Source: an uncultured Bdellovibrio sp. (GTDB lineage Bacteria; Bdellovibrionota; Bdellovibrionia; Bdellovibrionales; Bdellovibrionaceae). From it: a DNA stretch of 59,059 bases. This document shows, piece after piece, positions 1 to 59,059 of the stretch. The notes beneath the pieces are model-generated. The model was not told the DNA's origin. It saw only the letters and a program-made list of their open reading frames with translations, and made no database searches. The stretch's first letter is position 1; each line of letters begins with the position of its first letter. The stretch lies in NCBI GenBank assembly GCA_964505225.1, contig CAZDHC010000001.1, forward strand, positions 1-59,059, read 5' to 3'. The translations under genes and the position numbers were made by a program.

Positions 1-1194
1 GTTCGCCGGTAAAAAATCATGGTGAAGCGAAGTTACCGTGATTACGAAACGCTCGAACCACATTCCGATATTAACGAAAATCGAAATAATGAACATTGCA
101 GGAATGCTTCGGCGGATTCGCTTAGACCAGAACAACTGTGGAATCACCGTATTACAAACAACCATACACCAGTAGGACCATCCATAATCACCAAAGGCTC
201 GATTGATAAAAACTTCGCGCTCATAAAGATTTCCCGAATACCAAGCTACGAAAAACTCAGAAGCGTAGGCATAACCAACCATCATACCTGTAGTCATGAT
301 GATTTTATTCATCACTTCCATATGGTCTATCGTCACGTAATCTTTAAATTGTGGAAATCCAATCCGAACAAAGGTCATCAAGGTCACAACCATTCCGAAT
401 CCAGAAAAGATCGCTCCCGCTACGAAGTACGGAGGAAAGATTGTCGTGTGCCAACCTGGCAAATTTGAAACCGCAAAGTCAAAAGAGACGATGGTGTGAA
501 CTGAAAGAACCAACGGAGTCGATAGTCCCGCCAACAAAAGATACAACATCTCGTAGTGGCTCCAGTCTTTTACTCGACCTCTCCAACCTAAAGACAATGC
601 ACCATATGCCAAACGACGAATTTTATTTTTCGCACGGTCACGGATGGTTGCAAAGTCAGGAACCATTCCAATGTACCAAAACACCATCGAAACAGTGGCA
701 TAAGTGGATACAGCGAAAACGTCCCACAAAAGTGGCGAACGGAAATTCACCCATAAAGGACCACGTTGATTTGGATATGGGAACAACCAGTAATCCAACC
801 AAGGACGACCTGTGTGCAACAGTGGAAACAATCCCGCTGTCATCACGGCAAACACCGTCATCGCTTCAGCGGTTCTCGCAACCGAGGTTCTCCATTTTTG
901 CCGAAACAAAAATAGCACCGCCGAAATCAAGGTTCCGGCGTGACCGATACCAATCCAAAATACGAACGTGATAATCATGGTTCCCCAGGCATTTGGATGA
1001 TTTACACCCAAAAGACCGATACCTACACTGACCACCATCGCCAAAGTGATGATGTAGAAAATTAAAAGCGCTTTTGCGCTTAAAAACAATCCCACCCATC
1101 CTTTAGATGGAAAAGATTCCAAAGGGGCCACGATATCTTCTGTGATTTGCTTCAGGTCCTTATTCCCAAGAACCAATGGACTTCGCTTCATCAT
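1..1194 (-). CDS. actC: Alternative complex III subunit ActC (NrfD/PsrC-type polytopic membrane subunit), C-terminus cut by window edge
   Basis: Absent from the ORF track because no stop lies in the window. The reverse frame is open from ATG 1194-1192 (ATGA overlap with the actB stop) to position 1. My translation runs [28 protein letters not shown]...[23 protein letters not shown]...[21 protein letters not shown], which is hydrophobic and NrfD-like. It sits directly after actA-actB. The + strand ORFs 19..468 and 351..971 are antisense shadows. Confidence 0.85.
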
Positions 1195-4100
1195 GAGTGA
1201 CCACCTTTCTCGGCCTTAGCACCATGGCCGCCGCGTGACTCCTGGCCATTGTTTCTGATCTTCGTCATGTAACGAACGCTCGGAGCCGCATTAAACTCTT
1301 CCAACAGGCCGTATCCACGAGCATCTTGGAACATTTTCGCAACTTGAGACTCTTTGTTATTCATGTCGCCGAATACAATCGCATCTGTCGGGCAAACCTG
1401 CTGACAGGCTGTTTTGATTTCGCCGTCTTTTAATTCGCGTTTTTCAAGCTTAGCTGTGTTTTTTCCAGCTTTGATTCTGTGAACGCAGAAAGAACATTTC
1501 TCCATCACACCACGCACTCGAACCGTCACATCTGGATTCAATGCCAAATGAGTCGGCTTTTCGATCAATTTTGCGTAGTTGAACCAGTTGAAACGACGAA
1601 CTTTGTATGGACAGTTGTTCGAGCAATATCGGGTTCCAACGCAACGATTATAAATCATGTCGTTCAGACCTTCAGAACTGTGAACTGTCGCAGCCACTGG
1701 ACAAACAGTTTCGCATGGAGCGTTGTCACAGTGTTGACACATCAACGGTTGAAATACCGCTTCTGCATTTTTTGGATCACCAACGTAGTAACGATCGACT
1801 CGGATCCAATGCATCTCTCGACCTTGGATCACATATTTTTTACCAACAACCGGAATGTTATTTTCTGACTGACATGCAGTTACGCAGGCGTTACAGCCCG
1901 TGCAAGAATTCAAATCAACTGCCATTCCCCACTTGTGACCATTGTAAGCGTGACCTGACCAAAGTGAAAAAATATGGTGCTGATGTTTACCAGCCGCAGG
2001 ATTTTTCAAATACTCTTCCAAAGTCGCTTCAACCACGATCTGTCGACCGTCCATGGTGTGGTGACCTTGAGGATTTGCTAAATCATATTTTGCGCCGGTG
2101 TTTTTAACTTCGGCTTTTGCACCCGAATAAACAGCTTTGCCTTTTTCAAATGCCACAAGTTCGTAAGCATTTTGACCAATTCCGTTTCCAACTTTTCCAG
2201 CTGAAGTTCGGCCGTAACCAACGGCAATTGCAACAACATCATCGTGCAATCCTGGCTGGATATGAGCTGGCATCTTAACCGTTTTACCATTGACGTTCAT
2301 TTCTAACAAATGACCTTCTTTGGCTTTCAATTTCTCGGCTGTTGCGATGGAAATTGAAACATAGTTGTCCCAGCAAATTTTAGTCACTGGATCTGGCAAT
2401 TCCTGCAACCAAGAAACATTGGCCATAGCTCCATCACCCAACGCCACGGTTGGATAAAGAACCAACTCAAAACCTTGAGCCGCTACTGGCTTAACCGAAG
2501 ACAAAGCCTCTGTTTTAAAAGTGCGGGCTGAAGAGCCGGTTGCCGCTGTGCCGACGACTCCGTCTTGCAAAGCTTCATCCCAGAAATCTTCAAATGATTT
2601 GCCTTTACCATGCTTTGGAAAAACATCTTCTTTCCAAATGCTACGAACATAATCATAAGCAGTCTCTAGCTCTTGAAAACGCTTTGGACCTTTTTTCGCC
2701 AAATGTCCCCAAGTCATCAATGTCGTCATAAATGATCTGGTGTCATACATAGGACGGATGGTTGGCTGGTGAATCGTGTAAACTCCACGACCAATTTCAG
2801 CATCTCCCCAAGTCTCTAATGAATGATGATCTGGGATCAAATAATCAGACTGTTTTCCAGCCTCATCGTTTCGATCGCCAGTGTAAAAAACCACTTCCGC
2901 TTTTTTCAAAGCTTCTTTTAAGCCAAAAGAATCATTCAACGAATAAACCGGATTCACACCATGAATCACCACAGTTTTCACAGATCCCTTTTTCAATGAC
3001 TCAACAAGATCAGCCAGTTCTTCAAATGAACCATTCAAACCTGGCATTGCATTCACGCCATCAACAGTTGAACCCTCATTGTCCAAAGCCGAATTCAAAA
3101 AGTTCACGGCAATTTGCAATTGAAGCGCATGAGAAGTTTGAGTTGGCAATCCGCCCGCCACAACTAAAGATTTTCCTTTAGCTTTGATCAAATCTTCTGC
3201 GATTTTCGCAAATAACTCTGGCTGCATCGCCAACTTAGAGGCAACCCCAGCAAATGGCTCAAGAGCCGATTTCACTGACGAGTTTCCAGCAAATTTTCCG
3301 AAATTCTTTTTAACGACGATTTCATGAGCTAAGCCCATCGCCACTTCAATTTGTTGAGAAGGCTTAATGCGAACTCGAACGTCCGCATTGGCTCCTGTCA
3401 AAGAGTAGTTCGAGTCAAAAACCACTAGCTTGCTCATAGTCTTGATGTCTTTACGACCCGCTGAAAACTGGCGAGTGAACGCCACTGGCGTCAACCAAGT
3501 TCCCAAGAAGTCCGCATCAATAGAAACAATCACATCTGCTTTTTCAAAATGATAAGCGGGAACAACTTCAGTTCCATAAGAAGCTTTTTGACCATCACGA
3601 GTCTCTTCATAAGAAAGCGGAGACCATGTGATGTGTTTTGCTGCAAACGCTTGGCAGAAATCACCAATAGCTGACTTCATCGATGGAGAGGCCATCGCGC
3701 CAGTCAGCACAACCACTCCGCCTTTAGCCAACTGCTTAACCGCAGCCGCATCGACATCTTCCCATCTTGTTTCGATAGTGTCGCGATTGGTTTTTGCCTT
3801 ATTTAAAAGATTTTTATGAGGCCCCTTAATTCGCTCTGGATCATATAAAGATAGGATGTGAGCTTGTCCGCGCACTGACGAAGCACCCTTGTTGGCTGGG
3901 TGCTTTGGATTTCCTTCAATTTTCAAAGGACGGCCATCTACCGTCTTAACCAATAGACCCAAAGCTTCTGAACCATCATGAAAAGTTGAAGTGTAATAAT
4001 TGGGAACTGCGAAAGTCACTTCTTCCGGCTGCTTATTATAAGGAACGATTTTTTGCACTGGACGACGGATACATCCCGCAGTCGCCATTGCCATTGAAGC

Positions 4101-4349
4101 ACCCATCAATTTCAAAAATTCACGGCGCGCCCAACCGTCTTCACCATCTGATTCTTGCAAAGGAGAAGATAGAAATTCTTTTTCCGCTAATTTTTGAAAC
4201 TCAGGATCTTGCGACCACTGCTCTAGCGATAGCCAGTAACGACTGTCTCGCTCTGATGCTTTAGCTTCAGAATGTTCACTATGCTCATGATTATGTTCAT
4301 GACCGTGATTGTGATCGTGCTCATTATGATTTTGATTTATTTCAGACAT
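1191..4349 (-). CDS. actB: Alternative complex III subunit ActB (molybdopterin-oxidoreductase-like domain fused to a 4Fe-4S ferredoxin domain)
   Basis: 1052 aa. Extended Tat-type leader ([10 protein letters not shown]...[19 protein letters not shown]). C-terminal Cys clusters [40 protein letters not shown] and CQQVCPTDA. Flanked by a pentahaem ActA and a NrfD-like ActC. Confidence 0.9.
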
Positions 4350-4363
4350 AATTTTGAACTCTC

Positions 4364-4909
4364 TTAGTTGTGACAGGTTGAACAGTTCAACGGCGCTTTG
4401 TTTTCAGGTTGACGGTGACAGTTCACACACCAGCCCATGTTTAGTGATGAAAACTGCTCTACTTTTTTCATGGTCTCAATTGGACCGTGACAAGTTTGAC
4501 AATTCACCCCACGCGCAACGTGCGCCGAGTGATTAAATTGAACATGATCTGGCAGCATATGCACCTTCACCCACTCAATTGATTTCTTACTGTTATAAGC
4601 CTCGCTCAGCTTTTGAATATAGGGGCTATCTGTCTTCACTGTCATGTGACAGTTCATGCAGGTGCTCAGCGCCGGGATATTCGAATGGCGAGATCGCTCA
4701 ACTTGATTGTGGCAATACTGACATTGGATCTTATTTGTACCAACGTGCAGAGAGTGATCAAAAGGAATCGGCTGCTCTGGAGCGTAGCCTTGGTTATATC
4801 CCCAGCTTAATTTATGAATTTTATCACACGCAGTCAGTGTCATAGTAGCAAACGCTGCTAGCACGACAAACGCGAATGACAGACGAACTGTCTTTAATCT
4901 TTGGTGCAT
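4364..4909 (-). CDS. actA: Alternative complex III subunit ActA, pentahaem cytochrome c
   Basis: 181 aa with an N-terminal signal or anchor. Five CxxCH motifs (CQYCH, CMNCH, CQTCH, CVNCH, CSTCH). Lies 14 nt upstream of actB. Confidence 0.85.
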   Translation of the reverse strand: MHQRLKTVRLSFAFVVLAAFATMTLTACDKIHKLSWGYNQGYAPEQPIPFDHSLHVGTNKIQCQYCHNQVERSRHSNIPALSTCMNCHMTVKTDSPYIQKLSEAYNSKKSIEWVKVHMLPDHVQFNHSAHVARGVNCQTCHGPIETMKKVEQFSSLNMGWCVNCHRQPENKAPLNCSTCHN

Positions 4910-5085
4910 GTTGTTTCCCTCATTTAGGTGTCGTCACATTTAAAAACCAAAACAGACAATAATCAACAGGGAAATTGAAAGCGTAATGAAAATGCCAAAG
5001 GGTTCCAAGTAGTTGCACCACCCAAAACCCTGTGTATTTTCCGCATCAGATACAACGTGTTATTGCTTAAGTTCTGAACAACTTG

Positions 5086-6801
5086 CTATGAATTTTTAGA
5101 GTTTTTCTCTTTCATTTTTCCGAAACGGACGATGGCCGTGAATACTACTAATAATAGATGAAGACCGACAAAAACGGACACGTATTCAACCCCGCCAGCA
5201 CCAAACCCATAGGAATGAAGCCCTGCGCCAAGAATGTAGTTTACTCCGTACCAGGCCATTATCACCAAAGAAAAAGTCACGACAGCCGAACTGATCATTC
5301 CAAAATCTTTTACAAGCCCCACCAATCGTCCATGTAAAACCGCAAGATATCCAAGCAACACAATTAAGGCCCAAGTTTCTTTTGGGTCCCATCCCCAAAA
5401 ACGACCCCAACTATAGTCTGCCCAAACTCCGCCCAAAATAATTCCCGGAGCTAAAAAAGAAATTCCAATTTGCATCGCTCGGTAGACAGCCAAAGTGATC
5501 GCTTTCAACTTCGCCTTATGTTCCTCTTCGCCACGCAAATAGAAAATCAAACCGATGTCACCCAAAACAAAAGCCAAAAAGAATGCCGCATAACTAATGG
5601 TGATCGTCAGCACGTGAATCAACAGCCAAAAATTATTTCGAAGCACAGGCTCTAAAGGCTGAAGAGACGAATCTAAAATGGCAGGAGCCGCATCCGCTAA
5701 AGCCAAACAAAAAGTCCCCGCCAAGGCGCCCGAAAACAGAATAAATCTCCACTTGTATATGGCTTCGATGATCATTGAAAAGATCATGGCGCCAAAACCA
5801 ACCCACACCACAGTTTCGTACATATTTGAAACCGGGGGACGACCTAACAAATAGACCCGCAATGCAAATCCATAGATGTGCAGACCCAACCCGATAAAGG
5901 CAAACAACCAAGCCGCTTTGTAAAAATACTGTTTATGTAAAACCCATACTAATAAAATCATCACCGCCGACAACAAGTAACTAATCCACGCTAAACGAAA
6001 GGGATGATATTGATTTAAATGAAGTTCGGTCCGAATCGTCGACTCACTTGGGTACAAAGCCGGATTTTCAGCTTTTGCTGCATCTTTAAAGTCCTGAACT
6101 GATTGCTTCAATAAATTGGCGACATTTTCTTTTTCTTCCGAAGTCGAGTTCGCAGTCACGGCCCCCAGAACTCCAACAAAACTTTTTGTCACCTTCATGA
6201 ATTTTTCTTGCAAAAGTTCAGGCATATCCGTCAATGCTAACCAAGCCGTGCCCTCTTTGGGCGGAACCAATCGCAACATTCTTCCGGTCGCAATCTCCCT
6301 AAACGTGACCAACTGACTTTCTAAACGCTGCAAAGCCTGAAAGTAGGGATTCAATTTTTCTTTGGTTTCGCGCTTTGAAGCCAGATCTTGCATCAAAACC
6401 CCAAAACGTTCGTTGTTCATCAATTGATTGACGGTGAAATATCTTTTTTCATCTGGAAGTTTTAAGGCTTTTTTCAATTCACCATAACGAATTTCCACCA
6501 AGGGAACATCGGTCCACGCCGACGGCTGCAAAACCCAAGTGGTGACAATCTCGACCGCTGGGCGCTCTTCATCATTCCCACCCTCTGCTCGATACACTTC
6601 TTTTCCATAGATCAAATGTAAGGCTTCGCGAGCAAAAGTATCATAGGGCTTGATACGACCTGCATCTTGAACAGGCAAACCTCTTAAGGCCGCCGCCAAA
6701 TCCGCCGCTTGAGCCGATGTCACAACAAAAACACAAGTGATCAAAAAAGCGAAAAACAATCGCACTGAAGTCATAGTCGACATTTTCATATATTTTTTCA
6801 C
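5086..6801 (-). CDS. ccsA: Cytochrome c biogenesis System II protein CcsA/ResC (haem handling, long N-terminal periplasmic domain)
   Basis: 571 aa, polytopic. Trp-rich WWD-type motif WGRFWGWDPKETWALI. 4-nt overlap with the upstream resB-like gene. Confidence 0.85.
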   Translation of the reverse strand: MKKYMKMSTMTSVRLFFAFLITCVFVVTSAQAADLAAALRGLPVQDAGRIKPYDTFAREALHLIYGKEVYRAEGGNDEERPAVEIVTTWVLQPSAWTDVPLVEIRYGELKKALKLPDEKRYFTVNQLMNNERFGVLMQDLASKRETKEKLNPYFQALQRLESQLVTFREIATGRMLRLVPPKEGTAWLALTDMPELLQEKFMKVTKSFVGVLGAVTANSTSEEKENVANLLKQSVQDFKDAAKAENPALYPSESTIRTELHLNQYHPFRLAWISYLLSAVMILLVWVLHKQYFYKAAWLFAFIGLGLHIYGFALRVYLLGRPPVSNMYETVVWVGFGAMIFSMIIEAIYKWRFILFSGALAGTFCLALADAAPAILDSSLQPLEPVLRNNFWLLIHVLTITISYAAFFLAFVLGDIGLIFYLRGEEEHKAKLKAITLAVYRAMQIGISFLAPGIILGGVWADYSWGRFWGWDPKETWALIVLLGYLAVLHGRLVGLVKDFGMISSAVVTFSLVIMAWYGVNYILGAGLHSYGFGAGGVEYVSVFVGLHLLLVVFTAIVRFGKMKEKNSKNS

Positions 6802-8300
6802 AGATCAAAGGCTCCTTCTTTAGGCGCAGCCGCTCGCGCCGAACGTCTTTTATTGTAGAACAGCCAAACAACTCCGATAGATAATATCAAAGATCCCATA
6901 TATTTCCACCAGCGTCCCGGATCTTGATTGACGGATAAAATCGAAGCAATGGGCTCTCCGCCCGGGCCATTTTGAAAACTGGCTTGATAAAAAGTCAGTC
7001 CTTTAAATTTTAAAGGTTCATTCATCGAAATCAAAGTTTCAGCCTTATCCGGAGTTTCCACTAAGCTTTGATAACTCATCGCCCGATTGGTTCCTTGATA
7101 GTGCCCGACTTCAAATTTCTTCAAGGCCAAATCAAAACCAATATCAATTCTTCGATTTCCATAAGTCACAATGTAAACCGAGTCCTTCGTGAAAATTTTG
7201 AGCACATCATTTAATTGAACCCACTTTTCAATTACTTTTTTCTCGCCTGCCGGCTCAACTATTTTTTGTTCGCCTTCGCCGGAATTATTCTTCACGTATT
7301 TGATTTTAATTGCCGAGGTCGACATGGGCGTTGGGCGATCCGTAACTTTAAATTCAAATCCGTCTTCAGCTTTTGGCAAATATCGCAACAAGTGAAATTT
7401 CATTCCCATCCAGCCAGTGTCAAACTCTTCACCTTCATTTAGCTTTCCGGATAAGGGCTTTCGCTTGGGATCTTTGTAAAACAAATGATACTCGACCTGC
7501 AGGACTTCTTTGCCGTCCTTAATTTTCTTCAATGGCGTGATGTAAAGTTCATTGCCACCCATTCCATGGGGCGGAGCTTTTCCCAAGGTCACTTGCGCCA
7601 AGCCAAAGACTTGCGAAATGTCTTGATCTTTTTTGCCTTGAACCAACCAGTCGTTGATATTGGCATTTTGATTGGACATTTGAAAGCGAATGGCCGCACC
7701 AGCCTGATCAGACTCGGAAGGTGTGATTTTTCGGGAAGGAAAAACATAGGGCTCATAATCCACAACCGAAACTGTTCCTTCGGTTAAATCTAAACTAACG
7801 GGCTTCTTTTTGGGTGAATGCGAGAAAAAATCGACTTCTTTTTCAAAAACTTTAGCGTAACGATCCCCATCAAAAGAAGACCAGATCGTCAAATCTGTAT
7901 TGGGAACAGTCACCAAGCGACTTTTATCACCAATCGCAAAGCGCATGGTTCCATCAAGACCAAATTCACTGGTGAGCCAGGCACCAAACAATAAAATCAA
8001 AATACCAATGTGAGCTGCCAAAAAAGGCCCGTGTCGCTTTTTCCATGGCCAACGATCAATCATCACGGCTATCAAAGTGGCACAAAGTTGGCCCAACAAA
8101 AGATACATAAACCACGTTCGGTAAACCAATTTCGCTGCCGCATTGGCATCATACTTAGACTCAACAATTGTTCCAGCGGCAATCACCACTGCCAAAGCCG
8201 AAGGAATGATAAACATCCAAGGACCCCAACAGAAAAAATCGTTCCCTTTTCTTGCAATCAATTTCAAATTTTTTTTCAAAACATTCAAAACAGCTGTCAC
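6798..8300 (-). CDS. ccsB: Cytochrome c biogenesis System II protein ResB/Ccs1 (CcsB)
   Basis: 500 aa. N-terminal TM helices, a large periplasmic domain and a C-terminal TM helix (WWKYMGSLILSIGVVWLFY). Translationally coupled to ccsA. Confidence 0.8.
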   Translation of the reverse strand: MTAVLNVLKKNLKLIARKGNDFFCWGPWMFIIPSALAVVIAAGTIVESKYDANAAAKLVYRTWFMYLLLGQLCATLIAVMIDRWPWKKRHGPFLAAHIGILILLFGAWLTSEFGLDGTMRFAIGDKSRLVTVPNTDLTIWSSFDGDRYAKVFEKEVDFFSHSPKKKPVSLDLTEGTVSVVDYEPYVFPSRKITPSESDQAGAAIRFQMSNQNANINDWLVQGKKDQDISQVFGLAQVTLGKAPPHGMGGNELYITPLKKIKDGKEVLQVEYHLFYKDPKRKPLSGKLNEGEEFDTGWMGMKFHLLRYLPKAEDGFEFKVTDRPTPMSTSAIKIKYVKNNSGEGEQKIVEPAGEKKVIEKWVQLNDVLKIFTKDSVYIVTYGNRRIDIGFDLALKKFEVGHYQGTNRAMSYQSLVETPDKAETLISMNEPLKFKGLTFYQASFQNGPGGEPIASILSVNQDPGRWWKYMGSLILSIGVVWLFYNKRRSARAAAPKEGAFDL

Positions 8301-8513
8301 AACACCAATTCCTTCAGCAAATTGAAATAGCGGTCATTTGTAACCTCGAAAAAAAGTGCTGGCTATCACTTTTAGACCATCAGAGTCATTTTACCTCAAA
8401 TGCCGCTCAGCAAAACCTGTTTTTGCCAACCAAATCCAAACAAAACTCGGGTCAAAAGCTAACAATAAAATTTCCGCTTATCGGTCACACTTAATACAAA
8501 CCAGGAGGCTTTC

Positions 8514-9437
8514 ATGATGGATTTTATGACTGATCTATTACAAATACGAAGACACAAGGTTCACAAATTTCAATCTAAGATCGAAATTTTCCAAGACCGG
8601 GGTCCTTTTATCTTAAAGACAATCTCCACCACCGACGAACTGATTGCAGCCCTACGCCTGCGCTATCAAGTCTTTCACCGGGAAATGATCGGCAAGACCA
8701 AGGCCACTGGTGTCGACGTGGATGAATTTGACTTTATCTGCGATCATTTGATCATCATCGAAAAAAAATCCAACACCATCATTGGAACCTATCGCCTGAA
8801 TTGCTCAGGTTTTTCCCAAAACTTTTACTCGGCCAATGAATTCAGCCTTAGAAGAATTTTAGAACAACCCGGAAGAAAAATCGAATTAGGCCGAGCTTGT
8901 ATTGAAAAAAACTTTCGCAAAGGCCTGGTGATCTCGTTGCTATGGCGGGGCATTGCTGAATATATGCAAAAAACCAACGCCGAGCTCCTTTTTGGCTGCG
9001 CTTCGATTAAAGTCACCGATCCGCGCCAAGCCGCACTTCTTTACCGCCATTTTGAACAACGAAATTTAATTTCCAGTGAGTTCTTAGCTCCGCCCACTCA
9101 TCGATATACGATGCCTGGTTTAAATTCTTGGATTCAAACTCTTCAGCGAGATTTAACCGAAGCTGAACAGACCGAGGTCGAGGAATTGATCCCTCCACTA
9201 TGTCGCGCCTATCTAAAAATTGGTGCCGTGCTGGGTGGCCAACCTGCTTGGGACGAAGAGTTTAAATGCATCGACTTCTTGACGATTCTACGGCGAGAGA
9301 ATTTAAATAGAGCTCTTTGGAGAAAATACAGTCAATGCGAAACGCCGGAACCGATCTCACCAACCAAAACTCCAATCGAACCTCCAACCACCAGTACGAT
9401 CCAAACTCCGTTCGGGTCCCCAGCCGCAGCCATTTAG
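8514..9437 (+). CDS. GNAT-family N-acyltransferase (OlsB / hemolysin-like acyltransferase type)
   Basis: 307 aa. AGGAGG RBS at about 8503. The pattern LRLRYQVFHREM...DEFDFICDHLII...GTYRL...ELGRACIEKNFRKG is typical of Acetyltransf_5-type N-acyl amino acid synthases. The Pro/Thr-rich C-terminal tail is low complexity. Confidence 0.6.
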   Translation: MMDFMTDLLQIRRHKVHKFQSKIEIFQDRGPFILKTISTTDELIAALRLRYQVFHREMIGKTKATGVDVDEFDFICDHLIIIEKKSNTIIGTYRLNCSGFSQNFYSANEFSLRRILEQPGRKIELGRACIEKNFRKGLVISLLWRGIAEYMQKTNAELLFGCASIKVTDPRQAALLYRHFEQRNLISSEFLAPPTHRYTMPGLNSWIQTLQRDLTEAEQTEVEELIPPLCRAYLKIGAVLGGQPAWDEEFKCIDFLTILRRENLNRALWRKYSQCETPEPISPTKTPIEPPTTSTIQTPFGSPAAAI

Positions 9438-9457
9438 AAAAAAAACTTCCCGAGTGG

Positions 9458-10471
9458 ATGGATCTTGAAAAAAACATTTCCTTTTTTGAACAGAAAGGAA
9501 ATGTTTTCCAATTGGGCATTAGTAAAAGTCATAGCAAAACCAATTCCATAGAGCTGCCATTGCTCGCTTTCAGCATTGGCAATCCTGATCCCGAAGCTCC
9601 GACATTGGGTCTTTTCGGCGGCGTTCACGGCTTAGAAAGAATTGGTGCTCAAGTAGTGCTGTCACTAATGAATAGCTTTCGCGAGCTTTACGCTTGGGAC
9701 GAAGTCACTAGAAAAACCTTAGAAAAAATCCGAATCGTATTTTTCCCGATGATCAACCCCATCGGCATGATGCAAATCCAAAGATCCAATCCCAACGGCG
9801 TCGATTTGATGCGAAATTCGCCGACCGAATCCACCGAGAAAGTTTCTTGGCTGGTGGGTGGCCAAAAAATTTCCAATCGCCTGCCTTGGTTTCGTGGCAA
9901 TCCTGAAAAAATGGAAGTCGAAGCTCAAGCCGTCTTGATTTTTTGCAAAGATCAATTTTTTAAATCGAAAGCCGTTATTTCGGTCGATTTTCACTCAGGG
10001 TTTGGGATCCAAGATCAACTTTGGTTTCCTTACGCTAAAAGCAAAAAACCATTTCCAAATTTAGCTCAGGCAAATGCCATGATTGAGCGACTCGATCAAA
10101 CTCTGCCCCATCATTTCTATCGCATCGAGCCTCAAGCGCAAAATTACACCACCCATGGCGATCTTTGGGACTATATATACGACCAATTTCAAATCGAAAA
10201 TCCCAAAGGCATCTTTTTGCCACTGGCTCTTGAAATGGGTTCGTGGCTTTGGGTGCGAAAAAATCCATTGCAGATTTTTTCTTCACTGGGCCCCTTTAAT
10301 CCCATGAAACCCCATCGCCAAAAACGGATTTTACGTCGACATCTCACTTTATTTGATTTTCTGATTCGCTCAACGGTGAACCACACCGACTGGAGCGATT
10401 TAAACCCACATTCTCAGGAACATTTTCACCGTACAGCTTTAGCTCGCTGGTATCAGCAGGAACACACATGA
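9458..10471 (+). CDS. M14-like zinc carboxypeptidase family protein (DUF2817-like)
   Basis: The track ORF starts at 9317 but overlaps the previous gene by 120 nt, so ATG 9458 (MDLEKN...) is the more likely start. Contains GGVHGLERIG (an HxxE zinc motif) and a later DFHSG. ATGA overlap with the next gene. Confidence 0.55.
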   Translation: MDLEKNISFFEQKGNVFQLGISKSHSKTNSIELPLLAFSIGNPDPEAPTLGLFGGVHGLERIGAQVVLSLMNSFRELYAWDEVTRKTLEKIRIVFFPMINPIGMMQIQRSNPNGVDLMRNSPTESTEKVSWLVGGQKISNRLPWFRGNPEKMEVEAQAVLIFCKDQFFKSKAVISVDFHSGFGIQDQLWFPYAKSKKPFPNLAQANAMIERLDQTLPHHFYRIEPQAQNYTTHGDLWDYIYDQFQIENPKGIFLPLALEMGSWLWVRKNPLQIFSSLGPFNPMKPHRQKRILRRHLTLFDFLIRSTVNHTDWSDLNPHSQEHFHRTALARWYQQEHT

Positions 10472-11223
10472 AAAAAGAAACTCGCAAATGGATATTTATT
10501 CGGGGCTTAGCCCGACATTCGGGCCATTGGGGACCTTTTGTCGATCAGTTTAAAAACACCTTCCCCGAAGATGAGATTGAACTTTTAGATTTACGAGGCA
10601 ATGGCCAATTGGCTCATAGCCCAAGTTGCACCAGCATCGCCGACAACGTCCGCGATCTTCGTGCGCGCTCAAAGTGGATCAAGGCCGGCCATGCGGTTCA
10701 CTTAATGACTATATCCTTGGGTTCTATGATCGGCACCGAATGGGCCACGCTTTTTCCCCAAGAGATTTCAGGCTTAGTGACTATCAATACAAGTGACAAA
10801 GGAAGCTCTAGTTTTTTTGAGCGCATGCGGCCCCAAAATTATCTGCGCATTGTTCACATTTTAAAAAATCCCAAAGATGCGCCGATGATTGAAAATGAGA
10901 TTTTGCAAATGACCACCAATCATCTTGAACACATGAACGAATGGGCCATTGATTTTTCAAAACTTCCGAAAACTTCCACTTCCAATTTTTTCAGACAAAT
11001 ATTTGCGGCAAGCCAATATGAATTCCCCGAACACAAACCAAAAACCGAAGTTTTGATGCTTTGTTCAGAGGGCGATCAACTTGTAAATCCAATTTGTACA
11101 AAAAGAATTGCCGAGATGTGGACCTTGAAAGCGCACGTCCATCCGACGGCGGGTCATGATTTGACCTTAGAGGATCCGGCTTGGGCCTGCCAAGAAATTA
11201 AAAACTGGCTCAGCCCTTCTTAA
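10468..11223 (+). CDS. Alpha/beta-fold hydrolase
   Basis: 251 aa. WIFIRGLARHSGHWG N-terminus. A nucleophile-elbow-like ISLGSMIG (GxSxG variant). C-terminal GHDLTLEDP (catalytic His region). Confidence 0.6.
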   Translation: MKKETRKWIFIRGLARHSGHWGPFVDQFKNTFPEDEIELLDLRGNGQLAHSPSCTSIADNVRDLRARSKWIKAGHAVHLMTISLGSMIGTEWATLFPQEISGLVTINTSDKGSSSFFERMRPQNYLRIVHILKNPKDAPMIENEILQMTTNHLEHMNEWAIDFSKLPKTSTSNFFRQIFAASQYEFPEHKPKTEVLMLCSEGDQLVNPICTKRIAEMWTLKAHVHPTAGHDLTLEDPAWACQEIKNWLSPS

Positions 11224-11247
11224 CTAGAAACAAAAATTTAATTTAAA

Positions 11248-11700
11248 TTACAAACGCTCGTTCATTATGTGCATTAGGCCTTCGCAGCGTAATGTTTTAA
11301 CAACTTTTTCACCGTTACCAAGAACCATATTCAATCGACCAGTTTTATAAATGCGGCCATCTTTAGTTCCGGTTGCAATCACTAAAAGAAATTCGTTTCC
11401 TTTATAAGTGTTCGCACCCATTCGCACTGTTTGGCGAACATTTCTGGCACCGATGTGATTTGATCCCGCAATTGTTGATTCGAAAATATCGGCTCTTTGC
11501 AATTCAGCGTTTCCGTTTGAGCCATTTACAGCCGTTAAGTAGATTTGAATTCCAGCATCAGCCATTCCGTCTTCGAAACAGTTTGTATGGGGTAAAGGTT
11601 TTTGACCTGGAAGGTAGATAGCGTGTGCGGCAGAGGCGAAAGCTAGAACAAAAAGACTTGCGAATACGACGATTGATTTTGAACCCATAAAAACTCCCAT
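11248..11700 (-). CDS. Hypothetical secreted protein
   Basis: 150 aa with a clear signal peptide (SIVVFASLFVLAFASAAHA). No recognisable domain. Confidence 0.5.
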   Translation of the reverse strand: MGVFMGSKSIVVFASLFVLAFASAAHAIYLPGQKPLPHTNCFEDGMADAGIQIYLTAVNGSNGNAELQRADIFESTIAGSNHIGARNVRQTVRMGANTYKGNEFLLVIATGTKDGRIYKTGRLNMVLGNGEKVVKTLRCEGLMHIMNERL

Positions 11701-11920
11701 TTAAAATCCTAAGCGGACAGACATCCGACAAAGCAACGGCTGTGCCACCGAACTTCGAACTTCAAAGCAGGGTCATTTCGTTTTAGTTCGCTTTAACTCC
11801 CTAAGTGTTAAGATTTACAAATTTTTCACTAAAACCGTGGTTCCAAGGTGGAGCTTTCCTTGGTTCCAGAATGTGCTTTAAGCGGTCGGTCAGAAAAATT
11901 TGGGACTACCTGAATATTGA

Positions 11921-12120
11921 TTCTGACCTCATCCACGATGTTGGACGTCGGCACGCCATGCCAACGGACAAGGTCGTGGGTAGACACTAGTATGGCAGTC
12001 TCCCTACCAATTCAAATGAACACTTTAAATTGACAGCTTGCCTCTCGGTTTTGCATTTCCAAGCCCCGCCCGAAAATCATTTAATACAAAATCACCTCTT
12101 TAAAAAATCTTGCGAAGCCC
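11921..12120 (+). repeat. Direct repeat copy A (35-bp perfect core 11931-11965), overlapping the 3' end of small ORF 11805..11990
   Basis: The core ATCCACGATGTTGGACGTCGGCACGCCATGCCAAC recurs identically at 12622-12656. Flanks are similar with indels (TAAATTGACA, TTTAAAAAATCTTGCGAAGCC). Confidence 0.8.
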
Positions 12121-12208
12121 ATGTAAAAATATAAAATGTTGAAATAACAAAATCTCGAGTCGAAAATGGTATTTACAAAATTTTTACAAGAGTCTTGAAG
12201 GGCACTAC

Positions 12209-12601
12209 ATGCCGAAAACAATAGAAATATCTAAAACCGCCCAATCTAAGCTTTCCAAAGCAATAATTCTGATACCATTGTTAATAAATCTATCCTGCGC
12301 AGCTTTCGGTCCCTTAATGGCTGGATATACTCCAAAAACAGATTTGTCTAAATCACGAAATTACATCTCCACTCACATAAATGATTTGCAGGTCGAAGCA
12401 ATAAAAGGTTCAGGACCGACATTGATCGGACTAATCCAAATTTACAATTGTAATGAGTTAGGAACAAATGCGTTTAAAGATATGATTTTCCATAATCATT
12501 CGATCTTATTTAGCGACAACGACCCAGACAGTATCGCGTTCCGCATTGAATCAGAGATTCGCACAACAACGAAGATAAACCACAACTGCAATCCGAATTG
12601 A
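12209..12601 (+). CDS. Hypothetical lipoprotein
   Basis: 130 aa. Signal peptide plus lipobox (LLINLSC). Lies between the two direct-repeat copies. Confidence 0.5.
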   Translation: MPKTIEISKTAQSKLSKAIILIPLLINLSCAAFGPLMAGYTPKTDLSKSRNYISTHINDLQVEAIKGSGPTLIGLIQIYNCNELGTNAFKDMIFHNHSILFSDNDPDSIAFRIESEIRTTTKINHNCNPN

Positions 12602-12610
12602 AAAAATCTG

Positions 12611-12740
12611 CCTGACTCTCCATCCACGATGTTGGACGTCGGCACGCCATGCCAACAGACAACATTATGGATAGACTATAGATAGTCCTCAATCTAAATT
12701 GTCACATCTTCATTCTCAATTTAAAACAATCTTCCGAATC
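12611..12740 (+). repeat. Direct repeat copy B (perfect core 12622-12656); looks like a start-less gene 3'-end fragment
   Basis: Same core as 11931-11965. In the equivalent frame it reads SIHDVGRRHAMPTDNIMDRL-stop (TAG 12679-12681), with a TGA three codons upstream of the core. Confidence 0.8.
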
Positions 12741-12764
12741 TTAATCTAAAAAAATCCGCCTATT

Positions 12765-13409
12765 TTAATAATTCACGGCTTGCGAAAAAAAAATTCGCTC
12801 AAAAAAGATTTTATCAGATCCGACATACAGATCATGAATTTGAAAACCAACTTCAAATTTTTGAAAATCAGATACTCCCGTATCGATGTGTTCAAAGTCA
12901 GCCTGAAATACCTTCGAAGAACCTGCTGGGATTTCGGTCCATACTGGCGTTTGCCTCACCGAAAACTCTATAAGAGGTAATGGGATTTTACCTGATTTTT
13001 CACTAATTTCATAAATAGCTTTGGTACTGTTATATTTAAACCCTGGCTTTGTACTTAGGTCGACAAATGATTTTTGCTTAAAGCTCACTGAAGTCGAACT
13101 GTGATTTTCGATTTTAATATGAATTTGAAAATAGTTGCCACAGAACTCCTCAACTTTAAGACTAACTTTGACTTTTTGGTGCTCTGGATACTGATATGTT
13201 GCGCCTTCTTCACCGACTGGCTTCAGCGAATGCATTTCACAAGGGCCAAAAAACAATCGCCCAAATACCGGAGCTAACGCTTGAGATAGCCCTTGAGCAA
13301 CAACTTGACCAAGAATCTGCCCTAGTGGATCATTTGCCCACCCGATCCGAAAGAATCCAAGTGAAGTGATAAGGATTAACAACTTTAGCAATCTAAAAAA
13401 ATTTGCCAT
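12765..13409 (-). CDS. Hypothetical secreted protein
   Basis: 214 aa. N-terminal hydrophobic signal (LLKLLILITSLGFFRIGWA). No recognised domain. Confidence 0.5.
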   Translation of the reverse strand: MANFFRLLKLLILITSLGFFRIGWANDPLGQILGQVVAQGLSQALAPVFGRLFFGPCEMHSLKPVGEEGATYQYPEHQKVKVSLKVEEFCGNYFQIHIKIENHSSTSVSFKQKSFVDLSTKPGFKYNSTKAIYEISEKSGKIPLPLIEFSVRQTPVWTEIPAGSSKVFQADFEHIDTGVSDFQKFEVGFQIHDLYVGSDKIFFERIFFSQAVNY

Positions 13410-13416
13410 TATGGGA

Positions 13417-14250
13417 CTAACCCAACTTCTCGATCAAGGCTGGAAGATTTTTTTCGATGTATTGCAAAGCAGTTTTTACTTTGGCTTGAACGGCTTGGCT
13501 TTCATTTGCCTTAAACTGCTTCGTGACCTCGTCCATATAAAGGGCGCGGTTCATTTCAACTTGCACGGCATGTTGGCCGCGCGCAGGTGCTCCGTATTGC
13601 TCGGACACTCGCCCCCCTAAATAGGGCCAATTCATTCTGACTTTAAATCCGGCGCGAAGATAAGCCGCCATCACCAAATCCATAAAATCTGGATGAGTGC
13701 TTTTGCCACCACAATCACTGATCACGATGTCCGCTCGGTATTCGCCGGGGTCGCGATGCATATTCGTGCCTTTTGAAGGCATCGAGTGCGCATCCACGTG
13801 AAAAATATTTTGATGACCTTGCTTTTTAAATTCTTCGAAATGTTTTTTTACGTTTTGATGAAAAGGCTGATAAATCAAGTCCACTAATTTTGAATGCATC
13901 TCCTGGGTCATCGGCTCTTTCATCAACTGATGATTGTAAGTGGTCACCACCCAATGAAAACCGCGATTGTGCATCCCCGCCTTATTGGGATTTCCGATCA
14001 CCGAAGTGCAGTCGACATCTTCGGGCACTCGGTTGAGATCGGCTGCATAACGATGCCATTCGGTTTTAATGTAAGGAATTTTTAATTCATGGATCGCGGG
14101 CTCGTACAATCGATCGACAAAGCGATCCACATCACACATTAAAATTTCTTCGGGTAAATTTTTAAGCCACTGACAAAAATCAGGAACTTTTTCACCCGAG
14201 TGCGGGATCGTTATAAAAAAAGGAAGTTTTTTGCTGCTATTGCCGTTCAT
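13417..14250 (-). CDS. N-formylglutamate amidohydrolase family protein
   Basis: 277 aa. FFITIPHSGEKVP N-terminus, HVDAHSMPS and EYRADIVISD motifs typical of the FGase family. Confidence 0.65.
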   Translation of the reverse strand: MNGNSSKKLPFFITIPHSGEKVPDFCQWLKNLPEEILMCDVDRFVDRLYEPAIHELKIPYIKTEWHRYAADLNRVPEDVDCTSVIGNPNKAGMHNRGFHWVVTTYNHQLMKEPMTQEMHSKLVDLIYQPFHQNVKKHFEEFKKQGHQNIFHVDAHSMPSKGTNMHRDPGEYRADIVISDCGGKSTHPDFMDLVMAAYLRAGFKVRMNWPYLGGRVSEQYGAPARGQHAVQVEMNRALYMDEVTKQFKANESQAVQAKVKTALQYIEKNLPALIEKLG

Positions 14251-14274
14251 GGATTAATGCTGACACAAAAAAAC

Positions 14275-15390
14275 CTACACCGCAAACTGCAACTGATCTT
14301 GATTTTGGCTTTGATCGCCCTTAGTGGCTGAACTGTCTTGCGCACTTAGACGAACACCGACGCCAAGCAAGCGAATGGCCTCGCCCCGCTTTTGCCAAGC
14401 TGCGCGAATCAACTTTTCAAAATCCTCGATATTTGGCGTCGACCTGGAAGCCAGCTCACGAGTGATTCCTTGAAAATCATGATATTTCAATTTGATCACC
14501 CAACCTTTTATGTCTTTAGCGTAGCCGCCTTTTTCTAAACGCCTTTCAAAATCCTCATAAACTTCAGGTAATTTCAGCAACACTTCGTCTAACGTCTGCA
14601 AATCTTGATTGAAAGTTTCCTCAACTGATAAAGATTTTCTTTGCCATTCGGTTTTCACTTCACGGTCATCGATGCCCCGACTTAATGAATAAAGCTCGGT
14701 GGCGCGATTGGCGCCAAACTTTCTTTTCAGCTCAGTCAGATCTAACTTTTGCAAATCGCCGCAGGTGAAAAATCCCATGCGATGCATGCTTTCGGCAGTT
14801 ACTTTGCCCACACCAAATATTTTTTCGATTGGAAGACTTGGCATAAAGCCCTCGACATCTTGTGGGCGGATTAAAAACTGACCATTGGGCTTTTTCCAAT
14901 CACTGGCAATTTTAGCTAAAAACTTATTGGGAGCAATTCCGGCGCTGGCGCGAAGACCTAACTCTTGAAAAATCTTTTGCCTGATTTCTTGGGCCATCAA
15001 GGTCGCACTGTTTTGACATTTCTCGACCCCAGTCACATCTAAATAGGCTTCGTCTAACGATAGCGGTTCAATTTTATCCGTGTACTGATTTAAAATTCGG
15101 CGAACTTCGCGGCTTTCTTGTTTGTAACGCTCAAAGTTTGGGTAAACAAAAATCAGACCTGGACACAATCGCGCGGCCCTAGAACTTGGAATCGCAGCAC
15201 GAACACCAAACTTTCGCGCTTCATAATTTGCGGTGCACACCACGGCCCGAGATTGCGGAGGTCCAGCCACGACCACTGGCTTACCTTTTAGACTTGGATT
15301 GTCTTTCTCTTCAACTGCAGCGTAAAAACAGTCCATATCTATATGTATGATTTTACGCTTGTTTTTATCTTGAAGATTATTGTTGCCCAT
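14275..15390 (-). CDS. dinB: DNA polymerase IV (Y-family translesion polymerase)
   Basis: 371 aa. IIHIDMDCFYAAVEEKDNPSLKGKPVVV, SLDEAYLDVT and FGVGKVT motifs. Confidence 0.9.
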   Translation of the reverse strand: MGNNNLQDKNKRKIIHIDMDCFYAAVEEKDNPSLKGKPVVVAGPPQSRAVVCTANYEARKFGVRAAIPSSRAARLCPGLIFVYPNFERYKQESREVRRILNQYTDKIEPLSLDEAYLDVTGVEKCQNSATLMAQEIRQKIFQELGLRASAGIAPNKFLAKIASDWKKPNGQFLIRPQDVEGFMPSLPIEKIFGVGKVTAESMHRMGFFTCGDLQKLDLTELKRKFGANRATELYSLSRGIDDREVKTEWQRKSLSVEETFNQDLQTLDEVLLKLPEVYEDFERRLEKGGYAKDIKGWVIKLKYHDFQGITRELASRSTPNIEDFEKLIRAAWQKRGEAIRLLGVGVRLSAQDSSATKGDQSQNQDQLQFAV

Positions 15391-15434
15391 GTGTAAATTA
15401 TGTGTAAACGTATTGTAAATGCCAAGGAAAATTT

Positions 15435-16040
15435 ATGAATGCAGACCAAAAAAATTCTGACAAAAAGATCAAGATCTACACTAAAACCGGCGATGGCGGG
15501 CAGACCCGCTTGGTTGATGGTCGCGAATGCTCAAAGGCAAATCTTCGAGTAGAAACCTATGGAACAGTCGATGAATTAAATAGTGTTTTAGGAATTTTAA
15601 TCGCACATCTTCATGGCAAAGTTGAGAGCCAACTGGTTCAGCATTTGACCGCCATTCAAAATCAACTTTTCAATATTGGCAGCCACTTGGCCTGCGAAAA
15701 AGATGAGACTCGGAAAATGCTTCCTGCGCTAGACGAAGACTGGATTAAAATCATGGAAGATAAAATTGACGAAATGACCGCTGAATTAGAGCCTCTTCGT
15801 AATTTTATTTTGCCCGGCGGTTCACTGCCCGCATCCTATTCGCACCTTGGGCGAACCGTTTGCCGAAGGGCCGAGCGCATGGTGGTTCGATTGATCGAAG
15901 ACAGCGACTCGCCAGCCAATCAAGCACCTGAAATCTTAAGGTCTTTGCGATATTTAAATCGCTTAAGTGATTATCTGTTTGTCCTGGGTCGATTTATCAA
16001 TCACACTTTAAAGGTAGAAGATCAACTTTGGACAAAATAA
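15435..16040 (+). CDS. ATP:cob(I)alamin adenosyltransferase, PduO type
   Basis: 201 aa. IYTKTGDGGQT...TYGTVDELNSVLG...FILPGG...CRRAER pattern. Confidence 0.8.
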   Translation: MNADQKNSDKKIKIYTKTGDGGQTRLVDGRECSKANLRVETYGTVDELNSVLGILIAHLHGKVESQLVQHLTAIQNQLFNIGSHLACEKDETRKMLPALDEDWIKIMEDKIDEMTAELEPLRNFILPGGSLPASYSHLGRTVCRRAERMVVRLIEDSDSPANQAPEILRSLRYLNRLSDYLFVLGRFINHTLKVEDQLWTK

Positions 16041-16043
16041 AAA

Positions 16044-17174
16044 ATGCACCTTGAGATTGCGACGGAACAAGATAGCTCGGATTTAATTTCTTTTTTCAAA
16101 GAATTTCCTATTAAAGGTTTAGCCGACATCAAAGTTGATCGAAATCATGATTTTTTCGCTGCCTACTCGACTCAGTCTAACGATTTTAAAACTTATCTTC
16201 TTCGCGATGAAAAAAAGGAACTTCAGGCCTCTGCCAGTTTTATTTTTCGCGAAGTGATGAACGACAATCAAATCATCAAAGTCGCTACAGCTGCAGATCT
16301 TCGGGTACGGCAAAATCGAAAGGCGATCTTAAGTTGGTCCAATCACTTTCTTCCGGTTCTGCAAAAAGAAACCTCGGAACGGGATCTTTCTTCGATTTTT
16401 TCAGTCATCAATTTATCAGACCCCAGCGCGTTGAATACTTTTGTCAGACCTCGCACAATGAAAAGACAAATGCCGCGCTATTATTTGTATCGCAAATTTA
16501 AAATCGTCAGCCTACACGGTCGGTATCCTTGGACGCCAAAGCCTTTAAGCACAATTAAAATTCGTCAAGGCAACGAAGCTAATTTTGATGCGCTATTGAG
16601 CTACATTGTGCGCCGATCTCAATACCGCCCTTTTGCCAGTGTGTGGGATGAAAAAAGCTTTCGCCAAAAATTAGAACGCTTGAAAGGCTTAAAACTTTCT
16701 GATTTTTTAATCGCCTTTGATTCAAGTGATAACATCATCGGCTGCGTAGCCCCGTGGTCCTCGCAAGGAACTCAAGATCTGATCCCTTTAACTTACAGTT
16801 TACGGGCTCATAATTTTCGGCAATTTTTAAAATTTTTATGGGTGTTTGGCTTGACTCGTAGGTTGGCAAAACCCGTTTCTTCGACTCAAGTTGAAAGCAA
16901 ATTGCAGTTTCGCTATTTAACCAACGTTTTTGCCGACAATGAAGATGTTTTCGAAAACTTAATTTCTGCTGCATTTGATTCGATTGGCCATAACGAATTT
17001 ATGGTTTACGCTCATACCGAACAAGATTTCAGACTTTTGCCGCCAACAAGTTGGATTTCAGCAAGTCTACCTTACGCTTTGTACTCGGTGGTGCCGCCCG
17101 AAAAAGAAATGCCATCATTTCTGCACCCTTCGATTTCTCTCAATCCCGAAATCGAAGCTTACACAGTTTTCTAA
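16044..17174 (+). CDS. Hypothetical protein, no recognised domain
   Basis: 376 aa. Starts 3 nt after the adenosyltransferase stop. No signal peptide or TM segments seen. Confidence 0.5.
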   Translation: MHLEIATEQDSSDLISFFKEFPIKGLADIKVDRNHDFFAAYSTQSNDFKTYLLRDEKKELQASASFIFREVMNDNQIIKVATAADLRVRQNRKAILSWSNHFLPVLQKETSERDLSSIFSVINLSDPSALNTFVRPRTMKRQMPRYYLYRKFKIVSLHGRYPWTPKPLSTIKIRQGNEANFDALLSYIVRRSQYRPFASVWDEKSFRQKLERLKGLKLSDFLIAFDSSDNIIGCVAPWSSQGTQDLIPLTYSLRAHNFRQFLKFLWVFGLTRRLAKPVSSTQVESKLQFRYLTNVFADNEDVFENLISAAFDSIGHNEFMVYAHTEQDFRLLPPTSWISASLPYALYSVVPPEKEMPSFLHPSISLNPEIEAYTVF

Positions 17175-17278
17175 ATCCCCCTAGACCTAGGTCTATGGGT
17201 CAGGACTTTTTTCATACCCTCAAAATCAGGACTTTGCTAACCTTTACGGGCAAGGATGCAAACTACAATTTAAGGACG

Positions 17279-18217
17279 ATGGATAGCGTGGCGAACCCGA
17301 AAAAAAGTCAAAAACCTGTTTTTGAAAAATTGCTTCCCTATGCTTTGTTTATTTTTCTTGGTTATTGCATCGCTGATTTATTGATCCTGAGCTATCGCGA
17401 TGAAATGCTTCCGAGCCAAGCGCCGCCGGCAAGACCGCAAAAAGCCAGCAATGATGGCTCGACTTCCCGAGGCGCCTTGAACACAATTATTTCTAGAAAT
17501 ATGTTTTCCTCTGATGGAATTATTCCCGATCAACTGGTCAGCGCTGAACAAAAGAATCAACCTCACAGTGAAGATCTTCCACCAGTGGCGTCGAACCTTC
17601 CGTTGATTTTAGTGGGAACCATTGTTCATTCGAATCCAGCAAAGTCCATTGCCAACATCAACGTAAAAACGAAAAGCCAAACTTTGGCTTACAGCATTGG
17701 CAAAGACATCGAGTCCTTAGCTAAACTCGAAAAAGTCGAGCGCACAAAAATTATCATTCGCAACAACAATAACAACCGCCTGGAATTTATCGAAATGAAA
17801 ATTGATGGCGGCAAAATTGCCTTTGGCGCCTCTAAGGCCGGCGGCCTAGATGGCTCAGCCAACCCAGCGAAATCTGAAGTGGCGCAAATTGCTCCAAATA
17901 AATTTGAAATCAAGCGTACGGATGTTTTGAAGTACACCAACGATATGGCCTCGGTTCTTCAGCAAGCAGCCATGCAGCCCGTTCGCGGAGCTAGTGGCGA
18001 GATCGAAGGCTTTAAGTTTTTATCTATTCAGCCAGGCTCCATTTACACCCAATTGGGATTTCAAAATGGCGACATCATTCGCAATGTGAACGGCGAAAAA
18101 ATTGATAGCCCAGCTAAGGCTATGGAGCTTTACAATGCTTTAAAAAATACGAACTCAATCAAAATGGGAATTGGACGCGACGGTCGAGATCAAGAGTTTG
18201 ATTACACCGTCAAATAA
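17279..18217 (+). CDS. gspC: Type II secretion system protein C (TM anchor plus C-terminal PDZ)
   Basis: The track ORF 17051.. overlaps the previous gene. ATG 17279 is preceded by AAGGA. TM segment LLPYALFIFLGYCIADLLIL. PDZ-like GFKFLSIQPGSIYTQLGFQNGDIIRNVNGEKIDS. Lies immediately upstream of gspD. Confidence 0.75.
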   Translation: MDSVANPKKSQKPVFEKLLPYALFIFLGYCIADLLILSYRDEMLPSQAPPARPQKASNDGSTSRGALNTIISRNMFSSDGIIPDQLVSAEQKNQPHSEDLPPVASNLPLILVGTIVHSNPAKSIANINVKTKSQTLAYSIGKDIESLAKLEKVERTKIIIRNNNNNRLEFIEMKIDGGKIAFGASKAGGLDGSANPAKSEVAQIAPNKFEIKRTDVLKYTNDMASVLQQAAMQPVRGASGEIEGFKFLSIQPGSIYTQLGFQNGDIIRNVNGEKIDSPAKAMELYNALKNTNSIKMGIGRDGRDQEFDYTVK

Positions 18218-18230
18218 AGGGAAGTGATAG

Positions 18231-20516
18231 ATGAAAAAAGTGATTGTTTCGACTCTTGTGAGCCAAAGCTTAGCTTTTAGTTCGCTCTTGGGTAGCACCC
18301 AAGCCATGGCTCAAGACGATTTTGGAAGTGACTTTGCTCCACCTCCTCCGCCACCAAGTGTTGGGGAAGATTTCAATCCGGGTTCTCGCGGTTCTGACTC
18401 GCCAAGATCTTCATCTATTGGTGCGGGCGGATCTTCTTCTTCGGACTCTAAGGGTGGCGCACTTAATAACGCTCAAAAAGACAAATTTGCAAAGTCATCA
18501 ATTGAAGACATCACCGATGAAAACTTCCCCGAGACCATCGAGTCCTTTGACTTTCCAAATGCTGACATTCAGGACATCGTGAAAGCGATATCAGAGCTGA
18601 CCGGAAAAAACTTTATCATCGACAATGGCCTTCGCGGTAAAATCACCATCATTGCTCCTTCTAAAATCACAGTGGCTGAAGCTTACAAAGCTTTCCTGTC
18701 AGCGCTTGCAATCAATGGTTACGCCATTGTTCCTCAAGGAAAATTTCTAAAAATCAGATCTGCTCGAAATGCTCAACGAGATAGCATTGAAACTTATTCT
18801 GGCACTTATTATCCAAATTCAGATCAGATGATCACCAGAATCATTCACTTAAAGCACATTTCTTCAGAAGCAGTAAATCGTGACCTTAGAATTTTAACTT
18901 CTAAAGATGGTGAAATGAGCGTTTATCCGCCTACAAACTCGATCATCCTATCAGACTACGGTTCTAATATTGATCGCGTGATGAAAATTATCAGCCAATT
19001 GGATGTGCCAGGATTTGAAGATCAATTAGAAGTGATCCCCGTTCGCTATGCTAAAGCTAAAGACATTGCCGACTTGATCGACAAAATCGTCAACAAAGGC
19101 CAAGGCGGAACCAACAATCGAACTGGTTCCTTCACAGCTGGGGTTCCAAGATTTACAAGACCTAGCGGAACTCAAGGTTCACAAGGCTCCGCTTATTATA
19201 TGGTTATTCCCGATGATCGCACCAACTCGTTGATCGTTGTTGGAAATAAGCCCGGAATTGCGCGAATCAAGAAACTTTTAACTCAATTGGATTTCCGTAT
19301 TCGGCCCGAAGACGCCGGCGGAGTTTACGTTTATTACGTGAAACACGGTGATGCTGAAAAAATCGCGCAAACACTTCAAGGTGTTGCGAAAGACGCTGCT
19401 CCAAAACCAGGAGCTACGGGAGCTGCCCCTCCGGGGGTTCAGCTGACTCAAACCGGAGTCCAAGCCAATCAAGAAATTTTTGGTGGCGATGTTAAGATTC
19501 AAGCAGACAAAGGCACCAATTCGTTGGTGGTGGTTGCAAGCAAACAAGATTACGAAGTGGTTTTAAATCTTTTAAATAAAATTGATATCCCACGCGATCA
19601 AGTTTACGTCGAATCCTACATCGTAGAAATGAAATCAACCGATGCTTTGAATTATCAAATCGGTTACTTCAAATACGATTCCAATGGCTCCGGCGGAAAA
19701 GCGGGATTCAATGGATTTAAGGGCTCTAGCCTTCAGGATTTATTAAATCCTGCTGGTGGCTCTGGAACAATCCTTGGTTTCGGAAGTGGCGACAAAGTCA
19801 CGATCACTCCGGCGACAGGCGGATCCGCGGTCACTGTTCCTTCATTAATTGGCTTTATCAACTTTTTGAAAACCAATGCCAATGCCAACGTTCTATCGAC
19901 TCCACAGTTGATGGCGCTGGATGCACAAGAAGCATTGATCGAGGTTGGAGACAAAGTCGTGACGGGCTCAGAGACTGTTAGCAACAACGGCGTCAGCGTG
20001 ACCAATCCAAAATTTGAAGACGCAACCATTCAGCTTAAAATTAAGCCTTTCATTTCGCCGACCACAAACTCGGTGCGAATGGAGCTGAAATCAAACATCA
20101 AGCAGTTGTCTGTGGCAAAAACTCCAGATGCTTTTGCGAACAACACTCAGCCATTAGCGACCCGAAAACTTGAAACCAATATCGTTGTTCGCAATGGCGA
20201 CACCGCGGTCCTGGGTGGTTTGATGAAGGAAGATGATGTTGAAACGATTCAAAAAGTTCCTTTATTGGGAGATATTCCAATTTTAGGATGGCTTTTCAAA
20301 TCACGCAGCACTTCCAAAGAGAAAACCAACATGTTGATTTTCTTAACTCCTAAAATCATTCGCACCGGCAATGACGCAAATCAACTTTTGGGTCAAAAGC
20401 TTGAGCAAAGACAAAAATATATCAAAGGCATTGGCGGCCGTGATCCTTATGGTGAAGTCGTTGATGAATTAGCTAAGAAACATGCGGACAAAAGCAGCGA
20501 CAAAGAGATAAAGTAA
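18231..20516 (+). CDS. gspD: Type II secretion system secretin GspD
   Basis: 761 aa with a signal peptide. N0-N3-like repeats. Secretin core with VPLLGDIPILGWLFKS. A low-complexity Pro/Ser/Gly segment follows the signal peptide. Confidence 0.9.
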   Translation: MKKVIVSTLVSQSLAFSSLLGSTQAMAQDDFGSDFAPPPPPPSVGEDFNPGSRGSDSPRSSSIGAGGSSSSDSKGGALNNAQKDKFAKSSIEDITDENFPETIESFDFPNADIQDIVKAISELTGKNFIIDNGLRGKITIIAPSKITVAEAYKAFLSALAINGYAIVPQGKFLKIRSARNAQRDSIETYSGTYYPNSDQMITRIIHLKHISSEAVNRDLRILTSKDGEMSVYPPTNSIILSDYGSNIDRVMKIISQLDVPGFEDQLEVIPVRYAKAKDIADLIDKIVNKGQGGTNNRTGSFTAGVPRFTRPSGTQGSQGSAYYMVIPDDRTNSLIVVGNKPGIARIKKLLTQLDFRIRPEDAGGVYVYYVKHGDAEKIAQTLQGVAKDAAPKPGATGAAPPGVQLTQTGVQANQEIFGGDVKIQADKGTNSLVVVASKQDYEVVLNLLNKIDIPRDQVYVESYIVEMKSTDALNYQIGYFKYDSNGSGGKAGFNGFKGSSLQDLLNPAGGSGTILGFGSGDKVTITPATGGSAVTVPSLIGFINFLKTNANANVLSTPQLMALDAQEALIEVGDKVVTGSETVSNNGVSVTNPKFEDATIQLKIKPFISPTTNSVRMELKSNIKQLSVAKTPDAFANNTQPLATRKLETNIVVRNGDTAVLGGLMKEDDVETIQKVPLLGDIPILGWLFKSRSTSKEKTNMLIFLTPKIIRTGNDANQLLGQKLEQRQKYIKGIGGRDPYGEVVDELAKKHADKSSDKEIK

Positions 20517-20520
20517 TTTT

Positions 20521-22212
20521 ATGGCAACATTGGATGTTTCAAACATTTTATCTAAAAGCACAGGCCTGAGTACTGATCAGATCCGTTCGCTTTTAGATCA
20601 GGCCTCAACTTCAGGACCAGGAACCATTGGCGAAACTTTGACTACCAAAGAATTCACCACCATGGATGAACTGCTCAGCGAAGTTTGCCGTGAAATGGGC
20701 CTTGAGTACATCCGAGACATCCCCGTCAATGACATCCCGGTGGATTTGATTCGCGATTTGCCAATTAACTTTGCTAAGACAAATAACCTGCTTCCGTTTA
20801 AAGAAGAAGGCGACACCATCACTGTATTGACTGCAAATCCAGTGAACATGAGGGCCCTAGATGACCTTCGAGTTCTCTTCGGCAAAAAAATAAAGCCTTT
20901 GGTGGCCACTTCGATCAAGATTCAAGATGCCATCAACAAGGTTTACGAAAAAAGCACAGCCAATCTTGCAGGCTTAGCTGATATCGAAGATGAAGATTAT
21001 GATTTAGATGATCCTATTGTGGATCTTTTGGAAGCCGGCGAAGATGATGCCCCCGTTATCAAAATGGTGAATTCGCTTTTGTTCCGAGCTGTGAAAGAAA
21101 AAGCCTCGGATATTCACATCGAGCCTTACGAGAAAGAAATGGTCGTTCGGATTCGAATCGACGGTATTTTGTTTAATATTTTTAAACCACCAAAGAAATT
21201 ACAAAACGCTATCACTTCTCGCTTGAAAGTTATGGCAAACTTGAACATCGCTGAAAAACGATTGCCTCAAGATGGTCGGATCCCCTTAAAAGTCGGCGGA
21301 AAAGACATCGACATTCGTATGAACACGGTTCCGACGGCACATGGTGAGCGAATCGTAATGCGTCTTCAAGATAGATCCAATGTGGTTCTTGAGTTAGAAC
21401 ATTTGGGTTTTAACGACGAAACTTTAAAAGTTCTCTACAACTTGATCGATCGCTCTTACGGAATTTTAATTGTCACCGGTCCGACAGGATCTGGAAAATC
21501 AACGACCCTTTACGGCTGCTTAATGAAATTAAATAAACCCGACGTCAATCTTCTCACCATCGAAGATCCGGTCGAGCAGCGAATCCACGGAATCGGTCAA
21601 GTGCAAGTGAACGCAAAAATCGGCCTAACTTTCGCCTCGGGCTTAAGAGCCTTTCTTCGTCAAGATCCCGAGATCATCATGGTCGGAGAGATTCGTGACT
21701 TGGAAACTGCCGAGCTTGCAATCAATGCCTCGCTCACTGGTCACTTGGTTTTAAGTACGATTCACGCCAATGACTCGTCTGGAGCCTTTCCGCGTTTGAT
21801 TGACATCGGCGCCGAGCCCTTTTTAATTGCGACATCTATTATTGGTGTCGTGGCTCAGCGATTGGTTCGAGTGCTTTGCCCACATTGCAAAGCTAAGTTT
21901 GAGCCTACTGATTTTCAATTGACCACCCTGGGAATCACCCGAGAACAAGCCAAGGCTGGAAACATTCACCAAGCGATTGGCTGCGGTCAGTGCAATCAAA
22001 AAGGTTATATCGGACGAACGACGATCGCTGAACTTTTAGTGGTCAACGACGAGATCCGTTCATTGATCATGCAACGAAAAGATGGAAGCTCGATTCGTCG
22101 GGTTGCAGTCGCCAACGGCATGAAAACTTTCCGAGATCACGGAATTCAAAAAGTCTTGGCCGGAATTACGACGATTGAAGAATTGGTCTCTAACACGCAA
22201 TTAGATTTGTAG
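20521..22212 (+). CDS. gspE: Type II secretion system ATPase GspE
   Basis: 563 aa. Walker A GPTGSGKST, Walker B/Asp box, and the tetracysteine motif CPHCK...CGQCN. Confidence 0.92.
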   Translation: MATLDVSNILSKSTGLSTDQIRSLLDQASTSGPGTIGETLTTKEFTTMDELLSEVCREMGLEYIRDIPVNDIPVDLIRDLPINFAKTNNLLPFKEEGDTITVLTANPVNMRALDDLRVLFGKKIKPLVATSIKIQDAINKVYEKSTANLAGLADIEDEDYDLDDPIVDLLEAGEDDAPVIKMVNSLLFRAVKEKASDIHIEPYEKEMVVRIRIDGILFNIFKPPKKLQNAITSRLKVMANLNIAEKRLPQDGRIPLKVGGKDIDIRMNTVPTAHGERIVMRLQDRSNVVLELEHLGFNDETLKVLYNLIDRSYGILIVTGPTGSGKSTTLYGCLMKLNKPDVNLLTIEDPVEQRIHGIGQVQVNAKIGLTFASGLRAFLRQDPEIIMVGEIRDLETAELAINASLTGHLVLSTIHANDSSGAFPRLIDIGAEPFLIATSIIGVVAQRLVRVLCPHCKAKFEPTDFQLTTLGITREQAKAGNIHQAIGCGQCNQKGYIGRTTIAELLVVNDEIRSLIMQRKDGSSIRRVAVANGMKTFRDHGIQKVLAGITTIEELVSNTQLDL

Positions 22213-22229
22213 AATTCTTGAGGATTTAA

Positions 22230-22691
22230 ATGCAGCAAAAAGTCTTGGCTTATATCTGTCGTTTCGAGGAAGGACTTTGGCAGCTTTTGGTTTTCCAAAA
22301 CGAATCTCAGCTCAATGACCCAAACTTGGATTCCTCTGGCATTCAAGTTCCTTGCGGCTCTGCCGAGACTGGCGAGTCCCTGCAAGGCGCAGTCGAAAAT
22401 GAAGTTCACAAGTCCACAGGTCTTCAAGATTTGATGGTGCTTTCAAAAATTGACGAGTATCAACACACTGACTCTAAAACTTTAGACACAGTTGAGCGTC
22501 ATGCATTTCTTTTGCTAGCTCCGCAAGAACTTCCCGCAAAATGGACTCACTCAAAAAATCATTTTTCTTGGGTTCCAGCTGCGGCCGCTCGAAAAAAATT
22601 AATTGAAGCTCAAGATCGGTCGATCAAAAATTTAGTTCAATTTCTTTTCCAAAGAGATTCCTTAAAGGACTCTTACGAAAACAAAGGTTAA
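22230..22691 (+). CDS. Nudix-fold-like protein with a degenerate Nudix box
   Basis: 153 aa. GSAETGESLQGAVENEVHKSTGL fits Gx5Ex7REUxEExGU except for R->N and EE->KS. Sits between gspE and gspF with 17-nt and 6-nt gaps. Confidence 0.5.
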   Translation: MQQKVLAYICRFEEGLWQLLVFQNESQLNDPNLDSSGIQVPCGSAETGESLQGAVENEVHKSTGLQDLMVLSKIDEYQHTDSKTLDTVERHAFLLLAPQELPAKWTHSKNHFSWVPAAAARKKLIEAQDRSIKNLVQFLFQRDSLKDSYENKG

Positions 22692-22697
22692 TGCTTT

Positions 22698-23924
22698 ATG
22701 CCTATTTTTGATTACAAAGGTTTAACCAAAGAAGGCAAAAACACCAAAGGCGTTATCGACGCCGAAAATTTAAGAGCGGCACGGGTCAAACTTAAAAAAG
22801 ATGGAATCTTCGTTGTCGAAATTAAAGACAAAAAGAAGGCAGCAGAATCAGGTTCAAAAAGAAATAAAACTCACAAAACCAAAAATGTGAACGTGAAAGA
22901 CTTGTCTTTAATGACCCGACAGTTGGCAACTTTAATTAAAGCCAACATCCCTCTGGTGGACGCTTTGACGGCGGTTTCCGAACAGGTTGAAAACCCAACT
23001 TTGCGCGAGGCCGTGGCTGACTGTAAAAATATGGTCAACGAAGGGTCGCCGTTTTTTAAATCACTTTCGAAATACCCAAATGTTTTTAACAACATTTATA
23101 TTTCCATGTGTGAAGCCGGCGAAATGTCAGGAACCTTAGACAATATTCTTTTGCGCCTAGCCGAATTCACCGAAGCGCAAAATGAGCTTCGCTCAAAAGT
23201 AAAAAGTGCCCTCACCTACCCGGTGGTCATGTTAGTGGTTACGATGGGTATGTTGTCTTTCTTGTTCGTTTTCGTTATTCCAAAAATGATCACGGTTTTT
23301 GAAGGTTTTCCCAACGCCAGACTTCCTTGGTACACCGAAGCGGTGTTCAGCATCAGCGGTGTCATGGTCACTTATTGGTGGGTATTTGTTATCTTGGGTG
23401 TTATTTCCTATGGATCATTTACAGTTTGGAAAAAATCTGTCGAAGGTAAGCGCAAGTGGGATGAGATTTCACTTAAGATTCCACTTTTTGGTGAAATGAC
23501 TCGAATGGTGGCGGTTGCCAGATTTACCAGAACCTTAGCGACACTTTTAAATGGTGGCGTGCCCATGCTTTATGCAATGCAAACCGTCCGCAATGTTGTG
23601 GATAATGATATTATTGCCGACGCCATCGATGAAGCCCGAAGTAATATTTCAGAGGGTGAATCTATCTCGGGCCCACTTAAAAAATCCGGACAATTTCCCC
23701 CTATCGTTATTCATATGGTGAGCATCGGGGAAAAAACTGGTGAGTTGGAAAACATGCTCGTACAGGTTTCAGATGCCTACGACTTCCAAGTTAAAAATAA
23801 AATTGAAACTCTGACCTCTTTAATGGGTCCCGTTGTGTTGATTTTGATGGGATTTGCAATTGGGGTCATTGTATTTTCGGTCATGGTGCCTATGTTCGAA
23901 TTGAGCGGAGCTGTTGGCGGCTAA
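22698..23924 (+). CDS. gspF: Type II secretion system inner-membrane platform protein GspF
   Basis: 408 aa with the duplicated GspF domain architecture and three TM segments. Confidence 0.9.
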   Translation: MPIFDYKGLTKEGKNTKGVIDAENLRAARVKLKKDGIFVVEIKDKKKAAESGSKRNKTHKTKNVNVKDLSLMTRQLATLIKANIPLVDALTAVSEQVENPTLREAVADCKNMVNEGSPFFKSLSKYPNVFNNIYISMCEAGEMSGTLDNILLRLAEFTEAQNELRSKVKSALTYPVVMLVVTMGMLSFLFVFVIPKMITVFEGFPNARLPWYTEAVFSISGVMVTYWWVFVILGVISYGSFTVWKKSVEGKRKWDEISLKIPLFGEMTRMVAVARFTRTLATLLNGGVPMLYAMQTVRNVVDNDIIADAIDEARSNISEGESISGPLKKSGQFPPIVIHMVSIGEKTGELENMLVQVSDAYDFQVKNKIETLTSLMGPVVLILMGFAIGVIVFSVMVPMFELSGAVGG

Positions 23925-24019
23925 TGCACAGCTTCAAAGGTATCCGATTCGAAATTTATCCTCCACAATAGTTGAGTATCTGAATCAGGAAAAATATTGG
24001 ATTCACTGGAAGGAATCGC

Positions 24020-24460
24020 ATGAACACAAAAGTTAAAAAATCTCATTTTGCAAAATCACTTAAAAACTCTGCCGGCATGACTTTAATGGAAATTTTGATT
24101 GTTTTGGCAATCCTAGGAAGTTTGATTGCAATTCTACTTCCACAGGTCACTGAACGTTTGAACAAATCAAAAGTTGGTGAAACCAAAATCATCATCGGCC
24201 AAGCCATCAATGCACTGAATATGTATTTTACCGATTGCGGTCGCTTTCCTGAATCTATCGAAGGCCTAATTACCGCAGATGCTAGTTGCACCAACTGGGG
24301 TCCTGAGGCGTATATCAAAAAACCACCTAAAGATGCTTGGCAACATCCGTTGGTTTATTCAGTCGAAGGCAGCTCTTTCATTTTGAAAAGCTTAGGGGCC
24401 GATGGCCGCGAGGGTGGCGATGGCAACAATAAAGATATTTCCAGCGAGGAACTTCAGTAG
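24020..24460 (+). CDS. gspG: Major pseudopilin GspG
   Basis: 146 aa. Prepilin motif G/MTLMEILIVLAILG. C-terminal KDAWQHPLVY...GADGREGG typical of GspG. Confidence 0.88.
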   Translation: MNTKVKKSHFAKSLKNSAGMTLMEILIVLAILGSLIAILLPQVTERLNKSKVGETKIIIGQAINALNMYFTDCGRFPESIEGLITADASCTNWGPEAYIKKPPKDAWQHPLVYSVEGSSFILKSLGADGREGGDGNNKDISSEELQ

Positions 24461-24464
24461 TTCT

Positions 24465-25052
24465 TTGAAGCCACAAAAAGGTTTCACATTAATTGAAGTC
24501 CTATTGGTCTTAGGAATTCTAGGCTCAGTTATGGCCTTTGGATTGCCACGCTTTCAAAATCAAAAAAACAAAATCAAATCGGTCGTCAGGCAAATGTCGA
24601 CCTTGTCGCGGGAAGTTCGCAATCAAGCTCGAATGAAACGAATGACCTATCGAATTGCATTTCGCCTTGGCGAGGGTAAAGATGCCTATTGGATTGAAAG
24701 TGCTCCCGGAAATGTTTTAATTCCCTCGCAAGCAACCCAAGAATCTTTGGAAAAGTTGGACGAGAAAGAACGCCCGGCCAATCCTTTCCAAAAAGTCACA
24801 AAATTTTTTAAAGATGAAAAAGAAATTCCTTCGGGTCTTTATCTTGGCAGCATCGAGACCCCCGCAGGAAAAGAAGCCATCACCCAAGGAATGGCCTATG
24901 TCTATTACTCGCCAGAGGGTTTAGTTGAAAAAGCCATCATACAAATTACAAATAAAGAATCGACAACTTGGTCGTTGATTTTAAATCCCCTCACGGGTCA
25001 TGCTGATATCGTGGAAAAAGCGATGTCATTGAAAGACTTAAAATTTGATTAA
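24465..25052 (+). CDS. gspH: Minor pseudopilin GspH
   Basis: The track ORF (24402) overlaps gspG by 59 nt. In-frame TTG 24465 gives a canonical short leader MKPQKG/FTLIEVLLVLGILG. Confidence 0.7.
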   Translation: MKPQKGFTLIEVLLVLGILGSVMAFGLPRFQNQKNKIKSVVRQMSTLSREVRNQARMKRMTYRIAFRLGEGKDAYWIESAPGNVLIPSQATQESLEKLDEKERPANPFQKVTKFFKDEKEIPSGLYLGSIETPAGKEAITQGMAYVYYSPEGLVEKAIIQITNKESTTWSLILNPLTGHADIVEKAMSLKDLKFD

Positions 25053-25551
25053 GCGAAATGGTTTTACCTTAGTTGAAACTCTTTTAGCCATGGTGATTTT
25101 GTCATCGGCCCTGTTGCTATTGACCAACTCCTGGAGTGGCAGTTATTTGCGTATCAGAAAAACTCAACAGCAATTTGAGGTTGCAGCATTGCTTGAGCGA
25201 AAAATGACTGAAATTGACCTTGAATACCGCGGCAAACCCCTGGATGAAATCCCCGAAGAAAAAGAAGAAGATTTCGGTAAAGAGTACCCACAATATTCTT
25301 GGAAGCTGACTTCAAAAAAATTAGAAATTCCCGATATCTCTTCCACATTGTCTTCCAAAGATGGCGGAGTGGATGAATTTACCATGTCAATCATCAAGCA
25401 GCTGACCGAAGGACTTTCAAAAGCCATTAAAGAAGTCACGGTCACCGTCTTGATGAAAGTTCCAAAGGGGAAAACTTTAGAGTATTCGATAACGACTTAT
25501 TTTGTCGATCATGACCGTGACCTTAACCTTGCCATTCCGACGGGACAATAA
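25045..25551 (+). CDS. gspI: Minor pseudopilin GspI
   Basis: 168 aa with prepilin leader MIKRNG/FTLVETLLAMVI. Confidence 0.75.
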   Translation: MIKRNGFTLVETLLAMVILSSALLLLTNSWSGSYLRIRKTQQQFEVAALLERKMTEIDLEYRGKPLDEIPEEKEEDFGKEYPQYSWKLTSKKLEIPDISSTLSSKDGGVDEFTMSIIKQLTEGLSKAIKEVTVTVLMKVPKGKTLEYSITTYFVDHDRDLNLAIPTGQ

Positions 25552-25552
25552 G

Positions 25553-26500
25553 ATGAAAAAAGGTTTTACTCTGTTAGAGGTCATGATTGTTTTAGTGATT
25601 TTGGCAACCTTGACGATTTTATCTAGCCAAAGCATTCAACAAGCCATCAAAAACAAAATCAAAATTCAAGATCAAGTCGATAGCATTTCACAAGTTCGAG
25701 ACTCTTTAAAAGTAATGGAAAGAGACATCAATTTAGCTTTTCATTTTTCGGATTTTGAAATGGAAATGAAGGATTTAGTGAAAAAGAAACGCTTGGAACT
25801 TTGTAAAAGCGGCGGCTCCACTACAACAAATCCAAATAACACTTCGACGACCATTCCCACTTCAACCACCTTACAGACTGGAATTAAACCCGGTTGTGAT
25901 CCCAACGATCCTAATGATCCCCTCGCAAAAAAATCCGAATATCGAGTTGACCCCACCACGCATTTTGTCGGCAAAGACAACGAACTTTATTTTCCAACTT
26001 TAAATGCTTCGCGCCTCAGCGAAGGCATTGCCCAAGCTGATTTTATCAAGGTCGCATATTTAATCCAAAGCTGTCGAAAGCCAGGACAAGAAAGCGGCGG
26101 CAGCAAGAACTGTTTGGTGCGACGAAGTTCAACTGTGGTCGAAGGCGACATCACCAAAGGTGGTGAAAACGTCGTTCTTTTAGAAGATGTATCCGAATTT
26201 AAATTGCGCTACTTTGGAAAAGGCAAACAAGATTGGAACAGCGAGTGGGACACCATGAAAGGTGATGCCATTGCAAAAAATCGCTTTCCGGATGCTGTTG
26301 AAATTTCTTTGACCGTCGAAAAAGGCGAAGGGGAAAAAAAGAAAAAGTATTCGATGCAAATCGTCGCTCCGCTTCGCTTCCCCAATAATACCTATCAAGA
26401 TTCCAAAAACGCGGCAGCCAAAAGCCAAGCCGGCGCTCCGGGAGGAGGCGGCTCTTTCAATGGTGGCTTTGGCGGCGGAAGCTCGGGGGACAATCCATGA
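25553..26500 (+). CDS. gspJ: Minor pseudopilin GspJ
   Basis: The track ORF 25502 overshoots. ATG 25553 gives MKKG/FTLLEVMIVLVI. Contains a Thr/Asn/Pro-rich internal insert and a Gly-rich C-terminal tail. Confidence 0.7.
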   Translation: MKKGFTLLEVMIVLVILATLTILSSQSIQQAIKNKIKIQDQVDSISQVRDSLKVMERDINLAFHFSDFEMEMKDLVKKKRLELCKSGGSTTTNPNNTSTTIPTSTTLQTGIKPGCDPNDPNDPLAKKSEYRVDPTTHFVGKDNELYFPTLNASRLSEGIAQADFIKVAYLIQSCRKPGQESGGSKNCLVRRSSTVVEGDITKGGENVVLLEDVSEFKLRYFGKGKQDWNSEWDTMKGDAIAKNRFPDAVEISLTVEKGEGEKKKKYSMQIVAPLRFPNNTYQDSKNAAAKSQAGAPGGGGSFNGGFGGGSSGDNP

Positions 26501-27738
26501 AGTTCACTCGAAATCTGTTAAAAGTTAAAAAACAGGAACGTGGAATTGCTGTCTTAATGGCTGTCTTTACCGTCGTGGTGATCATGTATTTGGTCACCGA
26601 GATCACCTACGACACCAATGTCGAATACATCGTCAACGCCAATGCTGTAAACAGAATCAAAGCCTACTACGCAGCCAAATCCGGAGTGGAATTGAGCCTG
26701 TTGCGAATTAAGATTTTCACTAAAATTCAAAGGCAATTGGGCGGCAGCCTCCCCCCGGCTCAGAAAAAGCTTTTAGACATGATTTGGAATTTCCCTTTCA
26801 CTTGGCCGCCCATGATCCCCGATGAAGCTTCTGGTGTCGATAAAGACATGATCAAAGATAAAGTCAAAGAGTCCAAAATGGACGCCACTTATTATGCTTC
26901 TATTTCTGACGAAGGCTCAAAAATTGACCTCAATGATTTGAACTCGCCGTCTAAAGCGTTACGAGAAGTCGCCAAGCGAATGCTCAATCAGATTTTCGAA
27001 AACCGGATTCGCAACGATGAAGAATGGGCCCGACAAAATCGAGATTTCAAATATGAAGAAGTCGTCAACAACATCATCGACTGGGTCGATGACGATCGTC
27101 AGTCCCTCAATGGCGGCGACGAAAAACAATTGTATTCAAGCCTAGGCGCCGAAGAGCTGCCCCCTAACCGCGCCTATCGCACAGTCGAAGAGCTTCGCAT
27201 GGTAGCGGGAATGACCGATCAAGTTTATGATATGCTCAAGGACCGTGTCACAGTTTACGGCATGCGGGCGATCAACCCCAATTACGCCTCATCTGATGTT
27301 TTAAAATCATTAGATCCCTCCATGAAAGATGAAGTCGTTGCCAAAATTGTGAAACGAAGATCTGACGAAAAATCCGGCGGCCCCTTTAAGGATGCTGGCG
27401 AATTTTGGGGCTTTGCCAATGGCGAAGGCGCCAATGTCACTGAACAAAATCAAAAAAGCATCCCTTTGACATTTTCGGATGTGATCAACTTTAAAATCAG
27501 AAGCGTTGGCGAATACGCCAATGTCAGCCGCGAAATTGAAGCCATTGTTTTTGATTTCAACACGGTTGCCGGAACTATTGCCGCTAAAACTTTAGCCGAT
27601 GCCAAAGAAGCAGCTGGTGGAACAAGTGGCGGACAAAGTGGCGGTTCGGATGCAGGAAATCCAGCAAAAAATTCGAATAAATCGAACGATCCTCTTCCCA
27701 AAGGCCCGCCTCGGATTGTATACTTTATCGAAAGATAA
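26497..27738 (+). CDS. gspK: Minor pseudopilin GspK
   Basis: 413 aa. ERGIAVLMAVFTVVVIMYLV N-terminus without the conserved Glu5, typical of GspK. ATGA overlap with gspJ. Confidence 0.7.
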   Translation: MKFTRNLLKVKKQERGIAVLMAVFTVVVIMYLVTEITYDTNVEYIVNANAVNRIKAYYAAKSGVELSLLRIKIFTKIQRQLGGSLPPAQKKLLDMIWNFPFTWPPMIPDEASGVDKDMIKDKVKESKMDATYYASISDEGSKIDLNDLNSPSKALREVAKRMLNQIFENRIRNDEEWARQNRDFKYEEVVNNIIDWVDDDRQSLNGGDEKQLYSSLGAEELPPNRAYRTVEELRMVAGMTDQVYDMLKDRVTVYGMRAINPNYASSDVLKSLDPSMKDEVVAKIVKRRSDEKSGGPFKDAGEFWGFANGEGANVTEQNQKSIPLTFSDVINFKIRSVGEYANVSREIEAIVFDFNTVAGTIAAKTLADAKEAAGGTSGGQSGGSDAGNPAKNSNKSNDPLPKGPPRIVYFIER

Positions 27739-27769
27739 GTTTCAAACCCCATGGACGGGAGTTTTTCGA

Positions 27770-29422
27770 ATGAAATCTGTAGGAATTGATATTGGCACTT
27801 CCAGTATCAAAGTAGTTGAAGTCAACGCCACCTCTAAGGGCGTTCAGATTTCTCAATTTGTCGATCACCCACTGGGAATGAACCCAGCTCACGATCAAGA
27901 AATAGAAATTTTAGAATTCCTTCGCGGATTGTCCTCGACTTACGACCAGACAACCAAGTTCGTCTTTAGCATTCGCCAAGAGCGAGTCAGTGTTCGCAAC
28001 AAATCTTTTCCCTTCAATGACCGACTCAAAATATTAAAAAGCTTGCCCTTTGAGCTTGAGGAAGATCTTCCGATCTCTAGCGAAAATGCGATCTTTGATG
28101 CCAAAGTTATTCGTTACCTGGGAAATACTGCTGAAGTTTTAGCTTGCGCGACACCAAAGGGCCGAGTCGCATCTGCTTTGCAAATTATGGCAGATGCAGG
28201 ATTAAATATCTCGGTCCTTTCTGCAGAAGGAATGGCTTTTGCCAATTGCTTTGAAAGCTGGAACGAGCCAATCCCTCAACTGCCACTGCCGGCCGTGGCC
28301 ATTGACGAGTCAGCACCGATGCGAAAGTTGACGATTCAATTGCTGATGGGACACTCGCGAACTTTAGTTGGAGCCTTTGAAAATAATTTGCTTGTCGGCA
28401 TGCGAACGATTCTTTGGGGCGGAAAAAATATTGCCGAGGCCATTTCTAGAAAATATGAAATTCCTTATGTTGAGGCACTCAAAGAACTTCAAACCAAGGC
28501 TTTCATTTTGCCAAGTCGCGAAGGCGCCTCTTATGATCAAATTGTTTTTTCAGACACAATTTCCTCTCAGCTGAAAGAACTTTGTCGAGAATTGAAGATT
28601 TCAATCCTTGAGTTTCGCTCTGAACTTAATGGTGAGATTGAAAAAGTAGGCATTACGGGCGGAGTCAGCTCTATCTTAAATCTCAATGCTTTTCTGACTC
28701 AACAATTAGAGCTACCAGTGAATCGATCTTCGATATTGCAGAACTTTTCCAATGTGGCATTTGAAAAAACCGCTCGAACTGATGCTGCGATTGGAATCGC
28801 GTTAGGGCTTGCCTTAGAAGGTCTAAAAAAACCTCGCAACCCTGCCATCAACTTCATGAAAGGCGAGTTTGCCAAGCAAAACACCAACTTTAAGGTGTTT
28901 TGGGAAAAATGGGGACCAACCATTCAAGTGGGCCTAGCCACATTTCTAATTTTCTTTATATACTCGTCGATGCGAAACTCGGTGTCATTAAACCTTGGCG
29001 ATCGCGCCATAGAAAATTTAAAAGACAAAGCCAAGGTGATCGCAAAGCTGCCAAACAAAGCGCAAAACGAAGCTGGTGTAAAAAAATACATTCGCGAACA
29101 AAAGAAACATTCGAATGAACTTAAAACTTTGCAAGGGTTGGCTAACATGAATTCAGCGATGGATGTCATGAAAAAAGTCAGCGATGCTATCCCCGGTAAA
29201 TCCGTGGTGACTTTAGATCTACGCAGGCTTTCAATCGTTCAAGATCAAGTTCAAATCGAAGGAGTGGTCGCGGACCCGAAACAATTTCTACTTTTAGAGT
29301 CTTCTTTGGCAAACGTTGCTGTCGGTAAAGTCAATCGCGAAACCGTTGCCTTTACGATGAAAAAACCAGGAACTCCGTTCGCACTTTCTTTTAAAGTCGA
29401 TCGCGGAATTCAAAGTAAGTAG
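27770..29422 (+). CDS. gspL: Type II secretion system protein GspL (PilM/FtsA-like actin-fold N-domain, TM segment, periplasmic domain)
   Basis: The track ORF 27599 overlaps gspK. ATG 27770 is preceded by GGACGGGAG. MKSVGIDIGTSSIKVVEV actin-like phosphate-1 motif. One TM segment (TIQVGLATFLIFFIYSS). Confidence 0.7.
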   Translation: MKSVGIDIGTSSIKVVEVNATSKGVQISQFVDHPLGMNPAHDQEIEILEFLRGLSSTYDQTTKFVFSIRQERVSVRNKSFPFNDRLKILKSLPFELEEDLPISSENAIFDAKVIRYLGNTAEVLACATPKGRVASALQIMADAGLNISVLSAEGMAFANCFESWNEPIPQLPLPAVAIDESAPMRKLTIQLLMGHSRTLVGAFENNLLVGMRTILWGGKNIAEAISRKYEIPYVEALKELQTKAFILPSREGASYDQIVFSDTISSQLKELCRELKISILEFRSELNGEIEKVGITGGVSSILNLNAFLTQQLELPVNRSSILQNFSNVAFEKTARTDAAIGIALGLALEGLKKPRNPAINFMKGEFAKQNTNFKVFWEKWGPTIQVGLATFLIFFIYSSMRNSVSLNLGDRAIENLKDKAKVIAKLPNKAQNEAGVKKYIREQKKHSNELKTLQGLANMNSAMDVMKKVSDAIPGKSVVTLDLRRLSIVQDQVQIEGVVADPKQFLLLESSLANVAVGKVNRETVAFTMKKPGTPFALSFKVDRGIQSK

Positions 29423-29426
29423 GTTT

Positions 29427-30092
29427 ATGAATATTAATTTTGCAGACCTTAAAGAAAAATTTCAAACCGAACTGAAAACTCAGTGGGAAAAGTTTCAAGA
29501 AAGCTCAGTCTACATTCAACTGAATGAGCGCTATGAAAACTTAAGCCCCAATATGCAAAAAATAGTGGTGATTGCGATTGCGGTCTTCGCAATTTACTTG
29601 GTTTTCTCGGTTCCCCTTTCCAATTTTAGTTCTTCAAGCGCTCACATCACTGAGTTTGAAGAATCCCGAAAAACCATTCGCGATCTTTTGAAGGCTTCCC
29701 GCGAAGCTCAAGAGACTCCCGACATTCCAATCCCGCCCACCGTCACCGAATTAAAGTCTCAAGTCGATATGCAGGTGCAAACGGCCAGACTTCTGCCAGA
29801 ACAGATTTTGGGATCTGAAATTCTGTCGGAACAACCGGCCTTGATTCCCGGCGATTTAAGCCAAGGAGTTGTAAAAGTCGCATTGGGAAAACTAAATCTC
29901 CGTCAGGTTTTAGATATGGGTTTTATGTTTCAAACCATCAATGCTAGCGTCAAATTGACTGATCTAGATATCAATGCAAATGCACAAGATCCAAGATATT
30001 TTGATGTGGCTTACAAACTTGCCGTGCTATCTGTTCCAAGTAAAATCGAAGCACCACCTGAGCCAGAACCTCCAAAGAAAAAAGGCAAATAA
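29427..30092 (+). CDS. gspM: Type II secretion system protein GspM-like (bitopic, PilO-like)
   Basis: 221 aa with a single TM segment (KIVVIAIAVFAIYLVFSV). Assigned by its position between gspL and gspN. Confidence 0.55.
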   Translation: MNINFADLKEKFQTELKTQWEKFQESSVYIQLNERYENLSPNMQKIVVIAIAVFAIYLVFSVPLSNFSSSSAHITEFEESRKTIRDLLKASREAQETPDIPIPPTVTELKSQVDMQVQTARLLPEQILGSEILSEQPALIPGDLSQGVVKVALGKLNLRQVLDMGFMFQTINASVKLTDLDINANAQDPRYFDVAYKLAVLSVPSKIEAPPEPEPPKKKGK

Positions 30093-31055
30093 ATGGAGCA
30101 AAAATCATTTTCGACTTTTTTCAAGGCTCACTATTTAAAAGTTCTGCTATTGTCGTTTTCAATCACAGTTTTCACGTTTCTTCTTTTCCCATTTGACGAT
30201 TTGGGTGACCTAGTCACGTCGCAGGTATATGACAAAAGCAATAAACGAATTTATGTCCAATTTGATAGATTGCACTTAAGCCTATTCCCAGAATCTGGCA
30301 TTGCTCTGGACGAAGTCTATTTAGAAGCCACTGGCGTCCCCGCATTGAAAGCCAAAGAATTGGTTTTCACACCAAGCCTTTCTTCTTTGATGAGCTCAAA
30401 GCCTGCAGGCAGCGTTGCCTTAAAGGGGTTTTTACAAGGAAACATTGAAGCCTCTTTGAAACCCGCAGGAAAGTCTGAAAATGGAGTCATTCGCGATCGA
30501 ATCACTTTGTCAGCCAAGCAAATCTCCTTAAGCGAAATTCGCGAAATGGCGCAACTTCCCGTGATGCTTAAAGGCAGCATCAACCTCGATTCAACTGCGA
30601 CCGCAGATTTAACCTTTCAAGAACAACCCGACATGGATTTGACTTTGAAAATTGATAAATTTGAACTTCCTCCTTCAAACGTCCAAACTCCGATGGGTCC
30701 GATCACTTTACCAGACCTAAAACTTTCTTCAGTGGAATTAAAAGGACGATTGTCATCGGGAAGATTTCAAATTGAAGAAGGCTTGATCGGAAAAGATCAA
30801 GACGAAATCAGAGGCACTATTAAGGGTGGAATCGCCATGACTATCAAACAACAAGGCGGAGTCATTTATCCCGTGATAGGTGGTTATGATTTTAACGTTG
30901 ATTTGAACATTAAAAAAAGCTTTCAAGATCGCGCTGCTTTATTTTTAAGCTTCATTGATCAACACAAAACCAACACCGCCGATGGCGCTCGGTATGCCTT
31001 CAAACTCAACGCCACAAGCTCTTCAGTGCCTCCAAGCATTAACCCTTTGCGTTAG
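30093..31055 (+). CDS. gspN: Type II secretion system protein GspN (long form)
   Basis: 320 aa with an N-terminal TM segment (VLLLSFSITVFTFLLFPF). It is the last gene of the gsp operon and starts at the base after the gspM stop. Confidence 0.5.
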   Translation: MEQKSFSTFFKAHYLKVLLLSFSITVFTFLLFPFDDLGDLVTSQVYDKSNKRIYVQFDRLHLSLFPESGIALDEVYLEATGVPALKAKELVFTPSLSSLMSSKPAGSVALKGFLQGNIEASLKPAGKSENGVIRDRITLSAKQISLSEIREMAQLPVMLKGSINLDSTATADLTFQEQPDMDLTLKIDKFELPPSNVQTPMGPITLPDLKLSSVELKGRLSSGRFQIEEGLIGKDQDEIRGTIKGGIAMTIKQQGGVIYPVIGGYDFNVDLNIKKSFQDRAALFLSFIDQHKTNTADGARYAFKLNATSSSVPPSINPLR

Positions 31056-31211
31056 TGGCCGTCTTTCGGATCGCCTAACCCATTATAATAACTTAACTCT
31101 GTCCCCGGTCGCTGCCAAGTCTTGCACTCGGTTGTTGACACTTTAACCCCGCAGAAAAAGACTGTGGGCCATCAAATGCTCAATCAGGTGATTGGGTGGA
31201 AAGGAAGAATC

Positions 31212-31655
31212 ATGTCAGGAGTAAACAAAGTCATTCTAGTAGGCCGATTGGGAGCAGATCCCGAAATTAAATCGGTTGGAAACAGCCAATCTGTGGCTCG
31301 CTTAAGTGTTGCAACGAGCGAAGCATGGACTGGTAAGGATGGACAAAAACAAGAGCGCACCGAATGGCACCGAGTTGTTGTTTGGGGACGTCAAGCCGAG
31401 AACTGCGCAAAGCACCTTTCAAAAGGTCGCCAAGTTTATGTTGAAGGCCGTTTGCAAACAAGATCTTGGGAAGATCAAAGTGGACAAAAAAAATATGCCA
31501 CTGAAATCGTTGCCAACACAGTTCAGTTCCTAGGAGCTGGCGCTGGTGCAGAACGATCACAAGGCAATTCATATGGTGGGGCATCTGCTGAAGGCTTCAA
31601 TGACTTCGGACCAGAACCTTCATTTGATCAGTCTGCTGACGAAATCCCTTTTTAA
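31212..31655 (+). CDS. ssb: Single-stranded DNA-binding protein
   Basis: The track ORF 31122 overshoots. ATG 31212 is preceded by [27 protein letters not shown]-fold start and an acidic tail ending DEIPF. Confidence 0.92.
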
Positions 31656-31694
31656 TCTAGATTTGCTAAAATAAAACTAGACTTAAGAATGTTT

Positions 31695-31727
31695 AAAAAC
31701 CTCGATCTATGATCGAGGTTTTTTTTT
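31695..31727 (+). terminator. Rho-independent terminator downstream of ssb
   Basis: AAAAACCTCGATC-TAT-GATCGAGGTTTTTTTTT. A perfect 8-bp GC-containing stem (up to 13 bp counting A:U pairs) followed by a T-run. Confidence 0.75.
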
Positions 31728-31753
31728 GCCCTTCAAAGTTCTACAATAATTTC

Positions 31754-32059
31754 ATGGCGTTAAATACTTCAGTCTCATTTTTTAAGTCCGCACTTTTTTT
31801 GATCTCACTGACTTTTATCATTTCTTCTTGTTCGGTTTATCGCTCCACCGGCAGAAAAAGTTTCGAGACCAAAGCTTCACAAAATAATGTGACGACATCA
31901 GCCGCTCCTTTGCACGCTGAAGACCTTGTTGCCGAAGATCTTTGTTGGACCCAACCGTCCAACGAACCCATCTGGAATCTTGAACACACAAATTCAAACG
32001 AAAACTCGCTCATCGTGACCAAACTCAACCAGGAAGAAATTCAAGTATGCGCACAATAG
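31754..32059 (+). CDS. Hypothetical lipoprotein
   Basis: ATG 31754 gives MALNTSVSFFKSALFLISLTFIISSC, a signal peptide plus lipobox. The longer ORF from 31709 would begin inside the terminator. Confidence 0.5.
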   Translation: MALNTSVSFFKSALFLISLTFIISSCSVYRSTGRKSFETKASQNNVTTSAAPLHAEDLVAEDLCWTQPSNEPIWNLEHTNSNENSLIVTKLNQEEIQVCAQ

Positions 32060-32994
32060 CCACTGCTCTAACAGCTCTATTATTTGCAAGCACTTCTCAA
32101 ACTTTTGCGGCATCCGTCAGTCAACTTAAAGGCTCAAAAGCTTTGATCCAACTTGAGGGTGACTCAGCAAATGCCGGCGACGAGTTCTATGTCTTAGATA
32201 GCAATGGCAAAAGAAAAGCCATCATTAAAATTTCACAAATCAAAGGCGATAAAGCCATTGCCGAAATCATCAAAGGTGATGCGATGCTAGGTGGAATTTT
32301 AAAGCCTCGCACGAATAGCAATTCTGAAAACCAAGAGCCTGCTCAACGACCAGCAGCCAAATCAGATAAGAAAAAGAAAACAGATTCGCAATCTGAAGAA
32401 GAAAGCTCAAGCGGTGGCGCGACTTCTTTTCTAAAACGAAAGAAAATCGTTGGCGGAGTCTTGGGCGGCTACGCGATGAACTCGATGAAATTGACCGTGC
32501 AAAATCCAAACGCTCCTTCAATCAAAGAAGATGTCACACTGACCGATTCCAGCTTTTCAGTAAAAGGTTTTGCTGATTATGATTTCAGCTCTACGTTTAC
32601 CGTTCGCGCTGCCTCGGGTCTTGAGACCTTTGCAGTAAAAGGTACGACGTCAGCCGCGATTTGTGACAACGGAAATTCGACCAGCTGTACAGTTTCCTTC
32701 GTGTATTTACCATTTGAAGCTTCGGCTCACTACAACTTCATGACTGGAAAAACTCGCGCCTGGGCCGGCATTGGATACTCGTTTTTATTTCAATTAAGTA
32801 AAACCGTTTCCGTTCCTAACCTTTCTGCGGAAGGAACCACCAACCAAGAAATTTTGATTTCTGGTGGAGTGGACTACCCACTTTCAAAAGGCAAATTTAT
32901 CCCGGTGGTTTTAGAGTACGGAATGTTTCCGGGCTCTTCCAACGTGGTTGCGAGTGCCATTTACTTAAGAACTGGCTACGGGTTTAATTTTTAA
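32047..32994 (+). CDS. Putative outer-membrane beta-barrel protein with an N-terminal soluble domain and a Lys/Ser-rich linker
   Basis: 315 aa with a signal peptide (ALLFASTSQTFA). Alternating hydrophobic C-terminal half ending YGFNF, an aromatic OMP terminus. Confidence 0.5.
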   Translation: MRTIATALTALLFASTSQTFAASVSQLKGSKALIQLEGDSANAGDEFYVLDSNGKRKAIIKISQIKGDKAIAEIIKGDAMLGGILKPRTNSNSENQEPAQRPAAKSDKKKKTDSQSEEESSSGGATSFLKRKKIVGGVLGGYAMNSMKLTVQNPNAPSIKEDVTLTDSSFSVKGFADYDFSSTFTVRAASGLETFAVKGTTSAAICDNGNSTSCTVSFVYLPFEASAHYNFMTGKTRAWAGIGYSFLFQLSKTVSVPNLSAEGTTNQEILISGGVDYPLSKGKFIPVVLEYGMFPGSSNVVASAIYLRTGYGFNF

Positions 32995-34030
32995 AGATTT
33001 TGGCTTCTAGCTGCTCGAGCCAAGTCAGATGAACATCTGAAAATCGCCAGCCCAAATAAAGCTGAACTTCGGCGCTGACAAATTCGACTTTTGATTTTCC
33101 AAATTGAGAGCTGACGTTTTCGCCATTGTACATAAAACCACTGTGAAAATGTTCGGCATTGTAACCCAATCCAAATTTCACGTAAGAGCGCGCACTTCCG
33201 GTGGAAAGATTGTCATTGCCAAGCTCCCCTTCCAACCGAGTTTGCTGAGTCCCCAACCCCAAACCTAAAAGCCCACCAGCCACAAAGTTTCCATAAGTCA
33301 GTGAGTAAGCTCCGCCCAGGCCCGCGGACAAAGTTTTCACTGACACTCGCTTCACTTTATTCAAGTCCACATAGTAGCTTTGTAAGCTTGCAGGCACAAA
33401 AGGCGAATCGGCTTTCAGATCATTGTGATCATAAGTCATAAAGCCCAACCAAGCTCCACCACTTTTTTTCTGAAATACATCCAGTCCAAACGTTCCCGCC
33501 GGATGATAAGTGTCCGAATTGAAATTATAAATCAAATTGGCGCCGTAATGAATCAAACTCATATCCGGCCGTAAATACCGATTGCTAGAATCTGTGAAAT
33601 TGGAAATGACATTTTCCGAATTTTCCAGATAGTAGCCGCTATAGTGTTGATAAAAAAGTTCGGGCGTCCACTTGGCCCCAAAAAACCGAAAGCGAAAATC
33701 TTGAGTTTCAGAAACTCCATATTTTGCGGACTCTAAGTTGGTGTTGCCACTGGAGCCTGATGCAGACAATGCGAAACTGCCGTAAGACACTCGAACAAAA
33801 GACCGACTGCGAACATTGGGCTTGTAATTTAATTTTCTAAGCGAGGGATTGCTGCTGGAACTTTCATCTAAAAAATTCACATCTAAAGTGGGAACGCCGA
33901 CCCCAAATTGAAATCCCAAATCGCCATCATCGGTTTTTTGCCAATTTGAATCGGCTTTCGAGACCTGCGAAGTCAGAATGAGCGTTGTTAGAATTAAAGT
34001 TGTTAAAATCAGATTTCGAAGTTGCATCAT
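32984..34030 (-). CDS. Hypothetical secreted or outer-membrane beta-rich protein
   Basis: 348 aa. The signal peptide contains a LILTT LILTT LILTS triplication. Rich in Gly, Tyr, Ser and Asn, consistent with beta-strand character. Confidence 0.5.
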   Translation of the reverse strand: MMQLRNLILTTLILTTLILTSQVSKADSNWQKTDDGDLGFQFGVGVPTLDVNFLDESSSSNPSLRKLNYKPNVRSRSFVRVSYGSFALSASGSSGNTNLESAKYGVSETQDFRFRFFGAKWTPELFYQHYSGYYLENSENVISNFTDSSNRYLRPDMSLIHYGANLIYNFNSDTYHPAGTFGLDVFQKKSGGAWLGFMTYDHNDLKADSPFVPASLQSYYVDLNKVKRVSVKTLSAGLGGAYSLTYGNFVAGGLLGLGLGTQQTRLEGELGNDNLSTGSARSYVKFGLGYNAEHFHSGFMYNGENVSSQFGKSKVEFVSAEVQLYLGWRFSDVHLTWLEQLEAKIFKN

Positions 34031-34042
34031 AGATTATGTGAA

Positions 34043-36313
34043 TTAACTATCCGTTAATCGAGAAACGCCGATGACTCCACGAATTTTTTGTAGGTCAAAT
34101 ATCACTTGATTCAATTGCTGAGTGTTCTTCACGCTCACATCAAAAGTCGCCACGGCTTTCGAATCCCTGGTGGTTCTAACTTGAGCATTGTGAATATTAA
34201 TTCCTTGGGTCGCAAAGGCCTCGGACATAGATTTTAACAAACCTGGCATATCTTGAGAGATCACTCGCACTCGAACAATTCGTTCGTGTCCAGTGTCTGC
34301 CGAATTGGTGTTCCACTCGACATCCACCTTACGAATTTGATCAAATTCAAAGGCTTTTCGGCAATCGGTTCGATGCACAGTGATGCCCCGTCCCCGAGTG
34401 ATAAACCCAACGATGGCATCACCCGGAATTGGATTGCAACACCTTGCATAGTGAACCAAAACATCGTCCATACCACTGACTGCGATCAATGAGCCTGATT
34501 TACGGGCCTTTTGCGTAGCTGACTTGAAAACTGTTTGCAGAAATGAGGTTTTGTTATCTTTAGAATCTTTTCCGTCTTTGCTGTCTTTTACTTCTTTTGA
34601 GTCATCAGACTGATTGACCAATTCTGGCGCCAGACGCTCTAGCAAAACACGTGGCTCTAACTTTCCATAACCGACTCGAACTAAAACTTCGTCGTCATCA
34701 TGGATGCCGTGGTCCTTTTTAAACTTTTCAAAATACTCGCCTTTTAAGTATTTTGCGGATGGTTGACCAAATTTTCGAAACTCTCTTTCGAGCAATTCTT
34801 TTCCAAGCGAGTGCGAACGCTTTCGTTGCTCTTCTTTTACAAAGGCACGGATTTTTGTTTTCGCCTTATTGGTGACGCAAATTTTTAACCAGTCTTTACT
34901 TGGAACCTGAGTCTTAGAAGTAATGACCTCGATGCTGTCACCATTCTGCAAATGGTATTTGAGCGGCACCATTTTACCGTTGATGCGGGCACCAGTGATT
35001 CGATTTCCCAACTCGGTGTGAACGGCGTAGGCAAAATCAATCGGAGTCGCGCCTTCTGGAAATTCGCGCACTTCACCTTTTGGTGTGAACACATAGATCT
35101 CGTGCTCGAACAAATCAGTCTTTACGGTATCTAAAAACTCGTCCGAGTTTCCGACCTGCTGATGAAGGGAAACTAAATCCTTCAGCCAATCAAACTGTTC
35201 AGACGTTTCGTCGGTAATGTTACGACCACGTTCTTTATAGCGCCAGTGAGCCGCGATTCCGCGCTCGGCGACCAGGTGCATTTCCTTAGTTCGAATTTGA
35301 ATTTCGATTCGTTCTCCACCAGGTCCAATCACAGTGGTATGCAAAGACTGATAGTGATTGGTTTTAGGCATGGCGATGAAATCTTTGAAGCGACCTGGAA
35401 TCGGCTTGTACAACGAGTGCATCAATCCCAAAACTTCATAACACTGGGATAACGAGTCCACTAAGACCCGAAACGCCAACACATCGTACACTTGTTCATA
35501 ATCAATATTTCGAGATTCCATTTTTCGATAAATCGACCACAAGTGCTTGGTACGCCCTTGAACTTCGAAAGCCTTGTGGCCTGCTTTGTTCAATTCGACA
35601 TTGATCATCTTTCGAACTTCTTCGATGTAGTTCGCTTGAACTTTTTCTCGCTGCTCAACTTTTTGTTTCAGCTGATAATACATATCCGGACGCAAATATC
35701 GAAAGCTCAAATCCTCTAGCTCGATCTTGATACTGCTGATACCCATTCGACTTGCGAGCGGACAGTAGATCTCTAAAGTCTCTTGAGCAATTCGCGCTTG
35801 TTTTTCATAGGGCATGTGATTGAGCGTTCGCATGTTGTGCAATCGATCTGCTAGCTTCACCAAAATGACTCGAACATCTTTCCCCATGGCCACGATCATT
35901 TTTCGAATGTTTTCGCCTTGGCGCTCGGTCGAAGTCTTAAACTGCATTTTTGAAATCTTGGTCACGCCATCAACCAGAGCGGCGATGGTCTCGCCGAATT
36001 CGGCTTTCAGGCTATCCACAGTCGCGTGAGTGTCTTCAACTGTATCGTGCAATAGTCCAGTGGCCACCGAGTCCAAGTCCAGCTTTAGGTCTGCTAAAAT
36101 CCCTGCCACACTGAGCGGATGAGAAATATAGGGTTCACCTGAACGACGAATTTGACCTTCGTGAGCGGCCTCGGAAAAATGAAATGCTTTTTCAATTAAT
36201 TTTAAATCGGCATTGGGAAAATACTTAAGAATCTTTTGATTCAAGTCTTCCAATGTCCGCAGTGGACGGTCTTCTATTTTATCAGATGTAGTTTCAAAAT
36301 CAAAGCCAGCCAT
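34043..36313 (-). CDS. spoT: Bifunctional (p)ppGpp synthetase/hydrolase (RelA/SpoT homologue)
   Basis: 756 aa. HD motif HPLSVAGILA...LLHDTVEDT, synthetase GRTKHLWSIYRKM, TGS and C-terminal ACT-like regions. Confidence 0.92.
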   Translation of the reverse strand: MAGFDFETTSDKIEDRPLRTLEDLNQKILKYFPNADLKLIEKAFHFSEAAHEGQIRRSGEPYISHPLSVAGILADLKLDLDSVATGLLHDTVEDTHATVDSLKAEFGETIAALVDGVTKISKMQFKTSTERQGENIRKMIVAMGKDVRVILVKLADRLHNMRTLNHMPYEKQARIAQETLEIYCPLASRMGISSIKIELEDLSFRYLRPDMYYQLKQKVEQREKVQANYIEEVRKMINVELNKAGHKAFEVQGRTKHLWSIYRKMESRNIDYEQVYDVLAFRVLVDSLSQCYEVLGLMHSLYKPIPGRFKDFIAMPKTNHYQSLHTTVIGPGGERIEIQIRTKEMHLVAERGIAAHWRYKERGRNITDETSEQFDWLKDLVSLHQQVGNSDEFLDTVKTDLFEHEIYVFTPKGEVREFPEGATPIDFAYAVHTELGNRITGARINGKMVPLKYHLQNGDSIEVITSKTQVPSKDWLKICVTNKAKTKIRAFVKEEQRKRSHSLGKELLEREFRKFGQPSAKYLKGEYFEKFKKDHGIHDDDEVLVRVGYGKLEPRVLLERLAPELVNQSDDSKEVKDSKDGKDSKDNKTSFLQTVFKSATQKARKSGSLIAVSGMDDVLVHYARCCNPIPGDAIVGFITRGRGITVHRTDCRKAFEFDQIRKVDVEWNTNSADTGHERIVRVRVISQDMPGLLKSMSEAFATQGINIHNAQVRTTRDSKAVATFDVSVKNTQQLNQVIFDLQKIRGVIGVSRLTDS

Positions 36314-36448
36314 AGGTGATAGGTCTTTATCGGCTCTTGATTAAAATGACGTAGTCCAATTTGAAAAAAACTGTAAAAAATAATCAGAAAAACAGAGCAA
36401 ATTCGAAAAATTATGATTCGAGCAAGTCTTCGCAAGAACCGCGAACAA

Positions 36449-36688
36449 TTACTTGTTTAAATCTTGTTCGATTTGATCTTCTGGAGATCCTCGCTCTAGG
36501 TCGATAGTCAATACAACGTTACCAGCAGCAACTTCGCGAAGAGCACCAACGATATACTTGTTACCTTTAGTCGCAACAGTAAGGTCAGAACCTTTCAAAA
36601 GCTGTTTTGCGCGTTTTGCAACTAGCAAAACCAAAGCAAAGCGATTTGGAACTTTATCGAGACAATCTTCAACGGTTACACGAGCCAT
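36449..36688 (-). CDS. rpoZ: DNA-directed RNA polymerase omega subunit
   Basis: 79 aa. [30 protein letters not shown]. Confidence 0.9.
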
Positions 36689-36748
36689 GAGTTCTCCAAT
36701 ACAATAAGCGCCTTGCGCTATACTTAAATCGAGCTTGAAAAAGTACTT

Positions 36749-37330
36749 CTATCTTAGCAATTCTTCAACGATTTTTTTGAATTCCATGTAGGATCTTTGA
36801 AAATCATCATTGATCAGTTTGAAATCGAAGTCCCCAACGAAGGTCATCTCACGCTCGGCGTTCATCATGCGGATTTCTAGGTCTTCCGGGACCTTTCCAT
36901 CTCGCTTGATCACTCTTCGACGCAGTTCGTCAATGCTGGGTGGAAGAATGAAAACGGACTTCGCATCTGGGTATTTCGCCCTGAATGTAGCCGCACCCTG
37001 AACATCGACGTCCATGATGATGCAGCGATTGGCAGCCCAAGCTTTTTCCAATTGCTCTAACGGAGTTCCGTAAAAGTTATTATGAACCTGGGCATATTCG
37101 ACGAAATAGTTTTTATCGATCAAACTTTTAAATTCTGAAAGACTGACAAAATGGTAGGGATGCCCTTGGGACTCGCCCGCCCGCATCGCCCTGGTAGTGA
37201 AGGTAATGGTGTCTTCAAGACGAGGCTCTTCTTTGCAAATTCGTTCAACAAAGCTGCTCTTTCCCGCTCCGCTGGGTGCTGCAACTATGATCATGCGAGT
37301 TTTCAAAGTCTTCATTCCCAGCCCTGTCAC
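36749..37330 (-). CDS. gmk: Guanylate kinase
   Basis: 193 aa (the true start may be an internal Met a few codons in). P-loop APSGAGKSS, TTRAMRAGE and YGT motifs. Confidence 0.9.
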   Translation of the reverse strand: MTGLGMKTLKTRMIIVAAPSGAGKSSFVERICKEEPRLEDTITFTTRAMRAGESQGHPYHFVSLSEFKSLIDKNYFVEYAQVHNNFYGTPLEQLEKAWAANRCIIMDVDVQGAATFRAKYPDAKSVFILPPSIDELRRRVIKRDGKVPEDLEIRMMNAEREMTFVGDFDFKLINDDFQRSYMEFKKIVEELLR

Positions 37331-37353
37331 ACTAGTTAAACTTTTTTAGTCAA

Positions 37354-38232
37354 TCACTCTAAGTTCTGAACCTGTTCCCGTAATCTTTCAATAAGTGTCT
37401 TAGCCTGTACCACGATCTGAGTCAGTTTGGAAACACTGGATTTTGAACCGATGGTATTCACCTCTCGCAGCAATTCTTGAGTGTAAAAATCAAGCTTTTT
37501 GCCCTGCGCGCCAGCTGCCGAGAACAACTGATGATAGTTTTTCAAATGCTCACGCAACCTTGTCAGCTCTTCATTGATGTCAGATTTTTCTAGCTGAATC
37601 ACAACCTCTTGCGACAATCTTGTCGAATCAATCTCCATCCCCGTCAGCCGAGATTTGATTTTTTGCTCAAATCGAGCCAATAGGTTTTGGTTCACCTCTT
37701 CGCGAACGGTTTGAATCTCTTCAACCTCGTTTGCTAGTTTTTTTAGCACATCTTCTAAATCATCCCGGATCGACTTACCTTCCCGCTTTTTCTCGGCGTC
37801 ACAGGCTTTGCAGGCCTTATCAAATGCCTGAAGCAGAGCTTTTTTCTCGGCCCCAGAAATTTCGCCAGCGTCTTCGATCTTGATGACATCCGGAAGTCTG
37901 GCTATGGTTTCGACATGAAACTGAGCCTTAATCTTAAGCTCTTTAGCGATGGTTTTATAGGCCTGGTGATACTTTTTCGCCAACTCTTTGTTCACGATCA
38001 CTTCGCTGCCTGAACCAGAAAGCTTAACCCGACGATTGACGAAAATATCTAAAGTTCCGCGTTCAAAATATTCGTTGATGATTTTCTTGAGATCACTTTC
38101 AAAGCCGACAAATTCTCGGGGTAAATGAAACCGGGTCTCTAAAAATCGACCGTTGACGGCCCGAACGCTGACTTCAATTTGGCTGGTGGGCGTCTGAATT
38201 TTGCTGAGCCCATAACCTGTCATACTTTTCAT
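37354..38232 (-). CDS. yicC: YicC-family stress-induced protein
   Basis: 292 aa. MKSMTGYG N-terminus and C-terminal EVNTIGSKS motif. Confidence 0.85.
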   Translation of the reverse strand: MKSMTGYGLSKIQTPTSQIEVSVRAVNGRFLETRFHLPREFVGFESDLKKIINEYFERGTLDIFVNRRVKLSGSGSEVIVNKELAKKYHQAYKTIAKELKIKAQFHVETIARLPDVIKIEDAGEISGAEKKALLQAFDKACKACDAEKKREGKSIRDDLEDVLKKLANEVEEIQTVREEVNQNLLARFEQKIKSRLTGMEIDSTRLSQEVVIQLEKSDINEELTRLREHLKNYHQLFSAAGAQGKKLDFYTQELLREVNTIGSKSSVSKLTQIVVQAKTLIERLREQVQNLE

Positions 38233-38328
38233 TTTTCTACCCTTTACCTAATCTTCAATTTTCTAATCTCTATGGTCGAATTAACCCAACAATCCGTCAA
38301 TACCGCAGGGACGACCGTCGGAAAAACC

Positions 38329-39303
38329 CTACTTTTCCCCTGTCAGCCACTCAGATATTATGTTTCGCCCAGTGGCCTCGTCGTTCATTTTTAACCACTG
38401 AATTTGCTGATCTCGTTGAAACCAAGTTCGTTGTTTTTTGGCCAAACGAAGGGTGTTTTGCACGATCAAATCTTGCAAATTTTTGAGCTCGTTTTTTTCA
38501 ATTTCTGGCCAATTTTTGGAAGCTTTTTTGAGCTTCAAAAACTGCACAGTTTCTAAATATCCGACGCTGGAAAGTGGCGCCCAATTTTCTAGATTTTGCT
38601 CAAGCAGACCCTCAACTTCTTTGATCAAACCGGCCGCCAACATATTTTTTGTTCGTAAAAGGACACCCGGCTCAAGCTCTTGCCTTGAAGCTTTGATCCC
38701 CAGTTTTAAAAGTGGAAATGGAAATGGTTCCACCTCGTTTTCGAACTTTTTTTTCACTTCAGATATCGGCTTGCCATGATAACGTATCACCTCAATAGCT
38801 CGCCCTAACCTATAGTGATCATTGATCGAAATCTTTGCGGCAGACTCGGGATCGGCCTTTTTAAGCTCCTCATGCAAACGCTCGGGTCCGCCTAAGACTT
38901 CAAGTTCTGCTTCAACTTTTTCTTGCGTCTGTTGATCGGCTTTTCCGATGCTGTACATGCCTTTTTCGATGGCCTGAAAATAAAAACCGGTTCCACCCAC
39001 AACAAAAACGATGGGGAATTTTTTTTCGATCTTTTCTAAAAGTGCAAAGAAATCTCGTCGATATTCACCGGCCGTCATCTCTTGTCCAGGGGGCACATAA
39101 TCGAACAAAAAGTGAGGTACTTTTTGAAACTCTTCGGCGCTCGGTTTTGCCGATCCAATGTCGACGGATTTGAACAACTGAATGCTGTCACAATTGATGA
39201 TGGCCCCAGAAAATTCTTGAGCCCATTTTAAGGCCAAAGCGGATTTTCCCGAAGCCGTCGGTCCGACTACAAAAACAACTTTGAGTTTAGACAATGCGAC
39301 CAA
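38329..39303 (-). CDS. miaA: tRNA dimethylallyltransferase
   Basis: 324 aa. VVGPTASGKSALAL P-loop, DSIQLFKSVDIGSAKP and GGTGFY motifs. Confidence 0.9.
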   Translation of the reverse strand: MVALSKLKVVFVVGPTASGKSALALKWAQEFSGAIINCDSIQLFKSVDIGSAKPSAEEFQKVPHFLFDYVPPGQEMTAGEYRRDFFALLEKIEKKFPIVFVVGGTGFYFQAIEKGMYSIGKADQQTQEKVEAELEVLGGPERLHEELKKADPESAAKISINDHYRLGRAIEVIRYHGKPISEVKKKFENEVEPFPFPLLKLGIKASRQELEPGVLLRTKNMLAAGLIKEVEGLLEQNLENWAPLSSVGYLETVQFLKLKKASKNWPEIEKNELKNLQDLIVQNTLRLAKKQRTWFQRDQQIQWLKMNDEATGRNIISEWLTGEK

Positions 39304-41200
39304 AATCCTTTTCTAATTGATAAAAAGGATATTCGACATTGACCGGCCGACCGTGAGGACAAAAACAAGAAAGAGGAAACTCGTCCATGCTTTCCAACAA
39401 TGACTTCATTTCCTCTGGGCTTAAGGCTTGGCCGGCGCGAATCGCCGAATGACAGGCCATCGTCGCAATCAAGTCGCCAATTTTTCTTTCTAAAGAATGG
39501 CTTCCACCATTTTCCACAATCTCGTGAGCCATTTTTTCAAGAACACTGGTTAAGGCCGATTCTTTAATAATTAAAGGCGCAGCTTTGACACCCAAAGTTT
39601 CGGGCCCCAAAGCCTCGATTTCAATTCCAAGTTTTTCGATCTGAGCTTTTTCGGTTAACAAGGCCTCCACCTTTTCGGCGGACAAATCCACCGCCAATGG
39701 AAACAGAAACTCTTGAACTTCTATTTTCCCACCGCGCCAAGCCTTCATTAACTTTTCAAACATCACCCGCTCATGGGCCGCGTGCTGATCGACGATCACC
39801 ATCCCTTGAGAATTTTGAGTCAGAATGTAAGTGAGGTTGGCTTGACCAAGGACCTGGAGCGAAGACCAGTATCTGGAAGGGACCGAGGACTCTGTTATCA
39901 CCGCAGAAGACTCAACACCCCGATTTGCAATTGGCTGAGGCGGCGCTTGATAGGTTCGCATGGACTCCATCATGGACCAATTTTTTTGCGGATATTGAGT
40001 CTTTTGCAACTCTGCACTGTCAAAACTAAAATTCTGAGCCGGAGCCTGAGGCTCACTGAAGTAACCAAAGTCATTTGCCGCAGGCACTGGTGACCCTAAA
40101 TTTTGATTTCCTAAATTGTTTCCCAAATTATTGCTCAACCAGGGAGCCTTCTCTAAGGAATCTCGAAGACTGGCCTGAACCGCACGAAACGCCAAAGAGG
40201 CATCCACAAATTTCACCTGAGATTTGGTCGGATGAATATTGACGTCGATATTTTCTGGATTGGTTTCCACCCAAATCGCGGCAATTGGATACTCGCCATG
40301 CATCAGTAAATGACGATAGGCCTCCATAACGGCTGCCTGTAAACTTTTATCCTGAATCCAACGATTTTGAGCAAAAAACCAAATATCCCTGGCCGTCTTT
40401 TGGACGGTTTTTGGATCTGCAAAAACCGCGTAAGCACGAACCGAATTGGTATTTGAATCGCCACGCTCGGCGAAGCCCTCATATAAGTTTTCAACTTCTA
40501 AAATTTGCCGAGCCCGTTCAAGCCTAGTTTCACAAGCCGGCCACAAGTGAACGATATTGCCCTCTTGCAAAACCTTAAAGGTCACATTGGGATGTGAAAG
40601 TGCCATCGCCTTTAGGGTCGTTTTGATTCGACCGCCTTCGGCCGCCGCACTTTTCAAAAATTTAAGCCGCGCCGGCACATTGGTGAAAAGATCTTCGATC
40701 ACGATCGTGGTCCCTTGCGAACCACCGACTTTTTCAACTTCTGAGCGCTGGCCAAATTGACTGAAAAGTCTTGAAGCCTGTTCCATTTTTGAGGTCTTCG
40801 AAGTCAAAGTCAGCTTACTGACTGCCGCGATACTGGCCAAAGCTTCTCCCCGAAATCCAAAGCTGGTCAGGCGAAACAAATCACTAGATTTATTTATTTT
40901 ACTGGTGGCGTGACGGTCTAAGGCTTTAGCTAAATCTTCGGGACGAATTCCCGTTCCGTTATCAGAAACTTTGGCAAACCGGCCGCCTTCAGAAAATTCG
41001 ATGGTCACTTCAGTCGCCCCAGCATCCAAACTGTTCTCGACTAGCTCTTTGATCAAGTGAGCTGGACGCTCGACAACTTCGCCAGCAGCAATCTGATCTA
41101 CGACCTCACTGCTTAAAGTTTGGATAATCGCGGGCTCCAGTTTTGGGCTTGTCTGAACTGTTGAATTTTCTATCGATTTTTCAGTCATAAATTGGGTCAT
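39287..41200 (-). CDS. mutL: DNA mismatch repair protein MutL (endonuclease-type)
   Basis: The track ORF extends to 41449, but the first 83 codons overlap the divergent gene and are not MutL-like. ATG 41200 (or 41188) precedes the GHKL ATPase motifs (QIAAGEVVERPAHLIKELVENSLDAG). C-terminal DQHAAHERVMFEKL endonuclease motif. Confidence 0.88.
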   Translation of the reverse strand: MTQFMTEKSIENSTVQTSPKLEPAIIQTLSSEVVDQIAAGEVVERPAHLIKELVENSLDAGATEVTIEFSEGGRFAKVSDNGTGIRPEDLAKALDRHATSKINKSSDLFRLTSFGFRGEALASIAAVSKLTLTSKTSKMEQASRLFSQFGQRSEVEKVGGSQGTTIVIEDLFTNVPARLKFLKSAAAEGGRIKTTLKAMALSHPNVTFKVLQEGNIVHLWPACETRLERARQILEVENLYEGFAERGDSNTNSVRAYAVFADPKTVQKTARDIWFFAQNRWIQDKSLQAAVMEAYRHLLMHGEYPIAAIWVETNPENIDVNIHPTKSQVKFVDASLAFRAVQASLRDSLEKAPWLSNNLGNNLGNQNLGSPVPAANDFGYFSEPQAPAQNFSFDSAELQKTQYPQKNWSMMESMRTYQAPPQPIANRGVESSAVITESSVPSRYWSSLQVLGQANLTYILTQNSQGMVIVDQHAAHERVMFEKLMKAWRGGKIEVQEFLFPLAVDLSAEKVEALLTEKAQIEKLGIEIEALGPETLGVKAAPLIIKESALTSVLEKMAHEIVENGGSHSLERKIGDLIATMACHSAIRAGQALSPEEMKSLLESMDEFPLSCFCPHGRPVNVEYPFYQLEKDFGRIV

Positions 41201-41303
41201 TGTTTTGATCTGACAGAAGGCCTGCGCTTTGTCAAAAACCGAATGAAGCCAGCTGCTGAACCTAACTATTGACGGGCTGAGCCAAACCTCGAATAATATC
41301 GAG

Positions 41304-41861
41304 ATGTTAAAACTGCGCCCTTTCATTTCAAACTCTTCTAATTTGGCTATTACCGGCGAAGTGTTTATGGAGTCCGCAGATTCGATTGAAATCAACTTTT
41401 CATTTTCGAATTTCCAAAATGTCGTCGATTTACCAACCCAATCCCTCAACTGGAATTCACAACACGAAATTTCAAATTTCCGTAAAAATGACCTTTGGAA
41501 AACGACCTGCTTTGAGTGCTTTTTCAGCGATGATCAAGGCCGCACTTATACAGAAGTGAATGTGTCACCAATGAATGGCTGGAACATCTATCAATTCGAA
41601 GGTTACCGCACACCACAGCCACCAAACGAATCCCTAAAATGGACTTTGTCCAAAATGAACTACTCAAATACGGGATTGGTTTTTGAAGTGAAACGGTTAG
41701 AAAAAAAAGCTTCAATTTCAAAAAGTGAATTTCTGTTTTCACTGACCGCAGTGATCAATTGCGGACAAGACCACAATCAGTACTGGGCCACTCACCACGA
41801 GGCCGAACAACCGGATTTTCATCAAATTAAAAGCTTTAATATCAAAAGGACCTGGAAATGA
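41304..41861 (+). CDS. Hypothetical protein, possibly a CBM9/DOMON-like beta-sandwich
   Basis: 185 aa (alternative start ATG 41367). The pattern LWKTTCFECFFSDDQGRTYTEVNVSPMNGWNIYQFEGYR resembles CBM9-like domains. ATGA-coupled to the DUF1343 gene. Confidence 0.4.
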   Translation: MLKLRPFISNSSNLAITGEVFMESADSIEINFSFSNFQNVVDLPTQSLNWNSQHEISNFRKNDLWKTTCFECFFSDDQGRTYTEVNVSPMNGWNIYQFEGYRTPQPPNESLKWTLSKMNYSNTGLVFEVKRLEKKASISKSEFLFSLTAVINCGQDHNQYWATHHEAEQPDFHQIKSFNIKRTWK

Positions 41862-43063
41862 AACACACGAAAATAGGATTAGAAGTCTTATTGGCAGATA
41901 AAAAATTATTGAAATCTCTTAAAGGCAAAAAAGTTGGCTTGGTTTGCCACCCAGCAAGTGTGGATAAAAATCTAGAACATTCCTTAGATTTACTTTCAAA
42001 AAAGATTCAAATTTCTTGCTGCTTTGGTCCCCAACACGGGGTCAAAGGCGACAAGCAATACAACATGAAAGAGTCCGAAAATTTCATCGATCCAAAATAC
42101 AAAATTCCGATTTTTAGCCTGTACGGCGAAGTGCGAAGACCGACTGCTGAAATGATGAAACACTTTGATGTGTTACTTTTTGACTTACAAGATTTGGGCT
42201 GTCGCATTTACACTTTTGCGACAACTTTGCTTTATGTAATGGAAGAGTGTGCAAAACATCAAAAGCCATTTTGGGTTTTAGATCGCCCCAATCCGGCTGG
42301 CCGCCCAGTGGAAGGCTTCGCTCTTGAAATGGGCTGGGAGTCTTTTGTTGGCGCAGCTCCGATCCCAATGCGCCATGGACTGACTTTGGGCGAATTGGCA
42401 TTGTATTACAAACACCGTTTTGCTTTGGATACGGATTTAAAAGTTATTAAAATGACTGGCTACCAACCTAAATCTAAAAATGGTTACGGCTGGCCAAACG
42501 ATCGCGCCTGGATCAATCCTTCGCCCAACGCTGCCAACCTCAATATGGCAAGAAGCTATTCGGGAACGGTTTTGCTTGAAGGCACAAATTTGACGGAAGG
42601 TCGAGGCACCACTCGCCCACTTGAATTGGTCGCAGCTCCTGATATTGATTTTCAAAAAATTCTGACGGATCTAAAAAAACGAGCACCCAATTGGATCAAA
42701 GGTGTCGTTTTAAGAGAGACTTTTATTGAACCTACATTTTACAAACACCAAGGCGTGCTTTGCCAAGGTATCCAATTTCACACGGATTTACCTCAATACA
42801 AACCTGATCAGTTCAAACCATTCCGTATCACGGCTTTGATCTTAAAATTAATTTTAGAGCAAAAGCCAAAATACCCATTGTTTCGCGATTTTGCCTATGA
42901 ATACGTTTGGGATAAGCTCGCATTTAATGTGATCAATGGCGGACCAAAATTAAAGGCTTGGATCGAAAACCCCAAAGCGACAGTTAAAGAACTAGAGCAA
43001 GCCTTACAAATTGATGAAAAAAAATGGCTGAAAGAGCGCCAAAAGTACTTACTTTACAAATAG
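41858..43063 (+). CDS. DUF1343-family protein (NamZ-like exo-beta-N-acetylmuramidase family)
   Basis: 401 aa. GLVCHPASV...FGPQHG...DLQDLGCRIYTF...NPSPN pattern typical of DUF1343. Confidence 0.7.
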   Translation: MKHTKIGLEVLLADKKLLKSLKGKKVGLVCHPASVDKNLEHSLDLLSKKIQISCCFGPQHGVKGDKQYNMKESENFIDPKYKIPIFSLYGEVRRPTAEMMKHFDVLLFDLQDLGCRIYTFATTLLYVMEECAKHQKPFWVLDRPNPAGRPVEGFALEMGWESFVGAAPIPMRHGLTLGELALYYKHRFALDTDLKVIKMTGYQPKSKNGYGWPNDRAWINPSPNAANLNMARSYSGTVLLEGTNLTEGRGTTRPLELVAAPDIDFQKILTDLKKRAPNWIKGVVLRETFIEPTFYKHQGVLCQGIQFHTDLPQYKPDQFKPFRITALILKLILEQKPKYPLFRDFAYEYVWDKLAFNVINGGPKLKAWIENPKATVKELEQALQIDEKKWLKERQKYLLYK

Positions 43064-43100
43064 ATTGACGGGCTGGTTTGCCAGATAGTAACTGGCAGCC

Positions 43101-43646
43101 ATGAAACAGACTGAAATTTTAAAAGTATTTGGTAAAACATTTGGCATTGAATTTGGAACCAAAGATCTTGCTTTGGTGAACAAGGCTTTAAAAGAAAAAT
43201 TGAAAGACAAAATCAAATTTAAACTGATGGGCAAAAACCTTGGCTACCTTGGTTTTACAGTTGTAATCAAAGCTGTGACCAATGAAGGTCTTAAAATTTT
43301 TGATACCAACCGAGTTCGCTTGATTCGCTTTGAAGACATCGACACTTTTGAAAAAGCCAAACCCAAAGTCGCTCGTCCGGTTTACGACAAACCAAAGCCA
43401 GTCAAGAAAAAGCCAAAAGTCGCAAAAAAATCTTTTAGCAAATCAGCTGATCATGATGACGACGATGAAGAATTTGATGACGACTGGGATGAAGACGATC
43501 TGGATGATGACGAATTATCTGACGAAGACTTCAGTGACGGCCAAGAGTTCAATATTCAACACGACGACAAAGATGAGGAATTCGATCCTCCGGTGAAAAA
43601 AAATCGCCGTAAGAAAAAAGAAGGCGGCTTTATCCCTAAGAAGTAA
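43101..43646 (+). CDS. Hypothetical protein with a basic / poly-acidic / basic C-terminal half
   Basis: 181 aa. An N-terminal segment of about 85 aa with ordinary sequence complexity, then KPKPVKKKPKVAKK, DHDDDDEEFDDDWDEDDLDDDELSDEDF and KKNRRKKKEGG. Confidence 0.5.
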   Translation: MKQTEILKVFGKTFGIEFGTKDLALVNKALKEKLKDKIKFKLMGKNLGYLGFTVVIKAVTNEGLKIFDTNRVRLIRFEDIDTFEKAKPKVARPVYDKPKPVKKKPKVAKKSFSKSADHDDDDEEFDDDWDEDDLDDDELSDEDFSDGQEFNIQHDDKDEEFDPPVKKNRRKKKEGGFIPKK

Positions 43647-43652
43647 TTAACT

Positions 43653-45107
43653 TCAGATTAACTTTACAGGATACTTTGCCCCTTTGATTTTTCCCTCTCT
43701 TAAGCTCGCCAAGGCCTTATTCACAGCGGGCGTTGCCACCGCGACAAATGAAAATCGATCATGAACTTCGATCTTTCCGACTTCAGTTCCTTTTAAACCA
43801 CCAGATTTGCCCGTCAAGGCTCCGACGATGTCGCCAGGTCTAAGTTTGTCCTTGCGACCACCCGAGACTAAGATTGTTTTCATCAAGGACTCGCGAAGCT
43901 TGGGCGCCAATCCGTGTTGATTTTTAAATCCCAAATTTCCTGCCGTAATTTTTTGCCCGGTAAATTTCTCAAGCTCATGAAGCTTCAAAACGTCTTCACG
44001 AGGTGACAAAACAACGGCTGTCCCCGTTTTTCCTGCCCGGCCGGTTCGACCAATACGATGAACGTAGGTGTCGAATTGCAAAGGGAAATCGTAGTTAACG
44101 ACCAGCTCTAAATTTTCAATATCAAGGCCACGGGCTGCGACGTCAGTTGCCACTAGCACTCGCAAACTGCCATTGCGAAACATGGCCATAACACGGTCTC
44201 GATCCCGCTGTTCGAGATCGCCATGAAGACTAGCGCAGCTCGCATTTTGCTCGAGCATAGCTTCTGTGATTTCATTGACTGTCGATTTCATATTGCAAAA
44301 CACCATCACGGACTCGGCCGGATGTTGCTGCAGCACTCGAAACAACAAACCTAACTTGTCATTTCTTGGGCCGAAAGTTGAATCACCTGGATGAATCTCA
44401 TAAGAAAATTGTTCAATCATCGGCGCGATGGACTGATCTTCATCAATTTTAATTTGCACTGGTTTCTTTTGATATTTCCGACTTAATGCTTGAATCGAAT
44501 CTGGAAAAGTTGCCGAGAAAAATATGGTCTGCCGTTCCCGGTTGACCTCTTTCATGATCGCGCCAATTTCTTGCTCAAAGCCCATTTCTAACATCTTGTC
44601 GGCCTCGTCCATGACCAAAACTTGCACGGACATCAAATCAAGACCTCGGCGTTGCATTAGATCTAATATTCGACCAGGGGTTCCCACGGCAATGTGAACG
44701 CCCTTTTCGATTTCCTGAAACTGTTCTCGGCCCGTGGCCCCGCCACCCGTGAGCTGCAGAACTTTAAGGCCATTGTAACGCCTGCCAAGTTTTCGAATTT
44801 CGCCGACCACTTGAGTTGCCAATTCCCGAGTGGGAGTCAAAACCAAAGCTTGCAAAAAATCTTCGTCTAAAATGATGCGATTCAAAATTGGCAAAGCAAA
44901 GGCTGCGGTTTTTCCACTGCCTGTTTTGGATTGGCCAATTAGATCTTGTCCCAACAAAAGATGTGGCAAACTTTGCTCTTGAATTGGCGTCATTTCAGTA
45001 AAACTGAGCTCTTCTAGAGTCTTTAAAATTTCCTCAGGCAGCTCTAATGAAGAAAATGGTTTTGCAGATGTCGATTGCTCGTTTGAAGATGAATTTTCGC
45101 TGGTCAT
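43653..45107 (-). CDS. dbpA: ATP-dependent DEAD-box RNA helicase, DbpA type
   Basis: 484 aa. Q-motif, GSGKTAAF, DEAD, SAT, HRIGRTGRAG, plus a C-terminal DbpA RNA-binding domain (GGRKDKLRPGDIVGAL). Confidence 0.88.
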   Translation of the reverse strand: MTSENSSSNEQSTSAKPFSSLELPEEILKTLEELSFTEMTPIQEQSLPHLLLGQDLIGQSKTGSGKTAAFALPILNRIILDEDFLQALVLTPTRELATQVVGEIRKLGRRYNGLKVLQLTGGGATGREQFQEIEKGVHIAVGTPGRILDLMQRRGLDLMSVQVLVMDEADKMLEMGFEQEIGAIMKEVNRERQTIFFSATFPDSIQALSRKYQKKPVQIKIDEDQSIAPMIEQFSYEIHPGDSTFGPRNDKLGLLFRVLQQHPAESVMVFCNMKSTVNEITEAMLEQNASCASLHGDLEQRDRDRVMAMFRNGSLRVLVATDVAARGLDIENLELVVNYDFPLQFDTYVHRIGRTGRAGKTGTAVVLSPREDVLKLHELEKFTGQKITAGNLGFKNQHGLAPKLRESLMKTILVSGGRKDKLRPGDIVGALTGKSGGLKGTEVGKIEVHDRFSFVAVATPAVNKALASLREGKIKGAKYPVKLI

Positions 45108-45144
45108 TTAATGATTCTTTCTTTTCTAAAAAGGCCACAAACTA

Positions 45145-46032
45145 TTAGAAAGGAAATTGCACAGCAGCCGTAAATCCACTGTAGGTTTGTTTTTCCCAAA
45201 AGTATTGATAATCCACTCGCACCGCAGTTGTTCCAATTCGCAAAGCCAATCCTAAGTCAAAAGACATTCCGACCGAAATGTCCTCGAGCGAGTATGGTTG
45301 ATACTTTGAAGTCGTGGTGTCCAATAGCTCCACATCAAATTTTGAATATTTCATCATCGGACCAAAACCAAAATAAGTGAGAACATTTTTTCCTTGAGGC
45401 CAATAAGTCTGAAATAGAATATCTCCTAAAAACATAAATCCCGAAGCGGATCGTCCTGTTGATTTCGAGTAGTACGAAGGAGCGCCCGAGTAATAAATCA
45501 AGTTCACATCAATGGGCATCAAGCCTTCCATCAAAGTGTTGGGGCCCGAAATTTTGATTCCAAAAGAATTTAAATTCTCGTGAGGCTTACCGCCCAAAGT
45601 TTCTTCGCGGTAGTCGATCACCGCATATTGCGGCCCAACGAATCGGGTGTATTCAAAACTTCGCTTTTTACCTGACCCTTTGGCTGAATTTTTTGATTTT
45701 TTTGATTTTTTGTTCTTAATCTTGTTTTCATTTGGAGGCAGACTTTCACCTGCTTTAAACAACGGCTTCACGTCGGCGTCTGAAACATAGCCAGTCACCC
45801 CAGGTTTGATTCGGATTTTATAAAAACCATTGACCGTCGTTTTTGAAATATCAAAAACTTGTTCCGCCTGAACAGTTCCTAAAACATTGGAGTCGAAGTT
45901 GGACTTTTCATAAACTTGAACTTCGTCATCCATGATTTGCCCTTGGTAGGGATATGTGTTTTTACTTTGGGCAAAAGCACATCCCACAATCAAAAACAAA
46001 AATGAAAAAACCAACACTTGGATTTTCAACAT
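45145..46032 (-). CDS. Putative outer-membrane protein: SH3b-like domain, Lys-rich linker, beta-barrel
   Basis: 295 aa with a signal peptide. An SH3_3-like segment (VQVYEKSNFDSNVLGTVQAEQVFDI...GFYKIRI...GYVSDADV). KNKKSKKSKNSAKGSGKKRS linker. C-terminus ...AAVQFPF. Confidence 0.5.
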   Translation of the reverse strand: MLKIQVLVFSFLFLIVGCAFAQSKNTYPYQGQIMDDEVQVYEKSNFDSNVLGTVQAEQVFDISKTTVNGFYKIRIKPGVTGYVSDADVKPLFKAGESLPPNENKIKNKKSKKSKNSAKGSGKKRSFEYTRFVGPQYAVIDYREETLGGKPHENLNSFGIKISGPNTLMEGLMPIDVNLIYYSGAPSYYSKSTGRSASGFMFLGDILFQTYWPQGKNVLTYFGFGPMMKYSKFDVELLDTTTSKYQPYSLEDISVGMSFDLGLALRIGTTAVRVDYQYFWEKQTYSGFTAAVQFPF

Positions 46033-46034
46033 CT

Positions 46035-46742
46035 TCAGCCGAACCTCATAAACCAGACACGGTACAAGGCCTCAAGGACAATACTTGAAGACATTTTACT
46101 TTGCCCCACTCGGCGGTCTTCAAAAATAATCGGTGATTCAACGCCTTTGCAGCCAGCCTTTAAAGCTCGATACTTGAGCTCAATTTGAAAGCTATAACCG
46201 TTCGACTTCACATCATCCAAATGGATTTTCCTTAAGGTCTCGGCCTTCCAAGCATTAAAGCCACCGGTCCAATCATTTAAAGGAAATCCTAAAATCAGTC
46301 GTGAATAAATACCGCCACCGCGGGAAATTATTTTTCTGATAATCCCCCAATTGACAGTGCCGCCACCATCGACGTACCTAGAGCCCACCGAGAAATCAGC
46401 GTTTTCGAGAGACTTCACTAGCGGAATTAAATCCACCGGCCGATGAGAAAAATCAGCATCCATTTCAACGGCAGCATCAAAGCCCCGTCCCAAAGCCCAT
46501 TGAAAACCGGCGATGTATGCTCGGCCAAGGCCTTCCTTGCCAGCGCGGGAAAGTAAATGCAGTCGCCCGTTGTTTTTTTGCATTTCTTGAACAACTTGAG
46601 CCGTGCCATCTGGCGAATTATCGTCAATGACCAAAACTTCAATGCTTAAATTGTCAGGGATTGTTTGCTCAAAGACAGCCGTGACTATTTGAGCAATATT
46701 TTCTTTTTCATTATAGGTCGGGATACACACTAAAATCTTCAT
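46035..46742 (-). CDS. GT2-family polyprenol-phosphate mannosyl/glycosyl transferase
   Basis: 235 aa. MKILVCIPTYNEKENI, DDNSPDGT and DADFSH motifs. Confidence 0.8.
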   Translation of the reverse strand: MKILVCIPTYNEKENIAQIVTAVFEQTIPDNLSIEVLVIDDNSPDGTAQVVQEMQKNNGRLHLLSRAGKEGLGRAYIAGFQWALGRGFDAAVEMDADFSHRPVDLIPLVKSLENADFSVGSRYVDGGGTVNWGIIRKIISRGGGIYSRLILGFPLNDWTGGFNAWKAETLRKIHLDDVKSNGYSFQIELKYRALKAGCKGVESPIIFEDRRVGQSKMSSSIVLEALYRVWFMRFG

Positions 46743-46762
46743 AACTGAGGGCGAATATAACC

Positions 46763-47212
46763 CTAAATTTGACGACTGACTAGTGATCCTTTTTGCCCAG
46801 ATTGAGCTTTTTCGATCAATTCGGCTTTTTGCTTGGAAATTGTCGGCAAATTAAGCGGTTTCGAAAGCAAAGTGGCCGGATTGTTTTTACGCTTGTCCAA
46901 TTTGATCTTAACCTTTTCTGCCGCCTTGACCGAGTCCTTCACATATAAAACCGGATCAAAACCGCACAAGGGACATTCGATCGTTAATCTCCATCTGACT
47001 TGAACAAATACTTCGGCGATTGCCAAAAAGAAAACAAATATTAAAGACACCCTTGGATCAAATTGCTGCCATATCACCATCATCACCGCCCCGGCCCCAA
47101 GAGCTGCACCCAAAATATCGCTGACCGAAATATTTCGCTTCGTATAAACCTTGCGCTCAGTCCGACAAAAGGCACAGTAACAGTCTTTGCGAGATGTAAA
47201 AAAAACAGCCAT
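46763..47212 (-). CDS. Hypothetical membrane protein with split CxxC pairs
   Basis: 149 aa. CYCAFC...two TM helices...CPLCG. Basic C-terminal tail. Confidence 0.5.
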   Translation of the reverse strand: MAVFFTSRKDCYCAFCRTERKVYTKRNISVSDILGAALGAGAVMMVIWQQFDPRVSLIFVFFLAIAEVFVQVRWRLTIECPLCGFDPVLYVKDSVKAAEKVKIKLDKRKNNPATLLSKPLNLPTISKQKAELIEKAQSGQKGSLVSRQI

Positions 47213-47290
47213 GTCTTATTATTGCAAAAAATTGGTCCAGTCGGAAAGGGCTGGTTTTGTGAAACTGGATTATTTTGTTATGATATTTGT

Positions 47291-47971
47291 ATGAAAACTT
47301 CAAATATCCTATTTTCACTAGTCGCAACCATCTTAATGTCCACAACCTTGGTCCAGTCAGCTGTTGCTGCCACTGACTATGAAGAAGTGAGCTACGACGA
47401 TTTGGTCAATCAGCTTCACGAAAAAAAGAACTCCTACAGATTCGAAGGCAACGACCCTTTTCAGCAAAATAAAATTCACGTTGGATTTGGATTGCTCACC
47501 TCAATGACTAACACCGAATACGACGGCGGAAAATCCATGAAATATCAGAATGGATTTCAGCTTTCACTGGGAATTGATTTGTTTTCGCCGATTTGGGCCG
47601 CAGAAGGAAATTTAAGAAATTTTGGCCAAGCGCATTCAGGAACCGAAACCAGATCGCTTCGCGAATTTGCATTGAAGCTGATGCATCGAGATCGATTTAA
47701 CGGAGCTCGCGACAGTCTGAACGGCGGCGGAAGCTTGGGATATCGCGCGGGCTTCGGAGTCGGCAATCGTTATTTACGAATTTCTGACGACATCAATGGA
47801 TTGGTGGTCAATGACAATACCCCGGCGATGGTTTTCTTTGGCGGCTTAGATGCCTATGCGAGCAAAAACTTTAGCATTGGAATTGAAACAGATTACCACG
47901 CATCGCTTGTTGGCAACACCGCCGACAAAGGCGCATTAGACTTCACCTTCCGCTTGGACACCTACTTTTAA
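47291..47971 (+). CDS. Putative small outer-membrane beta-barrel protein
   Basis: The track ORF 47063 overlaps the divergent gene. ATG 47291 gives the signal peptide MKTSNILFSLVATILMSTTLVQSAVAA. Alternating pattern and a C-terminal ...RLDTYF. Confidence 0.55.
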   Translation: MKTSNILFSLVATILMSTTLVQSAVAATDYEEVSYDDLVNQLHEKKNSYRFEGNDPFQQNKIHVGFGLLTSMTNTEYDGGKSMKYQNGFQLSLGIDLFSPIWAAEGNLRNFGQAHSGTETRSLREFALKLMHRDRFNGARDSLNGGGSLGYRAGFGVGNRYLRISDDINGLVVNDNTPAMVFFGGLDAYASKNFSIGIETDYHASLVGNTADKGALDFTFRLDTYF

Positions 47972-48648
47972 TGTTCGCTGGATTATTGATAGCCATTGCG
48001 ATCTTAAGCGCGGCAGTTCTTCACAACTACCTCCGGTCTCGCATTCATTCATTTGAAGACCTATCCCCAAACAGATTGATGACAAGGTATCCATTGGTCT
48101 TTGTCACCGGAAAAAGAAGTCTGTTCTATTTTCTTTCTTACTGGAACAAGATACCCGATTTTTTAGCTTCTTATGGTTATGAAGTCTACACGTTGCCCAC
48201 CCCTTGGCGAAAAAATCAAAAGGATTTTCTATTCAAATTTCTGACTCGGCAAAGTGAAAAAAATCAACCGATCCATTTGGTTTTTGACGAGTCGATTGAA
48301 ACCGAAATCACAGAACTTTTGGAGGAGCATTTCTTTCCGGCCCTGCAATCAGCCACTAAATTTACAGTTGCAAATCAGGCACGCCCCCAAAACTTAACTT
48401 CACCTTTGCGCTCAAGAACTAAAATTCCGATCGAAGAATTAGAGCTACCAATAGAGTCAAAGGTGGCCAAGCCACTTTTTTGGCGACTCCATTTGCTTGC
48501 ATCCCAACAGCCCGCTTGGATTTCACTGCAGTCTTTAGGAATTGAGTTGTTCGAAAAAACAAAAGGTCGCATCCTCGATAGGTGTCAGTTTTTGGCCGAG
48601 AAAGACTTGCTTCAAGGTCAACGTTCGAATGAATTGATTTTGAAATGA
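47971..48648 (+). CDS. Membrane-anchored lipase/alpha-beta-hydrolase-like protein lacking a recognisable GxSxG
   Basis: 225 aa with an N-terminal TM segment. YPLVFVTGKRSLFYF...YWNKIPDFLASYGYEVY resembles the lipase class-2 N-terminus. The expected nucleophile elbow reads IHLVFDESIE. TAATG-coupled upstream and ATGA-coupled downstream. Confidence 0.4.
   Translation: MFAGLLIAIAILSAAVLHNYLRSRIHSFEDLSPNRLMTRYPLVFVTGKRSLFYFLSYWNKIPDFLASYGYEVYTLPTPWRKNQKDFLFKFLTRQSEKNQPIHLVFDESIETEITELLEEHFFPALQSATKFTVANQARPQNLTSPLRSRTKIPIEELELPIESKVAKPLFWRLHLLASQQPAWISLQSLGIELFEKTKGRILDRCQFLAEKDLLQGQRSNELILK
48606..48630 (+). repeat. 25-bp direct repeat, copy 1 (inside the 3' end of the 47971 gene)
   Basis: CTTGCTTCAAGGTCAACGTTCGAAT matches 49415-49439 at 24 of 25 positions. 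Confidence 0.85.
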
Positions 48649-49394
48649 GTCTATTTCCGGTACAGCATTATATTCTATACACACTGCCTAGATCCGGAAG
48701 CACTCCGGTTATAAGAATTCTAGCAGAGGCACTTTATAAGGCCGAGTCTACTTTGTTCTTAGATGAATACTTCAATCCCGACTTTACTATTAACAGCCTA
48801 CCGACAGCATTTTCTACGGATGTAGCTCAAACTTTTCAAGTTAAAATTGGAACAACTAGTTTAAAGCAAAATGAAATTATATTCAAAGCTAGACTTCAGA
48901 TGCTATTCGAAAGCAAACAGAAGTATTTAATCAAAATTTTGCCCGATCAAGTTTTCGACCCAGGCGTTAGAAACTTTATTTTATCCAATAACAGAACTAT
49001 GTTTCTTTCTAGAAGAAATCACTTTCTTCACTTCATCAGCTATGCCTTATCGCTACAAACACATCGATATTACGAAAACAACGGAAGCCCCCATTGGACT
49101 GAGAAAATCACAATTAAAAGAACTGTATTTCGAAAATTTTGTCGTGAAATTTCCGAGCTAGAAGCTCTTAAAAAGATTCATCCTAAAACGCCCAATTTGT
49201 ATCTCGAGGACTTATTGAAGGGCACTGAAATCAAAATTCACGGCAACAAAATTCAATTCAATCAAGAGCTTGCCGATCTACACACTATTAAAACTGACAA
49301 TGGCGAACTACAACGTTATGTTGAAAATCTTAAAGAGGTCCAAAGTTGGTACCGCAAAAGTCCATTAAATAAAAGCTTCCCACTGGACCCTTAG
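48645..49394 (+). CDS. Sulfotransferase-like protein (Stf0 / P-loop sulfotransferase type)
   Basis: 249 aa. 5'-PSB-like YTLPRSGSTPVIRIL near the N-terminus. 3'-PB-like FLSRRNHFLHFISYALSLQT (the RRx5-6 S ... QT pattern seen in Stf0-type enzymes). By-eye assignment. Confidence 0.5.
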   Translation: MSLFPVQHYILYTLPRSGSTPVIRILAEALYKAESTLFLDEYFNPDFTINSLPTAFSTDVAQTFQVKIGTTSLKQNEIIFKARLQMLFESKQKYLIKILPDQVFDPGVRNFILSNNRTMFLSRRNHFLHFISYALSLQTHRYYENNGSPHWTEKITIKRTVFRKFCREISELEALKKIHPKTPNLYLEDLLKGTEIKIHGNKIQFNQELADLHTIKTDNGELQRYVENLKEVQSWYRKSPLNKSFPLDP

Positions 49395-49414
49395 CCTGAG
49401 TTTTCCGCAGGCCT

Positions 49415-49439
49415 CTTGCTTCAAGATCAACGTTCGAAT
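49415..49439 (+). repeat. 25-bp direct repeat, copy 2 (intergenic, upstream of the 49451 gene)
   Basis: CTTGCTTCAAGATCAACGTTCGAAT. In the equivalent frame it reads LLQDQRSNILRQ-TGA, and the TGA overlaps ATG 49451 as ATGA. Confidence 0.85.
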
Positions 49440-49450
49440 ATTCTTAGGCA

Positions 49451-50047
49451 ATGATCAATCCACAAATTTTGACAGAATGTCATGACGCTAAAGACTGCCT
49501 CATTCGCTACCTGAGAAACCCTGTATTAGAAATCAAAAATCTTCCTGATTGGTCTTGGCCTAAACTTATACTTTTCCACTCTGCGATCGCCGCGGTTTCA
49601 GGCGCATTGGCCGGCTTTGTTGAAAAGAAATTTTCCTTATCCATTTTGGGTGGATTTATACTTTCGCCAATTTTGACGTTAGTCTCCCTAGGTGTCGCTA
49701 CGGCGTTCTTCTACTACTGCTTTCAGATTTTTGCAGGACAAACTGTTTCGCTAAAAAAACTGTTTACCGTAACGATGTTTGCCAACTTTCCACAGTTGAT
49801 ACTACAAATAGTCGCTGGCTACGTTCCTCCCGTGACTTTGGTCGGCATGGCCTTTACCGCTTTCCTCTTGTTGGTAGGATTTGTAGAAAATTTTAAATTA
49901 GACCGAAAATTGACAGCCAAGTTCGTTGGCGGACTTTACGCGGTTTTTGTTGTCATGTGGCTATGGAACCAAGCTAGCTCGGTTCGTTTTGATAAAAGCT
50001 GGAACAGCGAAAAGATTAGCGCTCCTGAAGTTCGATTGGGTGAATAA
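49451..50047 (+). CDS. Polytopic membrane protein, Yip1-like
   Basis: 198 aa with a soluble N-terminus of about 35 aa followed by 4-5 TM helices. Confidence 0.45.
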   Translation: MINPQILTECHDAKDCLIRYLRNPVLEIKNLPDWSWPKLILFHSAIAAVSGALAGFVEKKFSLSILGGFILSPILTLVSLGVATAFFYYCFQIFAGQTVSLKKLFTVTMFANFPQLILQIVAGYVPPVTLVGMAFTAFLLLVGFVENFKLDRKLTAKFVGGLYAVFVVMWLWNQASSVRFDKSWNSEKISAPEVRLGE

Positions 50048-50165
50048 TAAGCGCATCCTAGATGAATGGCCAATTAGATTCAATTCCCCACAACTGGACC
50101 TGACAACATCTTGATATAAGACGGAAAATTGATGAACAGAAATTTATTTTCTTCATCGAGGATCT

Positions 50166-50393
50166 ATGCGCACCTGGAGTCTTGTCAATCTACAACAAAA
50201 GAAAATTTGGATTGGCCTCACTGAAAAAGAAATATTGGTCGCCATTACATTCATGGGAAACGAGCAAGCTCATCTTCTTGTGCACAAACAAGGTGACCAG
50301 CAATGGTCACCAATCGCGGTCCTAAAAGAAATTTATCAACGCAACACTGATCTTTTTGATCCCAACTTAAAACCACATTTTAAGGGCCCCTAG
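50166..50393 (+). CDS. Small cytoplasmic protein, GYF_2(DUF4339)-like
   Basis: 75 aa. KIWIGLTEKEILVAITFMGNEQAHLLVHKQGDQQWSPIAVLKEIY resembles the bacterial GYF_2 pattern (W..g...e.l......G.i...tlV...G...W.P...v.Ei). Its stop lies 1 nt before the OMP gene start. Confidence 0.4.
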   Translation: MRTWSLVNLQQKKIWIGLTEKEILVAITFMGNEQAHLLVHKQGDQQWSPIAVLKEIYQRNTDLFDPNLKPHFKGP

Positions 50394-50394
50394 A

Positions 50395-51807
50395 ATGTTT
50401 GTAAAAAACAAACCACTATGTTTGATTTTAATGACTGTCATTTCAAGCCAAAGCCTGGCTTACGTTGAACCAGTTTCTTTAAAGAAACTGGTTGAAGAAG
50501 TTGCTCCCCTCTATCAACAAAGTGACCAAAATAGATCCCTTGAGAAATCTCGACAGTCCATCATCTCGACAATAAAAAGCACCCAAAAAGATCAGCCATG
50601 GTCTATGCAGGCCTCCGCCAATAAATCTGAAGAGCTATTGACGACTGCAAATCAGCCGGGTCTATTTAAAACAGATGCCTCATTGAATTACGGCAATAAG
50701 AATGGCTTTAAGGGAGTTCTCTCCGCAACTAATTACGCCTACACCGATTATGTGGCCGCTGGAAACTACCTCAAAGACACTGTCAGTTTAACTTTTAGCC
50801 AAGACATAATCCAAGGTTACAAACATCCGACAGTGCAAAAACTGGCCGACGAGTCCCAGGAGTTTTCAGGAAAATCATCATTGGCTTCACTGCAGGGAAG
50901 CGCTCGCGATCAACAGTTAGCCATGGTCAATTCTTCGTTGAGTCTATATCTACAGACATGTTTACGTAGAGATTTAGAAGTCACCTTGAATGCTCTGAAG
51001 GAAGCCTACGAAGCCTCACGCGTACAAGTCGACATGAGACAAATTTCAATGAAAGACCACCTTTCAACTGTAAATTTGCGCGACCGCTTTACGATCCAAG
51101 CTGCTCAGATTGATCTTCGCATCAAACAAATAACGGCTCAATTGCAACAATATTCTTTTGAAGTTTCCGAGAAAGCAAAGAAGTATGTCGACAACATTCA
51201 AAAATGCGAAATACCCGAGGTCTTAGATTCCTCACCTTACAACAACAAACCATTTACCGAAAATTTTGATGTTATCACCCCAGACATTGCTTCCATTCAA
51301 TTGAGCATCGAAGCCAAGAGAAAAGATATTGAATCCCTGGATGTCCGCAGCATGGCCTCACTTAAGCCTTCAATTGGCCTTACTCACAACGACAAAATCA
51401 ATCCTTACAAATCATTTAACGAATGGAACGTGGGAATTACCTATTCTTATACTTTTGAAAGTGACCGCCCTAATTTGGTAAAAAAATCTAAACTGGAAGA
51501 CTTAGAAAAGGCAAAACTCGATATTCTGGCTAAAAAAGATTCTACAGCTAGCGAACTCAATTCATTACAAGCACAAATGCAAAATCAGCTTAAGACATAC
51601 CCACTTATCATAGTTGGCTATAAAAATAGTTTAACCTTGTTGGATCTTTTAAGAAAGCAGTCGAACCTAGGAATGACTGATGCCCTTTCACAGGCCAATG
51701 CTTATCAATCTTGGTATGATCGAATTAATGAAATCCGAAACGCTGTTAACGATTATGCCACAGCGAAAATGCGCTACCGCTATTTGACTGAAAACAAGAG
51801 CCCGTAA
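50395..51807 (+). CDS. TolC-like outer-membrane efflux/secretion channel protein
   Basis: 470 aa with a signal peptide (LCLILMTVISSQSLA). Long helical, Gln/Leu-rich segments in two repeats. Sits upstream of the HlyD and ABC genes. Confidence 0.6.
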   Translation: MFVKNKPLCLILMTVISSQSLAYVEPVSLKKLVEEVAPLYQQSDQNRSLEKSRQSIISTIKSTQKDQPWSMQASANKSEELLTTANQPGLFKTDASLNYGNKNGFKGVLSATNYAYTDYVAAGNYLKDTVSLTFSQDIIQGYKHPTVQKLADESQEFSGKSSLASLQGSARDQQLAMVNSSLSLYLQTCLRRDLEVTLNALKEAYEASRVQVDMRQISMKDHLSTVNLRDRFTIQAAQIDLRIKQITAQLQQYSFEVSEKAKKYVDNIQKCEIPEVLDSSPYNNKPFTENFDVITPDIASIQLSIEAKRKDIESLDVRSMASLKPSIGLTHNDKINPYKSFNEWNVGITYSYTFESDRPNLVKKSKLEDLEKAKLDILAKKDSTASELNSLQAQMQNQLKTYPLIIVGYKNSLTLLDLLRKQSNLGMTDALSQANAYQSWYDRINEIRNAVNDYATAKMRYRYLTENKSP

Positions 51808-51926
51808 ATCGAGCCAGACCAAAGACCAAGATCTCGCGAAACATAACGAAAAATTACCTGTCTAGAATAGCCTCACTTTTCTAGCATCACATTGACGAAT
51901 TCTACCCGCTCAATCAAACTTTTAAA

Positions 51927-53141
51927 GTGGAAAAGAAAAGTGAAATATCATGGTCAGGTCTCGATTATCTCAACCGTTGGATCCCATTTGGATCCTATTA
52001 TTTTTTGGCTGGCTTCCTTGTTTTTGCAGTGGGAATTGGAATTTTCTCAGCAATTGTAAAAACCGCGATCACAGTTGATGCTCAAGGCAAACTCAACAGT
52101 GAACAGAAGCCAGTTCCAATCAAATCTCCAGTTGCATTTACTGTGGATCAAATTTTTATCAAAGAAAATGAGTTGATCAAAAAGGGAACTAAAATTCTAT
52201 CTTCAAAAGATTCGATCACTCCAGAGCAAATGGCTCTAGTTGAAAGATATCGCAATCTGCTTTTGTCGGTCGTAAAAGATTTCAAAGGCAATCCAAAATG
52301 CAGCGAATGTCTTTACAAACTTCAGCAAACCACATTGATCTATGGCAATTTCACTCAACAGCAAGATATCATTGAAATCATCGGCTCCGTGCAAACAACA
52401 TCGCTTGATTTGAAACGACAAATTGAAGAATCACAAAGTATAGGCTTACAGACCGCCGACGTTCGCCACAACATTGCAATCAATGAAGGCAAAATTGCAA
52501 AAATTAAACAACAACGAGCTGAGAGAATTCTTGCACGCGAATACGAACAACTCACTCAAGAACTAGTGGCACTTAAAACTCGGATTCGTACAAAAGAACA
52601 AGAGAACCTTTTGAATCTTAGAAGATCCGCGGGGCAACTTGAAGCTCAATTGAGTGACTTTCAATCGAAATTAGATAAAAAAACCAAAACCTACGTCATT
52701 GAAGCTCCCTTTGACGGTGTCACCTCAAGTGTCAAAATTAAGGGTAAAGGTGAAATCTTATCTCCGGGCGAAGTCATTCTTGAGCTGATTCCTGCGGGAT
52801 CGAAGCTGGTTTCAGAACTGACGATCACCGCGAAAGACATTCCCCTGATCAAAGCAGGAATGGACACAACGCTCTACTTTGATGCCTTTCCAGAAGCTGA
52901 ATACGGAACGATCAAAGGAACCGTTGTGAGCATAGATCGTTTTGAGGTCCCCGCTGCCAATGGACAAACTGATGTTTCATTTCGAGCCCAAGTTTCGATG
53001 GAGTCTCAGGGCTTTACTAAAAACGGTAAATCCTATCCATTTCTAGTGGGCATGACGACACGGGGAAAAATCTTAGTTGGGTATCAGACTCTATTGCAAA
53101 CTGCCATCAATCAACTTTTCCACATTGGAAACGAATTCTAG
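51927..53141 (+). CDS. HlyD-family membrane fusion / periplasmic adaptor protein
   Basis: 404 aa with a GTG start. No in-frame ATG precedes the TM anchor FGSYYFLAGFLVFAVGIGIF. Lipoyl-like segments (IKSPVAFTVDQIFIKENELIKKGTKIL ... IEAPFDGVTSSVKIKGKGEILSPGEVILELIP) flank a coiled coil. Confidence 0.8.
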   Translation: MEKKSEISWSGLDYLNRWIPFGSYYFLAGFLVFAVGIGIFSAIVKTAITVDAQGKLNSEQKPVPIKSPVAFTVDQIFIKENELIKKGTKILSSKDSITPEQMALVERYRNLLLSVVKDFKGNPKCSECLYKLQQTTLIYGNFTQQQDIIEIIGSVQTTSLDLKRQIEESQSIGLQTADVRHNIAINEGKIAKIKQQRAERILAREYEQLTQELVALKTRIRTKEQENLLNLRRSAGQLEAQLSDFQSKLDKKTKTYVIEAPFDGVTSSVKIKGKGEILSPGEVILELIPAGSKLVSELTITAKDIPLIKAGMDTTLYFDAFPEAEYGTIKGTVVSIDRFEVPAANGQTDVSFRAQVSMESQGFTKNGKSYPFLVGMTTRGKILVGYQTLLQTAINQLFHIGNEF

Positions 53142-53149
53142 AGGACAAC

Positions 53150-56125
53150 GTGGTTCGCTTCGCTCCCGAGTTGAAATCTTTTATCGAAAAAGAAGGACAA
53201 TCGTTTCAGGTTGAGCGTCAGCAATTGATTTGCACTCAAGGCGAGAAAGCCGAGTTTCTGGTTTATGTTCCCAACGGAACTTTGGAAGTCCGAATTGCGT
53301 CAGGCCGAATCAATGAAGAAGTCATCGTAGACTGGATCCAAACAGATGAGTGCTTTTTTCTGTTAGACGGACTGCAAGTCAAAAATTATCCCGCCAACTT
53401 ATATGCAACTCAAGCTGTGAACCTCATCAAAGTTCCGATTGAAAAAGTGCTCACGTTTTTAAGTGGAAATCCGGATTTGACCAGACGCTTGACTCAATTC
53501 TATTCCAATCCTGGATTGCGATCAGCAGTCAAAAGAATATCCAATTCGAGCCGCGCTCGTTCCGAATTTTACTTTAATATGACTGAGTTTGACTCGTTCA
53601 AAACCGAAGCAGTCAAAATTAAATCCGGAGATATTCCGAATTGGAGCCAAGGGCTTTACATCGTCAACGCTGGCCGGGCACGGTTGAGCATGACCAAAGA
53701 ACAAAAAAAAATTGAACGATTTTTAACGATTGGCGACGTCTTCTCGGTCGAAGATTACATAGGTAGAAATATTGAACTGGAAATTGCCGAAGATCTTGAC
53801 CTGTATAAAATTGAATCTACTGCGATCACAATTCTTTACAATCAATTGAAAGTACTTTGGACTCAAGACTTGCCTATTCGAGACTTCAGTTCAAACTCAA
53901 ATACGACAACGGCTAAGATACCCGGTGCTCAAATTGAAGTGATCAGAAAATGGTATGCGGGCTTCAAAGTTCACGAGCTAATTACAACCACCGATTCATC
54001 TGAATTTGACACCATCTCGCTTTACAATGCTTTCAAACTATTGGGAGCAGAAATCCCACTGGACGAAGCTCATCAGCTAGCAACTTTTGCGGAAGAGTCC
54101 GACTTGGACTTCAATTCCTTAGCTGATATTTTCGAATCTAAAAGCTATTCAGTGGAATTTATTCAGTACAATTCATATCAAGATATCAGTCAAGTTGCGA
54201 TCACCGTTTGGAAAAATCAAATCTGCTTAATCATTCGTTGCGAATCCGGTCGCCTTTTCTATTTCGACCCTAGCCAAGGCGTGCAAAAAATCAAAGACCC
54301 AAGTTTTCTGACAGCAATTTCTGCGCGGATTTTACTTATTTCTCAAACGCCTGGAATTCAAGAATTGCTAAACTACTCTCAGGATCCCAAAATCAATGAT
54401 TTGTCTCTTCGTAAATTTATCTATCAGAATCTCGAAAAACACCGTGGTTTGCTTTGGAATCTACTTGGTTTGGCTTTTATCTTAGGGGTCATCACCAGCA
54501 CAAAAGGTATCATTTTCCAAAAGGTCATCACGCAAGTGTCCAGTCTACAGGAAACATCTGTTGTTCTGGGATTTGGTTACGCACTCATCGCACTTGGTGG
54601 ATTCTACTTTTTAATCAACATTTTGTTCACCTTGTTGACCGAATACATTCGTATCTACCTCTCCAATCGACTCAAGACTCTCCTTTTAAAAATTAACTAT
54701 TTTTCATCAAACTTAAATAGATCTATCGCCAATCGAAGCATGTTCTTAAAAAGAATTGATTCTTTGGATGGCTTTTCAAATCAATTGATTTCAAATCCAA
54801 TCAATCTGATTAAATCGGCAGTCAGCCTGTCCATCATGTTGATTTTTTTGGCGACAATTTCGGTGAAGTATTTCTTAATCTACGCAGGCTTCATCGGCAT
54901 TGGAGTTATGATTATAATTCGTTTCATTCGAAACGTAACGGCCAATTGGGCCCGCATGTCAGCCAGCGGGGGCCCAAAAGAAGGAGTGCTATTCCCAGAT
55001 TTTGCCAAAGCACTTTATTCCAGCGATTCAAAGGTTCAACTGAACTACTTCAAAGAAAAAACAGAAGTTGGAATCTGCGAGCAAAACGAAGCCTCCGCGA
55101 CCTATCAAAATAATCAAAAGCGCACACTATTTCTTTTAAAGCTCCTTGGACTCTGTTTCTACAGTTTAGTTTACTACTATGGAATCATCGAGTCTTTTAA
55201 TTCACCAGAGGCCGCAGCCGCAATTTCTGGCTTGCTGATTTATCTCGGTTACGTCTACGGAGAGACCAACCAGTTTTTCAACTTATTCTCTAGCTTTGGT
55301 CAATGGTCAGAAAGCTTTCAACAATTGCAATCGTTCTTTACACCTAATGAAATCTACAATGGATTAAAAAACCACCCAAGGCACGTACGACTGAATGGCA
55401 AAATCCGTTTTGATGGCGTGTCCTTGAAATACCCCGAAACTGTCATGCCTGCGATCAGTCAGGTGTCAGTGACAATTCAACCTGGTGAATTTGTGATCAT
55501 CGTTGGCAAATCAGGATCTGGAAAGTCCACATTTGTTAAGCTCTTAGCTCAAGAGCTTGCTCCAAACGGCGGAAGAATTCTATTTGACGAGCAAGAAAGT
55601 CGAAATCTTTCCCCATCCTTACTTCGTTCCCAAATATGCATGGTCAACCGTCGACCTGATTTTTTTCCCGGAACTGTTCGCGATAACATTCTGGTCAATC
55701 GCCAAATGAACACTTGGATGTTCGACAATGCCTTAAAAATATCCTCGATTGCCTCCAATCCGAAAACCATAGCTCGCATTTTAGGCGTTGAGATTGATCA
55801 ACAACAACAGGGCCTTTCGTCTGGCGAAAAACAAATGGTAGGAATCGCCCGAACTGTCTATCAAAATCCTAGAATCCTTATTTTAGATGAAGCCACTTGC
55901 TACCTTGATGCCAAATCAGAAATTGAAATCATCGACAATTTATATCGGAACAAGAAAGATAAAACCATTGTCCTTGTGACTCACCAGCTGGCACTTTCAA
56001 AGTACGCAGATCGAATTTTAGTTTTCAAAGATGGCTTTCTGGCCGAATCAGGAACTCATGATCAACTCCTGCGCGCAGGTAAAGAATACGCAGAACTCTA
56101 TCGCTCGAAAGGGGGCTTGGATTGA
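53150..56125 (+). CDS. ABC exporter half-transporter: two cNMP-binding-like domains, a C39-like (non-catalytic) domain, TMD and NBD
   Basis: 991 aa with a GTG start preceded by AGAGGA. CAP-like signatures (CTQGEKAEFLVYVPNGTLEV; GDVFSVEDYIGRN). The C39-like region lacks Cys and His. Six predicted TM helices. Walker A GKSGSGKST, signature LSSGEKQ, Walker B ILILDEAT, H-loop VTHQ. Confidence 0.8.
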   Translation: MVRFAPELKSFIEKEGQSFQVERQQLICTQGEKAEFLVYVPNGTLEVRIASGRINEEVIVDWIQTDECFFLLDGLQVKNYPANLYATQAVNLIKVPIEKVLTFLSGNPDLTRRLTQFYSNPGLRSAVKRISNSSRARSEFYFNMTEFDSFKTEAVKIKSGDIPNWSQGLYIVNAGRARLSMTKEQKKIERFLTIGDVFSVEDYIGRNIELEIAEDLDLYKIESTAITILYNQLKVLWTQDLPIRDFSSNSNTTTAKIPGAQIEVIRKWYAGFKVHELITTTDSSEFDTISLYNAFKLLGAEIPLDEAHQLATFAEESDLDFNSLADIFESKSYSVEFIQYNSYQDISQVAITVWKNQICLIIRCESGRLFYFDPSQGVQKIKDPSFLTAISARILLISQTPGIQELLNYSQDPKINDLSLRKFIYQNLEKHRGLLWNLLGLAFILGVITSTKGIIFQKVITQVSSLQETSVVLGFGYALIALGGFYFLINILFTLLTEYIRIYLSNRLKTLLLKINYFSSNLNRSIANRSMFLKRIDSLDGFSNQLISNPINLIKSAVSLSIMLIFLATISVKYFLIYAGFIGIGVMIIIRFIRNVTANWARMSASGGPKEGVLFPDFAKALYSSDSKVQLNYFKEKTEVGICEQNEASATYQNNQKRTLFLLKLLGLCFYSLVYYYGIIESFNSPEAAAAISGLLIYLGYVYGETNQFFNLFSSFGQWSESFQQLQSFFTPNEIYNGLKNHPRHVRLNGKIRFDGVSLKYPETVMPAISQVSVTIQPGEFVIIVGKSGSGKSTFVKLLAQELAPNGGRILFDEQESRNLSPSLLRSQICMVNRRPDFFPGTVRDNILVNRQMNTWMFDNALKISSIASNPKTIARILGVEIDQQQQGLSSGEKQMVGIARTVYQNPRILILDEATCYLDAKSEIEIIDNLYRNKKDKTIVLVTHQLALSKYADRILVFKDGFLAESGTHDQLLRAGKEYAELYRSKGGLD

Positions 56126-58626
56126 GCTACTCTCCCGAAGCCTTCATCCCAAAAAGTCTTTTTAGTGCTCTCCCAAAAGAATCTGTGATTGCACTTCTTA
56201 AGAATTCTAAGATTGATCAATACGAAGCGGACGAAGAAGTTCGAAAACCAAAGCCCGGCGAAGAACTGTTATTTGTCGCTGAAGGTGAAGTCTCTCTATG
56301 CGATATTCGAAACCCCAGAATTGATATTCAAAATTTGACCATGGGAAAAAGCATCGAGCTGAATAAGTATTTTGCTCAAGGTGAATGGCAATTTTACTGG
56401 AAAGCAAGAAATAGCGTCAAGATTTTACGATGCCCTTGGGCTGCCATTGTTGAACTATTGAAAGCGAACCAAGTTTATGGCAACTATTTGGCCCGCATCT
56501 CTGCAGCTCCGGAAATTCAAAAATTCAATCGAATCCTGCGGCAGTTTGGAATTCCAGCTGAAAGTCGAATTGCTTTCATATCCTCTTTGCAACGTGGAAA
56601 CTTTCAACAGGTCTTTGCCGACTGGAATGATCGTAAATTTGTGATTGTTTCATCAGGACGTTTACGCCTTAATTGCTATTTGAACGCGGGAAAAAACTCG
56701 ATTCTAGAGCTCCAAGGTGGCGATGACATCCTCATCGATTTGCGCTCAGAAAACGTTTCATTGGAATTAATCACCCCTGGGGACGCATGGTTTGTCCATG
56801 AAAAAAGTTGGCTGCAATTAAAAGATCATAGTTCTATGATCGACTTTCTAAGCCTTTACGAGAAAAAACACACTCGCAGGCCCATGCAAATCAAAGACAA
56901 CTTCGGACCAACCCAAAATGCCACTTCAATACCTTTGCCAAAAAAAGAGAAGCCTAAAGTCAGTTTGGACATCAATTCAGCGGTCCTCTTTGCAGGATCC
57001 ATGATTTTAATTACCAGCGCTCTGGCCATGGGCCTGTCTTTCATTTCCAGTCTTGTGAACCGAATCACTTTTGACAAGGTCTTAGTCAATAAAGACGGAC
57101 AGCTGGCATTGATCGTAGTGCTAGCCAGTGGAATTTTAAGTTTAGCCACTGAAAGTATTCAGAACAATGTAACCAAGGTGACTGAGTACTTGGCCAAATC
57201 TCATAACCTAAAAAAGGTTTCAAGTTTTCTCAACCAGCTTGTCGGAACAGCTTCTCAATACTTTGAGTACACCAAAGAATCCGAACTGATCGAGCAATAC
57301 GAGTCCTATACCGAATTTTTGCAAACACAAGTTCGAGTCAAATTTGAATTTCTAAAATGGATCTTAGGATATGCCATAGCTTCATTTTTATTCTATTTTT
57401 TAAGTCCAAAACTATCATGGGTTATCATAGTTTCCGTCTTGTGGCTGATTGCCTTTTCTTTAATTTCAGAGAAAATCCTAGAACATATCAAATGGAAGAA
57501 AGAAGAAGCAAAAAAGGATCATTACGAAAACGCCTATGATTTAACTAGTTTGATGCCTTCCTATAAAGCGCTCAACCTTTGGGCGGTGGTTCGCTCGCAT
57601 TTTAGCAAAACTCTAAGTCGACTGGATTTTTTAACTTACGTTGAGACAGTAGCTAAATCGATTGAAACTCAAGCTTTAGAATTTCTAATAGAATTTTACA
57701 AACTCGTCATTCTATTTTTTGCAGTCCTCCTTTTCACTCGAGGACAAATCACTGTTGGTTTGGTGATTTCTTTACCCGTCATTTTGGGTACTTTCTTAGG
57801 GCAACTCCGAAAGTTTCACATGGTCACACAGATGTATGCTCGCCTCATATCGTTAGGAAAAACGAGTATTAGTCCTCAGCAAATACCAAAAGGCGTGGAT
57901 CGTTTTCCAGCCCCTGCCGGACAGAAAAACTGCTTGGAAATTCAGGGCCTCAATTTTTCTTACCAAAAATCCAAAGGAATCTTTTCGCTTTCTAACATCA
58001 ATTTGAGTATTGAAGAAGGCGAAAAAGTCATTGTCCTGGGACCTAGTGGAAGTGGAAAATCAACACTCTTAGGCTTACTGGCCGGCAGCATTTCAACTTC
58101 TGTTCCAATTCGAAAAAGCGTGGAAATTGAAAATCAAATTTTAATGCCTCAGAATGGAATTTTGTTTAGCGGAACTTTACAACAAAATCTAACCGGGTTT
58201 ATAGAAAATATCGAATTTGAACAGGTTCAGAAGACTTGTGCCGAGCTCGATTTGACGACACTCATTGAGCGACTTCCGAACAACTTTCAAACTAACATTC
58301 AGGCCCAAGGCGCTCAATTTTCTGAAGGCCAAAAACAACGGATCCAATTGGCTCGTCTATTTTTCAAAAATTACAAACTATGCTTTTTAGATGAAGCCAC
58401 TTCGCTTTTGGATCCGGTTAGTGAACAGCGGATTTTGGCGCAAATTTTTCAAAGATACCAAAGCCAGACAATTCTATTTGCGACTCAAAGAAGCCACATT
58501 GTTCCCTATTTCAATAAAATTATTTTTATGGTCGACGGACAAATTGCTGAAATGGGATCTCATGCTGAACTCATTAAAGCTCGAGGACCTTATTTCGACT
58601 ATTTCTGTGCTCAAGTTAGAAATTAA
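56122..58626 (+). CDS. ABC exporter half-transporter: two cNMP-binding-like domains, TMD and NBD (no C39-like domain)
   Basis: 834 aa. TTG start overlapping the upstream TGA, preceded by AAGGGGG. CAP-like GEELLFVAEGEVSL and FVIVSSGRLRL. Walker A GPSGSGKST, signature FSEGQKQ, Walker B LCFLDEATS. The H-loop position reads ATQRSH. Confidence 0.8.
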   Translation: MSYSPEAFIPKSLFSALPKESVIALLKNSKIDQYEADEEVRKPKPGEELLFVAEGEVSLCDIRNPRIDIQNLTMGKSIELNKYFAQGEWQFYWKARNSVKILRCPWAAIVELLKANQVYGNYLARISAAPEIQKFNRILRQFGIPAESRIAFISSLQRGNFQQVFADWNDRKFVIVSSGRLRLNCYLNAGKNSILELQGGDDILIDLRSENVSLELITPGDAWFVHEKSWLQLKDHSSMIDFLSLYEKKHTRRPMQIKDNFGPTQNATSIPLPKKEKPKVSLDINSAVLFAGSMILITSALAMGLSFISSLVNRITFDKVLVNKDGQLALIVVLASGILSLATESIQNNVTKVTEYLAKSHNLKKVSSFLNQLVGTASQYFEYTKESELIEQYESYTEFLQTQVRVKFEFLKWILGYAIASFLFYFLSPKLSWVIIVSVLWLIAFSLISEKILEHIKWKKEEAKKDHYENAYDLTSLMPSYKALNLWAVVRSHFSKTLSRLDFLTYVETVAKSIETQALEFLIEFYKLVILFFAVLLFTRGQITVGLVISLPVILGTFLGQLRKFHMVTQMYARLISLGKTSISPQQIPKGVDRFPAPAGQKNCLEIQGLNFSYQKSKGIFSLSNINLSIEEGEKVIVLGPSGSGKSTLLGLLAGSISTSVPIRKSVEIENQILMPQNGILFSGTLQQNLTGFIENIEFEQVQKTCAELDLTTLIERLPNNFQTNIQAQGAQFSEGQKQRIQLARLFFKNYKLCFLDEATSLLDPVSEQRILAQIFQRYQSQTILFATQRSHIVPYFNKIIFMVDGQIAEMGSHAELIKARGPYFDYFCAQVRN

Positions 58627-58638
58627 AAAGGAAGAAAA

Positions 58639-59059
58639 ATGGAATTTAGAAAGAAAAGCTATTTCATTCACTCGCCGAAGTTCCAAATCAATTTGAATAA
58701 TTTGGCATTAGACGAGGCTCAGACGGTTTTAACTTTTCTTCCTCCACAGGCACTTCCAGAAGTCTTTATTTGCAATAGTTTAGAAAAAGTATGGCAGCCT
58801 TATCCAAATCAAACTGAACTTAAAGCGAACTTCGAGCCTGCTAAGGATTTAAAGACTCCCCCAATTCCACAGCCGGCCGCCGCTGGCCCTCAAGCTCCTG
58901 CTGGAACGCCTCCACAACAAGGTGCGCCTCCGCCACAACAACAGCACCCTCGCCCAACGCCTCCACAACAAGGTGCGCCTCCGCCACCGCACCAGCACCC
59001 GCGCCCAATGCCTCCACAACAAGGTGCGCCACCTCCACAGCAACAGCAACCTCGCCCAA
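58639..59059 (+). CDS. Pro/Gln-rich tandem-repeat protein with a GYF_2-like N-terminal domain, 3'-truncated by window edge
   Basis: Absent from the track (no stop in the window). ATG 58639 follows AAAAAGGAAG. My translation is MEFRKKSYFIHSPKFQINLNNLALDEAQTVLTFLPPQALPEVFICNSLEKVWQPYPNQTELKANFEPAKDLKTPPIPQPAAAGPQAPAG followed by (T/M)PPQQGAPPP(Q/P)(Q/H)Q(H/Q)PRP x3. The minus-strand ORFs 58841.. and 58849.. are shadows. Confidence 0.65.
   Translation, partial: MEFRKKSYFIHSPKFQINLNNLALDEAQTVLTFLPPQALPEVFICNSLEKVWQPYPNQTELKANFEPAKDLKTPPIPQPAAAGPQAPAGTPPQQGAPPPQQQHPRPTPPQQGAPPPPHQHPRPMPPQQGAPPPQQQQPRP
58906..59058 (+). repeat. 51-bp in-frame tandem repeat, three copies visible (58906, 58957, 59008), continuing off the window
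   Basis: ACGCCTCCACAACAAGGTGCGCCTCCGCCACAACAACAGCACCCTCGCCCA and two near-identical copies. Locally GC-rich relative to the window. Confidence 0.9.

Follow-up and report, generated by a model that had tools for sequence, protein, structure and literature searches.

Does the cluster of genes at the end of the window (the whole stretch of DNA analysed, 59,059 nt) encode a type I secretion system (T1SS)-like exporter, and are the N-terminal domains of its two ABC proteins sensors that control export? The original prediction described a machine in which two different ABC half-transporters, here called ABC-A and ABC-B, each carry two cNMP-binding-like domains. The whole locus would form one operon in a Bdellovibrio-like (Pseudobdellovibrionaceae) bacterium and encode a type I secretion-like exporter in three parts: a TolC-like channel in the outer membrane, an adaptor of the HlyD type and an ABC exporter in the inner membrane. 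Its features are as follows.

50166..50393, + strand: 75-aa ORF, no Pfam or NCBIfam match, 1 nt upstream of the OMP gene
50395..51807, + strand: TolC-like outer-membrane factor (OMP), 470 aa; PF02321 OEP, signal-peptide-like N-terminal sequence
51927..53141, + strand: HlyD-family periplasmic adaptor (membrane fusion protein), 404 aa; PF13437 HlyD_3, one N-terminal TM helix
53150..53551, + strand: ABC-A residues 1-134, cNMP-binding-like domain 1; PF00027, hhalign, PDB matches
53552..53935, + strand: ABC-A residues 135-262, probable but weak second cNMP-like domain; PF00027, hhalign
53936..54454, + strand: ABC-A residues 263-435, C39-like domain without catalytic residues; PF03412, hhalign
54455..56125, + strand: ABC-A TMD and NBD; PF00005, TIGR03375, TIGR01846, MAFFT motifs, hydropathy scan
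56122..56550, + strand: ABC-B residues 1-143, cNMP-binding-like domain 1; PF00027, hhalign, AlphaFold2 and Foldseek
56551..56970, + strand: ABC-B residues 144-283, beta-rich region, then a helix; collinear similarity to ABC-A domain 2
56971..58626, + strand: ABC-B TMD and NBD, without a C39 or C39-like domain; PF00664, PF00005, TIGR03375, motif alignment
58639..59059, + strand: 5ʹ part of the Pro/Gln-repeat ORF, which continues past the window end; translation, 17-aa Pro/Gln-rich repeats

The gene order and spacing were as claimed, running from the 75-aa ORF through the TolC-like OMP, the HlyD adaptor, ABC-A and ABC-B to the Pro/Gln-repeat ORF, and the ORF coordinates were confirmed (50166-50393, 50395-51807, 51927-53141, 53150-56125, 56122-58626, and an open ORF from 58639). 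The 75-aa ORF, which is probably the first gene of the operon, is separated from the 470-aa OMP ORF by 1 nt; the ORFs of ABC-A (991 aa, GTG start) and ABC-B (834 aa, TTG start) share 4 nt (TTGA), and the Pro/Gln-repeat ORF begins 12 nt past ABC-B. No TM segment was found in the 75-aa protein by hydropathy scan, and no Gly-Gly leader or RTX motif by regular-expression scan. In a second strain (Logan SRR13608703), the locus has 98.7% DNA identity and the 75-aa ORF is identical. Between the two strains, ABC-A and ABC-B together differ at 29 codons synonymously and at 3 nonsynonymously, and both are real, maintained genes under purifying selection. No relative of the N-termini of ABC-A and ABC-B was detected in a library of 1.84 billion proteins, and searches of protein collections found no orthologue for comparative support; the locus sequences are orphans, met in one sample series only. 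GspE is 83-84% identical to Pseudobdellovibrionaceae/Bdellovibrio MAGs, which bears out a Bdellovibrio-like host. A glycosyltransferase gene lies 3.4 kb upstream of the locus on the opposite strand.

The two envelope partners were then placed in known families. The OMP matched PF02321 with 25.4 bits (cutoff 22), and because this match covers residues 324-465 only, one of the two expected repeats, and no sequence match was found in the PDB, support for its TolC-family identity is modest; it carries 2 synonymous differences and 1 nonsynonymous difference between the strains. The adaptor scored 60.6 bits against PF13437 HlyD_3 (cutoff 22.2) and 107 bits against TIGR01843 (E=1.2e-30, below the cutoff of 208.65), compared with 38 bits against the RND_mfp model. 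Its best PDB match was 8dck_C, the HlyD chain of the HlyB/D complex (E=1.7e-17), LipC (5nen) was also matched, and the hydropathy scan located the TM helix at residues 26-44. The claim of a T1SS-like exporter with its own OMP and adaptor is supported by these matches.

The N-terminal part of ABC-A is longer than had been described. Whereas an extension of 250-290 residues was claimed, about 435 residues precede the first TM helix, because an additional C39-like domain, absent from the earlier description, follows the two cNMP-like domains (residues ~1-262). The whole protein scored 34.7 bits against PF00027 (cutoff 27.5) in two stretches, located upstream of the C39-like region. Domain 1 alone reached 27 bits (E=4e-6) and an hhalign probability of 95%, and its best 21 PDB sequence matches were all CRP/NtcA in register, making its assignment from sequence as a cNMP-binding-like domain solid. 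Domain 2 scored 16.3 bits (E=0.01; hhalign P=0.011), and its sole PDB match was a Crp/Fnr protein with E=1.9. Of the two cNMP-like domains predicted in ABC-A, the first was upheld and the second is probable, with a weak match.

The C39-like domain of ABC-A scored 17.3 bits against PF03412 (E=0.004), and hhalign against four C39 domains gave P=0.006 over 123 collinear columns; the TIGR01846 HlyB alignment begins within it, at residue 319. In both the MAFFT and the hhalign alignments, the oxyanion Gln is replaced by Thr and the catalytic Cys by Phe, while DP(A/S) is retained; the position of the catalytic His is occupied by Gln according to MAFFT and falls in a gap according to hhalign. The catalytic Cys, His and oxyanion Gln of a PCAT-type C39 peptidase are absent from ABC-A, the fold-level match being weak, and judged by these residues the domain is catalytically dead. 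Downstream, ABC-A scored 97 bits against PF00005, 205 bits against TIGR03375 (cutoff 693) and 199 bits against TIGR01846 (cutoff 725). Its NBD has an intact Walker A, Walker B Glu and H-loop His, an Arg in place of the Q-loop Gln, and the signature LSSGE in the MAFFT alignment.

In ABC-B, domain 1 scored 14-17 bits against PF00027, and hhalign aligned 110 columns (P=0.003) but left a gap of 12 residues at the expected site of the phosphate-binding cassette, so that the cassette region is shortened; by sequence, this is a weak match. With a five-sequence alignment, AlphaFold2 modelled residues 1-140 at pLDDT 75-93, a confidence that is partly circular because the alignment included known cNMP proteins. 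Foldseek with this model returned 560 PDB matches at E<=1e-3 (best E=1.7e-8), and the best 50 were all CNB-domain proteins (PKA-R/PKG/CRP). The single-sequence model was unusable (pLDDT 41.5), yet it had the same order of strands and helices, and about 11 of its best 50 Foldseek matches were CNB proteins, all non-significant. A cNMP fold is a reasonable assignment for domain 1 on the basis of the modelling. Residues 144-283 had no HMM match and no PDB match, and their pLDDT was below 50; their collinear similarity to ABC-A domain 2 (z=2.5) was reached by 2% of shuffles. This region is possibly a second degenerate cNMP-like domain, an assignment that is unproven; of the two such domains predicted in ABC-B, the first is reasonably supported.

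The remainder of ABC-B scored 34.5 bits against PF00664, 75.8 bits against PF00005, 164 bits against TIGR03375 (cutoff 693) and 153 bits against TIGR01846 (cutoff 725). PF00005 matched both ABC proteins, whereas PF00664 was above cutoff for ABC-B but not for ABC-A. In the TIGR03375 alignment, residue 295 of ABC-B corresponds to model position 154, and the NCBIfam alignments placed no C39 region in this protein. The NBD of ABC-B has Gln in place of the H-loop His, the signature FSEGQ and, ahead of the Q-loop, a deletion of 11 residues. In both proteins, Walker A is retained, as is the Asp-Glu of Walker B.

Whether ABC-A and ABC-B work as one heterodimer or as two homodimers can be approached from these motifs. 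Their NBDs share only 25% identity, in line with the predicted pair of different half-transporters, and the complementary motif defects and the 4-nt overlap fit a heterodimer as well. Since the NBD defects are complementary and translation is coupled, an A/B heterodimer is favored and is the most likely arrangement from the sequences. One half would consist of two cNMP-like domains, the dead C39-like domain, TMD and NBD (ABC-A), and the other of a cNMP-like domain, a second uncharacterised beta-rich domain, TMD and NBD (ABC-B). TAP1/TAP2, TM287/288 and LmrCD are ABC exporters of heterodimeric build in which one ATP site is degenerate. They likewise combine two dissimilar half-transporters, in which one NBD lacks the switch His, like the His-to-Gln change in ABC-B, and the partner signature deviates, like LSSGE in ABC-A; unlike the locus, they have no outer-membrane partners or cNMP-like domains. 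By analogy with TAP1/2, one ATP site of the A/B pair may be catalytic and the other, formed by the ABC-B Walker motifs with the H-loop Gln and the ABC-A LSSGE signature, degenerate. This assignment is not clean, because deviations are present in both sites: in contrast to the TAP1/TAP2 type, the other site deviates too (Q-loop Gln to Arg in ABC-A; FSEGQ in ABC-B).

Alternatively, ABC-A and ABC-B could be independent homodimeric exporters, one of them HlyB-like, which use a common adaptor and channel for different substrates. In each protein, the TMD and NBD are indeed complete and the Walker A motif and the Asp-Glu of Walker B intact, and single-ABC relatives exist (L002 and L086, described below, each with one ABC gene and HlyD). 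However, an ABC-B homodimer would lack the H-loop His at both sites and an ABC-A homodimer the Q-loop Gln at both, whereas the complementary defects resemble those of TAP1/2 and TM287/288. Moreover, the 4-nt overlap suggests stoichiometric co-translation, the substrate-docking C39-like domain is found in ABC-A only, and the two-ABC arrangement is conserved in NHLP-type systems. We consider two separate homodimers improbable.

As to what passes through the A/B exporter, the cargo is presumably a protein or peptide. A candidate cargo or accessory protein is encoded by the Pro/Gln-repeat ORF, which contains a 51-nt tandem repeat in 3 copies (89% identity); its 5ʹ part had no Pfam match, and no TM segment in the hydropathy scan. 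No RTX (GGxGxD) nonapeptide occurred in any frame of the window, a crude regular-expression scan found no double-glycine leader motif in its six frames, and Pfam searches of the two flanking small ORFs recognised no Nif11/NHLP precursor. HlyB also has a dead C39-like domain, which nevertheless has a function, being required for the binding of cargo. By analogy, the dead C39-like domain of ABC-A may be a docking site for an unfolded protein or peptide, which it would leave uncleaved. A machine that exports a non-protein substrate (lipid, glycolipid, polysaccharide or small molecule), with the C39-like domain as a relic, would agree with the lack of a recognisable protein cargo within the window, with the weak conservation and catalytic death of that domain, with the nearby glycosyltransferase gene, and with the best whole-protein PDB matches of ABC-A, which are ABCB-type lipid/drug exporters in a list driven by the NBD. 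The requirement for the dead domain in HlyB speaks against a relic, the adaptor is nearest to T1SS HlyD/LipC rather than to the RND/MacA type, and among the NCBIfam models both ABC proteins matched T1SS and bacteriocin exporters best. Non-protein export is accordingly very unlikely in our view.

The presence of cNMP-fold domains at the N-termini of both ABC proteins, firm for ABC-A domain 1 and reasonable for ABC-B domain 1, gives both halves a sensor-like appearance. The canonical phosphate-binding cassette, Gly-Glu ... Arg-Ser/Thr-Ala, contacts the cyclic phosphate. It is kept in none of the cNMP-like domains; in the PDB sequence alignment, CRP G71/E72/R82/S83 correspond to F/L/Y/P in ABC-A domain 1. 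As these residues are absent, cAMP and cGMP are unlikely ligands, and the domains, judged from their sequences, may have no ligand. Many domains of the CRP/FNR family lack the classical cassette and sense ligands that are not cyclic.

A characterised exporter of comparable build exists, although the original prediction recognised none: HetC, a cNMP-C39-ABC exporter from Nostoc PCC 7120 (PMC10986499). Like ABC-A, HetC begins with a cNMP-type region (~280 aa), after which come a C39-type domain, a TMD of six helices and an NBD; its total length is similar, ~1000 aa, and as in the locus, no Gly-Gly-leader gene lies nearby (PMC10986499). Its cNMP region binds ppGpp in vitro with a Kd of 59 uM, also binds GTP and GDP, and is not stabilised by cAMP; the N-terminal region is essential in vivo (PMC10986499). 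HetC differs in its active C39 domain (C347/H420), where ABC-A has Cys to Phe and His to Gln, and in being cyanobacterial without an adjacent adaptor or second ABC gene (PMC10986499). In the locus, by contrast, the operon includes HlyD and the OMP, and the partner of ABC-A, ABC-B, also has a cNMP-like N-terminus. Among cNMP-domain ABC exporters, HetC alone had been studied biochemically in the searchable literature.

On the model of HetC, the N-terminal domains would regulate the exporter from the cytoplasm and make export depend on a small ligand, and it is on this analogy that we infer ligand-gated export. Given the missing cyclic-phosphate-binding residues, a non-cyclic nucleotide ((p)ppGpp/GTP) or another metabolite would be a likelier ligand than cAMP or cGMP. 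The domains could instead be degenerate structural modules that serve cargo or chaperone docking or dimerisation of the half-transporters, with export constitutive or regulated by transcription only. This would explain the replaced CRP residues in ABC-A domain 1, the cassette of ABC-B domain 1 being ~12 residues shorter, the weak PF00027 scores of all four domains, and the lack of detectable N-terminal relatives, which suggests fast evolution as for partner-specific surfaces. Against it, the equally atypical cNMP region of HetC binds ppGpp/GTP/GDP and is essential (PMC10986499), and the absence of a classical cassette is shared with the CRP/FNR-family sensors mentioned above. We regard a purely structural role as unlikely. 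Between the two strains, the N-terminal regions of ABC-A and ABC-B have 6 synonymous and 3 nonsynonymous differences, which is mild purifying selection at few sites and fits sensor and structural readings alike.

Taken together, we assign a probability of about 60% to a tripartite T1SS-like machine with an A/B heterodimer, a non-cleaving C39-like dock and N-terminal regulatory modules. A more specific version is a signal-gated heterodimeric T1SS of a predatory bacterium, in which up to four CNB-fold domains, two per half, respond to an alarmone or second messenger of nucleotide type, for example (p)ppGpp, and license the export of a dedicated non-RTX cargo, possibly the Pro/Gln-repeat protein, through the non-cleaving dock; in this full form it is unlikely. 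If true, it would mean post-translational, ligand-level control of a T1SS on both pump halves, which to our knowledge has been demonstrated for no T1SS.

Other relatives share parts of this design. In public records, the product name 'cyclic nucleotide-regulated ABC bacteriocin/lantibiotic exporter' is already in use. A metagenomic protein of 994 aa, P0010 (L002/L003), has tandem PF00027 (64.5 bits in two stretches), C39, TMD and NBD, and its gene is directly followed by HlyD-like adaptor and OEP genes, partners also present in the locus; BLASTP aligned it to the ABC-A N-terminus over 93 residues only (E=2e-4). Directly after L086, a cyanobacterial plasmid gene with the product name just quoted, comes a HlyD gene; the L086 protein had no PF00027 match at E<=0.001 despite the name. 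Unlike the locus, both systems have a single ABC gene and an intact C39 Cys. The E. coli HlyB-HlyD-TolC system is likewise tripartite, with a catalytically dead C39-like domain and a homologous adaptor, and the best subfamily models for the ABC proteins of the locus are T1SS LssB and HlyB. HlyB is a homodimer without cNMP domains, whereas the locus has two different ABC genes with cNMP-like N-termini; the HlyB system has its RTX cargo in the operon and TolC encoded elsewhere, whereas here the OMP gene is part of the operon and the window contains no RTX motif.

NHLP/Nif11 systems have two ABC genes and HlyD (Haft et al. 2010, PMC2887384), as does the Nif11 cluster L004. Like the locus, this type has an adaptor gene followed by two different ABC genes, one with a C39-type domain, and its second ABC protein P0046 (~990 aa) resembles ABC-A in its long N-terminal extension and degenerate C39-like stretch; that extension gave no cNMP signal. 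The locus differs in its inactive C39 domain and its own OMP gene. Membership in the NHLP/Nif11 equivalogs was rejected, all three models being far below cutoff on the locus proteins: against TIGR03796 and TIGR03797, ABC-A scored 186.7 bits (cutoff 853.3) and 157.2 bits (cutoff 709.4) and ABC-B 149 and 117 bits, and the adaptor scored 40.9 bits against TIGR03794 (cutoff 156.2). The family HMM scores of the locus proteins are in fact all far below equivalog cutoffs.

The locus is a very divergent relation of the barely studied, already known HetC-type regulated peptide/protein exporters. Its value is limited because the kind is already annotated, no cargo was identified and the orphan sequences come from one sample series, so that general conclusions need further examples. 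The combination of sensor-like domains on both halves, a dead peptidase domain, an own OMP and orphan sequences is nevertheless unusual. Little is understood of how ABC-driven protein/peptide exporters are turned on and off post-translationally, and with sensor-like domains on both halves of a probable heterodimer, a non-cleaving dock and a full envelope-spanning partner set in one operon, the locus is a compact system in which to test whether ligands control type I secretion, within a lineage of predatory bacteria for which the timing of secretion matters.

ORF calling confirmed all six ORFs of the exporter operon at the positions given in the original prediction. The features, with coordinates and strand, are as follows:

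50166–50393, +, 75-aa ORF
50395–51807, +, gene for a 470-aa TolC-like outer-membrane protein (OMP), starting 1 nt past the 75-aa ORF
51927–53141, +, gene for a 404-aa HlyD-type adaptor
53150–56125, +, ABC-A, a 991-aa ABC half-transporter; GTG start, ribosome-binding site AGAGGA
56122–58626, +, ABC-B, an 834-aa ABC half-transporter; TTG start within TTGA, 4-nt overlap with ABC-A
58639 onward, +, PQ ORF, a Pro/Gln-repeat ORF that begins 12 nt after ABC-B and runs off the window

A promoter and terminator scan yielded no more sites than were found in shuffled sequence.

The N-terminal region of ABC-A was then compared with profiles of the cyclic-nucleotide-binding (cNMP) fold. Pfam placed PF00027 on ABC-A in two stretches, which gave the protein a total of 34.7 bits (cutoff 27.5). 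Residues 1–134 alone (domain 1) scored 27 bits (E = 4e-6) and were aligned by hhalign to nine cNMP domains with a probability of 95%, and the top PDB sequence matches of this domain were 21 CRP/NtcA structures, all in register. Residues 135–262 alone (domain 2) scored 16 bits (E = 0.01), with an hhalign P of 0.011 and a single PDB match, to Crp/Fnr at E = 1.9. Thus, of the two cNMP-type domains that had been proposed for this extension, domain 1 is borne out, and domain 2 is weakly supported as a putative cNMP-like domain. The extension had also been given as 250–290 residues long, but the first TM helix is preceded by about 435 residues because a third, C39-like module had been overlooked. 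This stretch, residues ~263–435, matched Peptidase_C39 weakly (17.3 bits, E = 0.004), and hhalign aligned it collinearly with four C39 domains over 123 columns (P = 0.006); the alignment of the HlyB model on ABC-A begins at residue 319. In both the MAFFT and hhalign alignments the oxyanion Gln is replaced by Thr and the catalytic Cys by Phe. No residue corresponds to the catalytic His, whose position is a Gln in the MAFFT alignment and a gap in that of hhalign, and the DP(A/S) motif is retained. Judged from these alignments, the C39-like module is catalytically dead, like that of HlyB.

ABC-B has no C39-like region, and its membrane domain begins at about residue 285. Residues 1–143 (domain 1) matched PF00027 weakly (14–17 bits) and a cNMP profile over 110 aligned columns (hhalign P = 0.003), and PDB sequence searches with both halves of the extension returned no match. 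A single-sequence AlphaFold2 model of residues 1–300 was unusable (pLDDT 41.5), and a Foldseek search with it gave no significant match. A second model was built from a five-sequence alignment of ABC-B, the ABC-A N-terminus and three metagenomic cNMP-PCAT N-termini; its pLDDT was 75–93 over residues 1–140 and below 50 past residue 159. With this model Foldseek found 560 PDB matches at E ≤ 1e-3, the best 50 of which were all proteins with a cyclic-nucleotide-binding (CNB) domain, namely PKA regulatory subunits, PKG and CRP (best E = 1.7e-8), a support that is not fully independent because cNMP proteins were included in the input alignment. The order of strands and helices was common to both models, and about 11 of the top 50 (non-significant) matches of the single-sequence model were CNB proteins. 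The sole link for residues 144–283 was a collinear similarity to domain 2 of ABC-A (z = 2.5, matched by 2% of shuffles). Of the two cNMP-type domains originally proposed for ABC-B, the first therefore gains support from weak sequence similarity and from the predicted fold, and the second has no direct support.

When domain 1 of ABC-A was aligned to CRP, the cyclic-phosphate residues G71, E72, R82 and S83 were replaced by F, L, Y and P, and the profile alignment of ABC-B domain 1 had a 12-column gap over the phosphate-binding cassette. Because of these replacements and this gap, binding of cAMP or cGMP by either head in the classical mode appears unlikely.

ABC-A and ABC-B are only 25% identical, in the nucleotide-binding domain (NBD) alone. 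Upon aligning both with six other exporters, we found that Walker A and the Asp-Glu of Walker B were retained in each. The NBD of ABC-A has Arg in place of the Q-loop Gln and the signature LSSGE, and that of ABC-B has Gln in place of the H-loop His, the signature FSEGQ and an 11-residue deletion ahead of the Q-loop. The degenerate site of established heterodimeric exporters, TAP1/2 among them, combines one subunit lacking the switch His with the deviating signature of its partner. This degenerate-site pattern, together with the 4-nt gene overlap, favours a heterodimer of ABC-A and ABC-B, and as both sites deviate, the assignment of the catalytic and degenerate sites is not clean. A PDB search with the membrane domain and NBD of ABC-A was uninformative, since the NBD drew mainly ABCB proteins of eukaryotes.

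For the envelope components, the OMP scored above threshold against Pfam OEP (25.4 bits, cutoff 22), with one repeat only, and its N-terminus resembles a signal peptide; it had no match among PDB sequences. The adaptor, which has a single, N-terminal TM helix, is of the HlyD type (HlyD_3, 60.6 bits; TIGR01843, E = 1e-30). Its best solved relatives were HlyD of the HlyB/D complex (8dck, E = 1.7e-17) and then LipC, and the RND adaptor model scored much lower (38 bits). A regular-expression scan for RTX nonapeptides and double-glycine leaders found none in any frame of the window. Neither the 75-aa ORF nor the part of the PQ ORF within the window had a family match or a TM segment. That part of the PQ ORF has no signal peptide and contains three tandem copies (58905–59059, +; 89% identity) of a Pro/Gln-rich repeat of 51 nt, or 17 aa, with the unit PPQQGAPPP(Q/P)QQHPRP(T/M); a metagenome DNA scan for this ORF gave no match. 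A small domain seemingly common to the 75-aa ORF and the PQ ORF N-terminus, seen by eye, was rejected, with nothing found by BLASTP and a Smith-Waterman score below the shuffle mean.

The original prediction put the locus forward as its best candidate for an undescribed system, which was overstated, as exporters of this kind are already known. The cNMP-C39-ABC exporter HetC (Nostoc PCC 7120) has an essential N-terminal region (codons 2–278), which binds GDP, GTP and ppGpp (Kd 59 uM) but gains no stability from cAMP or 2-oxoglutarate (PMC10986499). A metagenomic protein of 994 aa, P0010, has two strong PF00027 domains and an intact C39, and its gene adjoins adaptor and OEP genes. Some cyanobacterial genes are also recorded as encoding a ‘cyclic nucleotide-regulated ABC bacteriocin/lantibiotic exporter’, and one of these is followed by a HlyD gene. 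This gene (8386–11148), on a plasmid of Chondrocystis sp. NIES-4102 (AP018283.1), encodes a ~200-aa N-terminal extension before C39; the protein had no PF00027 match at E ≤ 0.001, so that its name is without Pfam backing. Two ABC genes next to a HlyD-like gene, with an active C39 in one only, are known from NHLP/Nif11 clusters (Haft 2010, PMC2887384) and from locus L004 (Logan SRR26937321). The latter (5017–12964) is a textbook Nif11 cluster of three Nif11-type precursors, an adaptor, a C39-ABC (724 aa) and a TIGR03797 ABC (987 aa), P0046, in which a ~295-aa N-terminal extension precedes a degenerate C39-like stretch. A cNMP-like nature of this extension, which would make NHLP systems the direct parent, was unsupported (no Pfam match; hhalign P = 0.65). 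The window proteins scored far under the cutoffs of all equivalog and subfamily models tested, and the ABC proteins lack the catalytic Cys and His that define PCATs; for these reasons they are not filed as PCAT or NHLP members. By analogy, the exporter would work most like a type I secretion system (T1SS) of the HlyB type to which regulatory heads resembling those of HetC are joined.

Outside the exporter, the window consists of ordinary chromosomal genes: those of a type II secretion cluster and an ACIII-like complex, MutL and RelA/SpoT. The last, a (p)ppGpp synthetase/hydrolase gene (34043–36313, −) 14 kb upstream of the exporter, is noted only since ppGpp is the in vitro ligand of HetC's cNMP region. 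GspE from the window is 83–84% identical to that of Pseudobdellovibrionaceae and Bdellovibrio MAGs, indicating a Bdellovibrio-like host. The GC content is 0.40–0.415 over 48001–58000 (the exporter plus its immediate upstream genes) versus ~0.43–0.46 in most of the window, and this slightly lower value would fit an accessory region.

The locus recurs in a second strain (Logan contig, SRR13608703), where its DNA is 98.7% identical. Between the two strains, ABC-A differs by 22 synonymous and two nonsynonymous codons and ABC-B by seven and one; in the N-terminal regions of both, there were six synonymous versus three nonsynonymous differences. The exporter genes are under purifying selection, and a pseudogene or decaying locus was rejected on the ratio for both genes together (29 to 3) and on the intact reading frames. 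Further upstream, a 249-aa ORF (48645–49394, +) without a Pfam match showed 34 synonymous and 39 nonsynonymous differences, with amino-acid changes confined to the first ~120 codons, and the two ORFs just upstream of it (47222–48648) were identical in both strains; 48645–49394, which lies ~800 bp upstream of the operon, has the appearance of a tract that is mosaic or arose by recombination. Separately, a GT2 glycosyltransferase gene and an adjoining 149-aa ORF (46035–47212, −) had 23 and 19 synonymous and no nonsynonymous differences, and their neighbours 0–3 differences, making this block one of locally high divergence under strong purifying selection.

Searches for relatives, carried out at several levels, found practically none by sequence. 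Apart from the query, exhaustive phmmer with ABC-A residues 1–440 against 1.84 billion representative proteins returned a single weak match, a multi-cNMP protein (E = 1.5e-4). Word-indexed searches with ABC-A and with the N-terminus of P0010 gave NBD-level relatives only, or nothing, and one with ABC-B residues 1–600 gave only itself. ABC-B was absent from the 185,579 species genomes scanned, although these include MAGs whose GspE is 83% identical. A metagenome scan with the neighbouring DEAD-box helicase as query reached 51% identity at best, and tblastn found no neighbours in common. The exporter locus is probably lineage- or strain-specific.

Reading the locus as a heterodimeric exporter with its own OMP and sensor-like heads is reasonable, and the observation behind it is confirmed in part. 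The locus is a very divergent variant of the cNMP-domain ABC exporter and T1SS theme. It is distinctive in that both half-transporters carry sensor-like domains, the docking domain is dead, and a single operon encodes the complete set of envelope parts. We infer that this exporter may be gated by a ligand and that its cargo may be a protein.
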